IMG/VR virus record: IMGVR_UViG_3300029705_000054
Span: 1,687-65,686 of that record
Source: a virus
Taxonomy: Duplodnaviria; Heunggongvirae; Uroviricota; Caudoviricetes
Strand: one strand, 5' to 3'
DNA length: 64,000 bases
Shown: positions 1 through 64,000 of the stretch, piece by piece
Position numbering within the stretch: the first letter of the stretch is position 1
How the letters are laid out: each line of letters starts with the position of its first letter
Program-made: the position numbers and the translations under genes
Notes under the pieces: model-generated
What the model was told of the DNA's origin: nothing
What the model saw: only the letters and a program-made list of their open reading frames with translations
Database searches by the model: none

Positions 1-139
1 GTCTGCTCATTCCTCGCCGCTAATAACGCAGGAGAGGCAATTCTTCTCCAAGTCCATCCCTCATGCGTAGAGGTTGAGATACAAACCTTTAATCCTCTTA
101 TAATGGCTTGGGTGGAAGACCAATTTGCCGACTTCATAT

Positions 140-167
140 GAGGGCGCTTGCGCCCTCTTTTTTTTTC
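140..167 (+). terminator. Rho-independent terminator: GC hairpin gagggcg-cttg-cgccctc followed by a T9 run
   Basis: Inverted repeat plus poly-T seen directly in the sequence. Confidence 0.7.
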
Positions 168-257
168 GCCGTCACGCCAAGGGCCGCGGCGTGACGCTTT
201 ACGCATAGTTGTGCAAGTTGCACAAATTTACTATCAAAACTTTGTTACTTTTGCCTA

Positions 258-286
258 TTGACAAATTCCCGCTTTTATGGTATAAT
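258..286 (+). promoter_or_regulatory. Class-A sigma-70-type promoter: TTGACA, 17-bp spacer, extended -10 TGGTATAAT
   Basis: Sequence ttgacaaattcccgcttttatggtataat. Near-identical units precede most genes in the first 8.5 kb. Confidence 0.7.
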
Positions 287-318
287 AAGTACGTAAGATA
301 AAGGAAGGGGAAACACCT

Positions 319-627
319 ATGATTAACATTCGCTCGATTCTCAAACTTAAAGATAATGACGGCTTAACTCTCAAAAAGGGTCAGCGCGTCACGTTCAAAA
401 CAGGCTACCAAGTAGCCACCGAAGGTATCGAAACCCGTGACCCGCGCGAAGCAATCAACGCCGTTAAGGCATACGAAGGCAACTGTGGTATATGGTATAG
501 TTCTGGAGTTTATTACATAGACAAGAGCCATCGCGAAAGTACCTTGAAAAAAGCGCTTGAGGTCGGGCGCGCCTGCTCTCAAATTTCTATTCTCCGTTGG
601 CGTGATATGGGTCTTGTATATTGTTAA
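319..627 (+). CDS. hypothetical early protein (102 aa)
   Basis: ORF with RBS aaaggaaggggaaacacctATG, downstream of a class-A promoter. Confidence 0.55.
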   Translation: MINIRSILKLKDNDGLTLKKGQRVTFKTGYQVATEGIETRDPREAINAVKAYEGNCGIWYSSGVYYIDKSHRESTLKKALEVGRACSQISILRWRDMGLVYC

Positions 628-725
628 CAAGACCCGCCGCAAAATTTTGTGCAAAATGCCTATTGACAAGAGGCAAGTAATATGATATAATATAGGCACA
701 GTAAAGGAAGGAAGGTATTAATATT

Positions 726-944
726 ATGGTAAAATTTGACATTCTTGACTATGGCGTCTATGCGGACGGCAAACATATTGCTGATTTTGACGATCTTAGT
801 ATGGCAATTCAGTTTGCAAGAGAGTTTACGACAAATAACAGAGGTAATACTTACGTAATCTATAACTTTACGGGAGAGATAAAATTCACCGCTGATATTG
901 TCGAGGTTACAGCCTATAAAGTAAAAGAGTGGATAGATGAATAA
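726..944 (+). CDS. hypothetical early protein (72 aa)
   Basis: ORF with its own promoter (ttgacaagaggcaagtaatatgatataat) and an RBS. Confidence 0.5.
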   Translation: MVKFDILDYGVYADGKHIADFDDLSMAIQFAREFTTNNRGNTYVIYNFTGEIKFTADIVEVTAYKVKEWIDE

Positions 945-969
945 TCTATCCACTATCAAGAGGTGAGAT

Positions 970-1350
970 ATGAAAAAGTTTTATATAGCAAGTGCTATGT
1001 TTACCGAAAGCCAAAAGGACAGAATAAACAAGCACGCAAAACTCTTACGACAGTTAGGATATAAAGTTTACGTTCCCCACGAATTAGAGATACCTAATGC
1101 TAAAGCTTTACCTAACTCCGAATGGGCGCGCAAGGTATTCCAACACGACGTTCAAGCAATAGATGAATGTGATGAAATTCTCTATTTTTGCGAAGGCGCC
1201 AATGGTGACCTTGGATCAGCTTGGGAGTGCGGATATGCGTATGCTAAAGGCAAAGTCATCAGAGTGGTTGAACTCGATACAATGCAAAGGTGTATTTCGC
1301 TAATGGTGGCGCAAAGCTCTTCCACAGAGATAACTAAATATCAAACCTAA
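970..1350 (+). CDS. nucleoside 2-deoxyribosyltransferase-like protein
   Basis: Motifs FYIASAMFTESQ and GDLGSAWECGYAYAKGK match the NDT/Rcl family signature. RBS aggtgagatATG. Confidence 0.55.
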   Translation: MKKFYIASAMFTESQKDRINKHAKLLRQLGYKVYVPHELEIPNAKALPNSEWARKVFQHDVQAIDECDEILYFCEGANGDLGSAWECGYAYAKGKVIRVVELDTMQRCISLMVAQSSSTEITKYQT

Positions 1351-1377
1351 GAGGGCGATTGCCCTCTTTTGTTTTTT
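1351..1377 (+). terminator. Rho-independent terminator gagggcgattgccctc followed by a T-run
   Basis: Hairpin plus T-run. A second GC hairpin (ggctcggcatcgggcgcgccgagcc) follows. Confidence 0.65.
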
Positions 1378-1529
1378 GGCGGCTCGGCATCGGGCGCGCC
1401 GAGCCGTTTTATCTGTGGGCTGGCATTTTGCACAAAAATCGGCGCAAAACTTTGTTGATTATTACCTATTGACAATTCCCGATATTTGTGGTATAATATA
1501 AGTGTAAAAGAAAGAGAGGAAAATGACTT

Positions 1530-1754
1530 ATGACACTTGCACAACTTCCGCTTATCTACAACATAGATAAAATCCGCATTTATGACAACTTCTTACTCAA
1601 AGCAGAACAATGGCTTGGTGCTCAATCAATCGATTGGTATGTTAAAGAATGTGAGCATATTAAAGAGTATGCTAACCGCAAGATAGATAGTATGGAAATA
1701 ACTATTGAGGGTTGTTGCGACGATGTAATTGTGCTTGAAATTTTTTTCAAATAA
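1530..1754 (+). CDS. hypothetical early protein (74 aa)
   Basis: Promoter ttgacaattcccgatatttgtggtataat and RBS agagaggaaaATG. Confidence 0.5.
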   Translation: MTLAQLPLIYNIDKIRIYDNFLLKAEQWLGAQSIDWYVKECEHIKEYANRKIDSMEITIEGCCDDVIVLEIFFK

Positions 1755-1828
1755 TTTTCAAAAACTACTTGACAAATATATAAAAGTATGGTATAATATA
1801 TATACTAAAAGAAAGAGAGGAAATACTT

Positions 1829-2086
1829 ATGAAAAACCCTATGACCGCAAAGGAAGCAAGAGAGATGGCAGAAAATAATCAAAACCAATTCATGCATTCG
1901 TGGGCAATGAAAGAGATGTTGCGCTTCATCAAAAAAAGGGCTTCACAAGGTTATTTCAGTGGAGTAAAAGAGGTTTCCAAAGATGAGGTCGAACTCATAA
2001 GAGCGAATCTTGAAAAATTTGGCTACAAGGCTGAGATTGAAAAAAACCTTTTTGAAGGTAGATATCATATCCGAGTCGCTTGGTAG
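1829..2086 (+). CDS. hypothetical early protein (85 aa). It ends with TAG used as a real stop
   Basis: Promoter cttgacaaatat..tggtataat and an RBS. The TAG stop lies immediately before the next gene's RBS. Confidence 0.5.
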   Translation: MKNPMTAKEAREMAENNQNQFMHSWAMKEMLRFIKKRASQGYFSGVKEVSKDEVELIRANLEKFGYKAEIEKNLFEGRYHIRVAW

Positions 2087-2129
2087 GCGCATTGGAAAAA
2101 TTTGGAAATTCGCAAAAGGAGAAAACAAT

Positions 2130-2336
2130 ATGTATATAGAGATTACTACGGGCGTAGAAATCAATGAAAAAGAAATCATTAAGGAGTATGATCTTAATCA
2201 TAATAGTAATGAAATTGAAATCCGCATAGCGGTAGATGATTATATTGCAACACTTGATAATTGTGATTATTACATTCTGAAACAAGCACAAGAGCAAGTA
2301 GTCAATAAAATAAAGGAACTCTTGGGTGTGGAATAA
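2130..2336 (+). CDS. hypothetical protein (68 aa)
   Basis: Start refined to the ATG after RBS aaaggagaaaacaat. The ORF-track start at 2010 lies inside the previous gene. Confidence 0.45.
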   Translation: MYIEITTGVEINEKEIIKEYDLNHNSNEIEIRIAVDDYIATLDNCDYYILKQAQEQVVNKIKELLGVE

Positions 2337-2418
2337 TCCACACCCATTGATTTTTATAAAATTTTATATTATAATATAAATGTAAAAAGAAATAAGAGAT
2401 ACAAGGAGGTCACGCGGT

Positions 2419-2721
2419 ATGAAGTATCACTTCATCCACGCTCTTGTCATCACTTCTTTTGAATCATCACTTACTCCCCTTGATTGGGAAACCCTCTCGG
2501 CGCAAGACTATCCACTTCATGCACTTTATTGTGAAGAGTTGGGCGCCCTTCTCTTTCATTCTGACAATCAAAAAAATGATTGTACGAATATGATTTCATT
2601 CTTAAAGGAAACATTTAAAATTTTAAGCATTCCTGCTGAATGGGAAAATAAAATTATAATTATGAGTGATGATGAAAATGAGTACAATGTACAAGACGTG
2701 TTGAAACACTTCAGCCATTAA
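2419..2721 (+). CDS. hypothetical protein (100 aa)
   Basis: ORF with RBS acaaggaggtcacgcggtATG. Confidence 0.45.
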   Translation: MKYHFIHALVITSFESSLTPLDWETLSAQDYPLHALYCEELGALLFHSDNQKNDCTNMISFLKETFKILSIPAEWENKIIIMSDDENEYNVQDVLKHFSH

Positions 2722-3150
2722 GCTGACGGACGAAGGCGGTCGCGCCAAGTCCGAATTTCCACGAAGTAGACCTCTCAACAAATTTCCAGAGCTTTTCATG
2801 AGTTCTGGGTTTTTTCTTTTTTGCCTGAAATCCGAGCGGAACGAGCCCGGCCGGCGCGTTCCGTTTTGTGCATTTTGTACACTTCCCGCCATTTTTTTGT
2901 TGAAACTTTGTGCAACATTACCACTTGACATTTTCCCGATTGTATGATATAATAATAATGTCAAGAGGGGGAACCTCGTGCGGAGAAATTAACTTGCAAG
3001 GAATGGAAATCAGAAACTTGGTGTACAACAAGAGAACGGACACGAAAGCTTTGAGTAGGAAAGTATCGGAGATAAGAAAAATAGTTGCAAATATTTTTCG
3101 AAAACCTCTTGACAAAAGCAAGATTATATGGTATAATATAAATGTAATAA

Positions 3151-3225
3151 GAAGCGGTATCACAAAGGTAATGAGGTTGACACTATTCAACTGCGTTGTG
3201 GGTTCAATTCCCATTCGCTTCACCA
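3151..3225 (+). ncRNA. tRNA-like element with a perfect acceptor stem, T-arm and CCA but an anticodon loop of only 6 nt
   Basis: Sequence gaagcgg..gtggg ttcaatt cccat tcgcttc a cca. The anticodon stem gttga/tcaac encloses the 6-nt loop cactat. The element sits between a class-A promoter and an RBS. Confidence 0.35.
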
Positions 3226-3245
3226 AAAAAAGAGAGGTAATACTT

Positions 3246-3443
3246 ATGCAATATGTAATTTATATTCATACTCGCTCTTGTCCAAACGGCTTCTTGCATA
3301 AAGGATTCATAGGAGATAATAAACCGCCTATCTTTGATAGTCAAGAACAGGCACAAGAATATATCAATCAACAATGCCTTGAATGGCGTTGGAGTGGATA
3401 TTGCACAATAAGAGAATATCAAGGAGAATTTGAAAATGATTAA
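3246..3443 (+). CDS. hypothetical protein (65 aa)
   Basis: RBS aaaaagagaggtaatacttATG. The ORF-track call 2910..3443 reads through an internal promoter and the tRNA-like element. Confidence 0.4.
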   Translation: MQYVIYIHTRSCPNGFLHKGFIGDNKPPIFDSQEQAQEYINQQCLEWRWSGYCTIREYQGEFEND

Positions 3444-3633
3444 ATGCCCAAATTGCGATAAACTTATAACCAGAGATGACTTGTTCTGTGGAGATGTGGA
3501 TGCAAAGATATGGAATTTTGACGGGTATGAAGCAGATTTTGAGGCTAAAGTTTGTTGCCCTCACTGTGAAGCAATCTATACCGCAGAATTTCGTGGAATT
3601 ATCAATATTAGAAAGGAGCTTAAATTAAAATGA
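3430..3633 (+). CDS. Zn-ribbon protein (CxxC..CxxC), 67 aa
   Basis: Motif CPNCDK...CPHCE. Start overlaps the previous stop as ATGA. Confidence 0.5.
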   Translation: MKMIKCPNCDKLITRDDLFCGDVDAKIWNFDGYEADFEAKVCCPHCEAIYTAEFRGIINIRKELKLK

Positions 3634-3818
3634 TTAAATGTCCAAATTGCGGTAGCACCGCCCAAGTTAAATATTTATCGGCAAAATATGAAGAGGACGG
3701 AGAGCAAATTGTCGCAAGTCGCAAATATAAATGCGGTTGTGGTAAAGAGTTCAAAACCACGCAATATTATTATACTAATGATTATGAGGAAGAAGAGGTA
3801 GATGACTTTGATTGGTAA
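3630..3818 (+). CDS. Zn-ribbon protein (CPNCGS..CGCGK) with an acidic tail, paralog of the previous gene
   Basis: Shared N-terminal motif MIKCPNC with the upstream gene. ATGA overlap. Confidence 0.5.
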   Translation: MIKCPNCGSTAQVKYLSAKYEEDGEQIVASRKYKCGCGKEFKTTQYYYTNDYEEEEVDDFDW

Positions 3819-4062
3819 ACTAAAAACCTATTTCAGCCTTGACCGCCCCTATGAATTTGATATCACCGATATCACCGCACTAATCTATACCGCTTGCGCA
3901 ATAGGTGTTATGTGTGGCGCCGATATGACAGTATTATTCTTCATCGGCTCGGCAATCGCAACCGCATTTTGCTTTAGCGCAAGGCGCATAAATCTTGTAA
4001 TACTTAATGTCGCATTATTTGCGATGAATACTTATTATCTTATCAATTTAATTTGGAGGTAA
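3802..4062 (+). CDS. small membrane protein (2 predicted transmembrane helices)
   Basis: Hydrophobic segments ALIYTACAIGVMC and LVILNVALFAM. Confidence 0.4.
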   Translation: MTLIGKLKTYFSLDRPYEFDITDITALIYTACAIGVMCGADMTVLFFIGSAIATAFCFSARRINLVILNVALFAMNTYYLINLIWR

Positions 4063-4262
4063 ATATGAAAATCATAGTCACAATAACCGCAACAGAACAG
4101 CACGACACTCTTGAAGCTATAATGATTGACCCCTGCATTCATATACAGTGCGGCGAAATTGATTGCGAAGAATGCCCTTTGCATACTGCGGCACAAGCAT
4201 TCCGAAGAGCGCAAGAAGACTATGCAAAAGTTATCAATAAAATCATAATAGAGGGAGATTAA
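4053..4262 (+). CDS. hypothetical Cys-containing protein (69 aa)
   Basis: RBS ttggaggtaaatATG. A hairpin terminator (agggagattaatctccct) follows the stop. Confidence 0.4.
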   Translation: MEVNMKIIVTITATEQHDTLEAIMIDPCIHIQCGEIDCEECPLHTAAQAFRRAQEDYAKVINKIIIEGD

Positions 4263-4576
4263 TCTCCCTCTTTTTGGTCGGCGCGCCACCGATCGGTGTG
4301 GCGCCGTTTTTGTGCAAATTGCACAATTCCACGCATTTTTTCGCCAAAAGTTTGTGCAAATTGACGAAAAGAAAATTCCCAAAACCGCTTGACTTTTTGC
4401 GCCCTTTGTGGTATAATATTATCGTAGTCAAGGGGTGAGAAACAAAAGCAGTGAAATGGACTTGCTAATCAGTGGACACTCAAAAATTTTTGAAAAAATT
4501 TTTCAAAAACCCCTTGACAAATCGCTCAAAGTATGGTATAATATAAGAGCAGTAAGGAAGAAAGGAACTAAACCAA

Positions 4577-5023
4577 ATGACAATTTATTTAGACCTTGAC
4601 GGCACCGTTGCTGACCTTTATGCGGTCGAAGGCTGGCTCGATGACCTTGAAGCCAAGCGAACGCGCCCATATGAAGAAGCAAGACCTATGCACAATATGT
4701 CTGCACTTGCAAGAGCATTGAATAAGGCTCAGCGCAATGGCGTTCATATAGGTGTTATATCGTGGCTGTCTAAAGCCGCAACTGAGGACTATAACAAGGC
4801 GGTCACTAAAGCCAAGCGCAAATGGCTCAAAAAGCACTTGAAGTCCGTTATTTTTGATGAATTGCATATCGTTCCATATGGCACACCCAAATCGTCCGTA
4901 GCCAAGAGTGAGGGCATACTGTTTGACGATGAAGAGCGCAACCGCCTTGAGTGGACTAAGGGTGACGCATTTCCGCCCGAAAAAATTTTTGAAATTTTGA
5001 AAAAATTTTGTAAAACCTCTTGA
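4577..5023 (+). CDS. HAD-superfamily 5'(3')-deoxyribonucleotidase-like protein
   Basis: N-terminal motif IYLDLDGTVAD (DxDxT), the HAD signature. Confidence 0.5.
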   Translation: MTIYLDLDGTVADLYAVEGWLDDLEAKRTRPYEEARPMHNMSALARALNKAQRNGVHIGVISWLSKAATEDYNKAVTKAKRKWLKKHLKSVIFDELHIVPYGTPKSSVAKSEGILFDDEERNRLEWTKGDAFPPEKIFEILKKFCKTS

Positions 5024-5108
5024 CAAATTCGTCAAGATGTGATATAATATATATGTCGAGTGGAGAGCGAGGGCTACTCCCTATGACAGAAAGAGAGGAA
5101 AAGAAAAA

Positions 5109-5828
5109 ATGAACATTATGGTATTTGATACCGAAACCGCAGGGTGTTGTACCCAAACACTACTTAACATAGGCTATTGTATAGCAGATGTTGACTTAAC
5201 AACCTTTAAGTATAAGATACTCAAAGGCAAAGACTATCTTGTAGGCAAACATTATCACAACCGCATTTGGCTCTTGAATGATATGTTCGTCAAAGCAGAA
5301 AAACTCGCAAAGTTTGACTTGAATGTTGAGAACGGAACGGCAATACTCCGTACCGAAAAACAGATATTTGAGCAAATAGCAAGAGATATTGACCGATATG
5401 GCATACAGTATGGCTTTGCCTATAACTCCGAGTTTGACGAGGACAAATTCCGCAGAACCGCAACTGCGCTCGGTATTTTGAATCCACTTGACAAAATCGA
5501 GGTTATAGATATATGGTGTAATGCACAATACGACATATGCTCTACCGCAGATTATATCGCATTTTGCAACGAACACGAACTCCGCACTCCAAGTGGTAAA
5601 TATATACCGACCTCTGTTGAGGGTGTAACCGCATTTCTTAACCAAGATAAAGATTTTGTTGAGGAACATACCGCACTTTCCGATGTTCAATGGGAACTCC
5701 GTATTCTTTGTGAACTTGGAAAAAGAGGTTGTAATATCTTCCAAGAGCGCACGAAACTCGGTTGCTTAACTCCAGAGGGTGAATGGGTATATCCCTTTCA
5801 TAAGCGCAAAGAGGTAGAGGGTGAATAA
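5109..5828 (+). CDS. DEDD-family 3'-5' exonuclease (DnaQ-like)
   Basis: Exo I motif VFDTETAG and Exo III motif HTALSDV. Confidence 0.55.
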   Translation: MNIMVFDTETAGCCTQTLLNIGYCIADVDLTTFKYKILKGKDYLVGKHYHNRIWLLNDMFVKAEKLAKFDLNVENGTAILRTEKQIFEQIARDIDRYGIQYGFAYNSEFDEDKFRRTATALGILNPLDKIEVIDIWCNAQYDICSTADYIAFCNEHELRTPSGKYIPTSVEGVTAFLNQDKDFVEEHTALSDVQWELRILCELGKRGCNIFQERTKLGCLTPEGEWVYPFHKRKEVEGE

Positions 5829-5979
5829 CCCTCTACCCAAGAAAAAAAATAAAAAATTTTTCAAAAACCTATTGACAAATACCAAAAAGTATGGTATAAT
5901 ATATATGTAATCAAGAGGGAATACCTCTGATAAATAAAATTAAAGGGTTGCAACCTAATAGCAAGAGAGGAAAAAAATT

Positions 5980-6384
5980 ATGGCAGAAATCAAGGAAATC
6001 AAGTACACACAGAAGCAGATGTATGAGGAAATCATCAAGATGGCAAGCGGAGAGCCGACCACAATCCCTATGGATAAAGTAATCGAGTTTGCCGAAAAGA
6101 AGCTCGGTCAGCTTGAAAGCAAGAGTGGTAAGGTCAGCGCAAAGCGCGCAGAGGAAGTTGATACTTTCCTTGACCTCATTCATGATGTTCTCGCAGAAGC
6201 AACCGATGTAAAGGGTATGCAGTGCGGTGCGATAGCAAAGGATTCTCGTATCGCAGAGTTTGAGTGGGCAGATGGTAAGGAAACATCTTCACAGCGAGTT
6301 TCCTCTATGCTTAAAAAGCTCGTTGACTGCGGTGATGTAGTCAAGACCATTGACAAAAAGGTCACTTACTTTCGCCTTGCGTGA
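5980..6384 (+). CDS. early protein, member of a 3-copy paralog family with a winged-helix-like C-terminus
   Basis: Shared pattern ..SSQRVSSMLKKLV..G.V.K..KKVTYF.L with the ORFs at 6956 and 15569. Confidence 0.5.
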   Translation: MAEIKEIKYTQKQMYEEIIKMASGEPTTIPMDKVIEFAEKKLGQLESKSGKVSAKRAEEVDTFLDLIHDVLAEATDVKGMQCGAIAKDSRIAEFEWADGKETSSQRVSSMLKKLVDCGDVVKTIDKKVTYFRLA

Positions 6385-6955
6385 GTGAGGCACAGGGGCG
6401 CAAATGCGCCCCTCATACATAACAAAGGGTAGTTTAATGGAAGAACAGTTGGTTTCGTTTCCAACAGATGTGTGTTCAAATCACACGCCTTTGCAGACCA
6501 TTAAAACCAAAGTCCCCTATGCGCAAGGAGTGGCGAGAAAGCGAGAATGGTCAACCTCGAGGATAGACCTCTGCGACGGCAGAGGTCTTTTTTTGACCGG
6601 CCCAACGGCGGCCGCCGCTGGGCCGATTTGTGCGTTTTTGTGCAAGTTGCACAATTTTCTCACCAAAATTCCTCTCAAATTTGTGCAAATTATTTTCCCA
6701 TTTTCTATTGACAAATTTATCTTTTTATGATATAATATTATCGTAGTCAAGGGGCGGTGACGGATAGAACGACCTTGCGAGGCATCGTCCCGTAGTTGCA
6801 ACCACTGAAAAAAATAAAAAATTTTTGAAAAACTTTTCAAAAACCCCTTGACAAAATCACAAACTTGTGATATAATATATATGTAATCAAGAGGAAAATC
6901 CTCTTGAAATAAAAAATTTTGAAAGGGCGGTCACAGATCGCAAAGGTAGAAAACT

Positions 6956-7366
6956 ATGGCAGAAAAGAAAATCACCAAGAGAGAGAATTTTGAGAACATC
7001 AAAGCGTTCCTCATAGAGAACGGCAAAACCGAGTGGGCAGATGTTATGGCTCACGAGATAGAGCTTCTCTCCCGTAAGAACTCAAAGTCCGCTTCTCTCA
7101 CTCCTGCGCAGAAAGACGCTCTCGCAGTAACCGAACTTATCAAGGACGCTCTCGCCGAGTGTGTAGATGAAAAGGGAATGACCGTTGGCTCACTCCTCAA
7201 GGTCGATTCTATCAAAGAGTATAAGAGAGCTAACGGAGATAACGTATCGTCACAGATGATTACCGCTATCGTGTCCAAGAGCGCAGACTTTAAGCGCACC
7301 CTTGAAAAGAAAGTTGCATACTACTCCCTTAATTACGGGGTAGTAGACGAGGTAGAGGGAGAGTAA
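6956..7366 (+). CDS. early protein, paralog of 5980..6384
   Basis: Same N-terminal MAE(K/I)K and C-terminal SSQ..KKVAYYSL pattern. Confidence 0.5.
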   Translation: MAEKKITKRENFENIKAFLIENGKTEWADVMAHEIELLSRKNSKSASLTPAQKDALAVTELIKDALAECVDEKGMTVGSLLKVDSIKEYKRANGDNVSSQMITAIVSKSADFKRTLEKKVAYYSLNYGVVDEVEGE

Positions 7367-7479
7367 TTCTCCCTCATACCAAAAAAATTTTTCAAAAACT
7401 TTTACCAAACCTCTTGACAAATGACCAAGAGTGTGGTATAATATATATGTCAAGAGGACAGAAAGAGAGGTAAAAACCA

Positions 7480-7950
7480 ATGGCAGATTATAGCCTTTAT
7501 ACCCTTGAGAACGGGCGCACAGTGCGAGTACCGAATGAGGCAATAGAGCTGAATATGCGTATGCTTAAATGCTCACGGCAAGAGGCGGTTGACCTTTGGC
7601 TCTTTGATAACGATTATATCGACAACGAAGAAGAACAAGCACTCACCGCAAAAGCTAAAGAGAATCGAGTTAGCGCAACGGTTCATAAAGCTAAATCAAC
7701 CGAGTATAAGCAAAAGACACAGCGCGAGAGGGTAGTGAAAGAGGATAAAACTAAGAACGGAATTATCCAAGCAATCGAAACCGCTATATCGGAAAATGCA
7801 GACTACTGTAAAATCGTCAAGGCGGGTAAAATGATAGTGTTCAAGCAAGGCGGTGAATACTTTAAGCTTGACTTGACGAGATACACGAAGAAAGGTCTTG
7901 AATCGCTTAAAACTAAAGGCGAATTTGACACCTACTTTACCGAGGGGTGA
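7480..7950 (+). CDS. hypothetical basic protein (156 aa)
   Basis: ORF with class-A promoter and RBS agagaggtaaaaaccaATG. Confidence 0.5.
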   Translation: MADYSLYTLENGRTVRVPNEAIELNMRMLKCSRQEAVDLWLFDNDYIDNEEEQALTAKAKENRVSATVHKAKSTEYKQKTQRERVVKEDKTKNGIIQAIETAISENADYCKIVKAGKMIVFKQGGEYFKLDLTRYTKKGLESLKTKGEFDTYFTEG

Positions 7951-7986
7951 CGAAAGTCACCCCCACTACGAAAGCGAGGAAGAGGA

Positions 7987-8274
7987 ATGAATATATATAA
8001 GAAATTACAAACAGGAAACTATACCGCCAATAATACTATGGTAAGACTTCCCAAAGCAGGGATTGTGTGTCCTTTTTGCAAATCTGATAATATCGTTTGG
8101 AATGATGGAAGTGGAGTAAATCCATTTGAATATCCAAATGACAACAACGGCTTCGTTGAGGAAACTTATCAATGTCTTAATTGCGAAAAACGATGGCGCA
8201 ATTTGTATACTGCCATATACTATGGAACAATCCTATCTTATGATATTCCCGAAGAAAGCGAGGAAGAAGAATGA
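7987..8274 (+). CDS. Zn-ribbon protein (CPFC..CLNC) with an acidic tail
   Basis: Two CxxC pairs. RBS gcgaggaagaggaATG. Confidence 0.5.
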   Translation: MNIYKKLQTGNYTANNTMVRLPKAGIVCPFCKSDNIVWNDGSGVNPFEYPNDNNGFVEETYQCLNCEKRWRNLYTAIYYGTILSYDIPEESEEEE

Positions 8275-8513
8275 AAACAAGAGAATACGAATGTCCGAAA
8301 TGCGGCGAGTTTGAAAAGGTCTATAATTCAAGTGACCCCGAGATAGATGTCACCGAACAGAATGGTGACTTATACGAGATAATCTCAATAGAGCGCAGAT
8401 GTCATAACTGCGGTCATCATTGGATAGAATATATGCGCCTGACCTATGACGGCTGTTGTACAGACGGAAAATTGTATGATAAAAACGGAGAGGAAGAGGT
8501 GACAGAGGATTGA
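8271..8513 (+). CDS. Zn-ribbon protein (CPKCG..CHNCGH) with an acidic tail, paralog of the previous gene
   Basis: ATGA overlap with the upstream gene. Cys pairs seen directly. Confidence 0.5.
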   Translation: MKTREYECPKCGEFEKVYNSSDPEIDVTEQNGDLYEIISIERRCHNCGHHWIEYMRLTYDGCCTDGKLYDKNGEEEVTED

Positions 8514-9420
8514 GCGCCAAATGTCACTAAAAGAAAACAGAGGGTAAAGCCTTCTGTTTTTTTTATCTGCGCCCTTGTTCACACTTTGTTCATAATTGCG
8601 CGGGTCGCTAGCCACCGGCTAGCCCCGTTTCCAGAATCTACCATCTCTTCCATATTATACCGACCGAAAAATAGTTGTTTGGCGCAGTCACTGTTTTCCC
8701 TTAATTCTACCTCTATAGCGCGCACGCGCATATGCTCGGGCCGCGGACAATCGCAAAGAGCCGTCATCGCTCTAGTCCAGTGCTTTCCACTATAACGCCC
8801 GCGATTTTTGGTTGTTTCATTTTCATTATTTTTTCCTATAATTAGCATTTTTATCAATTTTTTCGCATAATATATGAATATTTTATCAAAAACTCATATT
8901 TCTAATGTATTTTCCTTGTTTTTGTTCTTTCAATAATGCTAAAATTTGGTCGCAGAAATGAAAAATATGATGATTGCCGCCTAGATCCAAGAGAAAAAGT
9001 TGAATTTTAGTGAAAATTATGGTATAATTATAGTGAAAAGAATAAAAGATGACAATAGTAAAGAAGAAAGGAGCTACTATTGGTTAATGAGTTAAGGGGA
9101 GGCCGTGACTTGAGGGTAGTATAGATGCGTATTACCAAAATTTGGTAAAAATGTAATAAAATGGAAAGGCGCTTCTGTTACCTTAAAACAAGGCAACAAC
9201 TTCTCATACTCCTTACTTATAGTTGCCGTTGCCTTAAAAAAGGGTAACGCAGAAAGGTTGCAAATGTACCTAATATTATTTATTATCAAGCGAAGTATAG
9301 GCTGAGTATGATTAAAAAACTTAGCAAATTACCACATTCATCGTGTATTGATTTTACTACGTGTAGTACTTTTGCTAGAAATGCATAGTAAAAATAAATA
9401 CACGGCAAAAAGAGTGCGCA

Positions 9421-10128
9421 TTAAAACGCACTCTCTTCATTATGTATTCTTGTTCCTTTATAAATCTTACAACCTAGTCTAGCCTCAAGTTCATTCTTCC
9501 AAGCTAAATATTCTCCATGACTACCTAAATTAGCTAATGCAATACCAGCCTCTTCCGCAGTAATCTTACCAGTTTTAATATCATCAGCTATCCCAAGAGT
9601 AAAATCTTCTAAATTACCAAAGTATTTCTCTGTGATCTAGCGCTTAATCTTCTATTCTTCCTCATTAAGCGGAACAAGCTTGCCCTAAGGTCCAATTTTA
9701 CAATACTCATAACGACAATAGCCAAGCTCACCATTTGTGCGCTTCATAGGACTGCCCCAAAGTTCCGTTCTGCTCTAACAAGTATAATTATAATTGGTAT
9801 TTTCTGTAATTGTGTATCCCTCTTGCTATAGAATAGGAAAATTACGACTTGCAACAAGAGCACAACTATCTAGCCCTTCTGCGCTCCAACCCTCTCTTGT
9901 TAACTCTTTTACTCTTTGATAAGGTTTTGGACCCTATAGCGCCGAATATTCTGCTTCGTATACTTCATCAATATAAAGAGTCTTTTTGGTAGTTCCTTCT
10001 TCATGATATCGGCAATAGCGAGCTAAAATATTTAAATACTTACTTTTATTATTGCGCAGGGTGCCTGCAGATACTCCTAGCCAAGTAGCCAAATTAGCTA
10101 AAGTTATTTTACCTTCAACAAGTTTCAC
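9421..10128 (-). CDS. helix-turn-helix DNA-binding protein (~235 aa) that can be read only if 6 in-frame TAG codons are translated (as Gln)
   Basis: N-terminal HTH ITLANLATWLGVSAGTLRN. The reading frame is continuous across 6 TAGs to a TAA embedded in a bidirectional terminator hairpin (agagtgcgcattaaaacgcactct). Confidence 0.5.
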
Positions 10129-10420
10129 TATAATTCATCTCCTTTCTTTTAGTATTGGAAAGATTGTAATGACTTTTATAATGACTATAAAATTAAGTAG
10201 TTTAATAATTCGTTACAATCTTTCTTAGTGACAATGTATTTCTTTGTCATTGTTATATTAAAATTAAGGTAATACAATTATCTACTTTTGAAAAATTTTT
10301 AACTTTCGCTCCTCGGCGCCAATGCGCCTTCGTCGCGTCAAGAGGTAAAACAATAAGAGCGCCGGGTTTTACCCAACGCTCTATTCTCTATATTTATACT
10401 TCTATAACCTGGACCGGCGC

Positions 10421-10792
10421 TTATATCAATCCAAAAAGATCTCCAAATCCGAATTCCTTTTTCTTCTTCATCATCTTAGCATACATAGGAATTATTCCTT
10501 CAATCTGAATAAGGTACTCTTCCACCTCTTTTAGATCTTCTTCAGTCCAGCTCTCTCCCTCTTCCAAAAGGTCAAAAGCCTCACTATATGCAAGTACAGC
10601 ATTGATGAAATGCGCGCGAGCCTCTGCCTTAAGCGCCTCTTTCGCGGTCTGCTCTTCATCTTTCTTCTTTTGAGATTCGCGCGCCTGACGCTCTTCTTCC
10701 ATTTTCAAGGTTCTCTTGGCGCGAATCTGGTCTATAGCTTCTGCAATCTCTTCTTCAGATGCACCATTCATGATCATATCTTCAATATTCAT
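10421..10792 (-). CDS. acidic coiled-coil protein (~124 aa)
   Basis: Start refined to MNIEDMIMNG, which has an RBS. The ORF-track N-terminus lies upstream of that RBS. Confidence 0.45.
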   Translation of the reverse strand: MNIEDMIMNGASEEEIAEAIDQIRAKRTLKMEEERQARESQKKKDEEQTAKEALKAEARAHFINAVLAYSEAFDLLEEGESWTEEDLKEVEEYLIQIEGIIPMYAKMMKKKKEFGFGDLFGLI

Positions 10793-10944
10793 TGGTATTA
10801 TTTCCTTTCTTATATTTTCTATAATTATTATATCATATATTTTATTATAAATCAATAGGGATAACGAAGACGAGAGATGAGTGGAAGTGGTTCTGGATTC
10901 GGTCGCAGGACAACTCTCCACTCTACTATAATTTCTCCACATCT

Positions 10945-11340
10945 TCACCATATTTTCCTACATCCTTTAAAATCCCATCTTCCATTTTCATCTGCCTGAA
11001 CTGCCGCTGTTACCGCATTCCAAATATTCTTCATATAACAAATGCAATCAGTAGGAACCTAAGTATTTAATACAGGTTTTAACAATCGAATATTTTCTTT
11101 TTCTCTTGTCTTAATATCGATTCTATTCCATGACGGATACTCTTCTAATAAATAACAATGAAGCCCAACTTTTAAATCATTCAATCTACCCAATATCCAA
11201 TATAATTTATTTTTCTTATATTTATTCTCATCTTGTTTTATTTTAGCTAAATGTCCCCATGTTCTATTTTCCAACTATTCACTCTGTCCCACATAGTAAA
11301 CTCTTCCCATATCATCAGCAATTACATATACTCCCCTCAA
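10945..11340 (-). CDS. GIY-YIG homing endonuclease with 2 in-frame TAG codons. Start uncertain, possibly TTG
   Basis: Motif GVYVIADDMGRVYYVGQSE-Q-LENRTWGH (GIY..YVG..R..H). Confidence 0.5.
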
Positions 11341-12131
11341 AACTCAAACCCTCCAATCTTCTTTATCGGCGAAGCCGCAGGGGTGTCGGGGCGAAGCCCT
11401 GACTCGCCGCGAGGCGAAATGGAAACTTCATTATTATTATTCTAGTTATTATTGTTATTATAGTTATTATTATTGTGGAAACTTTGGAAACTTGGAAACG
11501 TTTCTAAACTTTCTTCTTCTTTCTTAATATTTCCAGAATTTTCAGAAACTTTTTCTATACTTTCCTCATTTTTTGGAAACTTTCCATTATTTCCAGAATT
11601 TTCGGAAACTTTCTTTAATTTTCCTTCATTATCTAACAACTCTGGAAACTGTGTACGAATGGTAGACATTTTCTTTGAAATAGCGGGCGGCTGAACACCT
11701 AGCTCACGCGCAATCGCCGCCTGTGTCATACCCCTATTATACATATCTGCAATTGGCTTTAGCGCGTCTCTTGTTGCAGCGACCTTAGCATCATATTTAT
11801 CTTGATTCTTTTTAGTCGTAACCTTATATCCTTCAACAAAGCCTTCAATAATATCATCGTCACTACTAATATCACCTGTTAATACATATTCAATAAAACT
11901 AATAGCTAATTCTCCAGCTTGTACAGGATCTTTCTCATATCTCTTTTTTATCTGTGACAACATAGTCTGATATACGTTACCAAAATCTCTTACAGGATTA
12001 TTCTTAAATTCTTTAATCATTATCCGATACCTCCGATTCCTTATTTTAAACCTAAGATAATTTGCGCATAGCCTCTTGTAACTCAAGACTATCTTCAAAT
12101 ACATAATTATCAAAATAAGGTTTCTTCTCAT
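11337..12131 (-). CDS. sigma-70 region-4-like HTH protein with internal KVSENSGN repeats and an Asn-rich tail. One in-frame TAG
   Basis: HTH MTQAAIARELGVQPPAISKKM. Two copies of IEKVSENSGN. The NNNNYNNNNN-Q-NNNN tail runs on to a TGA. Confidence 0.45.
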
Positions 12132-12183
12132 CAGGTATCACTCTAATAATCTTAAAACCCAACTTGCGTAATTCGTACGCCAT
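12046..12183 (-). CDS. small protein (~46 aa) with one in-frame TAG
   Basis: MAYELRKLGFKIIRV... Short, no recognisable domain. Confidence 0.3.
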
Positions 12184-12208
12184 TTTTCGAGTGTAAATCA
12201 CTCTTTCT

Positions 12209-12406
12209 TTAATTTGACCCATTTCCGTTTACTCGGCGCAAATAGTTCTCTAATTGCTGCTTCACCCAAATAGCAGGAGCATCTCTATTGATAAACTTAT
12301 AAAGCTAATCAGGATTATCTAATTTTGCCTCTTTCGCAATCAACTTATACGTATAACCTTTTGCGCGCATCTCCTTTAACTAAAATATTATTTCTTCACG
12401 AGTCAT
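12209..12406 (-). CDS. small HTH protein (65 aa) with 2 in-frame TAG codons
   Basis: MTREEIIF-Q-LKEMRAKGYTYKLIAKEAKLDNPD-Q-LYKFI. RBS aaaggagttagtaATG with a -10-like tataat upstream. Confidence 0.4.
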
Positions 12407-12663
12407 TACTAACTCCTTTCACTATTATATAAAAATTAAGGTAGTAATTGTATCTATTTTTGTCCAAAATTTTTTCCATAATACTACCTTAATTTGCCAA
12501 TTTTTCGACGATATACTCTTTTCTATATTTTCCTTATCGCATCATCTTTAATAGTTTTGCAACAATCTGTTGTCATGCCGCCTTTTATCAAAAGCAAGTT
12601 CAATTAAAATCGTAGCAAAATCGTGTTGGTTCATGCGCCAATCTGCACCCTTAGCAGCTTACA

Positions 12664-13071
12664 TCAAAAGTTGGCGCCACTTTCAACTTCGCTATTATAA
12701 TGCAACGTTCTTAATAACGAACGCAATCTTGAAGTACGTGAAACAGACTGCTTTAACTCATCAATGCGCGCCATTACTGTATCAAGCTTCTCTTCAAGCT
12801 GATCTACTCTTGCTGAAATATCCACTTGTAAAGCGCTAACAGAATCTGCCTTAGCACTTATATCTCCACAGTAGCCTATACTTATTGGCTTTTCATAACT
12901 AGTTGCCATTGCATAAGTATTAGCACTATCATATCCTACTATAGAAGATAAAGCATCTTGATCTATCACGCAATTATTAGCGCTAAAACTCAATTCCCCA
13001 GGTCCAAGAGTTATTTTTCTATCAAAAGAATCTCCAAAATAAGCTTCACCTGTTTTTGCCCAATTACTCAT
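12664..13071 (-). CDS. hypothetical coiled-coil protein (135 aa)
   Basis: ORF with ATGA overlap to the upstream gene. Stop is TGA. Confidence 0.45.
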   Translation of the reverse strand: MSNWAKTGEAYFGDSFDRKITLGPGELSFSANNCVIDQDALSSIVGYDSANTYAMATSYEKPISIGYCGDISAKADSVSALQVDISARVDQLEEKLDTVMARIDELKQSVSRTSRLRSLLRTLHYNSEVESGANF

Positions 13072-13547
13072 TTTACACTCCTTTCATCACAAAAGCCGAA
13101 ATAAACCATGTGATTCATTAATCCTAAATCTTTTATTACTGCGCCGGCCGCACCCTCTGGTAACTTATAGTCAAGAAAAATTTTATTAGCATAATTCTTC
13201 TTTTCTCTATTTGTTAACTCTTTAATCTTTGCTTTACCATACTAATAAACCAATAGTTCATCATCATTATCAAAATACACTTTAATCACACCAACATTCT
13301 CTTGACTACTATCATATTTTGTAATTTTAATATTAGCATCTCCATGAGCTTTAATACATAGTGTCGTTAATTTAACTAAATAAGGGCAATATTCATCCAT
13401 TACCATAATATTCCTTGTAGGTGTGTAAGGCGCCGAATCATCACCTAATTTTGCCTATAGGCGCCGATTCTTAATTAACATACGTCCATAGTCAAATCCA
13501 ATAAATATTAATCCAGCTATTAAAATAATTAATCCAATTATTTCCAC
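13068..13547 (-). CDS. membrane-anchored protein (N-terminal transmembrane helix) with GTG start and 2 in-frame TAG codons
   Basis: RBS aaaggagaaagatacGTG. TM segment EIIGLIILIAGLIFIGF. Confidence 0.4.
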
Positions 13548-13721
13548 GTATCTTTCTCCTTTTATTTCTTTTATTCATATTAATTATAATATAAAATTAA
13601 AATAAAGTCAAATTTAACTTCTTATCTGCTATATTATCACCACCTTTTGCTTTCTAATTGATTTTTTTCAAAAAATATGATAAAATATATATGTAATAAA
13701 AAAGAAAAGAGAGGAAATAAA

Positions 13722-13964
13722 ATGAACGCTATTAAAGTTACTATTGGAAATTCTTATCTACATGGACTTATCGAAGAATTTATCTGTGACCGCGTCGATA
13801 TTACAAATAAAGAGGAAATGGAATACTGCGCAGAAGAGTGTGTTGGAGCTTATCTTGATATGCACGCAGATGTCATTTTTGCTAAACTTCCCGACGTGAA
13901 TTCAGACGAAATCTATGATGCTTGTTATTATACCATAGAGGAGGTTACGCCTAATGAACTTTAA
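13722..13964 (+). CDS. hypothetical acidic protein
   Basis: Start refined to the ATG after RBS aagagaggaaataaaATG. Preceded by a class-B promoter. Confidence 0.45.
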   Translation: MNAIKVTIGNSYLHGLIEEFICDRVDITNKEEMEYCAEECVGAYLDMHADVIFAKLPDVNSDEIYDACYYTIEEVTPNEL

Positions 13965-14172
13965 TCCTTTAAATATAGCAATAGCTCAGCATTATGAAAA
14001 TGTTGAAAAAGCAATTAATTATCTTGTAGATTTATATTACGATGATGTCGATATTGCAGATAAAAAAATTTTTGACGAGGTTATGAAGCAGTATGGATTG
14101 CTCGATGATGGATTTGAATCAGAACAGGAATATATTATTCAACAGGTATCGAAAAAGATAAACCAACGATAA
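13954..14172 (+). CDS. hypothetical acidic protein (72 aa)
   Basis: ORF overlaps the upstream stop. A hairpin terminator follows. Confidence 0.45.
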   Translation: MNFNPLNIAIAQHYENVEKAINYLVDLYYDDVDIADKKIFDEVMKQYGLLDDGFESEQEYIIQQVSKKINQR

Positions 14173-14311
14173 CAGTTTATGACGGCGCCGAATAATCACT
14201 TTACGCCTCTCAGAGCGACGCATTCGCGCCGCTCTGTTTTTTATTGATTTTTTATTTAATTTATGTTATAATTAAGTATAAGAAAAAATCAGAGAGGAAA
14301 TAAATATATAA

Positions 14312-15178
14312 ATGACAAAACAAGAAATACTAAATTTCTTAAAAAATACAATCCCAGTACTTGATTCTGGATTTAACTTAAAAGATACAGAGGCTTATCT
14401 TGAAGATCCTATACGTGAAGCTCAACCGCCTTTTGAATTTTCTCTTGATGGAGGAATATCGAAAGCTGTATTGCTTATTAAAGGTGAGCCTTATGTTATT
14501 AAAATTCCTTTTCATTGCGTATTTGAGCAGGATAGTTATGACGATGCCTATTGTGATTGGGAATCAGCAAGAGATGACTATTATGAAGAATGGGCGCAAC
14601 AAATGCTTATCAAATGTAACGGTGATATACAACTTGCTCGTCAAAAAATGGACGAAAAAATGAAAGACTATGATACCAAATATCCTGAGCCAGATGAAGG
14701 AGATAGGATATGGTATACAGATCTTGAATACGCAAATGATATCGAACTGCCTCATGATGAAGAACAATATATTGAACCTTGGAACTATTGCGCGCTGGAA
14801 ACTATACTTTATGAACACGCGCTTGAGGCAGGTTTGGGCGCCTATTTCGCTGAAGAAGGTTTCCTTGGTATGATAGATGAAACACCTATTTATTATCAGC
14901 AAAGATGTATTCCTCTTGATGAAATGGGAATTGATTACAATAGTGATGACTATAAAAAGAAAAAGAAAATATCAGATAAAGTTTGTCAGGAGCTAGATAT
15001 TATCGCTTTTAACGATATATGGGTAGCAGATTTTATTGCTTGTTATGGACAAGAGGAACTAAAAAGACTATATGACTTCCTTGATGAATATCGAATAGGA
15101 GATTTAAGAGCCGCAAATATAGGATATCTTAATGGGGCGCCAATCCTTTTCGATTACTCTGGATATAGAGAATGGTAA
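14312..15178 (+). CDS. hypothetical acidic protein (288 aa)
   Basis: Long ORF with RBS agagaggaaataaatatataaATG. Confidence 0.55.
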   Translation: MTKQEILNFLKNTIPVLDSGFNLKDTEAYLEDPIREAQPPFEFSLDGGISKAVLLIKGEPYVIKIPFHCVFEQDSYDDAYCDWESARDDYYEEWAQQMLIKCNGDIQLARQKMDEKMKDYDTKYPEPDEGDRIWYTDLEYANDIELPHDEEQYIEPWNYCALETILYEHALEAGLGAYFAEEGFLGMIDETPIYYQQRCIPLDEMGIDYNSDDYKKKKKISDKVCQELDIIAFNDIWVADFIACYGQEELKRLYDFLDEYRIGDLRAANIGYLNGAPILFDYSGYREW

Positions 15179-15195
15179 AGAAAGGAGGTTAAAAA

Positions 15196-15456
15196 ATGGC
15201 AGTTGCAATTATCTATTTAATAACTATCGCAATGTTTTGGCTTGGACTAGCAGCATGTATCATAGCTGTTCCTACTGCGCCAATAGCCGCAGGTATAGGG
15301 ATCGCAGTTCTAGGTACTATCACAAGCTGTTTAATTACAGGATTCATATTTCTTGTATTACGAGGATTTAAAGTTAGTTCAAAGGCTTCACTTGAAAAAT
15401 CCAAAAATTTTTGGTATAATATAAATGTAAAGAATGGGAAAAGCAGAAACGAGTAA
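15196..15456 (+). CDS. small membrane protein
   Basis: Two hydrophobic helices. RBS aaaggaggttaaaaaATG. Confidence 0.45.
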   Translation: MAVAIIYLITIAMFWLGLAACIIAVPTAPIAAGIGIAVLGTITSCLITGFIFLVLRGFKVSSKASLEKSKNFWYNINVKNGKSRNE

Positions 15457-15568
15457 TAATAAAAATTATTCGTGGGCAATATACCCAAAGTTGAAAAAAT
15501 AAAAAATTTTTGGTATAATAATAACACCAAATAAAAAAAATAATTTAATTTTTAAGGAGAAAAAAACA

Positions 15569-15958
15569 ATGGCAGACACAAAGAGAACAACAGCTATGAA
15601 GCTCACCGAGTGGAAGGAGCTTTATGCAGACAACGCAGAATTCGTAGAGTACGCAGAGAACGAGCTTGCAAAGCTTGACAAGAAAAATGCAAAGAACAGA
15701 GAGCGCGCAGCCGCTAAGAGAGCTGAAGGCGACGAGCTTCAAGGCAACGTCTTTGCAGTAATTACTAACGAGCCTCAGACAAGAGACGACATTCTTGTTG
15801 CAATGAATGACGAGAGCGGCGAGCTTACTGTTCATAAGATTCAGGCTAAGCTTAACAACCTTGTTGAGTCTGGCGCAATTGCAAAGTGCAAGGTAAAGAC
15901 TGAGGATGGTAAGACAAAGACAGCTTACACTCTTCCCGTTGATACTGATGCTGAGTAA
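15569..15958 (+). CDS. third member of the winged-helix-like early paralog family
   Basis: MADTKRT.. N-terminus and C-terminal ..LNNLVESGAIAKCKVKTEDGKTKTAYTL, as in 5980 and 6956. A terminator follows. Confidence 0.5.
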   Translation: MADTKRTTAMKLTEWKELYADNAEFVEYAENELAKLDKKNAKNRERAAAKRAEGDELQGNVFAVITNEPQTRDDILVAMNDESGELTVHKIQAKLNNLVESGAIAKCKVKTEDGKTKTAYTLPVDTDAE

Positions 15959-16054
15959 TAGCAATAGAACGTAATATTTGAACTTAAGACTTAAAACAGG
16001 CGGCGGGATTGATTATCGCCGCCTGTTTTTTACTCGTAAAAGGAGATTAATAAT

Positions 16055-16876
16055 ATGAAATATTGTGCTTTATTTTCCAATAAAATAAACTTAAATGCCT
16101 TTGATGAAATTGCGATTCTTTATGATAGACAAGATAAAGAGCTTGTTCCTTTTATGCAAAAGTATTCAAACAAGAAAATTATTTTAAGGATAACAAATCT
16201 TCAAGATTTCTATGAAGCAAAAGAATGGAAAAAACTTAATGCAATTCATCAAAAATATCCTGAGCTAGGTTTTACAGTATGTTTTAAAGAAGTAGGATAT
16301 TTTACTGTAATGTCTGAAATGATGGTAGAATGTATACAAAGTTTAGAGATACCTTATTTTACTGGAGATACAGTAGTCAATTTTGACCAACTACATTATC
16401 TTGTAGAACAAGGTGTTTCGGAAGTTTATCTTGCAGAAGATATTTGCTTTGATCTGAAGCGCGCAAAGAAGGTATGTGACAATTATGGGGTGCAGATTAG
16501 AGCATTTCCAAATGTAGCTCAAGGAAGCATTCAATCTGGACCGGCGCTCAAAAAATTCTTTATTCGTCCAGAAGATGTAGTAGAATATGAAGATTGCATT
16601 TCGACTCTTGAATTCTGGGGCCCAACCAATAGACAAGAGATTTTATATAGAATCTATAAAAAAGGAGTTTGGCTTGGAGATTTAAATCAAATTATTCTTG
16701 ATTTTGATTTATCTTTTGACTCTAGTCGCATCGTACCAGGGTTTGCGCAATTGCGTAAAAGTTGTGGACGAAAATGTATGAAAGGCGAACATTGTTCTAT
16801 CTGTGATCGAGTTCTTAATATCAGTGAAAAGCTAAAACAAAAGAATCTTGTCATTAAAAAGAAAAAGAATAATTGA
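16055..16876 (+). CDS. hypothetical protein with a C-terminal Cys cluster (CGRKCMKGEHCSIC)
   Basis: Long ORF with RBS aaaggagattaataatATG. Confidence 0.55.
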   Translation: MKYCALFSNKINLNAFDEIAILYDRQDKELVPFMQKYSNKKIILRITNLQDFYEAKEWKKLNAIHQKYPELGFTVCFKEVGYFTVMSEMMVECIQSLEIPYFTGDTVVNFDQLHYLVEQGVSEVYLAEDICFDLKRAKKVCDNYGVQIRAFPNVAQGSIQSGPALKKFFIRPEDVVEYEDCISTLEFWGPTNRQEILYRIYKKGVWLGDLNQIILDFDLSFDSSRIVPGFAQLRKSCGRKCMKGEHCSICDRVLNISEKLKQKNLVIKKKKNN

Positions 16877-16994
16877 TTTAAAGTAGTTGAATAGTGAAAA
16901 AATTCAGGTTAAAGTTATATAAATTATTTAATACAAAAATAATATATTAATGAAGTCAATAAGGCTTAAATAAACATATTAAAGGAGAAAATTT

Positions 16995-17825
16995 ATGACA
17001 AATAATTATTGTATTTATATGCACAAAAATAAGGTTAATGGTAAGGTTTATATTGGATAGACAAATTAGAAACCTGAATATCGTTGGGGAGACAATGGAA
17101 AACGATATGAAAACTGTCCTCATTTTTTTCACGCAATTAATAAATATGGCTGGGACTAGTTTGAGCATATTATTTTAGAAACAAATTTAACTTTAAACTA
17201 GGCTAATGAACGAGAAGCTTATTGGATAAAACATTATAATTCAACTAATAAAGAAAAAGGATATAATATTCAAGCAGGCGGTTTAAATAGAAATGTTTCA
17301 AATGACACTAGACAAAAACTAAGTGAGCATGCTAAAGCTCTTTGGCAAGAAGATTCTCATCGTGAAAAGATGTCACAATTAATGAAAAATAAGTGGTAGG
17401 ATCCGGAGTATATTGAAAAACAAAGAGTTGCTCGGGAAACTAGACACTGGGAAATGTCAGAAGAGGGGAGAAAAAGTATCAGTGAAACTCGTAAAGCCTA
17501 TATTACTAAACATGGAACTCCTACACAAGGAAAAGGACATAGCGAAGAAGCTAAAGAAAAAATTCGACAAGCTAAACTTGGAGAAAAAAATCCAATGTAT
17601 GGAAAAACTACTTCTGATTATCAAAAGCAAAGAGCTAAAGAGTGCCAAAGTAAAAAGATTTAGTGTGTTGAAACTGGAGAAATATTTTCTTCTCGAAAAG
17701 AAGCAGCTGCATGGGCGGGACTCAAAACTTCAACAGGTATCTTAGATTATTTAGCAGGTAGAAAAAAGAGCGCAGGAAAACATCCTATTACAGGAGAAAA
17801 ACTTCATTGGAAAAATATTGATTGA
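16995..17825 (+). CDS. free-standing GIY-YIG homing endonuclease. Reading it requires translating 6 in-frame TAG codons as Gln
   Basis: Readable as NGKVYIG-Q-TN-Q-..GWD-Q-FEHIILE..LN-Q-ANEREAYW..KKI-Q-CVETGEIFSS. Each TAG sits where GIY-YIG families usually have Gln. Confidence 0.6.
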
Positions 17826-17881
17826 TTTTTTATAAAAAATATGATATAATAATTATACAAAAAATAAAGGAGAATTATAAT

Positions 17882-18133
17882 ATGGCAAAAGGACAACAGT
17901 TAAAAAAAGAAATTCAAGCGAAGATTTTAGAGGTGTTTCCTGGAAGTTTTTTATATAACGATGCCAAGGAGATAAGAATATGTGGTATTGAAGATGGTCA
18001 ATCACTACAAGTTAAATGCGTTTTAACGTGTGCCAAAGAAAACGTTACGTGCGGCGCAGATAATGCAATGCCTGGAGATTTTCCCGCGCCAAAGATGACG
18101 GCGCCGACCCCTGAGCGTATAGAACCAGTTTAG
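17882..18133 (+). CDS. hypothetical protein (84 aa)
   Basis: Class-B promoter and RBS aaaggagaattataatATG. Confidence 0.45.
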   Translation: MAKGQQLKKEIQAKILEVFPGSFLYNDAKEIRICGIEDGQSLQVKCVLTCAKENVTCGADNAMPGDFPAPKMTAPTPERIEPV

Positions 18134-18216
18134 GTTTCTGAATGGGAAAAACAAAAGGTTGCAGGTTTGCTAAAAGCTTTAGGTCTGTAATTTATTTTTA
18201 AAAGGAGAGATACTAT

Positions 18217-18510
18217 ATGGCAAAAGCACAATTACTCCGCTATACTGAGTGGGAAAATAATGGAATGTGGTATTGTAATGATACCTCTGATGTAACAAGT
18301 GTTCGCTTTGAATGGTGGGTACCTGCGCGCATGTTAGGTATCTCTCCTGCTGATTATGTTAAACTGATAATCGAAAAGTTTAAACCAGATAGAATTAAAT
18401 ATAATGAAGAACGTAATGTACTCGTCTATTGTTGGAAGAACATAAGCGATTGTCGTAAGTTTAAAAATTGGCTCAATGCTGAAGCGCGAAAGCATAACTT
18501 TATAGTATAA
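18217..18510 (+). CDS. hypothetical protein (97 aa)
   Basis: ORF with RBS aaaggagagatactatATG. Confidence 0.5.
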   Translation: MAKAQLLRYTEWENNGMWYCNDTSDVTSVRFEWWVPARMLGISPADYVKLIIEKFKPDRIKYNEERNVLVYCWKNISDCRKFKNWLNAEARKHNFIV

Positions 18511-18522
18511 GGAGTAAGAAAA

Positions 18523-18840
18523 ATGATTGAAAAGAAAAATTTTATAACGATGGCAGATACTATCAAACAGTATTTTACAGGAGACGTGCCAAAAGCATTT
18601 GATATTCTTGGCATTAACGAAACTGTTATTGATAATATGATGGATGCTTTCACGATGGCGCTAAGTAATGAAGTTGATCCACTTGGATTGGCAAGATTAG
18701 ATGAAAACGTCGTAGATTGTGGAGATTATATTTGTCATTGGCTTTTTAATGAAGGTGAATTTGAGAAACTTTGTCCTACTGCCTCTGATTTGTATGATTA
18801 TATTGTAAACAGATATAGCCAGTTAAAAAAAGAAGATTAA
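18523..18840 (+). CDS. hypothetical protein (105 aa)
   Basis: ORF with an RBS. Confidence 0.5.
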   Translation: MIEKKNFITMADTIKQYFTGDVPKAFDILGINETVIDNMMDAFTMALSNEVDPLGLARLDENVVDCGDYICHWLFNEGEFEKLCPTASDLYDYIVNRYSQLKKED

Positions 18841-18923
18841 AAACTCTCTTTCTTAATTGATTTTTATAAAAAATTATGATATAATATATATATACACAAA
18901 AGAAAGAAAGAGAGAAAAAAGAA

Positions 18924-19220
18924 ATGACAGATAATTTTTGGCTTTATAAAGTTACTTGGTTTATTGATGGCGAAACGCGTCAAAATCAAGGAATAGTTTG
19001 CGCAGAATCTTTCGCAGAAGCAGCTGGCAAAGTTGATAAAAACTATGATAATGTTAGTGATATGACTATCATTAGCACTGATTGCTATGAAGTATTTGAC
19101 TTGGGTGATCTTCTTGAATTTCTAAGGATAGATGAAAAGGAAGAACGCTCCGAACTTGGTCCGCAACTTATTGCAGCTCTTGAAGAAGCAATAGCTATTA
19201 CAAAGAGAGAACAAGAATGA
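18924..19220 (+). CDS. hypothetical protein (98 aa)
   Basis: ORF with class-B promoter and an RBS. Confidence 0.5.
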   Translation: MTDNFWLYKVTWFIDGETRQNQGIVCAESFAEAAGKVDKNYDNVSDMTIISTDCYEVFDLGDLLEFLRIDEKEERSELGPQLIAALEEAIAITKREQE

Positions 19221-19981
19221 CAGATGTAATGTCAAGATTAGACCAGCACTATTCTCGTGCTATTGAATACTATGGTAAGGAAGCAGTTCTTGGTGTCTTT
19301 CTTTACGGTTCTTGGAATTATAATACTAATACACCTGATTCTGATGTCGACACCAAGTGCATTGTTATTCCTGACCTTTATCATTTGGCGCTGAAGCCTT
19401 ATGATGTAAAACATCTTCATATCTTTACAGAAGAAGGAAAAGACTTTGAAGTATGTGAGTGTATGACCATTATGCATATGGTAAGTAACTGGAAAAAGCA
19501 GAATATCAACTTTCTTGAGATTATGTTTACTGACTATTGCATTATCAATCCTCTTTATAAAGATATGTGGGAAGAGCTATTTCCTCTTGCCGAGAGAGAA
19601 AAAGTTGCGCGCTATGATTTGCGCCAAGCTATTCGCTCTATGGCGCATCAGGCTATTCATACTATTAAACAAGATCCAGCTGACCTTAAGAAACTTATGA
19701 ATACTGCAAGAATTGCTAATTCTTTGGCACGTCTTGTGACGCATAAAGAAATGCCTTATAAAAATGTAATCTGGCAGAATGATACCGTAAGAGGTATTCG
19801 TACTAATGAAACACCTGTGCCTATCTGTTTTGTCGATGATATGATTCTTTATTTTGAATCTATGATTGAAAAAGCAGAAAATTGGGAAGCAACAGACGAA
19901 GAGTTGGTAGAAAAGGGTAAAGTTAATTGCTTTTTAGACGAATTAATTTTAGATTTAATTGATTATAGGCTTAGTCTTTAA
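19217..19981 (+). CDS. Pol-beta-superfamily nucleotidyltransferase (minimal NTase fold)
   Basis: Motif YGSWNYNTNTPDSDVDTKCIV (GS..x..SDxD). It lies directly upstream of the tRNA island. Confidence 0.5.
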   Translation: MTDVMSRLDQHYSRAIEYYGKEAVLGVFLYGSWNYNTNTPDSDVDTKCIVIPDLYHLALKPYDVKHLHIFTEEGKDFEVCECMTIMHMVSNWKKQNINFLEIMFTDYCIINPLYKDMWEELFPLAEREKVARYDLRQAIRSMAHQAIHTIKQDPADLKKLMNTARIANSLARLVTHKEMPYKNVIWQNDTVRGIRTNETPVPICFVDDMILYFESMIEKAENWEATDEELVEKGKVNCFLDELILDLIDYRLSL

Positions 19982-19998
19982 GACTGAGTCTTACATAC

Positions 19999-20073
19999 GC
20001 CCGTTTAGCTCAGCGGAAGAGCACTGGATTTCTAATCCATTGGTCAGGAGTTCAAATCTCTTAACGGGTGCCA
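19999..20073 (+). tRNA. tRNA-Arg (anticodon TCT), CCA encoded
   Basis: Cloverleaf folded by hand: acceptor gcccgtt/aacgggt, anticodon loop tttctaa, T-loop ttcaaat. Confidence 0.6.
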
Positions 20074-20375
20074 TAAGGGACATTATTTCTGCCCTGCTTA
20101 GCGGTGAAAGATGACGTTAGACATTTAGCGAAAAAGCGTGGTTTTGAAGATGGGTATTTGCTCCTTATAAATAACCCATTCGGGAGGTCGTGGTGCCCGA
20201 AAGGCTAGCTGGCTAACCACAACTCAAGAAAGTTCCACGCTTGGCTTGGCGGCGAAAGATGGCGGTATGTATGATTACCGAAAAAGTATCATATAGGGCG
20301 ATAGGCGGACTTAAGGCGCCTATAGTGGAGGCAAGTCCCACTGTACAAGGTTTAGCCAACCAACTTGCATTTTAT

Positions 20376-20449
20376 GCTGGATTAGTTTAGCGGAAGAACG
20401 GGGCGCTACGGACGCCCAGACAAGGGTTCAACTCCTTTATCCAGTGCCA
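20376..20449 (+). tRNA. tRNA-Arg (anticodon ACG), CCA encoded
   Basis: Anticodon stem gggcg/cgccc with loop ctacgga. T-loop ttcaact. Confidence 0.55.
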
Positions 20450-20524
20450 ATACACAACCGACGGACAAGGCTTTGGCGTATGAAACAGGACGGTGGGACG
20501 CGAGTGGTCGAGATTGTGTTATAT

Positions 20525-20606
20525 GCGCATATGGCGGAATGGCAGACGCGGCTGGCTCAAACCCAGTTGAGTAATCGTGTGGGTTCAAGTCCCACTTTGC
20601 GCACCA
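20525..20606 (+). tRNA. tRNA-Leu (anticodon CAA), type II
   Basis: Loop ctcaaac, long variable arm, T-arm gtggg ttcaagt cccac, CCA. One mismatch in the acceptor stem. Confidence 0.45.
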
Positions 20607-20630
20607 TTAAATATAAAAGGAGAGAGGGAA

Positions 20631-20786
20631 ATGAGTAAAAGACCAATGGAGATTAAAGAGACTCCTAAGATGCGTAAAGAGAGAGTGCGTAATTCACCCT
20701 CTCTGCATACAAGAGTAGTCGAAAGCAAGAAGAAATATAATCGCAAGAAAGATAAGGCGCAAACGCGTCGCTCTATGGAAGATTAG
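20631..20786 (+). CDS. small basic protein (51 aa)
   Basis: RBS aaaggagagagggaaATG. Lys/Arg-rich. Confidence 0.4.
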   Translation: MSKRPMEIKETPKMRKERVRNSPSLHTRVVESKKKYNRKKDKAQTRRSMED

Positions 20787-20865
20787 AGCAAAAAATTTTT
20801 TCAAGATTAATTAAACTATTAAAAGTAATTTTAATATAATCATACCAAATCAAGGAGGAGTAGCT

Positions 20866-21108
20866 ATGAGTTACAAAAGAAACGCAGAAAACCAAAGAAG
20901 ACTTAAGCGCAGATATCAGCCTAGATATTGTAATCCTATCTACTTCGATGATGAAAAAGGTAGATGGATACATTATGAACTTCGTGGTAGAAAATATCGT
21001 GCCTTTTGTAAAAAGCAAGCTAATAGGCGCGCCCATCGTTCTAATGAGTATTTCCAAGCAAAAGGTAAATATAAGCGCATTTCTAATTTTTGGAATGAGC
21101 TTATTTAA
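20866..21108 (+). CDS. small basic protein (80 aa)
   Basis: RBS aaggaggagtagctATG. Arg/Lys-rich. Confidence 0.45.
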   Translation: MSYKRNAENQRRLKRRYQPRYCNPIYFDDEKGRWIHYELRGRKYRAFCKKQANRRAHRSNEYFQAKGKYKRISNFWNELI

Positions 21109-21112
21109 TATA

Positions 21113-21187
21113 CGGGGATAGTTCAATAGGCTAGAATATCGGTCTCCAAAACCGAGGATATGGGTTCAAACCCCACACCCGTGCCAA
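21113..21187 (+). tRNA. tRNA-Trp (anticodon CCA)
   Basis: Anticodon stem tcggt/accga with loop ctccaaa. CCA end. The acceptor stem has 2 mismatches. Confidence 0.5.
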
Positions 21188-21297
21188 TTTTAACAAGCAC
21201 CTTAAGATTCTTATAGTAAAGCATAGCCGCCTCTATTGATTTTTATTAAATTTTATGATATAATATATATGTAATAAAGGAGAGGAAATAAAGGCTA

Positions 21298-21519
21298 ATG
21301 AAAGTAAGGATTCGTCTTGATACTTTATCTGATGTTCACGCTTTTGTTAAGATTGCAAGCTCTTGTGCCTGCGGTGATGTTTATATTACTGACGGTAATG
21401 GGCTGAAGGTAAGCGCCAAATCAATACTTGGTGCGCTTTATGCTCTTGAGTTTGATGAACTTTGGTGTGAGTCAGAAGAAGATATCTATCATAATATAAA
21501 AGATTTTATTGTGATTTGA
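21298..21519 (+). CDS. HPr-like phosphocarrier-fold protein (73 aa)
   Basis: DVHAFVKIASSCACGDVYITDGNGLKVSAKSILGALYALEF resembles HPr (GLHARPA...KVNAKSIMGVM). Class-B promoter. Confidence 0.4.
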   Translation: MKVRIRLDTLSDVHAFVKIASSCACGDVYITDGNGLKVSAKSILGALYALEFDELWCESEEDIYHNIKDFIVI

Positions 21520-21933
21520 AAATCTTAATTGATTTTTTCAAAAAAATATGATATAATATATATGTAAAGAAAAGAAAAAGCCTTTCTTTTGAGTGAGCGG
21601 AGTTACGCAGTCCCGTGAAAGTCCGAAAGACAACTGCGTTTGGATATAGTCGCAAGAACCGCATGAGGTTTGCGTGACATTGGGAGAATACTCAACTCCT
21701 ATGAAAAAATGAGCGTAGCTTCCTCGTGACGGAGCTGACGTTGTGGGTGTGAAAGGGAGAACCCTCCGCATAGGAGTGACATTTACTTTTGTTTTCCAAC
21801 CTACAAGCGTATTGTAAAAGTGGGCGAATAAAGGCGTGAACACGGTTTAAGCAATACCCAAAGGCGTCACAACTATAAAAAATGCTTGTGTACACACGCG
21901 GTGAGGATAACCGCGATACCAACCTCTTTATAT

Positions 21934-22006
21934 GGGACCTTGGCGAAGCTGGTAACGCATCAGAATGATAATCTGACGATCATCCGTTCGAGTCGGATAA
22001 GTCCCT
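21934..22006 (+). tRNA. tRNA-Ile (anticodon GAT)-like, no encoded CCA. It is embedded in a ~700-nt promoter-driven non-coding transcript
   Basis: Acceptor gggacct/aagtccc, loop atgataa, T-arm atccg ttcgagt cggat. Confidence 0.4.
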
Positions 22007-22226
22007 CTTAATGGAAAGTGGTTTACGGTAATCCATTTAATAATTAAACCGTGACAGGATCCAGCCGTTGATGGAGTGACGGCTATGGGGTTTATGAATG
22101 TTGATATGGCGCAACACGTTTACTCTTAGCGGTTGCGAGGAAGAAGAGAACAAAGAGCGTTGCTCGGAACAGTACGATAAACGCGAGAGCCACCTGAGGG
22201 GCTTGAAGTGAAACCTTAGGGTCGAC

Positions 22227-22303
22227 GGGGGCGTCGTCTAAAAGGTTAGTGACACTAGCCCTTCAAGCTGGAGATCCGGGTTCGAGTCCCGGCGTCCCTA
22301 CCA
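22227..22303 (+). tRNA. tRNA-Glu (anticodon TTC) with a 12-nt D-loop and C33
   Basis: Acceptor gggggcg/cgtccct (2 G-U pairs), loop ccttcaa, T-arm ccggg ttcgagt cccgg, CCA. Confidence 0.45.
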
Positions 22304-22307
22304 ATAT

Positions 22308-22384
22308 GCTCGGTTCTTCTAATCGGCTAGGAAGCCCGCCTCTCAAGCTGGCAATACTGGGTTCAAGTCCCGTACCGAGTACCA
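22308..22384 (+). tRNA. tRNA-Glu (anticodon CTC)-like, tandem to the previous gene
   Basis: Acceptor gctcggt/accgagt, loop ctctcaa, CCA. One mismatch in each of the anticodon and T stems. Confidence 0.4.
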
Positions 22385-22979
22385 TATTAATTTTCCTATC
22401 GCAGTTTAATTGGTTGCGCAAAGCGGTTATCAAGAGTTAAAGATGAAGGTGGTTTTATAATCAGCGGATTAACCTTTTGAGAAAGGAGCGCCACTCCTGT
22501 CCGAGTGGGAGGATAAATAAAAATCAGGCGCACAGTGCCAACTTGGCTGTGCTTAATGGGAAGTTGGGATAAAGCTCCGAGAGTGCTGTAAACTCTCACT
22601 TTATATCGCGGATGGGCATAGTGCTCACCAGAGCCTCATAAGCTCAGGGTGATCGGGGCAGTACCGATATCCGCACCCAATGCTAAAAGGCGGCATAGAG
22701 CAAAAAGCCTTTCTCTACCTATTCGGAGACTTTGGAAATAGGTAAGCATATAAGATTATGTACGGTTGTCAGTTCGTCGGATTGAAGAAGAACTGGGCGG
22801 CAGGGTGGATGTCGTTCTTAAACAATGAGGTTGCTCACCTCATTCCATCCTATACCTAAAACAAAAAAGACGTTCTCTGGGGAAGATACGAGGACGCAAT
22901 ATGCCAAAAGGGTCGGCGCCCATTGACGCCTCATACGCGTCGAGTGCTTGGATCGACACCAAGTTTTGGCACCATATAT

Positions 22980-23070
22980 GCAGGTCTGGCGAAGAGGTAA
23001 ACGCACCCGCGATTGGAACGGCGGGAAACATACTCCATTGTCGTAGGTTCGAATCCTACGACCTGCTCCA
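22980..23070 (+). tRNA. tRNA-like gene (91 nt) with a perfect 7-bp acceptor stem, T-arm and CCA but an irregular anticodon arm
   Basis: gcaggtc..gtagg ttcgaat cctac gacctgc t cca. The region between the D-arm and T-arm does not form a canonical 5-7-5 anticodon arm. Confidence 0.35.
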
Positions 23071-23326
23071 CCTCCGAGAGCAAATGTGGGAGGCTAAATG
23101 GATGTGCAGTTGACTGACTGAAAGTCACTTTATATGGACGATTAAACCGTTAAGATAGGCGGGCTAGACTGTAAATCTAGCGCCATTGTGGCTCGAGTGG
23201 GTTTGATTCCCTCATCGCCCACCAATACCACTTTAATCAATTACTATGAAACTTCTTTGATTTTTATAAAAATTTATGATATAATAAATATGTAAAATGA
23301 AAGAGAGGAAAAAAGAAAAATGATAT

Positions 23327-23518
23327 GCCGAGATGGTGGAATTGGCAGACACCCTGGACTTGTTGGCTTAATTTAAGAGGTAAAATAGGAAGCCTAGTAT
23401 TGATATATCGAACAAGACCGAGAACAGCATCCAAATGTAAGTTCGAATCTTGCAGTCAGCACCAAAAATCCAGTGTTCAGAGATGAGCGTACGGGTTCGA
23501 GTCCCGTTCTCGGCACCA
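23327..23518 (+). tRNA. tRNA-Leu (anticodon TAA), type II, split after anticodon position 34 by a 103-nt tRNA-like insert. Exons are 23327..23361 and 23465..23518
   Basis: 5' exon: gccgaga tg gtg gaattggcaga cac c ctgga ctt. 3' exon: aaaa tccag, long variable arm, acggg ttcgagt cccgt tctcggc a cca. The two halves are fully complementary and give the anticodon loop cttaaaa. Confidence 0.5.
23362..23464 (+). ncRNA. tRNA-like insert inside tRNA-Leu(TAA): acceptor-like stem gttggct/agtcagc, T-arm-like aag ttcgaat ctt, ends ..agcacca
   Basis: Seen directly in the sequence. It occupies the anticodon loop of the outer tRNA. Confidence 0.45.
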
Positions 23519-23691
23519 ATAACCGACGAAAGCCAGACTCGGTATATAAGTTAGTGGCGCTTCAAGTGGTAGGTTGTGTGTAAACCGATTAAGAAGAGAA
23601 AACGCAAGTGGAACACACATTAGTATTAGGTGCCTACTCGGGGAATACAGGTGGTAGGATAAATGTGACGACCCAGCCAGCCTAATATTAT

Positions 23692-23780
23692 AGAGGATTG
23701 GGTGAGCAGGCTTAAACCAGTGGTTTGCTAAACCACCGAGGGTAATACCTCCACTAGTTCGAATCTAGTATCCTCTGCCA
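23692..23780 (+). tRNA. tRNA-Ser (anticodon GCT), type II
   Basis: Acceptor agaggat/atcctct, loop ttgctaa, long variable arm, T-arm actag ttcgaat ctagt, CCA. Confidence 0.6.
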
Positions 23781-25082
23781 GCTCTCGTAACAACAGCGAG
23801 GCTAAAGGTGAAAATCCCAAAGGTTGAAATGTTGTAGGTAAAGTTTTCCACCGCCGTATCAAAGAGTGGCGTTTGTGCACAGCGAATAGTGCAATCGTAG
23901 CAGTCTTTCAAGGCGCCATATGGGACTGCGCAGAGTACGATAACCTCTGCATTATATGGAGGATGATGCCGGACGGCAAAGCAGCGACGGGAATTCCAAA
24001 GTAGGTTCGACTCCTACAGGCTCCACCAAGGGGTGATTCGTTTGCCACACGAATCCGTAAAACCAAGCGTTAATGGTTATTTACAATAGGTGCCACGAAG
24101 CCGAAGATGGAGGTCGACAGCCACTGCAGGATGTGCCAAGGTTTGAAGAAATGCGTCCAATGAAGTCTTAGGAAGTTTAGAAGCAGCTGTGGTTAACTGG
24201 AGTTAGATGAATAGCCTATTTTGTAATATTTATGACGACCTCTGGAGGGGATGTTCCCCTCATATTAAGGAGTGAGTAGAGAGCGAGGCGGCAGACGCTA
24301 TATAAACAGTGCTGGTTATACTCGGTGAGACTTATATCCGAAAGGCAGCGGTGGGCCAAACATCCGCTGGAGTTTCGCCTCCAAGATGAAGTGCGAGATT
24401 TATAAAGATAGCTTAGTAATAGCGCAGGTTTATCCAACAAGGCTATGAAAGGCGCGGGCCCAGCTTCCCGCATCTAAAAGCTGGAATATAGAGAATGTAG
24501 TGTAACAGTAACACACCGCATTTGGGATGCGGAGTAGCGGGGCAGCACCGACATTTTCTGCCATTTTAAATCAACGCCTTGATGCTGCCAACAAGCATTA
24601 CTCGGCGCCTCGTAAAACATCAGAGTTTGGAGAGTGATTCTCTTGTTGGATATAAAAACTCTCCCTCTCTTTCCTATGGGGAATGGGACTGCATGGAGTG
24701 GTCGTCTGCTTTGCAAGCAGAAGTTCAGATGAGATCGTTACTCATATTCTCCACCATTAAGTTTGAAGGTAGCTTAGTAAAAACCTATCAATCTATTGTG
24801 TTTACTCGTAGCAAAGAAAAATGAGTTGCAGAGAGCTTTTGTCCTAACCACCATTAGGCAAAAGCAAACTCCAAAGGTTTTCATTGATTTTTATTAAAAA
24901 ATATGATATAATATTTATGTAATAAAGATAAGAAAGGAAATAAAGCAAAATGATAAATAGAGAACTTGCAATACTTAATCGTATTAGTATTCTTTAGCGC
25001 GATGCCGCTAATGGAAATATAATCAATAAACTCAAGCGAAAATATAGAGCTATTCAAAAAGCTAACTAAGTAAATAATTATA

Positions 25083-25236
25083 TGAGCCAGTAGCTCAGAT
25101 GGAAGAGCACGTGACTTGTTTGAGTATGTTTAATTGGTAAAGTCTGGGGCTTAGTCGGCTTTAGGTTGTTAGTTCGAATCTAACCTCAAGCACCATTAAT
25201 CACGGGGTCGCGAGTTCGAATCTCGCTTGGCTCACC
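25083..25236 (+). tRNA. tRNA-Lys (anticodon TTT) split after position 34 by a 78-nt tRNA-like insert. Exons are 25083..25116 and 25195..25236
   Basis: 5' exon: gagccag t a gctc agatggaa gagc a cgtga ctt. 3' exon: ttaa tcacg gggtc gcgag ttcgaat ctcgc ttggctc a cca. The spliced loop is cttttaa. Confidence 0.55.
25117..25194 (+). ncRNA. tRNA-like insert inside tRNA-Lys(TTT): 7-bp acceptor stem gtttgag/ctcaagc, T-arm gttag ttcgaat ctaac, discriminator A and CCA
   Basis: Seen directly in the sequence. The interior lacks a clean D-arm and anticodon arm. Confidence 0.45.
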
Positions 25237-25924
25237 ATAAGAAGGAGTAATATGAATAGTAAAGATAAAGGCAATATTGGTGAGGCAGTTGTACTTGCTG
25301 AATTTGTTAAAAATAACATTTAGGTAGCAATCCCTTTTGGAGATAATGCTCGTTATGATTTGATAGCAGAGTTTAATGGAAAATTAAATCGTATTCAAGT
25401 AAAGTATTGTAATCAACAAATTACTGAAAATAATTCTATTGCCTGTCCTTGTGCAAGCAGTACAAACCATACTACCAATAAACATTATAGCACTTACGAG
25501 AATGACATAGATTATTTTTGTTTTTATATCGTAGAATGGAATGAAATTCTTATTCTGCCAATTGAAGAAATTGGTACTAAAAAAGTAATTACTTTTAGAC
25601 AAGATCCTCCAAAAAATAATCAAACTAAAGGGATAAATTTGGTAGAAAATTATCGATTAATTGATTTTCTAAAAAATTTATGATATAATATATATGTAAG
25701 AAATAAAGCGATGCAATATAAACTCCTGACCTGAGTTTCCATCAACAAATTCTCGATTCAAAATTGCCCGAAAGGGGTCGCTAATCGTAATAACATTAAC
25801 TCCGTAGTGAAACGGTAACTTAGGTTGTTCACAAATCTTGTACAAGATTAAAGGAGGAAGGTTGAGTAATCGCCTTTGGAATAGTGCAAATCACTCCTAT
25901 TAGTTAATGTAATTAAGATATTAT

Positions 25925-25996
25925 TGGGGTGTAGCCAAGTGGCAAGGCATCAGACTTTGACTCTGACACCCGCTGGTTCAAATCCAGCCACCCCAG
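25925..25996 (+). tRNA. tRNA-Gln (anticodon TTG) with a U1-A72 pair and G73. No encoded CCA
   Basis: tggggtg..tcaga ctttgac tctga..gctgg ttcaaat ccagc cacccca g. Preceded by a class-B promoter and a ~230-nt structured leader. Confidence 0.6.
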
Positions 25997-26081
25997 GTCG
26001 CACTTAATCAACTACCTCCACGTGGTGTGCGATGGGTTAAGCTAAAAGTTGATAATAAGTATAAAAAGGAGCTATTTAAAT

Positions 26082-26723
26082 ATGGCATACATTTATCAAA
26101 TTACCAATGATATAAATGGTAAAATATACATTGGTAAAACAGAAAAGTCTATAGAAAAACGTTGGAAAGAGCATTGTAGTGATTATCAAAAGGAAAGATG
26201 CAAGGATCGTCCTTTATATCGAGCAATAAACAAATATGGAATTGAACATTTTCATATAGAATTGCTTGAAGAAACAGATAATCCTTCTGAAAGAGAAATC
26301 TTTTGGATTGAGAAAAAACAATCATTTAAAAATGGTTATAATGCTACTTTAGGAGGAGATGGAAAACGTTATTTAGATTATGATTTAATCTATTCCACTT
26401 ATGAAGTTTTGCAAAATGCAACAGAAGTGGCAAAAAAATTAAATATTTCAGTAGATAGCGTATATATTGTTATTCATCAACGAGGAGGCGTATTAAAAAC
26501 TGCTCAAACAATTAATAAAGAGTTGTTTAGCAAAGCTGTAAAAATGTTTGATAAAAAAACTAATGAATATATTCAAAGTTTTTCTTCTTTAACAGATGCT
26601 TCTCAGTATTTAATAGATAATAATTTAACATCTTCAGTGAAAGTAAAAGGTATTTCAACGCACATTCGAGAGTGTGCAAATGGAATTAGAAAATCTGCTT
26701 ATGGTTTCATTTGGAAATGGTAG
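26082..26723 (+). CDS. GIY-YIG homing endonuclease (no internal TAG)
   Basis: MAYIYQITNDINGKIYIGKTEKSIEKRWKEH and a C-terminal NUMOD-like region. Confidence 0.65.
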   Translation: MAYIYQITNDINGKIYIGKTEKSIEKRWKEHCSDYQKERCKDRPLYRAINKYGIEHFHIELLEETDNPSEREIFWIEKKQSFKNGYNATLGGDGKRYLDYDLIYSTYEVLQNATEVAKKLNISVDSVYIVIHQRGGVLKTAQTINKELFSKAVKMFDKKTNEYIQSFSSLTDASQYLIDNNLTSSVKVKGISTHIRECANGIRKSAYGFIWKW

Positions 26724-26904
26724 GCTGATTAAAATATAACCGTTAACACGGATTAGTGACTAAACTACTCCCGACTCAGATCAAGGTGCGGTTCACCGCG
26801 ATATGGTAACGAGGTATGGAGCAATAGCGGAAAACGGTATATAAAGAAGCGAAGTAAGTCACCTTCAGTTGGCGCTACTGAAGTAAACCTCACAGGCGCA
26901 ATAT

Positions 26905-26979
26905 GGGAGCTTAGCTCAGAGGCAGAGCGCAACCCTGTTAAGGTTGATGTCGAGATATCGTAATTCTCAGTTCCCTCCA
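26905..26979 (+). tRNA. tRNA-Asn (anticodon GTT)-like with an atypical T-loop (atcgtaa)
   Basis: gggagct ta gctc..caacc ctgttaa ggttg..agttccc t cca. Confidence 0.45.
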
Positions 26980-27049
26980 AGTACGAGACTTTTCATGGTT
27001 TTCCTCCCTTCAGCGGGTTGGTTGTTACCGCAAAATCAACAACCTTTAT

Positions 27050-27125
27050 GCCGACTTAGCCGAATGGCATAGGCGTTAGTCTTAGGAACTAAAATTTCTG
27101 GGTTCGAATCCCAGAGTCGGTACCA
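27050..27125 (+). tRNA. tRNA with anticodon TAG (reads CUA/Leu) but a class-I fold with a short variable arm
   Basis: gccgact ta gcc gaatggcata ggc g ttagt cttagga actaa aattt ctggg ttcgaat cccag agtcggt a cca. Confidence 0.5.
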
Positions 27126-27642
27126 TGGAGCTACTTCCAAGCCTTGAGCAAATGTAGATGACTTCTGGAGCATTCAGGATTATAAGAGTGCTAACCACGA
27201 GCTGACCTCGCAGCACGAGCACAAAAGTGTCAGGGTTTTTATAACAGGGATTGATAAATGCCAGTGTTATAATATCCTTAATATTGATGAAAAGTTTATC
27301 TATAAGTGAATAACCTTGATTTCATTGAGTATTTTGAGGCGAATACTGCTGGATAATCCAGAGTAGGCTTGAGAGAGCGCCCACGAAAATAAACTGAAAT
27401 CAAATGCCGAGAAAATCGTGGATTTCGTCCACCCGAAGAGTAGCTACGGTGAAATAAGTAGGGTGCGATTGGCGCCGAGGATGTGGCGAGGTTCTGGTAG
27501 ACCAATTAAAAATGTCTAAGCCAGATGTAGATTGAAAGATGAAACGGTTATTTACTCGAATTGAGGATGGTAAGCAAATACCACGCCCAAAAGAAAACAA
27601 TGAGCGGTTGGCTGACCTAAAGCTGTCACCTCTTTAATATAT

Positions 27643-27727
27643 GCACCTGTCGCATAGCGGTCGATTGCACGCGCCTTGTAAGCGCGAGACTCTGTCCACA
27701 TTGGTCCAAATCCAATCAGGTGCTCCA
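27643..27727 (+). tRNA. tRNA-Thr (anticodon TGT)-like with a 13-nt variable region and TCCAAAT T-loop
   Basis: gcacctg..cgcgc cttgtaa gcgcg..attgg tccaaat ccaat caggtgc t cca. Confidence 0.4.
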
Positions 27728-28256
27728 TATGGCGTCAAGAAGAAAGCCTTCTCGTGGCGACGCTGTGAGCCTTAAAAGCGACTAATTTCTTCAATTATAG
27801 TCTCACCTCCTTTCTGAGACAAGGCGGCGCACGCCTGTAAGTCGTCGACATTTGAAGATGCAAAAGTGTTGCGGAGAGCATACTCTGACAAACCTCTGTG
27901 GCTGGGTCATAAGCTCGGGTAACTGACACATTCCGCCCTTGGAAATCCGTTAGTGTCGCTAAACGAGGACTACGGGAAAGGTCTTCGTTTCTTCCCATTT
28001 TCACTTGATATGCAGAACTGTGCGAAGGTCGCACCTTCGGAAAAGATCAATAGGAGCAGGAATCAGGTGATCACTGCGCAAATATCAAGTTAATCTATAA
28101 TAATGCTTAAGAGAGCCTCTGCCCCAAACACAGCGCTCTGTCAAAAGAAGCCGTTTGCACGGTCTCGCAAGAGATAGTACTTGGTAGGGTTGGGAAAAGT
28201 GTGGATACAATTAACTACTCCACAGGAAATTCAATTGACAATCTTAAGCGCCCTCT

Positions 28257-28331
28257 GCAGGTGTCGTATAACGGCTATTACTTCTGCCTTCCAAGCAGAA
28301 GATCTGGGTTCAACTCCCAGTACTTGCTCCA
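28257..28331 (+). tRNA. tRNA-Gly (anticodon TCC)
   Basis: gcaggtg..tctgc cttccaa gcaga agat ctggg ttcaact cccag tacttgc t cca. Confidence 0.55.
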
Positions 28332-28421
28332 TATAGGCTGGCTCCTACAGCCTATCATTTTTCTACCCTTCCTTTCTGCTTACCCCCGCGATGTACGTTG
28401 TCGCGGGGGCTTTGATAAAAT

Positions 28422-28496
28422 GGCGCGCTAGCCAAATGGTTAAGGCGCAGGCCTGCAAAGCCTTGATTCCGCGTTCGAGTCGCGGGCGCGCCTCCA
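28422..28496 (+). tRNA. tRNA-Cys (anticodon GCA)
   Basis: ggcgcgc ta gcc..caggc ctgcaaa gcctt..ccgcg ttcgagt cgcgg gcgcgcc t cca. Confidence 0.6.
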
Positions 28497-28656
28497 ACCA
28501 GAGTCACCTATGAAGGTGGCTTTTTATTTTATATATCTGTTCGGAACGCAGAGGGTCGACTTATAGAATCTAAAAGTGGTTTTAGATTTTTTCGTTGAAA
28601 AACTGTAAAATTTATATTATAATTTATTAAAAGAATATGTAGAGGAAAATAAAAAT

Positions 28657-29037
28657 ATGATTACTTATGATAAATTATTAGCAATAGCTAAAGAATATGA
28701 AGCAGATATTCGTGAATTTAGACTTGATGGAGATCTTGGGCGCCTAATGGATTTCTTAGAAGCGGTCATTGGCGCTGATCAGCTAATTTTAGTAGAAGAT
28801 TTTTACAAATCATTAACAGATAATGAAAAATTGGCTTTTCAATCAATTAGAGAAACAATTGGTTTATCTGGTAATATCTCAATTGTAAAGATGATTCAAA
28901 AAACAAGCCTTTCGCGCCCTGTATGGACTTCACTATTGCAAAAAATGGAAAAATTTGGTATTGCGCAGGTCAAAAGTCAAGGTGTAAAAGGAACTTATAT
29001 TGAGATAGCAAAGGAGATAGAAAATGGCAACTTATAA
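28657..29037 (+). CDS. hypothetical protein (126 aa)
   Basis: ORF with an RBS, immediately after the tRNA island. Confidence 0.5.
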   Translation: MITYDKLLAIAKEYEADIREFRLDGDLGRLMDFLEAVIGADQLILVEDFYKSLTDNEKLAFQSIRETIGLSGNISIVKMIQKTSLSRPVWTSLLQKMEKFGIAQVKSQGVKGTYIEIAKEIENGNL

Positions 29038-29056
29038 TCTAAGTACGCGCCTTATT

Positions 29057-29449
29057 ATGAAAAATGATACTCCATAGGCTTGGAATGAAAATAATCCAAT
29101 ATTAATGAAAGGCGAAGTGGGTTGCGCAATTGATTCTGATCAAGGAATCGTCACAGTAAAAATAGGAGATGGTGTACATCAATGGAAGGAGTTAGAAGTG
29201 AGAATGGGTACTAAAGAAGAACAATTACAAACAGCACAGAGTAGTATGAGCAATGCTCTGCAGAAAATAGCAACAGCAGCAAAATCATACGGTGTTTCTT
29301 TATCAGAAATGATGGAGTCTATACGTAATCTTAGTGCAACTGGCGCTAATTGTGAGTTGTTGCTAGAAAATATCAATGAAAGCGAGAAGCTTAAATGCAT
29401 CGATCGCCGCCAATTCAAAACACTTAATTATAAACACGAAGTAGAATAA
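29057..29449 (+). CDS. tail-fiber N-terminal-domain protein (phage fiber motif) with one in-frame TAG
   Basis: MKNDTP-Q-AWNENNPILMKGEVGCAIDSDQGIVTVKIGDGVHQWKELEV. The ORF-track start at 29105 is in the same frame. Confidence 0.45.
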
Positions 29450-29541
29450 AAGCAGATCATATAATCTGCTTTTATTTTTTTAAAAATTTATGATATAATA
29501 AATTATAAAATAAAAAAGGGAAAAAAGAGAGGAAAAGAAAA

Positions 29542-29829
29542 ATGGAAATGACTTATAGTGGAGGAGATGGAGTAATGAAAGATATCACTGCAAAAGAAGC
29601 AAATCTTTTTACCAAGAAACCAATGACTCTAGGTAAAAAATATAAGAAAAATCTTATGAAACATATCTGGGCAGCTGCAACTGAAGGATATTTTCAAACT
29701 CGTATAAATGTAGATGGTCCCTCTGAGGCAGAAGCGGTTGGCTCTTATTTAGAGAAGTTGGGATATAAAACTCTTACGCTCGGCAGTAAAATGATAATTG
29801 TTAAGTGGGAGGATACAAATAATGAATAA
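29542..29829 (+). CDS. hypothetical protein (95 aa)
   Basis: Class-B promoter and RBS agagaggaaaagaaaaATG. Confidence 0.45.
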   Translation: MEMTYSGGDGVMKDITAKEANLFTKKPMTLGKKYKKNLMKHIWAAATEGYFQTRINVDGPSEAEAVGSYLEKLGYKTLTLGSKMIIVKWEDTNNE

Positions 29830-30352
29830 AGTTTTAATTATAATCGATATGCAGAATGATTTTGTGTATGGCGCCCTTGGAACACCTGAAGCGCGCGATA
29901 TTATCTATAATGTGCGCGATAAAGTAATTGAAGCGCGCCAGAATGGAGATATAGTTATTTTTACTATTGATAAACACTATGACGAAGAAGTGTACGCCGT
30001 TTGTCTTGAAAGTAAATATGTGCCGCCCCATTGTATGGAAGGGACTGAAGGTGAAGATATTATTCCTGAGCTTTATTCTTTCGTATTTTATACTGCACAT
30101 AAATCCACTTATGGATATACAATGTGGGATAATTGGGCGGATCGATTTTGTTGCGCAGATGTAATTGAACTTTGTGGCGTTTGTACGGATATATGCGTAA
30201 TCTCTAACGCATTGATATTACGTAGCATGTATCCAAATACCCAAATCCGCGTAGATGCAAGCTGTTGCGCCGGACTTACACCAGAGAAACATAAAGCAGC
30301 GCTTGAAGTAATGAAAAGTTGCAATGTGGAGGTTATCAATGATGAAAGTTAA
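29822..30352 (+). CDS. isochorismatase/nicotinamidase-family cysteine hydrolase
   Basis: N-terminal VLIIIDMQNDF and catalytic-Cys context ELCGVCTDICV. Confidence 0.55.
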   Translation: MNKVLIIIDMQNDFVYGALGTPEARDIIYNVRDKVIEARQNGDIVIFTIDKHYDEEVYAVCLESKYVPPHCMEGTEGEDIIPELYSFVFYTAHKSTYGYTMWDNWADRFCCADVIELCGVCTDICVISNALILRSMYPNTQIRVDASCCAGLTPEKHKAALEVMKSCNVEVINDES

Positions 30353-40664: not shown

Positions 40665-42101
40665 ATGTATAAAGCATATATAACTACACTGAAAAATGTG
40701 CGTAAGCATCCTAATGCAGATAGACTGCTTCTTGGAGATTGCTTTGGTAATACCGTATGCGTATCCACTAGCTATTTTGAAGGTCAAGTGGGTATTTATC
40801 TACCCACTGATGGTCAGGTATCGGTAGAATTTGCTGAGCATAATAACCTACTCCGTAAGAAAGATGATGCAGGAAACCAGATTGGTGGATACATGGACCC
40901 AGATAAAAGAAATGTAACCGCAATTCGTCTGCGCAGTGAGAAGAGTGACGGTCTTTTCCTTCCTCTATCAGCGCTTGACTATTGCTTTGAGGATGGGGCG
41001 GCCGCCGCTCATCTTAAAGCTGGAGATATAATTGATGGTCTAGTTAACGGACACGAAATCTGCTGCAAGTATATACCTCGTACCAACATTCGCCGCGGTA
41101 CTGTAACTGAAGGCAATAGAACTCGTAAAAAGAAAGTTCCTACTGCACCTCTCTTCAAAGAGCATGCGGATACTGAGCAGTTGGCATATAATCTCGGCGC
41201 TTTTAAAGTAGGTGATGAAATTGAGATCACGCTTAAGATGCATGGAACTAGTCAAAGAACAGGATGTCTACCTACTCTTAAAGGATATAAGCGCAGCTTT
41301 TGGAAGAAGCTTACTCGCAAGGAAGGCACTCCTATTTATGATTGGGGTTATGTTTCTGGCACCCGCCGCGTAGTTCTTGAAAATTATGATGGCGGTTTTT
41401 ACGGAAGTAACGAGTTTCGTGAACAACACTCTAAAATATTCGAGGATAAGCTGAATAAAGGAGAAACGGTCTACTATGAAGTAGTAGGATTCACAACCAA
41501 TGGTGCTCCTATCATGGGTGATGCTTCTAACAAGAAGCTTAATGATAAGGAATTCATCAAGCAGTATGGCGAGATTACTCGTTTCTCCTATGGATGCGAG
41601 CCTTTTGGTTTTAAAGTTACTGAATATGATGAACCTAACGTCATGCCCACTATAGATTATAGCATCCCTCAGTCAGACATCTATGTTTACCGTATGACAA
41701 TGACTAACGAGGATGGTGAGATAGTCGAGTACACTCCTGACCTCATGCGTTACCGTTGCGAGCAGATGGGGGTTAAGACTGTGCCTGTATTTGGAAAAGT
41801 TATATTAAGCGCTGATCGCGCGCATTTTGTAGCACCCGATGGCTATGATCACGATTATCTTCTTAAAGAGGGAATGACTCTTGGTGACCTTGTAATGAAG
41901 ATTGCAGAAGAATTTTATGATGGCGCCGATCCTATTGGAAAGACCCATGTCCGTGAAGGAGTAGTTGTGCGTATAATCAATAGACCTAAGTTCGCCGCAT
42001 ACAAACACAAGAACTTTAGTTTCAAGTGTCTAGAAGGGCTGGTCAAAGCCGAGGCCGCCGCACCTGATATGGAAGAGGCTCAAGAGGTTACTGAAGAATA
42101 A
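40665..42101 (+). CDS. fusion of a tRNA-binding domain (Myf/EMAP-like) with an Rnl2-family ATP-dependent RNA ligase
   Basis: N-terminus VRKHPNADRLLLGDC..VCVSTSYFEGQVGIYLPTDG (tRNA-binding OB fold). Ligase motif I KMHGTSQR, motif IV EGVVVR, motif V AAYKHKNFSFK. Confidence 0.55.
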   Translation: MYKAYITTLKNVRKHPNADRLLLGDCFGNTVCVSTSYFEGQVGIYLPTDGQVSVEFAEHNNLLRKKDDAGNQIGGYMDPDKRNVTAIRLRSEKSDGLFLPLSALDYCFEDGAAAAHLKAGDIIDGLVNGHEICCKYIPRTNIRRGTVTEGNRTRKKKVPTAPLFKEHADTEQLAYNLGAFKVGDEIEITLKMHGTSQRTGCLPTLKGYKRSFWKKLTRKEGTPIYDWGYVSGTRRVVLENYDGGFYGSNEFREQHSKIFEDKLNKGETVYYEVVGFTTNGAPIMGDASNKKLNDKEFIKQYGEITRFSYGCEPFGFKVTEYDEPNVMPTIDYSIPQSDIYVYRMTMTNEDGEIVEYTPDLMRYRCEQMGVKTVPVFGKVILSADRAHFVAPDGYDHDYLLKEGMTLGDLVMKIAEEFYDGADPIGKTHVREGVVVRIINRPKFAAYKHKNFSFKCLEGLVKAEAAAPDMEEAQEVTEE

Positions 42102-42206
42102 AAAGGTCAAAATAAATTAAAATAATCTCCTTTATTTTCATATTTTTATAGATAAATAGCTTGCCGCTAACTACTATAAAATTTGAGAATAAAGGAGATT
42201 ATACAT

Positions 42207-42983
42207 ATGAGATTTGGTATTCGTGAAGTATGCGATATGCACTTAGAAAAACTTTCTGGTGTTGGTCCAGCGCAATTCGACATTGAGACAGCCAAAACTT
42301 CTACTCTTGAAGGTGCTTCTACTACCGTTTATGCACAAGGAGGAAAAGGAAACTCTCGTTTAATGGCTTGGGAAGGTGAAAAAACACTTACCTTTACCGT
42401 TGAAGATGCACTTATTACAATGGAAAGCTTTTATGCCTTAACTGGAGCAGATGTAAAAGATACTAATAATGGTATTAAATTTACATCTAAAACAACATCT
42501 TTTGCTGGATATTATAAAATTACTGCTGATACTTTATTTAGAGATGAATCTGGTAATGATCATCCAGCATATATTGTAATTCCAAGAGCAAAATTACAAT
42601 CTAACCTTAATTTAGCAATGGCTCCTTCAGGAGATCCTTCTGCTTTTACTTTCACTTTTGATGCGATGCCTGGTATTACAGAAGAAGATAAGGATGTATT
42701 ATTTACTCTTGAGATTTATGATAAAGAAGATGTCACAATGACAATTCCTACAGGAACAGCTATTTTCGTTCAAATTGAAGGAGTGCCTACAATAGAAACA
42801 ACAGAAACAACTTTAAGTATTGCTAATACTGGTGTTGTTACACTTGGCGCCGAAGAAATAACAATGGATGCTGCGATATGGAAAACGGGAACTATCATCA
42901 CTGATTTGTCTAAATTTGTACAATATGGTGAAGCAGGAACTTTCACTCTTAGCGCAGGTACAAATAAATTCTATATTATCTAA
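42207..42983 (+). CDS. hypothetical Thr/Gly-rich protein, possibly structural (tail-tube-like)
   Basis: Start refined to the ATG after RBS aaaggagattatacat. Composition and beta-rich pattern only. Confidence 0.3.
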   Translation: MRFGIREVCDMHLEKLSGVGPAQFDIETAKTSTLEGASTTVYAQGGKGNSRLMAWEGEKTLTFTVEDALITMESFYALTGADVKDTNNGIKFTSKTTSFAGYYKITADTLFRDESGNDHPAYIVIPRAKLQSNLNLAMAPSGDPSAFTFTFDAMPGITEEDKDVLFTLEIYDKEDVTMTIPTGTAIFVQIEGVPTIETTETTLSIANTGVVTLGAEEITMDAAIWKTGTIITDLSKFVQYGEAGTFTLSAGTNKFYII

Positions 42984-43084
42984 AAACAACAAAAGCCGCT
43001 TTTTAGCGGCTTTTTTGATTTTATTAAAAAAATATGTTATAATAAATTATAAAATAAGAAAGAAATGAAAAGAAGGGAATAAAA

Positions 43085-43417
43085 ATGATAGGTGCAATAG
43101 AAGCTAAAAGAATAGCAGATAGTTTTAATAGTCGCGAAAGAGAACGCGCAAAGCAGTTTGCAATAGATGAAATTAATCGTTTCATTAATCCGCGTATTAA
43201 AAAAGCAGCAAGTGAAGGAGAATACCATGTTTCCTATAAATGGACTAAAGAAGTCTTTTGGGAAAAAGAGTTTACATTCTCAGTATTTGAAGATGTATTA
43301 ATTGATCTTCTTACGGATTTTGGATATAGTGTTGAACTCCAAGAGATCAAAGGATCGGGAACAATAATCCCCGTAGAAATAAAAATATGGATTAGTTGGA
43401 AGGAGATAGAAGAATGA
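43085..43417 (+). CDS. hypothetical protein (110 aa)
   Basis: Class-B promoter and RBS agaagggaataaaaATG. Confidence 0.45.
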   Translation: MIGAIEAKRIADSFNSRERERAKQFAIDEINRFINPRIKKAASEGEYHVSYKWTKEVFWEKEFTFSVFEDVLIDLLTDFGYSVELQEIKGSGTIIPVEIKIWISWKEIEE

Positions 43418-43872
43418 GTAAATTAATTATGATGTGCGGAGTTCCAGGTTCTGGTAAAAGTACTTGGATAAAAAATAATTTTCCAGATATAATACCTGTA
43501 TCAAGAGATGCAATTCGTTTTGAATTGCTTGATAAAAGAGGCGGCGAGTATTTTGACTATGAAGATGAAGTTTTTGATAAGTTTATTTATCAAATTATTG
43601 GCAGTCTTATAGTAGATGAAATTGCAATAGCAGATGCGACTCATCTTAATAAAAAGGCGCGCGCTAAAGTTCTTAATAAAGTCGCTAAATTTGCAGATGA
43701 AATAGAAATAATAGTAATAGAGGTTCCTCTTGAAACTGCACTTATAAGAAACGAACTGCGCGAAGGGCGCGCACGAGTGCCGCGTGGAGTCATTCGTAGA
43801 ATGTTCTTTCAAATGGAGGCACCTACAAGAGATGAAGGTTTTACTAAAATTACTCGTATTAGAGAGTGGTGA
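43396..43872 (+). CDS. polynucleotide 5'-kinase (P-loop kinase domain, T4 Pnk-kinase-like)
   Basis: Walker A MMCGVPGSGKSTW and C-terminal RVPRGVIRRMFFQMEAP, like the T4 Pnk kinase domain. Confidence 0.55.
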   Translation: MEGDRRMSKLIMMCGVPGSGKSTWIKNNFPDIIPVSRDAIRFELLDKRGGEYFDYEDEVFDKFIYQIIGSLIVDEIAIADATHLNKKARAKVLNKVAKFADEIEIIVIEVPLETALIRNELREGRARVPRGVIRRMFFQMEAPTRDEGFTKITRIREW

Positions 43873-43876
43873 TTAA

Positions 43877-44089
43877 ATGCAATGTCCAATGAAAACTAAT
43901 CAATATGGTCATAGTACAGAGTGTGAAGCAAAGCGTTGCGCTTGGTGGGACTATGATAAACAGCAGTGTTGTATTAAGACGCATTGCGTTTCTTCTAAAA
44001 GTAATACTGATATTCTACAAGCGATAGGAATATTAAATAATTATAATTTTGCAGTAAATGAACTAAATAAAATGATAGAAAGGATGTAA
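43877..44089 (+). CDS. Cys-rich small protein (70 aa)
   Basis: 8 Cys residues, CPM..CEAKRC..CC..HC. Confidence 0.4.
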   Translation: MQCPMKTNQYGHSTECEAKRCAWWDYDKQQCCIKTHCVSSKSNTDILQAIGILNNYNFAVNELNKMIERM

Positions 44090-44094
44090 AAAAT

Positions 44095-44643
44095 ATGGGT
44101 AAAATATATGTAACTAGCGATTTGCATCTATCCCATATTCAACCATTTGTATGGGAAGCACGAGGATTCACTTCTCCAGACCATATGAACGAAGAAATTA
44201 TTAAAAGATGGAATGAATTGGTTGATCATGAAGATGATGTCTGGATTCTTGGCGATTTAATGATGAATGATAATGAAAAAGGGGCGGCCGCTCTTAAACA
44301 ACTCAAAGGACATATTCATGTGGTTTGTGGCAACCATTGCACGGATACTCGAATTGCTATATATAAAGAACTTGGATACGATGTTCATTTTGCATATAGG
44401 TTAAAATACAAAAAGAAAAGTTTTTATCTTAGCCATTATCCTACCCTTACAGGCAACGGAAAAGACAAATGTTGGTTAGCTACATGGAATTTACATGGAC
44501 ACACTCACTCTACTTCAAAGTGGTGTGAACACTCTTTTTGCTACAACGTAAATATGGATGCGCATGATTGTAGACCCGTACTACTTGATACAGTTATTGA
44601 AGAGATTACTGAGCATTGGAAGGAGATTCAAAAGAATGATTAA
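44095..44643 (+). CDS. calcineurin-like metallophosphoesterase (candidate RNA-end phosphatase)
   Basis: Motifs DLHLSH, GDLMMND, GNHC, HGHTH. Confidence 0.55.
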   Translation: MGKIYVTSDLHLSHIQPFVWEARGFTSPDHMNEEIIKRWNELVDHEDDVWILGDLMMNDNEKGAAALKQLKGHIHVVCGNHCTDTRIAIYKELGYDVHFAYRLKYKKKSFYLSHYPTLTGNGKDKCWLATWNLHGHTHSTSKWCEHSFCYNVNMDAHDCRPVLLDTVIEEITEHWKEIQKND

Positions 44644-44733
44644 TATTATATTTCCTATTTACCATTGGTTTATGGAAAACCGTTTTGAAATTGAAAAAAT
44701 ATTTTATGCTATAAAGGAGAAAATAGAGCTACG

Positions 44734-45177
44734 ATGAAGCAACATACATTAATTGAAAATATAAAACCAGATTCTCATAGCTATCTGGTAACAATAGGTA
44801 CAGATTTAGGAGAGTTTACTGGCGCCACAGTTTGCCGTGAGGAGGACTGGGCGCATGAAAGTGATATATTCGGTTGGACTCTTGCAGAAACAAAAGCTGA
44901 AATTGAATATGCAAAAGCAAAAAAAGCTTTTTATTCTGCGCAACTTAAGGCGCTAACTGAATTCTGGCGTAATATGATCACTACTCGCACCTATAATGTA
45001 GATGATTTTTGGGTAAAAAAGATGCGAATTAAAGTAGACGAAGTCAAAGCACGATATGATGAATGGTCTGCGCGCATTCAATACCTTAAACGCTCTTATC
45101 ATAATACCATTATTACTCGTGACCTTGGTTTCAAAAATGCTACTCTTCAAAGAGCGCTTAAGGACAAAACTAATTAA
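44734..45177 (+). CDS. hypothetical protein (147 aa)
   Basis: ORF with RBS aaaggagaaaatagagctacgATG. Confidence 0.45.
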   Translation: MKQHTLIENIKPDSHSYLVTIGTDLGEFTGATVCREEDWAHESDIFGWTLAETKAEIEYAKAKKAFYSAQLKALTEFWRNMITTRTYNVDDFWVKKMRIKVDEVKARYDEWSARIQYLKRSYHNTIITRDLGFKNATLQRALKDKTN

Positions 45178-45223
45178 TATATCTATTGCATTTTTCATAA
45201 TTATATGAAAGGATGTGATACCG

Positions 45224-45508
45224 ATGCAAACAGTATTTTATATTATTGCTGCGGTACTCGCTGTAGCATTTCTTGTAATAATGTTCATCTTTAAACGTAA
45301 TACATTAAAGAAATGGCTGCTTGAAGCTGTTACTGCCGCAGAAACAGAAATCGGCGTAGGGCATGGACAAGACAAACTAAGGTTAGTTCATGATAGACTA
45401 GTTCAAAAGTTCCCACTAGTAGGAAAAGTATTACCATTTAAACTCTTTTCAAAAATGGTAGATTCAGCACTTGAAATAATGAGAGAAAAGTTAAAGAAGG
45501 GAGAGTAA
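45224..45508 (+). CDS. small membrane protein
   Basis: TM segment VFYIIAAVLAVAFLVIMFIF. Start refined to the ATG after RBS gaaagga. Confidence 0.4.
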   Translation: MQTVFYIIAAVLAVAFLVIMFIFKRNTLKKWLLEAVTAAETEIGVGHGQDKLRLVHDRLVQKFPLVGKVLPFKLFSKMVDSALEIMREKLKKGE

Positions 45509-45588
45509 TCTTCCTTCTTTGATTTTTTATTAAAAATATATTATAATTATTATAAGAAATAAAAAATAAAAAAAGGAAGAATTGATAT

Positions 45589-45897
45589 ATGATTGATTAT
45601 TATACGGGCACTCCAATAGAACAAGGCATGCCTAAATACTATGAGGCGCCAAACCTTGCCTCTATGCAACTTAATACTCTTACCCTTGAGCGGAATGCAG
45701 TACTGGTTGCGCGCATCTCTCGAAATTCGGGCTATGATTTTGAAAAACTTAATACATTAAAACGCACTCTTCAAGATTGCTTTCCTAATCATAATGTTTT
45801 TATTTGGTATGATGATATTGATTTTACAGTGATTAATGATAATGGATATAAATCAGAAAGGATTGCAACTATAAATGACTCCCAAAATTACTATTAA
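45589..45897 (+). CDS. hypothetical protein (102 aa)
   Basis: Class-B-like promoter and RBS aaaggaagaattgatatATG. Confidence 0.45.
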   Translation: MIDYYTGTPIEQGMPKYYEAPNLASMQLNTLTLERNAVLVARISRNSGYDFEKLNTLKRTLQDCFPNHNVFIWYDDIDFTVINDNGYKSERIATINDSQNYY

Positions 45898-45996
45898 GAA
45901 TACTTGTCGTCACTTCGGTAAAATACTCAAACATAAATATTGGGTATTTTATTATTGTTGTAAAGCAGGTTCCCTTGGCGCGGAATTAAACACGAT

Positions 45997-46458
45997 ATGT
46001 CTAAATTCTCACCGACTGAATTCTGGGAGTCGGTGAGATACTATCAAGGTAATCGCTCTCCCATTGACGCTTGCAAAGAAGATAAAGGTGTCTCTAAAGC
46101 GTGGATGCACCACAAAGGTAGAAACACTCACCATTACGAATATTGGCAGGACAATTTTGACAATGGTGGGCACCCTGTACAGATGCCTTATAAAGATGCA
46201 GTAGAGATGCTCTGTGATTATCTAGGCGCCGGGCGCGCATATATGGGAAAGAGTTTCAGTTACCAAAAAGAATATGAATGGTGGCTGAATAAGAGTTCTA
46301 AACCTATTGCTATGCACGAACACACCCGCACATTTATTCATCGTGTTTTATGTGATTTGCCACATCATCATGACTGTTTAAATAAAAAAGAATTAGGCTT
46401 AAGATATGCTTGTTTAAGCACTGTATTAAAAATTAGAAAGGAGAGCGAACTTGGCTAA
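45997..46458 (+). CDS. hypothetical His-rich protein (153 aa)
   Basis: ORF only. No recognisable domain. Confidence 0.4.
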   Translation: MSKFSPTEFWESVRYYQGNRSPIDACKEDKGVSKAWMHHKGRNTHHYEYWQDNFDNGGHPVQMPYKDAVEMLCDYLGAGRAYMGKSFSYQKEYEWWLNKSSKPIAMHEHTRTFIHRVLCDLPHHHDCLNKKELGLRYACLSTVLKIRKESELG

Positions 46459-46972
46459 ATATCATATATACACAGACGGAAGTGCAAGATTTAATCCGGG
46501 CCCAGGTGGCTGGGGAATGATCGTGATGAATGAAAATGAAACTGAGATTATTTTCACTGAGCACGACACTGAAGATCATACAACCAATAACCGTATGGAG
46601 TTAAAGGCAATGATTTGCGCCCTTGGATATGTAGAGTCTCATCCAAATGACCAGTTTATTATTTATTCTGATAGCGCTTATGTTGTCAATAGTTGCAACT
46701 CTTGGATGCGGACATGGGCGGCTAATGGATGGCGTAACTCAAAAAAGCAAGAAGTAGAAAATATCGATTTGATGAAAGCAATATGGAGTTACATTTCGCG
46801 CCCATTTTTCAACGCAGAAGTTCACAAATGCGACGGGCACTCAGGTGATATAGGTAATGAATTAGCAGATGCCTTAGCTACTGGCAATCATAAGAAATAT
46901 AAAGAGCTTATTGAATATTGGTTTAAACCAGATGACGATCCACTTAGACAATCAATTGATTTCTTTATTTGA
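46451..46972 (+). CDS. rnhA: ribonuclease H (RNase HI family), TTG start
   Basis: YTDGSARFNPGPGGWG..NNRMELKA..YSDSAYVV...GHSGDIGNELADALA (DEDD catalytic residues). Confidence 0.65.
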   Translation: MAKYHIYTDGSARFNPGPGGWGMIVMNENETEIIFTEHDTEDHTTNNRMELKAMICALGYVESHPNDQFIIYSDSAYVVNSCNSWMRTWAANGWRNSKKQEVENIDLMKAIWSYISRPFFNAEVHKCDGHSGDIGNELADALATGNHKKYKELIEYWFKPDDDPLRQSIDFFI

Positions 46973-46997
46973 CAAAACTAAAAAATTTGTATATAAT
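46969..46997 (+). promoter_or_regulatory. sigma-70-type promoter (TTGACA, 17-bp spacer, TATAAT) that drives the suppressor tRNA
   Basis: ttgacaaaactaaaaaatttgtatataat, then a ~110-nt structured leader and the tRNA. Confidence 0.6.
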
Positions 46998-47107
46998 ATA
47001 AATGTAATGAGTTAAGAAATGAAAAAAGTGGTGTGTGAAAGGTGCCGCCTGACAACTTAAATTTCGACAGGTAAAATATTAATAAACAGCCACCTCATTA
47101 CTTATAC

Positions 47108-47182
47108 TGGGGAGTCGTCGAAAGGTCAAGACCGTGGTCTCTAAAACCACAGACGTAGGTTCGATTCCTACCTCCCCTGCCA
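47108..47182 (+). tRNA. amber suppressor tRNA with anticodon CTA and a tRNA-Gln-like architecture (U1, G73, 3-bp D-stem with large D-loop)
   Basis: tggggag tc gtc gaaaggtcaa gac c gtggt ctctaaa accac agac gtagg ttcgatt cctac ctcccct g cca. Closely parallels the tRNA-Gln(TTG) at 25925. A strong hairpin terminator follows (47190..47218). Confidence 0.7.
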
Positions 47183-47242
47183 GATAGAGAAGCTCCTTTG
47201 AGAGAATCAAAGGAGCTTTACCATTATTAACAAGGAGTAAGT

Positions 47243-47725
47243 ATGAATAAACAAAAATTAGATGCCTATTTACGTAAAGAATTTCGTCGTATAGGCAAAA
47301 GCATGAAGCGCGAAAAAGCAAGATGCGTGCGCCTTTATCCGGACTGGCGCGACGATGAATTTAATATGTTAGATAATAAATTTATATGGGGATATAATAC
47401 AAACCCTATAATTACACCTTCGTTCTGCTCTTGGGATGATGCATATATTTATTATAATCGAGCTGATAAAAAATACTATATGACAATAGATACAGGTTTT
47501 TATGACACCCCTTATACTGAAGAAGCTGTTCGGATTGAAGGCGAACGTCTCGACCGAATCGAAAATGCTTTTAGAAATTTTTTGACTGAAAATGGGTATT
47601 CCACTTGTGCGCCCGTTTTCCCTCTTAAGGATCCAGCGCTGGAAGCATATTCGTTATCTGAATTATATGTTAAATTCAAAATAATGGTTGAAGGATATAG
47701 AATGTTCCGCTTAAATATAATATAA
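47243..47725 (+). CDS. hypothetical protein (160 aa)
   Basis: ORF with RBS aacaaggagtaagtATG. Confidence 0.5.
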   Translation: MNKQKLDAYLRKEFRRIGKSMKREKARCVRLYPDWRDDEFNMLDNKFIWGYNTNPIITPSFCSWDDAYIYYNRADKKYYMTIDTGFYDTPYTEEAVRIEGERLDRIENAFRNFLTENGYSTCAPVFPLKDPALEAYSLSELYVKFKIMVEGYRMFRLNII

Positions 47726-47835
47726 AATAAGCCATAGAGTTAATCTATGGCTTTTTGAATTGAAAAAATATAAAAAATATGTTATAATATATTATAAGTA
47801 AATAAAAATGAATAAAATAAAATAAAGGAGAAAAT

Positions 47836-49746
47836 ATGGCAGATAGTAAATTATATACTAAGGACTCAATCGAATCTTTATCGCCGCTAGAATTTACTCG
47901 TCTTAGGCCAGGGGTATATGCAGGAGACACGACCTATGCAACTCAGCTCTTGGTTGAGATAATTTCTAACTCGGTTGATGAATTTAGATTGGGTCATGGT
48001 AATCAAATCGATGTAGAGCTTCGAGATGCTAAGGTTAGAGTTAGAGACTATGGTCAGGGCTTCTTGGTAAATGAAAAGCGCGATGATGGTAAAACTATCC
48101 TAGAGGCAGCTTTCTCAGTTCTGAATACCTCCGGAAAGTATCGAGAGGATGGAACTTATGAAGGAACATCATTAGGTAGCTTCGGTATTGGCTCAAAGAT
48201 TACTACATTCCTTTCTCATTGGTTGCGCGTTGTAACTATTCGAGATAAGAAAATGGAAAGCGTCAATTTTAGAGAAGGTGTATTCGATCAGCGAGTAACG
48301 GGCATTGAAAATAAAGAACCTACAGGTACTATTGTAGAGTACGAACCAAGCGAAGAGTTCTTTACTCATCCAGAAGTAGAAGTGTCTAAAATTCATTCTT
48401 TATTTGAAACAATCACTTGTCTTTGCCCTGGGTTAACGATTAATCTTGATGATAATGGAAAGAAAACTGTTTATCATTCAACTCGTGGATTAAATGATTT
48501 AGCAGATAAAGCAGTAAAAGATAAAGAAATAATCAATAACAGATTTTCTATGAATTTTAGTGAAGGAAAAGAGAAAATGGACTTTATCCTCACTTATACC
48601 AGCAATTATTCCTCTACTCTGGTTCCATATGTGAATACTGGACTTACAGAGAAAGGACCTCATATCACACAGATTAAGACAGTACTCACAAGAGAATTTA
48701 ATAAGTTCTTCAAGGAGAAAAAGTGGTTGAAATCTACTGACGAGAATCTGTCTGGTGATGATATCCAAGAGGGAATGTATATTGTATTTAATATTACTGC
48801 ACCCAATGTATCTTATGATGCACAGGTTAAGAGTAATATTACTAAAATTGGTATGACAACCTTTACTCAGGCACTCGCAGAGAATTTAAGTATTTGGTTG
48901 AATAATAATGAAAAGGAAATCAAAGTAATTGCAGATAAAGCAATTAATGCAAGAAAGGCAAGAGAAGCTGCTAAAAAGGCGCGAGACGCGGCTCGTGGCG
49001 ACAAAAAAGAAAAGAAAAATAAACTTCTTAACCTTCCAACAAAACTCGTTGACGCAAATAGCAAAAACAGGCTTGAATGTGAGCTGTATATCTGTGAAGG
49101 CGATAGTGCCGCAGGTGGATTGATTAAGGTTCGAGATTCTGAAACACAAGGCATTTTTCCAATCCGTGGAAAATTAATCAATCTTTACAAGAATTCTCCA
49201 GAGAAAGTTCTTGCTAATGCAGAAGTAAATAATCTAAAGAAAGCTCTTGGTCTTGATATTGATCCTCGAACAGGTAAATTGATTTATGATACTTCAAAGC
49301 TTCGTTATGGAAAAATTCTTACAGCTTGTGATGCAGATCCTGATGGCATGGCTATAAAAAATCTTATATTAACTTGCCTATGGACTATTTGTCCAGAGCT
49401 TATTTTAAATGGTCACGTTTATGTAACAGTTCCGCCTCTTTATAGAATCACTAAGGGAAAAGATAAATATATCTACCTTAAAGATAATGAGGAGCTAGAG
49501 AAATATAAAAATGAACATCGAAACGAGAAGTTCGTTATCAACAGAAACAAGGGACTTGGAGAACAGGATAGCGAAGAATTAGAGCCCTGCTTACTAAATC
49601 CTGAGACTCGCAATATCAATCAGATTATAGTTCCCGATAAAAAGCAGGCAGATATTATGTTTGAAACATTAATGGGGACTGCTGTTCCTCCAAGGCGCGC
49701 ATGGCTATTGGCGCACAGCGAAGAAGCAAGCGATGGATTGTGGTAA
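47836..49746 (+). CDS. type II DNA topoisomerase ATPase/Toprim subunit (GyrB/T4 gp39-like)
   Basis: GHKL ATPase region EIISNSVDE..GxG and Toprim ELYICEGDSAAG..PIRGKLINL. Confidence 0.7.
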   Translation: MADSKLYTKDSIESLSPLEFTRLRPGVYAGDTTYATQLLVEIISNSVDEFRLGHGNQIDVELRDAKVRVRDYGQGFLVNEKRDDGKTILEAAFSVLNTSGKYREDGTYEGTSLGSFGIGSKITTFLSHWLRVVTIRDKKMESVNFREGVFDQRVTGIENKEPTGTIVEYEPSEEFFTHPEVEVSKIHSLFETITCLCPGLTINLDDNGKKTVYHSTRGLNDLADKAVKDKEIINNRFSMNFSEGKEKMDFILTYTSNYSSTLVPYVNTGLTEKGPHITQIKTVLTREFNKFFKEKKWLKSTDENLSGDDIQEGMYIVFNITAPNVSYDAQVKSNITKIGMTTFTQALAENLSIWLNNNEKEIKVIADKAINARKAREAAKKARDAARGDKKEKKNKLLNLPTKLVDANSKNRLECELYICEGDSAAGGLIKVRDSETQGIFPIRGKLINLYKNSPEKVLANAEVNNLKKALGLDIDPRTGKLIYDTSKLRYGKILTACDADPDGMAIKNLILTCLWTICPELILNGHVYVTVPPLYRITKGKDKYIYLKDNEELEKYKNEHRNEKFVINRNKGLGEQDSEELEPCLLNPETRNINQIIVPDKKQADIMFETLMGTAVPPRRAWLLAHSEEASDGLW

Positions 49747-49761
49747 TAAGGAGAATAAAAA

Positions 49762-52104
49762 ATGGATAATAATAAACAAATAAACATATGTGATGAATTA
49801 TCAAATAACTTTATAGATTTTAGTTATGAAGCCAATTCATGTCGTGCTTTTGCTGACGCAAGAGACGGCTTAAAACCAGGTCAACGCGCTTGTCTTTGGG
49901 AAATGTATCATAAAGGATATCTTTCTTCTAAACCAACAGTAAAAGGCGCAAAAGTAGCTGGCGCAGTATCGGGTAACTGGTGGCCGCACGGAGATGTAGC
50001 TATCTATGAAACTTTTACTCGTATGTCTCAGCCATGGATTAATAATGTTCCAGAAGTAGACTGGAAAGGAAATAATGGTTCTCAAATTATTCCTGACTCA
50101 GCCGCTTCTTCAAGGTATACAGAAACTCGTCTTTCAAAAGCAACTGAAGAGGGTATGTTCCATGCTATTAAAAAGCGAGTAGTAAAAATGATTCCCAACT
50201 ATTCTGAAGACGATGAATGGCCAGAGGTTCTTCCTGCGATTTTCCCTCGCTTAATGGTAAATGGATGTCAAGGAATAGGAAGCACAATAGCAAACGTATG
50301 GTTGCCGCATAACTTAACTGATATAGGAAATGTTATTCTTAACTATATTGAAACTAACACTGTTGATTTTACAGGCTTAGCTCCAGATTTTCCTACGGGA
50401 TGTCAGATAATTAATAAAAACGATTTAGCGCCTATTTATGCAACAGGCAAAGGCAAAGTCACACTTAGGGCAAGAGCAGATATAGTAAAAGACCATATCT
50501 ATTTTAGAGAACTTCCTTATCAGGTGTATGTTGAGCCTCTTATTGAAAAAATTAAAGAGCTTGCATCAAAAGGCGAAATCACTGGCGTAGATGCGGTTTA
50601 TAATAGAAGTAGTAAAAAGGGTATTGAAATAGATGTAGAATGTGGTGAAAATCCCGATGCAGTATTAAAACAGCTGTATTCTAAGACTGATTTACAAAAA
50701 TCATATAGCGCAAACCAATGGGCGCTTGTGGGTAAAACTCCAAGACTTCTTACTCTTAAAGACTATTGTGAGATTTATGTAGACCATAATTTACTTTGTA
50801 TTCAAAATGAAGCACAGTTTGATTTGGAAAAGGCGCAAGATAGACTTCATATCGTTGAAGGACTTCTTCATGCATTGGAAGATATCGATAACATTATCGC
50901 GCTCATTAAGACATCTGCAAGTGCGGCGGCCGCTAAGGATGCGTTAATCGCCACCTATAAGTTCTCTGAAGCACAAGCAAAAGCTATCGTAGATATGAAA
51001 CTTGGTAAGCTCGCTGGACTTGAAAAGGTTGAGCTGAATCAAGAGGCAAACGAACTCCACAAAGAAGTTGAGGAATTAAATACCCTCTTCCTTAACGAAA
51101 CCAAGCAGCGTGAAGTATTGCGCGAACGCCTTACCGCATTCATTAAGAAATATGGTGACTCACGCAGAACTGGTCTTGAGCAGATCGAGCTTCCCAAGGT
51201 AGAGAAGGAAATCGAAACCGTAGTACCTGAAGACTGCGTAGTAATAGCGACACAAAATGGCGATATTAAGAGAGTGCCCGCCGCATCTTTTAAAACGCAA
51301 AAGCGCAACGGCAAAGGCGTAAAGACAACAGATGACGCAATCCTTGACATGATTTCTACCAACACTGTCGATACTTTAATGTTCTTTACTGATAAAGGTA
51401 AAATGTATCGTCTATTGGTAGATAAAGTTCCTACTGGCACTAATGCTTCGAAGGGCGGACGCATCGGCGCCTTGATTAATATAGAAGCAGATGAAAAAGT
51501 AGTAGCTATGACTTCACTATATCGCAAGAGTCAAGCAGAATATGTTATCTTTATTACAAAGCAGGGACTTTTCAAAAAGACAAAGTTAGAAGAATATCTC
51601 CAAACAAAACGAGCAACAGGTATTACCGCAATTAAGTTTAAGGAAGGTGATTCACTTGCTACTGTTACTTTTGCTAATGAAGAAGATTTTATCATTCTTA
51701 CAAAACAAGGAATGAGTATTCGCTTTGAAACGAAAGAGATTGCTCCTATTGGGCGCGTAACCTCTGGTGTAAAGAGCATTAAATTAAACGAGGGTGATGA
51801 GGTTTTAACTGGTTTGCCTATTAAGCATAAGACTGATACTCTTGCAACATTTAGCGCGAATGGTATGGGGCGCAAGACCTTGCTTGAAGAATTCCCTGTC
51901 CAGGGTAGAGGTGGCAAGGGCCTAAAGATAGGAAGTGGAGACCTGGCTGGCGCAGCGTTGATTAGCGATGAAGATAATCTTCTCATAGTCGGTTCGCCAA
52001 ATAGCATCTGCATATCAGCCACTGAAATTCCGCTCTTAGCGCGCACGGCGCAAGGTAATATAATGATTAAAAATAGTACCATAAAAGGAGTAATTAAAAT
52101 ATGA
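49762..52104 (+). CDS. type II DNA topoisomerase DNA-cleavage subunit (GyrA/ParC/T4 gp52-like)
   Basis: N-terminal DGLKPGQRACLWEMY signature of GyrA/ParC, 780 aa. Confidence 0.7.
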   Translation: MDNNKQINICDELSNNFIDFSYEANSCRAFADARDGLKPGQRACLWEMYHKGYLSSKPTVKGAKVAGAVSGNWWPHGDVAIYETFTRMSQPWINNVPEVDWKGNNGSQIIPDSAASSRYTETRLSKATEEGMFHAIKKRVVKMIPNYSEDDEWPEVLPAIFPRLMVNGCQGIGSTIANVWLPHNLTDIGNVILNYIETNTVDFTGLAPDFPTGCQIINKNDLAPIYATGKGKVTLRARADIVKDHIYFRELPYQVYVEPLIEKIKELASKGEITGVDAVYNRSSKKGIEIDVECGENPDAVLKQLYSKTDLQKSYSANQWALVGKTPRLLTLKDYCEIYVDHNLLCIQNEAQFDLEKAQDRLHIVEGLLHALEDIDNIIALIKTSASAAAAKDALIATYKFSEAQAKAIVDMKLGKLAGLEKVELNQEANELHKEVEELNTLFLNETKQREVLRERLTAFIKKYGDSRRTGLEQIELPKVEKEIETVVPEDCVVIATQNGDIKRVPAASFKTQKRNGKGVKTTDDAILDMISTNTVDTLMFFTDKGKMYRLLVDKVPTGTNASKGGRIGALINIEADEKVVAMTSLYRKSQAEYVIFITKQGLFKKTKLEEYLQTKRATGITAIKFKEGDSLATVTFANEEDFIILTKQGMSIRFETKEIAPIGRVTSGVKSIKLNEGDEVLTGLPIKHKTDTLATFSANGMGRKTLLEEFPVQGRGGKGLKIGSGDLAGAALISDEDNLLIVGSPNSICISATEIPLLARTAQGNIMIKNSTIKGVIKI

Positions 52105-52949
52105 TAACTGAAAATCAACAATATATGGAAACTTTGGGAGCGGAATTTTCCGCTCCCGATATCCGAGATTATCGTATTGATAGTTCTAGTCTACAATCAG
52201 AATTTCCAGCTGAATTTGAATTACCAATGCCACCTGTTAAGAATCAAGGATCAGTTGGCTCTTGCGTAGCTCATTCTATTGCTTTAGTAGCAGAATATTT
52301 TAATCAACAACAATATGGCATCGCAAATGAAATAAGCGTTGGCTATATTTATGGCAATAGAGTGCCTCCATTAAATAAAACTGCTGGCATGATTACGCGT
52401 TTTGCAATTTCCAATTTTTGCGCAGATGGCGCTCCTACATTCAATGATTTTCCATTACATTGTGAAGTCCCAGATATTATTACCGCAGTAGAAAAGGCTA
52501 AAGACTCATTGGACGCACTCGCGCGCCAATTCCGTTTTACCTCTTATATTAAAGTATCAAAAGAAAAAGAAATAAAAACAGCATTAATGCAAGGCTATCC
52601 TGTTATTATTGCAGTGGACTGGTATAATGATATGAAAGTCAAAGATGGAGTTATAACCTCTAATTTCACCCAAAAGTCTGGCGGCCATGCGATGGTGCTT
52701 TATGGTTGGGATGAAAACGGTTGGAAAATTCAAAATTCTTGGAGTGTATTTTGGGGTAATCAAGGTCGTGCCGTTTGGCCCTATGATTTTAAGTTACGTG
52801 AAGCTTATGCTATTGTTGATACTGAGACCACTCCATTAAATATTAAAAAGCCGTTTAAAACCCAAAATAAGTTTTTACGCACTTTAGTTAAAATTGCCAA
52901 TAAGATATATAGTGTCTTTTATAGCTTATGGTATAGAATAAAACATTAA
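52101..52949 (+). CDS. papain-like (C1 family) cysteine peptidase
   Basis: Catalytic-Cys motif NQGSVGSCVAHS, His in GGHAMVLYGW, Asn in NSWSVFWG. ATGA overlap with the topoisomerase stop. Confidence 0.55.
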   Translation: MITENQQYMETLGAEFSAPDIRDYRIDSSSLQSEFPAEFELPMPPVKNQGSVGSCVAHSIALVAEYFNQQQYGIANEISVGYIYGNRVPPLNKTAGMITRFAISNFCADGAPTFNDFPLHCEVPDIITAVEKAKDSLDALARQFRFTSYIKVSKEKEIKTALMQGYPVIIAVDWYNDMKVKDGVITSNFTQKSGGHAMVLYGWDENGWKIQNSWSVFWGNQGRAVWPYDFKLREAYAIVDTETTPLNIKKPFKTQNKFLRTLVKIANKIYSVFYSLWYRIKH

Positions 52950-53035
52950 GAGGGTTATATTAACCCTCTTATTTTGATTTTTTATTAAAAATATGTTATA
53001 ATTTATTATAAGAATGAAAAAGAGGAGAAAGAGAA

Positions 53036-55048
53036 ATGGCTAATTATACAAGAATGAAAGAGCTTATTGAGTTTCTAAATCATCATCAAGAGCTTTATGA
53101 TAAAAGTACCCCTGCAATTAGCGATAAAGAGTGGGATGATGCCTATTTTGAATTAAAGAATCTTGAAGAAGTTGCTGGAGAAAGCCTACCTGGATCTCCA
53201 ACTCAAAAGATAAGATATGAAGTTGTATCGGAGCTTCGCAAAGTATCTCATGATGAAGACTTTCCTATGCTTTCTCTTGATAAGACAAAAGAGATTGCTG
53301 ATATCGAAGATAAATTTGGAAATAAGCAATGGATTGCAATGGCTAAATGTGATGGTCTATCATGTCGTCTTATCTATCAAGGCGGGCGCCTAATTCAAGC
53401 GGCTACTCGAGGCAATGGCGAGGTGGGAGAGGATATCACACACAACGCTAAAGTTGTAAAAAATATACCCAAGTGGATTCCGCATGATGGCAGACTTGTA
53501 GTCGATGGAGAGATAGTCTGTTTTTCGCAAGACTTTGCACCTTTTGCAGAGGAGTATGCTAACTCAAGAAACTTTGCGGCGGGTAGTATTAGATTGCTTG
53601 ACAGCGCTGAGTCTGCAAAGCGAAATTTGAGTTTTATTGCGTGGGACTGTATTTATGACGATAAAAGTGAAAGTAACTTTTTATCAGCTCAACTCGAAGA
53701 TTTAAGTCTTTATGGGTTTGAGGTTGTCTCCTGGAGCGTTTCAGGAAGTCAATCTATAACAGAAGCAATAGATAGTTTAAAATGGGATAGTGAAAGAATA
53801 GGCTTACCTATTGATGGAGTGGTTTTTAAATTAAATAATAAAAGCGAATACTATGCCACTGGGATTACCGCCCATCATCCAAAAGCGGCAATTGCGTTTA
53901 AATTTTATGATGAAGAATATGAAACCGAGCTATTAGATATTGAATGGAGTATGGGTAAAACGGGAGTGCTTAGTCCAGTTGCTATTTATCGAGAAATAGA
54001 AATGGAAAATACAATGTGCTCAAGAGCAAGCCTTCATAATATCAATACTTTAGTCGAGATTCTTGGTGAATATCCCTATGTAGGACAAAAAATAAAAACA
54101 TATAAGGCATTAATGATTAATCCTCAAGTAAGTTGGGGGGAAAAAGCGGAAGAAATATTTGGCGCGGATCCGGGTTATTATCTTAACGATCCAGAAATTA
54201 AATTCTTATTTCCACCTAAGAAATGTCCAATCTGCGGCGCGCCAACAGAAATCAGAGAGAGCGATAGTGGAACTATTGAGCTGTATTGTTCAAGTGATAC
54301 TTGCGAAGGAAAGCTCATAAACAAGCTAGACCATTTCTGTGGTAAGAAAGGTCTCGACATTAAAGGCTTGTCTAAAGCTACCTTAGAAAAACTTATTGAC
54401 TGGGGCTGGATTACAAGAGCAAAGGATCTATTCTATCTATACCAATGCGAGTCTGAGTGGATTAATAAGCCAGGATTCGGCGCAAAGAGCGTAAAGAAGA
54501 TTTTGGATGCTATTGAAGAGGCGCGTCACACGACACTTGAGAAGTATTTAAGCGCGATTAGTATTCCGCTTATAGGGAAGACTTATGCACGTCAGTTGGC
54601 GCAGATATTTGAAACTTATCAAAACTTTAGAGTATCTGTAACTCCCGATCCTATCACTGGTATTAAACCTTTTGACTTTACACAGATTGATGGATTTGGT
54701 CCAGCAATGCATGAGGCAATCATGAGTTTTAATTATTATGAGGCAGATAGAATGGTTGATATGAATATCATTGACTTTGTCGAAGAAGAAGGCGCACTGG
54801 AAAATTCTGGAAATGCGCTTGAGGGTAAGATTTTTTGTGTCACGGGTCGAGTCCATATCTGGAAGAACCGAGACGAACTTTCAGCGGCAGTGACCGCCGC
54901 AGGTGGCAAGGTAACATCATCAGTCTCTTCAAAAACCGATTATCTCGTAAACAATGATGTTACAAGCACATCATCAAAAAATCTTAAAGCAAAAGAGCTC
55001 GGTATTCCAATTATCACTGAAGAACAGTTACAGGAGTTAATGAAATGA
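53036..55048 (+). CDS. ligA: NAD+-dependent DNA ligase (LigA)
   Basis: Adenylation motif KCDGLSCRL (KxDG), Zn-finger Cys cluster CPICG..C..C, C-terminal BRCT-like region GKIFCVTGRV. Confidence 0.75.
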   Translation: MANYTRMKELIEFLNHHQELYDKSTPAISDKEWDDAYFELKNLEEVAGESLPGSPTQKIRYEVVSELRKVSHDEDFPMLSLDKTKEIADIEDKFGNKQWIAMAKCDGLSCRLIYQGGRLIQAATRGNGEVGEDITHNAKVVKNIPKWIPHDGRLVVDGEIVCFSQDFAPFAEEYANSRNFAAGSIRLLDSAESAKRNLSFIAWDCIYDDKSESNFLSAQLEDLSLYGFEVVSWSVSGSQSITEAIDSLKWDSERIGLPIDGVVFKLNNKSEYYATGITAHHPKAAIAFKFYDEEYETELLDIEWSMGKTGVLSPVAIYREIEMENTMCSRASLHNINTLVEILGEYPYVGQKIKTYKALMINPQVSWGEKAEEIFGADPGYYLNDPEIKFLFPPKKCPICGAPTEIRESDSGTIELYCSSDTCEGKLINKLDHFCGKKGLDIKGLSKATLEKLIDWGWITRAKDLFYLYQCESEWINKPGFGAKSVKKILDAIEEARHTTLEKYLSAISIPLIGKTYARQLAQIFETYQNFRVSVTPDPITGIKPFDFTQIDGFGPAMHEAIMSFNYYEADRMVDMNIIDFVEEEGALENSGNALEGKIFCVTGRVHIWKNRDELSAAVTAAGGKVTSSVSSKTDYLVNNDVTSTSSKNLKAKELGIPIITEEQLQELMK

Positions 55049-55296
55049 AAGTTAACATAAACTTAAAAGATTCAAATAGTCATGCGCCAATGAACCGAGA
55101 GCAGCGTAAGGCAATGCATAAGCGCCTTATGCCTAAAATTAAGCGCATTGTAGAACTCGAAAAGCAAATAAAAGCAGGCATTGATAAAGACGCAGCTGAA
55201 ACTGAAATGACCCAAATCATTGAAAGCTGCACAATGATTGAGATGTTTGCCATCGAAGATTATATCTATAACAAGAATCTACTTGACAATCATTAA
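55045..55296 (+). CDS. hypothetical basic protein (83 aa)
   Basis: ATGA overlap with the ligase stop. Confidence 0.45.
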   Translation: MKVNINLKDSNSHAPMNREQRKAMHKRLMPKIKRIVELEKQIKAGIDKDAAETEMTQIIESCTMIEMFAIEDYIYNKNLLDNH

Positions 55297-55375
55297 AATT
55301 TATTATATAATTATAATAACAATAGCAGAGAATAAAAAACTGCAAATATTAAGATATAAAAGGAGAATTAAGGCA

Positions 55376-55627
55376 ATGGCTTTAAAAGACAATTCACTCA
55401 CAATTTTTAACTATGTAAGAGAGCATGATGGAGAGGACTTTACTGCATAGGATATTTCAGAAGCAACTGGTATCGGTGTAAAGTCTGTAAATGGATGCCT
55501 CACAGCAATGGCAAGACACCACGATCTTATTTATCGTGAAGAGGTTGCTGTAACTGGCGGTAAGGTAAAATATATCCGTCTAACTGAAACGGGAAAATGT
55601 TTTGATCCTGAGGCAACGGAAGACTAA
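55376..55627 (+). CDS. winged-helix DNA-binding protein with one in-frame TAG
   Basis: MALKDNSLTIFNYVREHDGEDFTA-Q-DISEATGIGVKSVNGCLTAMARHH. Similar fold pattern to 59390..59773. Confidence 0.45.
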
Positions 55628-55678
55628 TTAAAAAGGAAAATAAGGGGTAATTATGCAATTACCCCTTAAATTGTAAAG

Positions 55679-56662
55679 ATGATAGTATTATGCGTAATAT
55701 CAATTCTTCTTGGTGTGAGCGGTCTTGCTTATGGAGTATGGGTTAAAGCCACATCTGTAAAAGCTAATCGCTATACAGCAGAAGAAAATTAGAAACTAGA
55801 AGAACTCAATTAGTCATTACAAGCAACTCGCAAAAGCTTAGAAGCACAAAATAACTTATTGATAAAATCTAACAATGAAATTTCTCAAAAATATGAAGAG
55901 AACTGTAAAAAAACAAAAAATTCTTACGACGAATTAAATCAATTAACTCAATAGAAATTGTTGTTAATAAATGAAATTCAAAATAAGCAAATTGAAAAAG
56001 CAGGAATTGAGGCGCAAATTGCTGCTTTCAGCAGCTCTGTAGAGACAATGTCAGGTGACTTAAAGGCAGCTGCGCTCGCCTCCTTTGAACAATATTGTGA
56101 GACTCTTGATTATGAATATCAAAAACGCGAACAAGAGTTCGATATTGAAGTGGACACTCTTGATCAATTATATTTTGACAGACTTCAAGAACTTGATGCA
56201 AGAGAAAAAGGATTAATTGAAGAGCGACGTCAAGATATTGACACTCTTGTGCAATTATTTTATGATAAGCAATAGTCAATGTCTAAAGAATTACAAGAAG
56301 AAGAGGCGGCAATGCGCGCCGACCTAGACTCAATCCGCAAAGAGCTAGAAAAAATTCGTGCAACCAAGGCCGCCACAATGGAAGCACAACTTCGTGAAGA
56401 AGAAATTAAAAATCAAGCAACATTTTATACTCTTCAACTTAATGAGGCAGATAAGCGAGACGTGGCATATCTTCAAAGTATTGAATATAATCTACGCGAA
56501 GCAAGACCTTTGCGTATGCTTATATGGACTACTTTCTATAGAGATAAAGTCAATGACCTTGCGGCGCGCGTAGGTGCGTTGGGCGCCAGTGGAATATATA
56601 AGATAACACACATTGACTCTGGTATATCTTATATCGGACAAGCGGTCAATGTTGGCCGATGA
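55679..56662 (+). CDS. membrane-anchored coiled-coil protein whose C-terminus carries the first half of a GIY-YIG (T5orf172-like) motif. 4 in-frame TAG codons. Interrupted downstream by an endonuclease insertion
   Basis: TM helix MIVLCVISILLGVSGLAYGVWV, long coiled coil, then ..SGIYKITHIDSGISYIGQAVNVGR followed by TGA. Confidence 0.4.
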
Positions 56663-56860
56663 AAAACTTTACCTAGTAGCTGCTAGGGGTCGCTAACTTA
56701 TAGTGGCTAACGAGGAAAATATTTTTTAATAAAATACAATCTCGTGGGAAATTTTGATTAATCCATCTTCCATAAAAATAATATATATATGAACAACTGA
56801 TGAATATAACATTATAGGAGGCATAAAATGCAAAAATTATTTTTATCTAAGATGACACCA

Positions 56861-57775
56861 AATGACATTATTAGCGGAATTTATAAAATTAATTACCCAA
56901 ACGGAAAAGCTTACATTGGATAGGCTCAAAATATTCGAGCTAGACTTATGGAGCATAATTCTTATAGTCAAGCTGGACATGGTTCAAGAGAACTTCTATT
57001 GTGTGAGCAAAAAATGAAAGAATACAATATTATTATTGATGAGTTTGAATTACTTGAAACAGTTTCTGACTTATCGTTATTAGATGATAAAGAAAGATAT
57101 TGGATTTCCTTTTATAAAACCTATATTAAAGATGGACACGGATACAATAAAACCCGAGGAGGAGACGCTTCGGGGAAACGAGGGACTGAAAATCCTAATG
57201 CAGCTTTAAATGAAAATCAACTTAAAGAAATAATTGATTTGTTAATTAATCATACAGAGTTTTCTTTAACAGAGATAGGTAATAAATATGGAGTAGGACA
57301 AGGTACTATATTAAATATTTCAACAGGTAGAACCTATGTTAATCCAAACTTAGTTTACCCATTAAGAAAAAATAATCATGACTCAGCGTGTAAGACAGAA
57401 GTTTTAGATTATTTTTCCTCCGAAGAAGAGCTAGTTAATTTAAAAGAAGATTTATTGTATCGTTGGGATTTACCAATTCAAGGTGGTATAGATATTAAAT
57501 ATAATATTCCAATCAGGGTATTAAGAGACATTAATAATGGAAGAAAATTTGCAGAAATAGGGAAATATAGTTATCCTATTAGAGCAAAAAACATTCGCAA
57601 TAATCATAATTTAACTTTAGAGGATGTTTAGAATATTTTAGATCTGTTACGTAATACTAATACTTCTATGGATAATATTGGTGCACAATATAACATAGGG
57701 CGTTCAACTATAAGTAATATTAATTTAGGAAAAACTTATATTCTTAAAGATTATGATTATCCTGCTAGAAAATAA
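56861..57775 (+). CDS. GIY-YIG homing endonuclease (inserted element). One in-frame TAG. There is an apparent +1 frameshift relative to an RBS-proximal ATG at 56827, in a TTTT run
   Basis: ..YKINYPNGKAYIG-Q-AQNIRARLMEHN. Removing one T from ggaatttt (56876..56881) would give MQKLFLSKMTPNDIISGIYKINYPNGKAYIGQ, a canonical GIY start served by RBS taggagg. Confidence 0.5.
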
Positions 57776-57933
57776 TGGATTAATTGAAAAACCTGTATCG
57801 ACTATTCCCTAGGCCTTATGGGCGGGGAAGTAGGGCTATTATTAGCACATAGTAGTATTTTAGGAAACGAAGTACTTTAAATGCCGAAATGGTTTCCTGT
57901 AATAAAAATTACAGTAAAAAATAGTCAAAATTA

Positions 57934-58161
57934 ATGCAACATTAAAGAGCGCTGGGTAACGCATGTCAAATGCAGCTTAGGTATCGATACCCCTGTAACA
58001 AGTCAACTTTATGCATTTACAAAAGAAAAGGGTATTGATAACTTTACTTTTGAAATACTTGAAAAATGTAATATCAATGAATTAAATGAAAAGGAGAAGT
58101 TTTATATTGACCTCTATCAGACATATGATTTTGGACTGAATAAAACTCGCGGAAATAGTTA
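57934..58161 (+). pseudogene. 3' fragment of the interrupted GIY-YIG domain (..IKERWVTH..YAF..NFTFEILE..) with an internal frameshift near 58085
   Basis: Frame 1 reads CNIKERWVTHVKCSLGIDTPVTSQLYAFTKEKGIDNFTFEILEKCNINEIK*. The rest (KEKFYIDLYQTYDFGLNKTRGNS*) is in frame 2. Confidence 0.4.
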
Positions 58162-58611
58162 AATGTATATTAAACTAGAATGGACAGATGAAATTGGTGA
58201 TATTGAAGAAAAAGAGTTTTGGTCTTGGGGAGACTGTTTTAGCTTTGTTTTTAAAATGTACGACCAAAAATGGAAGAAAATACGCAAGGAGTTAAAATTG
58301 AAATGAAAGTAGATATTTGGATAACAACAGACGAAGGCGCAGAGTATCATGCTGAAAACCTAAGCTGGAACGAAGCTTGCGCCATAATAGTAGATAAGCA
58401 TAACCAAGAAGAACTGTTTAATCTACTTAATAATGAAGTTATTAAAGATTATATAAAGGATGTGGCAAATGAAAGTAACAAGAATTGAAATCTCTCTTGA
58501 ATGGGAGGATAGCGGCGAATTTGAGCATGAAACTTATGAAGACTCTTTTGATGATGCAATTCGCGTACTAAAGAAAATGAAAAAGAAATATCAAGATGGA
58601 ATAAAGGAGGA

Positions 58612-59307
58612 ATGGGATTAATGAAGTTTAAGAATACTGAGGTTTTTAACTTTGAAGGTGCTTTACGTGGTATGAGAAATCCGCTTAATAGCTGGGCTAA
58701 AAGCGATTCTATTTTGTGTCCAGGTAGTTGTGATAATTGTGATAAATGGCGTCTTGATTGGTCAGTGTGTCCAGGCAATATGCTTAAAGGGGCTTTTGTA
58801 ATCGGACCTAATGATATGGATCTTTGTCGTAGACTAATCAATGGAGGTCCAGAACATCGTAAATTTCTTAGACAAATCTTCGTGAGTGTAGATATTACTG
58901 CTCCTCTCTACTGGCTCAAGGAGTTTGATACCTACCGTATTGGAGTAACCGAGAATTCAACTAGCACCATGCATAAACTGGCAAGCACTCCAATTACGCT
59001 TGAATGTTTTGAGACTGATGATTTTACTAACTTCGCGGATATTGATGAAACATTAAATCCAGATACTATTATTGCTTATTGTGAAACCTTGCGTCAAAAA
59101 TATCTTGAAACAAAAGATAAGCGATATTGGAAAGAGCTTATCCGTTGGCTGCCCAATGGTTGGCTTCAAACGCGTACAGTAACTATGAATTATGAGAATC
59201 TTCGTAGTATGGCTCATCAGCGCGCCGGACACAAGCTCTCTGAGTGGCATACTTTCCTTGAGTGGGCGAATACTCTTCCCTATGCAAAAGAGCTAATCTT
59301 TGATTAA
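58612..59307 (+). CDS. hypothetical protein (231 aa)
   Basis: ORF only. No confident domain call. Confidence 0.5.
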   Translation: MGLMKFKNTEVFNFEGALRGMRNPLNSWAKSDSILCPGSCDNCDKWRLDWSVCPGNMLKGAFVIGPNDMDLCRRLINGGPEHRKFLRQIFVSVDITAPLYWLKEFDTYRIGVTENSTSTMHKLASTPITLECFETDDFTNFADIDETLNPDTIIAYCETLRQKYLETKDKRYWKELIRWLPNGWLQTRTVTMNYENLRSMAHQRAGHKLSEWHTFLEWANTLPYAKELIFD

Positions 59308-59389
59308 TTTATTGATTTTTTATACAAATTTAATTATAATTATTATATAAAATGAATAAAATAAATAGAAATGGAGATAAATTAATTAA

Positions 59390-59773
59390 ATGACAAACAA
59401 AGAAATTTTTATCAACACAGTAGAACAACTTATTGCGCATAGCAAAGATATGATTCCTACTGAAGCTATTGAATACCTTAATCAGCTTAAAGCAACACCT
59501 GAAAAGGAGAAGGCTCCTTTTACTGAAAATGGCGCAAAGGTTCTTATTTGGATGCAGGAGAATTATGAGTCTTATAACAATATTCTCAAGGCAAAGGAAA
59601 TCGGTGATGGACTTTTCTGTTCTTCGCGCACAGTGTCTGGTGCTATGAGAAAGCTTATTACTGACGGTTATGTAAGCAAGACAGAAGGAACTCCTACTTG
59701 TTATTCGCTTACAGAACTTGGGATGAGCGTAACGGTAGTAGTTCCAGAAAAGAAAACCAAGGATGAAGAATAA
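59390..59773 (+). CDS. winged-helix DNA-binding protein (127 aa)
   Basis: ..GDGLFCSSRTVSGAMRKLITDGYVSKTEGTPTCYSLTELG. Confidence 0.45.
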   Translation: MTNKEIFINTVEQLIAHSKDMIPTEAIEYLNQLKATPEKEKAPFTENGAKVLIWMQENYESYNNILKAKEIGDGLFCSSRTVSGAMRKLITDGYVSKTEGTPTCYSLTELGMSVTVVVPEKKTKDEE

Positions 59774-60007
59774 TGAGAGATTTTATAATTTTAGCAATTT
59801 CTTATATACCTTTTCCTGTTTTAGAGGAGTATCTTAAAACAAGAGGAATAACTTGCTATAATGAAGATGGAAGCTCTCGTATGACTTATGAAGTAGTTAA
59901 TGATATAATGCAGCTTCTACTTGACTAAATAAAAAATTTTTGTTATAATAAAGATATTGGACAAAAATATTAAATAAGTAAAATAATTAATAAACAAGGA
60001 GAAAGAA

Positions 60008-60973
60008 ATGAAGTACACAAAGAATTCAATTACAATTCAAGGAAGAGTTTACAGTTTTGGAGAAGCAAATGGAAGAAATATGCTTGAAGTAAAGACTGTA
60101 AAGAATGAAAAGTCTGAGAACTTCGGTAAGGAGTTTATTGCAGGAACTATCCAGGTTGCAGTAGATGAAGCAGGTCTTAATGTAATTCCTGTTCACTACA
60201 CTTTTGTAACCCCCACCACAAAGAATGGCGGCACCAACAATACCTTTACCGCTCTTAAGGCACTTATCGATGGCGGTAAGACTTGGGTAAAGGACGGCAA
60301 GGATGCTGCACCTATGGTTAAACTCGAGCCTTCTTTTGCGCTCAATGATTTCTATATCAATGAGAATGGTGAAGATAAACTTGTCTCTCAGGTAATGCAC
60401 GAGGGTGGTTTTGCAACAATCGTAAACACTCTTCCTGAGAACGAAGCAGAGAGAACTTATTTCCGCTGTGATATGGTTATCACAAATGTAACTCATGTAG
60501 ATGAAGATAAAGAGAAAAACATTGATGAACATGTTGCTCTTCGCGGTGCAGTATTTAATTTCCGTAAAGAACTTCTTCCTCTTACCTTTACAGTTAAGAA
60601 TCCTAACGGTATGAATTACTTTGAAGAACTTGGCGTGTCTGGTAGCGAGCCTGTTTACACTTGGGTTGAAGGTATTATTAACTGCAATACTGTTAAGAAC
60701 GAGGTCAAGGAAGAGACTGCATTTGGCGGCGAGTCTGTAAGAACCTTTGAGCGCAAGACTAAAGAATGGCTTGTTGTAAGAGCTTCGCAGAATCCTTATG
60801 ACTTTGGTGAAGAGGGTATTCTTACTGGAGAAGAGCTTACAAAGGCTATGCAGGATAGACAGGTTAAGCTTGCCGAGGAAAAGAAGAGAAGTGAAGAGTA
60901 TAAGGCACAGAGAAATAATCCTGTAGCAGCGCCCGCCGCTCCTCAGGCAAAAGCTGGTGGCTTTAACTTCTGA
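60008..60973 (+). CDS. possible single-stranded DNA-binding protein (OB-fold), tentative
   Basis: Highly expressed-looking gene (strong RBS). ITIQGRVYSFGE pattern and a C-terminal Ala/Pro-rich flexible tail. Architecture only. Confidence 0.3.
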   Translation: MKYTKNSITIQGRVYSFGEANGRNMLEVKTVKNEKSENFGKEFIAGTIQVAVDEAGLNVIPVHYTFVTPTTKNGGTNNTFTALKALIDGGKTWVKDGKDAAPMVKLEPSFALNDFYINENGEDKLVSQVMHEGGFATIVNTLPENEAERTYFRCDMVITNVTHVDEDKEKNIDEHVALRGAVFNFRKELLPLTFTVKNPNGMNYFEELGVSGSEPVYTWVEGIINCNTVKNEVKEETAFGGESVRTFERKTKEWLVVRASQNPYDFGEEGILTGEELTKAMQDRQVKLAEEKKRSEEYKAQRNNPVAAPAAPQAKAGGFNF

Positions 60974-60992
60974 TAAAAAGAGGTAAGTGAAA

Positions 60993-61556
60993 ATGGCAGA
61001 TTTTAATTTACTTGATATTTAGCCTCATTAGGTTTCAAGAGATATGCGCGGTTATTGCGTCTTCTTCTATGGAGACGCAAAGACCGGTAAAACTACTACC
61101 GCGACTAAATTCCCTAATCATCTTTTGGCGGCTTTTGAAAAAGGATATAATGCAATTCCCGGCGCCATGGCACAACCTATTAATAGTTGGTCTGAGTTTA
61201 AAAAATTCTTGCGCCAGTTAAAGAATGAACAGGTTAAAGCTAGATTCGAAACTATTATCCTTGATACAGCTGATATAGCCTATGACTATTGTGAGAAATA
61301 TATTTGCGCCAATGCAGTTCGTCCAGATGGCTCTATAGGCGTCGATAGCATCGGTGACATTGGTTACGGAAAGGGCTTCAAAATGGCAGCGCAAGAGTTT
61401 GATAGCGCGCTTCGTTCAATCCTTCAATTAGGATACGGCTTAGTAATTATTTCTCACGCGCAAGACAAAACCTTTAAGGATCAAAATGGCAATGAGTATA
61501 ATCAGATTGTTCCTACTCTTGATAATAAACCTCGTAATATTGTAAACCGTATGGCT
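60993..61556 (+). CDS. RecA-fold AAA_24-like ATPase, putative exon 1 (2 in-frame TAG codons at the N-terminus). It may be spliced to 62533..63021
   Basis: MADFNLLDI-Q-PH-Q-VSRDMRGYCVFFYGDAKTGKTT (Walker A), IILDTAD (Walker B), VIISHAQ. Strong RBS aaaaagaggtaagtgaaaATG. Confidence 0.5.
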
Positions 61557-62532
61557 TAACATTTTTATTTCATATTTTCGCTCTCTTAAAGAAGGAGTTG
61601 AAAGTTTTTTGAGAAAATATCCTTTAAATTTAACAAACATTAAAATAGACCCTCATGAAAAATATTATTGGCTTGGATTTTTAGCTGGAGATGGAAATGT
61701 AGCTAAAAATGAAGCCAGAGTAAGAGTTGAGTTAAAAGATATAGATAGAGAGCAGCTTGAAAATTTACAAGCATTCTTTGAATCTAATGCGCCCATTACA
61801 GAGCGTACTAATAACACTGGATGTCATGCTTTAACTGTATCTATAAACTCGGCAGAGTTAAAACGTTATTTAGCACAATATAATATAGTACCTGCAAAAA
61901 CCTCTATTTTTAGTATTCCCCTTGAAAACATTCCTAATGAATATATTTATGATTTTGCAAGAGGATTGCTAGATGCAGATGGTAGTATTCACATTAGAGA
62001 AGATAGAAACAATATTCCTAGTTTAAGTTTTGTCAGTCAAACTGAGATCTGCACAAAACAAATGCTAGAAATTTTAGAGTTTGATAATAAAGTAAGTCCT
62101 TGTGGAACCTCTGCTTATCAAATTCATAAAGAAGGCGCTGCAGTTGTACAAATTTTAAATAAAATTTATGAACATTCAACCGAGGCCTCTCGGTTGAGAC
62201 GAAAATATGAAATATATAAGGCCCTTAATGGAGCAATCCATTAAGCAAATCATGTGAATTGCTGGAAACCCCTTAGAGTTAATCAAACTACAGCATAAGA
62301 ATGAAAGAAATCTAAGTGCGAATGTTAAAAATTGATTAAATTGGGCAATCAGCAGCCAAGCTCCGAATAGGAGAAGGTTCAACGACTATCCCACTGGAGG
62401 ATGAAATTTCCTCAACAGGAGTAGGGCTTTTATAATAATATAAAAGTAGGTGAAAATCCTTTAAATCGAAGTGCATGACATCCACCGTTTAAAATGGATG
62501 AAGATATAGTCTATTCCCATTAAAATATCTTG
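61557..62532 (+). mobile_element. group I intron (candidate, phage IA-type) carrying a LAGLIDADG endonuclease ORF
   Basis: Conserved core elements seen directly: P-like gaattgctggaaacc (62256), Q aatcagcag (62346), R gttcaacgactat (62377), S aagatatagtct (62501). Confidence 0.55.
61609..62244 (+). CDS. LAGLIDADG homing endonuclease (double-motif), intron-encoded
   Basis: Motifs LGFLAGDGNV and LLDADGSIHI. Confidence 0.65.
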   Translation: MRKYPLNLTNIKIDPHEKYYWLGFLAGDGNVAKNEARVRVELKDIDREQLENLQAFFESNAPITERTNNTGCHALTVSINSAELKRYLAQYNIVPAKTSIFSIPLENIPNEYIYDFARGLLDADGSIHIREDRNNIPSLSFVSQTEICTKQMLEILEFDNKVSPCGTSAYQIHKEGAAVVQILNKIYEHSTEASRLRRKYEIYKALNGAIH

Positions 62533-63021
62533 AAAAAGAGGGTATTAAAGGACATAATAGGATATGCGAGAACTGTTGAGTCTGAGTCTGGTGAGAAATC
62601 TACAAAACTCTTTATGCGCGGAACTCCTCGTTTCGTAGCTGGAAGTAGATTTAAGTATACGCCTGATTATATTGACTTCAACTATAATGCTCTTGTTAAT
62701 GCAATAGGAGATGCTATTGATAGACAGGCGGCTGAGGATGGAACTCAATACTTCACAGATACTGGCGCCAACTTGCATACATTCGTTTCAAAAGAACTTG
62801 ATTTCGATGAACTTATGATGCAGTTTAACTCAATGATTCAAGACCTCTCGGTTCAAAGCGACGAAGAAACATTCAAAACTTATTGGCAACCTCGTATTAG
62901 TCAATGCATAGAGAAATATCTTGGTAAAGGACAAAAAGTTTCTCAGTGCTCTCGCGAACAGACAGAAGCGCTTGACCTTATTGTGACGGAACTTAAAGAT
63001 TTGATAAATACAGCTCAATAA
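62533..63021 (+). CDS. putative exon 2 of the ATPase gene (or a separate hypothetical protein with TTG start at 62530)
   Basis: In frame with exon 1 if the splice joins ..cgt atg gct | aaa aag agg.. No ATG or RBS of its own. Confidence 0.35.
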   Translation, partial: KKRVLKDIIGYARTVESESGEKSTKLFMRGTPRFVAGSRFKYTPDYIDFNYNALVNAIGDAIDRQAAEDGTQYFTDTGANLHTFVSKELDFDELMMQFNSMIQDLSVQSDEETFKTYWQPRISQCIEKYLGKGQKVSQCSREQTEALDLIVTELKDLINTAQ

Positions 63022-63119
63022 TGATTAAGTCAATAGAGGATATTATCCTCTATTGACTTTTTATTTAATTTATGTTATAATATATATATATAAAAGTATA
63101 AAAAGAGGTAAAAAGATAA

Positions 63120-63641
63120 ATGGCGAGCAAAGCAATGGTTAAATGCCTGTATTGTGGCCAGCTTTTTGATCGTAATTCTGAGCCTTGCGCCAAACCAAAA
63201 GGTAATCGTTACGCACATCAAAAATGCTATGAAACACATATGGCATCAATGTCTCAAGAAGAACGAGACTATAATGAATTAATCGAATATATAAAATACC
63301 TCTTAGGAGAGGATTTAAATCCGCGAGTATGGAAACAACTTAAGGAATATAAAGAAGTGTATAAATATTCTTATAGTGGAATATTAAAAACGCTTAAGTG
63401 GTGGTATGAATTAAAAGGTAACGATGTGGAAAAAGCAAACGGTGCAATAGGCATTGTACCTTATGTCTACAAGGATGCGTGCGCCTATTACTATGCACTA
63501 TATCTGGCGGCGGTCGCTAATGAAGATAAAGACATAGAGCATTTTCAAGTTAAGGTTAGAGAGTTCTCTATTGAACCACCTATGAGAATTGTAAAACCGC
63601 CGCGTTTGTTCAATTTAGATGATTTGGAGGAAGAGGAATGA
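63120..63641 (+). CDS. hypothetical protein with an N-terminal Zn-ribbon (CLYCGQ..C..C)
   Basis: Class-B promoter and RBS aagaggtaaaaagataaATG. Confidence 0.5.
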   Translation: MASKAMVKCLYCGQLFDRNSEPCAKPKGNRYAHQKCYETHMASMSQEERDYNELIEYIKYLLGEDLNPRVWKQLKEYKEVYKYSYSGILKTLKWWYELKGNDVEKANGAIGIVPYVYKDACAYYYALYLAAVANEDKDIEHFQVKVREFSIEPPMRIVKPPRLFNLDDLEEEE

Positions 63642-63907
63642 AAAAACATAAAGTAATTTTAAAATTCACTAAAGCTCGCTACGATTCTGATTATCTTGGC
63701 TGGTTTGAAGTAGCAGATACAACATTTTATAATTGGGCGGCTGAAGCTGAAGCTAATTTTGATGTTGTTATTAAAATTTGTAGATTAAAAAATCATCTTG
63801 ATCTTATGAAAAGTAAAATAGTATTCATTGGGTCAGATGCAAAAATAGTAGCACATGCATGGATCAATAAGCTTGGTAATAAAATTCAAAATATTAAAAT
63901 GAGGTGA
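63638..63907 (+). CDS. hypothetical protein (89 aa)
   Basis: ATGA overlap with the upstream gene. Confidence 0.45.
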   Translation: MKKHKVILKFTKARYDSDYLGWFEVADTTFYNWAAEAEANFDVVIKICRLKNHLDLMKSKIVFIGSDAKIVAHAWINKLGNKIQNIKMR

Positions 63908-64000
63908 GGCAACAATGAGCAAAAGTAAATATGTAGATACCGCTGCAATAATGCAAGTGATCGGTGCTATCTATATCCAACCCTCACTTTTAGATAATGA

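What the first reader, a model, noticed from the sequence alone, without database searches (positions are those of the whole stretch)
60993..63021. Group I intron with a LAGLIDADG endonuclease apparently splitting a RecA-fold ATPase gene
Downstream of the LAGLIDADG ORF the sequence contains the four hallmark group I core elements in the right order: P-like gaattgctggaaacc, Q aatcagcag, R gttcaacgactat and S aagatatagtct. The upstream ORF (Walker A, Walker B and sensor motifs) ends ..NRMA followed by TAA exactly where an intron could begin. The downstream ORF (62533..) has no ATG or RBS, and it is in frame if exon 1 (ending ..atggcT) is joined to aaaaagagg. The predicted spliced ATPase is ~351 aa.
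Basis: seen in the sequence. Interest (0 to 1): 0.6.

Follow-up and report, generated by a model that had tools for sequence, protein, structure and literature searches.

The report
Self-splicing intron in phage ATPase gene

Summary
The finding is real and its main reading is correct. Rfam's group I intron model hits 62177..62532 (78 bits, E 4e-18). A 211-aa double-motif LAGLIDADG gene (61609..62244) lies inside the intron. The flanking ORFs are two halves of one AAA_24/Sak4-like ATPase. Two details need correcting. (1) The 3' splice site is after G62550, not G62532. All intron-less homologues read NRMA|DIIGY, and a 95%-identical intron-less allele has exactly the length (1035 nt) of exons joined at 61556/62551. 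G62532 is the first base of the GAAA loop of a P9 hairpin that covaries in nine related introns. The intron is therefore 61557..62550 (994 nt) and the product is 344 aa, not ~351. (2) Exon 1 from 60993 contains two in-frame TAG codons. Both align to Gln in homologues, and the window encodes a tRNA-CUA, so this phage reads TAG as Gln. The endonuclease gene sits in the P1 loop; P1 is supported by covariation in four related introns. Related introns interrupt the same gene family at other sites. This is a new member of a well-known kind (phage IA-type group I intron plus homing endonuclease) and of modest interest. Splicing and homing are inferred, not shown.

The parts
60978..60984 (+). Shine-Dalgarno-like AAGAGGT, 8 nt upstream of the ATG at 60993 (start of the ATPase gene)
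   Evidence: Sequence. The alternative ATG at 61044 has no comparable site.
60993..61556 (+). Exon 1 of the Sak4-like/AAA_24 ATPase (188 codons). Walker A GDAKTGKT is at 61071-61094 and Walker B TIILDTAD at 61251-61274. The exon ends ...AAC CGT ATG GCT (NRMA).
   Evidence: Pfam AAA_24 and phrog_124; alignment to homologues; coordinates.
61020..61031 (+). Two in-frame TAG codons (61020-61022 and 61029-61031), read as Gln
   Evidence: The second TAG aligns with Q in all 11 homologues that cover it, and the first with Q in 8 of 11 (A or K in the other three), in the motif DIQPHQVSRD. The intron-less allele L001 carries TAG at the same two codons.
61557..62550 (+). Group I intron, 994 nt, IA-type (P7.1 and P7.2 present). 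It begins with TAA in frame with exon 1 and ends with omega-G at 62550.
   Evidence: RF00028 hit. Boundaries come from DNA alignment to intron-less alleles L001-L003, L126 and L127 and from the comparative P9/omega-G architecture.
61553..61557 (+). P1 5' strand GGCU|U. The 5' splice site follows U61556 (U.G wobble).
   Evidence: It pairs with AGGCC at 62219-62223. The same register with compensatory changes is seen in L016 (GAUU|U / AGAUC), L031 (GGCU|A / UGGCC) and L041 (GGGAU|AU / AUGUCCC).
61592..61597 (+). AAGGAG ribosome-binding site of the endonuclease gene, 11 nt before its TTG start
   Evidence: Sequence.
61609..62244 (+). LAGLIDADG homing-endonuclease gene (211 aa, TTG start), located in the P1 loop. 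Its last codons overlap the internal guide sequence and P2. Motif 1 YWLGFLAGDGNV is at 61666-61701 and motif 2 FARGLLDADGSI at 61954-61989. It has no TAG codons.
   Evidence: Pfam and PHROG hits. It is 42% identical to the intron ORF of L016 and about 30% identical to intron-encoded endonucleases of Staphylococcus Kayvirus and crAss-like phages. Coordinates.
62219..62223 (+). Internal guide sequence AGGCC (P1 3' strand); G62220 pairs with U61556
   Evidence: The RF00028 alignment places its P1 3' strand here.
62227..62242 (+). P2 hairpin AAUGGA-GCAA-UCCAUU
   Evidence: 4 of 5 pairs have compensatory changes among four introns.
62249..62389 (+). 5' half of the catalytic core: P3 5' strand 62249-62256; P4 62260-62265 / 62349-62354; P5 and P5a 62268-62346; P6/P6a 62355-62378; J6/7 and P7 5' strand GACUAU 62384-62389
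   Evidence: RF00028 alignment, MFE fold, RNAalifold with covariation, coordinates.
62390..62446 (+). Peripheral helices P7.1 (62390-62426) and P7.2 (62427-62446) between P7 and P3', the feature of subgroup IA
62471..62511 (+). P3 3' strand 62471-62479; P8 hairpin 62479-62500; J8/7 and P7 3' strand AUAGUC 62506-62511
62516..62542 (+). P9: CCC/GGG (62516-18 / 62540-42) plus UCUU/AAGA (62528-31 / 62536-39), closed by a GAAA tetraloop at 62532-62535.
   Evidence: Nine related introns: 100% of cells paired, 5 of 7 pairs with compensatory changes, 0 of 500 shuffles as good.
62543..62550 (+). 3' tail UAUUAAAG ending in omega-G (G62550). The same 8-9-nt tail ending in G follows P9 in all nine related introns.
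   Evidence: The junction was verified independently by protein homology in L016 and L031.
62551..63021 (+). Exon 2 (156 codons plus TAA), starting GAC ATA ATA GGA (DIIG...)
   Evidence: There are 42 synonymous against 9 non-synonymous codon differences from the intron-less allele.
47108..47182 (+). Suppressor tRNA with anticodon CUA, needed to translate the two TAG codons of exon 1
   Evidence: ARAGORN and Rfam tRNA hit of 58.9 bits. Its acceptor stem resembles the phage's own tRNA-Gln.

Best explanation
Window 60993..63021 is one gene for a 344-aa Sak4-like (AAA_24, RecA-fold) ATPase. It is interrupted between codons 188 and 189 by a 994-nt mobile group I intron (61557..62550) of the IA type common in phages.

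Splicing. In the pre-mRNA, the last four exon bases plus the first intron base (GGCU|U) pair with the guide sequence AGGCC about 660 nt downstream to form P1. A free guanosine attacks after U61556. The terminal G62550 then occupies the G-site and the exons are ligated to ...CGU AUG GCU|GAC AUA AUA... This restores the conserved NRMA-DIIGY segment of the ATPase core.

Endonuclease. The large P1 loop carries a free-standing gene with its own ribosome-binding site. It encodes a single-chain, double-motif LAGLIDADG homing endonuclease. The enzyme is expected to cut intron-less alleles of co-infecting relatives at or near ...AATCGTATGGCG^GATATCATTGGC..., so that repair copies the intron into them (homing).

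Translation. Exon 1 also needs the phage's tRNA-CUA, because the phage reads TAG as Gln.

Shown here: the ribozyme fold and its boundaries, the endonuclease family, exon continuity, and the existence of intron-less alleles. Inferred: actual splicing, endonuclease activity and target, and homing.
For: - Ribozyme: RF00028 hit of 78.2 bits, E 3.6e-18. The core resembles hundreds of phage group I introns.
- Exon continuity: exon 1 matches phrog_124 positions 42-200 and exon 2 positions 202-316. There are 5497 homologues with E<=1e-5, and the best 120 are uninterrupted proteins of ~312-347 aa. All 12 aligned homologues read RM[A/C]|DIIGY with no insert.
- Intron-less alleles: L001-L003 are 1035 nt, exactly the length of the exons joined at 61556|62551. 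BLAST breakpoints against L001-3, L126 and L127 fall at 61555/62550-62551.
- Junction score: the AAA_24 score rises from 123.1 to 136.7 bits when the junction is moved from 62533 to 62551.
- P9 and omega-G: covariation in nine introns.
- P1: covariation in four introns with different exons.
- Other helices: RNAalifold finds 29 of 78 pairs with compensatory changes.
- Selection on exon 2: 42 synonymous against 9 non-synonymous codon differences from the intron-less allele, so it has been translated in this frame.
- Endonuclease: Pfam LAGLIDADG_3 and LAGLIDADG_1, and phrog_4645. Both motifs keep the acidic residue (GDG, ADG).
- Mobility signals: the same intron is 100% identical on eight metagenome contigs. 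L006 is identical from 61068 onward but ~11% divergent upstream. Eight synonymous differences cluster within -10..+23 of the insertion site.
Against: - There are no RNA data, so splicing is not demonstrated.
- P1 is short (5 bp), and a convincing P10 was not found (at most 3 bp, offset).
- Sequence identity alone allows the insertion to be placed one base earlier (61556..62549, giving GCG as in the intron-less allele). That placement is rejected only because it lacks U-1 and omega-G.
- RNAalifold also proposes an alternative pairing of CCCU (3' of the guide sequence) with AGGG of P9.
- The endonuclease uses a TTG start, 11 nt from its ribosome-binding site.
Confidence: 0.9

Rival explanations
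1. Same intron, but the 3' splice site is after G62532 as the first reader (and the end of the Rfam alignment) suggested. This would give a 350-aa protein with a KKRVLK insert.
For: The RF00028 alignment ends at G62532. The join is in frame. The AAA_24 model still matches in one stretch.
Against: - None of the 12 aligned homologues has the six residues.
- The intron-less allele is 18 nt shorter than this product.
- The AAA_24 score is 13.6 bits lower.
- G62532 is the first base of an invariant GAAA tetraloop in a covarying P9 hairpin.
- The Rfam alignment of this segment contains mismatched pairs.
Confidence: 0.03
2. The intron is a decayed, non-splicing remnant. The ATPase gene is then inactivated, or is expressed only as a 188-aa N-terminal fragment.
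For: No splicing data exist. P1 is short and P10 is weak. The intron starts with an in-frame TAA, so unspliced RNA yields a truncated protein.
Against: - All core helices are intact and conserved or covarying.
- Exon 2 has no start codon or ribosome-binding site, yet shows strong purifying selection (42 synonymous against 9 non-synonymous).
- The endonuclease ORF is intact.
- Identical copies occur in several samples.
Confidence: 0.06
3. There is no functional link between the parts: a free-standing endonuclease gene lies between two separate genes, an N-terminal ATPase and an unrelated downstream protein.
For: Standard gene callers annotate three separate ORFs here (171, 211 and 163 aa).
Against: The two ORFs are contiguous halves of one family profile and of every homologue. 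A group I ribozyme precisely fills the gap. Relatives lack the whole 994 nt.
Confidence: 0.01

Closest known systems
Related intron with a LAGLIDADG gene in a Sak4-like gene of IMG/VR contig 3300001605_004293 (L016)
   Same: - Same gene family: exon 1 is 80% identical in protein.
- Same intron subfamily, with near-identical P3-P9 sequence blocks.
- Same architecture: a homologous LAGLIDADG ORF (42% identity) in the P1 loop, running through the guide sequence into P2.
- The intron starts with an in-frame TAA, and omega-G lies 8 nt after P9.
   Different: It is inserted 100 codons upstream (after ...RFETI, at the Walker B region). Its guide sequence is changed to AGAUC to match that exon. Its endonuclease has an extra ~48-aa N-terminal extension. 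It is unannotated and undescribed.
Staphylococcus Kayvirus (phage K-like) RecA-family 'DNA repair protein' gene split by a LAGLIDADG 'intron-encoded endonuclease' (e.g. vB_Sau_191, OR513903)
   Same: A phage recombinase-type ATPase gene is interrupted by an intervening sequence. That sequence carries a LAGLIDADG gene ~30% identical to the one here.
   Different: The host gene is a true RecA (PF00154), not AAA_24/Sak4. The endonuclease is larger (322 aa). RF00028 gives no hit at the gathering threshold in that locus, so its ribozyme was not verified here.
Staphylococcus phage RQ1 DNA-polymerase intron (PV344601)
   Same: Closest core among deposited phage genomes: 73% identity over P7-P9, the same P7.1/P9 blocks, and the same P9-GAAA-tail-G ending with a compensatory stem.
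   Different: It has a different host gene (DNA polymerase) and a different endonuclease gene. RF00028 gives no hit at the gathering threshold in the RQ1 locus.
Classical phage group I introns: T4 td/nrdB/nrdD, SPO1 DNA polymerase, Twort orf142 (from my own knowledge, not tested here)
   Same: IA-type self-splicing introns in phage DNA-metabolism genes, often carrying a homing-endonuclease gene in a peripheral loop. A single gene can carry several introns (Twort orf142), as in L031 here.
   Different: Those endonucleases are GIY-YIG or HNH, and their ORFs sit in the P6, P8 or P9 loops. Here the enzyme is LAGLIDADG and sits in the P1 loop. A review describes LAGLIDADG enzymes as mainly organellar and archaeal (PMC3943268).
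Group I intron endonucleases in stop-codon-recoded gut phages (Borges et al., bioRxiv 10.1101/2021.08.26.457843)
   Same: A self-splicing intron with a homing endonuclease sits in an early gene of an alternatively coded gut phage.
   Different: In that case (TGA-recoded Agate phages) the endonuclease gene itself is enriched in recoded stops. Here the endonuclease gene has none, and the host exon has two TAG codons. With 7 Gln codons, the absence is not statistically meaningful.

Membership tests
Group I intron (Rfam RF00028) | Covariance-model score at or above the curated gathering score | tested here: met
   78.2 bits against 50, E 3.6e-18, full model 1-253
Group I intron (Rfam RF00028) | Conserved core helices P3-P8, including the P4/P6 and P3/P7 domains | tested here: met
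   All were located. P2, P3, P5a, P6a and P7.2 show compensatory changes among four related introns. The P7 strands GACUAU/AUAGUC are perfectly complementary.
Group I intron (Rfam RF00028) | 5' splice site after a U that forms a U.G wobble with an internal guide sequence (P1) | tested here: met
   U61556.G62220 lies within GGCU|U / AGGCC. The register is kept with compensatory changes in L016, L031 and L041.
Group I intron (Rfam RF00028) | Terminal guanosine (omega-G) at the 3' splice site | tested here: met
   G62550. All nine subfamily members end with an 8-9-nt tail closing in G after P9. Exon homology confirms the position here and in L016 and L031.
Group I intron (Rfam RF00028) | P10 pairing between the 3' exon and the guide sequence | tested here: inconclusive
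   Only an offset 3-bp AUA/UAU match was found. P10 is dispensable in many introns (my own knowledge).
Group I intron (Rfam RF00028) | Guanosine-dependent self-splicing that ligates the exons | not testable with these tools
   This needs an in-vitro transcript or RT-PCR. Indirect support: the joined exons restore the family sequence exactly, and exon 2 is under purifying selection.
Subgroup IA of group I introns | Extra helices P7.1/P7.2 between P7 and P3' | tested here: met
   The 62390-62446 region folds into two hairpins that are conserved or covarying in relatives. No formal subgroup classifier was run.
LAGLIDADG homing endonuclease | LAGLIDADG domain(s) above the Pfam threshold | tested here: met
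   LAGLIDADG_3 34.4 against 22.5 bits; LAGLIDADG_1 23.4 against 23.1 bits (marginal); phrog_4645 'endonuclease' E 4.6e-32
LAGLIDADG homing endonuclease | Two motifs in one chain, each ending in a catalytic acidic residue | tested here: met
   LGFLAGDGN (residues 22-30) and RGLLDADGS (residues 118-126), read directly from the sequence
LAGLIDADG homing endonuclease | Site-specific cleavage of the intron-less allele and intron homing | not testable with these tools
   Circumstantial only. Intron-less alleles exist. Synonymous changes cluster at the site. L006 is a mosaic.
AAA_24 / Sak4-like ATPase (PF13479, phrog_124) | Full-length match to the family profile, with Walker A and Walker B | tested here: met
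   AAA_24 136.7 bits against 27, profile 2-195/195 in one stretch across the junction. phrog_124 E 2e-45. Walker A is GDAKTGKT and Walker B is IILD.
AAA_24 / Sak4-like ATPase (PF13479, phrog_124) | Single-strand annealing or recombination activity | not testable with these tools
   The function is taken from the PHROG family name only.
Intein (considered as an alternative kind of intervening element) | Insert in frame with the host protein and containing a Hint domain | tested here: not met
   The insert starts with an in-frame TAA, and the endonuclease ORF is in another frame. No Hint domain was found in Pfam.

The most novel reading that the evidence does not exclude
The Sak4-like ATPase gene of this group of TAG-recoded gut phages may be a recurrent landing pad for one radiating lineage of intron plus LAGLIDADG units that re-target by changing the guide sequence. 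Confirmed group I introns lie at codons 88/89, ~94 and 188/189, and another intervening sequence lies at the Walker A motif. The endonuclease gene lies in the P1 loop and is read through the guide sequence and P2, so its translation and ribozyme folding would be mutually exclusive. That gives a built-in switch between homing and splicing. On top of this, the two TAG codons at the start of the host gene would tie ATPase production to suppressor-tRNA expression, while the TAG-free endonuclease escapes that gate.
Probability: 0.15. Interest if true: 0.5.

Novelty: new member of a known kind. Interest (0 to 1): 0.3.

Why it matters
- Annotation: gene callers split this gene into three ORFs (171, 211 and 163 aa in public assemblies). 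They also miss the first 17 codons because of TAG recoding. The correct product is one 344-aa recombination ATPase.
- Method: the end of an Rfam alignment is not a splice site. Homologue alignment plus covariation moved the junction by 18 nt.
- Biology: the case adds a LAGLIDADG-bearing, P1-loop-ORF intron lineage in gut phages. The same recombinase gene family is invaded at several conserved motifs.
- Possible use: the enzyme is a compact single-chain LAGLIDADG endonuclease with a defined candidate target, which may be of minor interest as a meganuclease scaffold.

None of this changes current understanding of group I introns.

Tried and rejected
- Guide sequence near the intron's 5' end (with the ORF in the P2 loop): no complementary segment was found there. 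The other AGGCC copy at 62183-62187, and GGUUG at 62192, are possible by sequence. They are disfavoured because the aligned position in L016, L031 and L041 is the one just upstream of P2.
- P10: no convincing pairing for either candidate exon 2 start.
- Close relatives of the endonuclease in IMG/VR by peptide patterns: none found.
- Megablast to deposited phages: only a 57-nt P6-P7 match to Enterocloster phages. Those carry a different intron, with an I-TevI-like gene.
- Exact spliced protein in the 15-billion-protein collection: absent, so neither an identical intron-less allele nor a cDNA was found.
- Intervening sequences at the Walker A site of relatives (L049, L050, L071, L073, L082, L083): RF00028 finds nothing at the gathering score, and nothing in L050 at E<=0.01. 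Their nature is left open.
- Second candidate intron in the window (56661..57947): no RF00028 hit at E<=1 and no nhmmer hit with the subfamily profiles.
- Absence of TAG from the endonuclease gene as a signal: rejected as not significant, with 7 Gln codons and about 0.7 TAG expected.
- Literature: no paper in the library links group I introns with Sak4/AAA_24 genes.
Full report
**Observation.** The region 60993..63021 was read and its ORFs listed. A scan of the whole window against Rfam gives a single Intron_gpI (RF00028) hit at 62177..62532 on the + strand, with 78.2 bits (gathering score 50) and E 3.6e-18. The ORF upstream of the core (61609..62244) has a TTG start and an AAGGAG site 11 nt upstream. 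It matches Pfam LAGLIDADG_3 and LAGLIDADG_1 and phrog_4645 'endonuclease'. It carries two motifs, LGFLAGDGN and RGLLDADGS, each with its acidic residue. The upstream ORF ends ...NRMA, with TAA at 61557.

**One gene, two exons.** Exon 1 alone matches phrog_124 (Sak4-like ssDNA annealing protein) at profile positions 42-200, and exon 2 alone matches positions 202-316. A search of the 5.8-billion-cluster protein collection with the joined product returned 5497 homologues. The best 120 are uninterrupted proteins of about 312-347 aa, up to 95% identical, and all carry PF13479.

**The 3' splice site is 62550|62551, not 62532|62533.**
- The DNA of the 95%-identical intron-less allele (L001-L003) reads ...AATCGTATGGCG|GATATCATTGGC... 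Its CDS is 1035 nt, exactly the length of the window exons joined at 61556|62551.
- BLAST breakpoints against L001-L003 and against two 123-135-kb IMG/VR relatives (L126, L127) fall at 61555 and 62550/62551.
- The AAA_24 score rises from 123.1 to 136.7 bits with the corrected junction.
- On the RNA side, a 25-nt block of the intron (GTAGGTGAAAANCCTTTAAATCGAA) retrieved 30 IMG/VR loci. Staphylococcus phage RQ1 was found by blastn.
- Nine of these introns share the ending ...AUAGUC-UAUU-CCC-N9-[4 bp]-GAAA-[4 bp]-GGG-UAnnAAnG|exon.
- On their alignment, the P9 pairs are 100% paired. Five of seven pairs show compensatory changes (UCUU/AAGA here, CUAG/CUAG, UCUC/GAGA, UUGC/GCAA, UCGA/UCGA, UGCC/GGCA, CCAG/CUGG). 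None of 500 shuffles reaches the observed score, and all slid registers collapse.

G62532 is thus the first base of the invariant GAAA tetraloop, and the terminal G lies 8 nt after P9, at 62550. In L016 and L031, protein homology independently confirms the same relative position as the exon junction. Sequence identity alone would also allow the insertion to be 61556..62549. That placement has neither U-1 nor a terminal G, so 61557..62550 is preferred.

**5' splice site and P1.** A scan for segments complementary to the exon 1 end found AGGCC at 62219-62223, immediately upstream of P2 (62227-62242). It pairs with GGCU|U (61553-61557), with U61556.G62220 as the wobble. The homologous position in related introns pairs with their own, different exons:
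- L016: GAUU|U with AGAUC.
- L031: GGCU|A with UGGCC.
- L041: GGGAU|AU with AUGUCCC.

These are compensatory changes at positions -3, -2 and +1. The Rfam alignment also places its P1 3' strand here. Its P1 5' strand was mis-assigned to a local look-alike because the true strand lies 660 nt upstream. The endonuclease gene therefore occupies the P1 loop, and its last codons run through the guide sequence and P2, with the stop codon at 62242-62244. L016 shows the same layout.

**Rest of the fold.** MFE folding recovers P2, P3, P4, P5/P5a, P6/P6a, P7.1, P7.2 and P8 (z = -2.7). RNAalifold on four related introns predicts 78 pairs, 29 of them with compensatory changes. P7 (GACUAU/AUAGUC) is a pseudoknot that these programs cannot draw, but its strands are perfectly complementary. 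The presence of P7.1 and P7.2 places the intron in subgroup IA, as is usual for phage introns (my own knowledge). The core resembles introns in 422 deposited phage genomes.

**Exon 1 and the genetic code.** The frame from the ATG at 60993 has a good ribosome-binding site (AAGAGGT) and contains TAG at 61020 and 61029. The second TAG aligns with Gln in every homologue that covers it, and the first aligns with Gln in 8 of 11 (A or K in the rest), within the motif DIQPHQVSRD. The intron-less allele has TAG at the same codons. The window encodes a tRNA with anticodon CUA at 47108..47182. Its acceptor stem resembles the phage's tRNA-Gln. Several other long frames run through TAG, for example a GIY-YIG gene with four TAGs inside a single Pfam domain match. 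The phage therefore reads TAG as Gln, a known feature of gut phages (bioRxiv 10.1101/2021.08.26.457843). The gene product is 344 aa.

**Signs of function and mobility (inferred).**
- Exon 2 has no start codon of its own, yet it differs from the intron-less allele by 42 synonymous and only 9 non-synonymous codons. This argues that it is translated in frame, and hence that splicing works.
- The intron is 100% identical on eight metagenome contigs.
- In contig L006, all 43 differences from the window lie upstream of 61068, and everything from there through the intron is identical. This is the pattern expected if the intron spread with flanking exon sequence.
- Eight synonymous differences cluster within -10..+23 of the insertion site, which fits co-conversion or target-site divergence. 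This last observation is suggestive only.

**Context in the gene family.** Related introns interrupt homologous Sak4-like genes at other sites: after codon 88 in L016 (RF00028 72.9 bits, homologous LAGLIDADG 42% identical), and near codon 94 in L031 and L032 (71.8-75.5 bits, no ORF). At the Walker A motif (codon ~31/32), L031, L049/L050, L071-L073 and L082/L083 carry ~1-kb inserts with HNH or LAGLIDADG ORFs. RF00028 does not recognise these inserts, so their type remains open. Conserved motifs of one gene being invaded repeatedly is a known pattern (PMC3943268).

**Comparison with what is known, and verdict.** Everything tested fits a standard mobile group I intron with a homing endonuclease. 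The nearest annotated analogue is the RecA-family gene of Staphylococcus Kayvirus phages, which is split by a LAGLIDADG 'intron-encoded endonuclease'. Less usual features are the LAGLIDADG family in a phage (reviews associate it mainly with organelles and archaea) and the placement of the ORF in the P1 loop. No paper in the searchable library links group I introns with Sak4/AAA_24 genes. The finding is a new member of a known kind. Interest is modest (0.3).

Noticed in passing
window 47108..47182; TAG codons at 61020, 61029, 17058-17661, 35142, 35919, 55790-56273, 56921 and 57629: The phage appears to read TAG as Gln. It has a tRNA with anticodon CUA and a Gln-like acceptor stem. Both TAG positions in the ATPase gene are occupied by Q in most homologues. 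Several long ORFs, including a GIY-YIG gene with six TAGs, are open only if TAG is sense. The gyrase, ligase and intron endonuclease genes contain no TAG.
   Followed up: partly
window ~56661..57947 (host gene 55670..56662 plus ~57948..58135; inner ORF 56810..57775): A second intervening sequence. A gene ending in a GIY-YIG domain is split after ...YIGQAVNVGR by ~1.29 kb that carries another complete GIY-YIG endonuclease gene. The joined halves match Pfam GIY-YIG in one stretch (32.9 bits). Relatives L126, L127 and L130 have the gene uninterrupted (...YIGQAKDIKERWVTH). Group-I-like P7 and P8 elements are visible, but RF00028 and nhmmer find nothing. With canonical U-1 and omega-G, the splice would create a TAG (Gln) codon across the junction. 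The exact sites are unresolved.
   Followed up: partly
L016 (introns after codon 88), L031 and L032 (~codon 94), L031, L049, L050, L071-L073, L082, L083 and L130 (Walker A, codon ~31/32): Homologous Sak4-like genes in other phage contigs are interrupted at at least three other positions. Two of these are confirmed group I introns of the same subfamily. The Walker A inserts carry HNH or LAGLIDADG ORFs but are not recognised by RF00028.
   Followed up: partly
L006 compared with window 60675..63118: A 98.2%-identical contig in which all 43 differences lie upstream of 61068. The intron and both flanks are identical from there on. This is a recombination mosaic whose breakpoint lies ~490 nt upstream of the intron.
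   Followed up: partly
L007 positions 937..1165: The contig matches the window's intron up to P7 (GGTTCAACGACTAT) and then continues as the 3' half of a different group I intron (RF00028 95.8 bits across the hybrid). It is either an assembly chimera through the conserved P6-P7 block or a natural recombinant. The same 57-nt block is 95% identical in five Enterocloster phages.
   Followed up: no
window 61546..61579 and 62551..62573: Eight synonymous differences from the intron-less allele cluster within -10..+23 of the insertion site, including five consecutive codons. The overall divergence is 11%.
   Followed up: partly
window 62222..62225 with 62539..62542: RNAalifold proposes a long-range pairing of CCCU, just 3' of the guide sequence, with AGGG of the P9 3' strand. 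It is kept in four introns, with one double change. It competes with the local P9 outer helix and remains unexplained.
   Followed up: no
window 30765..33242: An 826-aa ORF matches the Major Vault Protein shoulder domain (91 bits) and Vault_3 repeat domains, which is unusual for a phage gene.
   Followed up: no
window 52098..52949 and 63638..63907: Two ORFs are absent from the otherwise collinear relatives L126, L127 and L130, so they are insertions in this genome. One is a papain-like cysteine protease (Peptidase_C1, E 2e-13). The other is an 89-aa ORF with no family hit.
   Followed up: partly
window 19999..28496; also 6423..6494, 22980..23070, 23362..23461 and 25084..25234: A dense tRNA cluster: 19 ARAGORN genes and 19 Rfam tRNA hits in the window. 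Two ARAGORN calls have four-base anticodon loops (tcgt, tgga). Two Rfam tRNA hits are unusually long (100 and 151 nt) and were not called by ARAGORN, so they may be intron-containing tRNA genes.
   Followed up: no
window 60008..60973: The gene immediately upstream of the ATPase (321 aa, ending ...AAPAAPQAKAGGFNF) has no Pfam or PHROG match, yet it is conserved next to the ATPase in relatives. It might be the ATPase's partner, for example an SSB-like protein.
   Followed up: no
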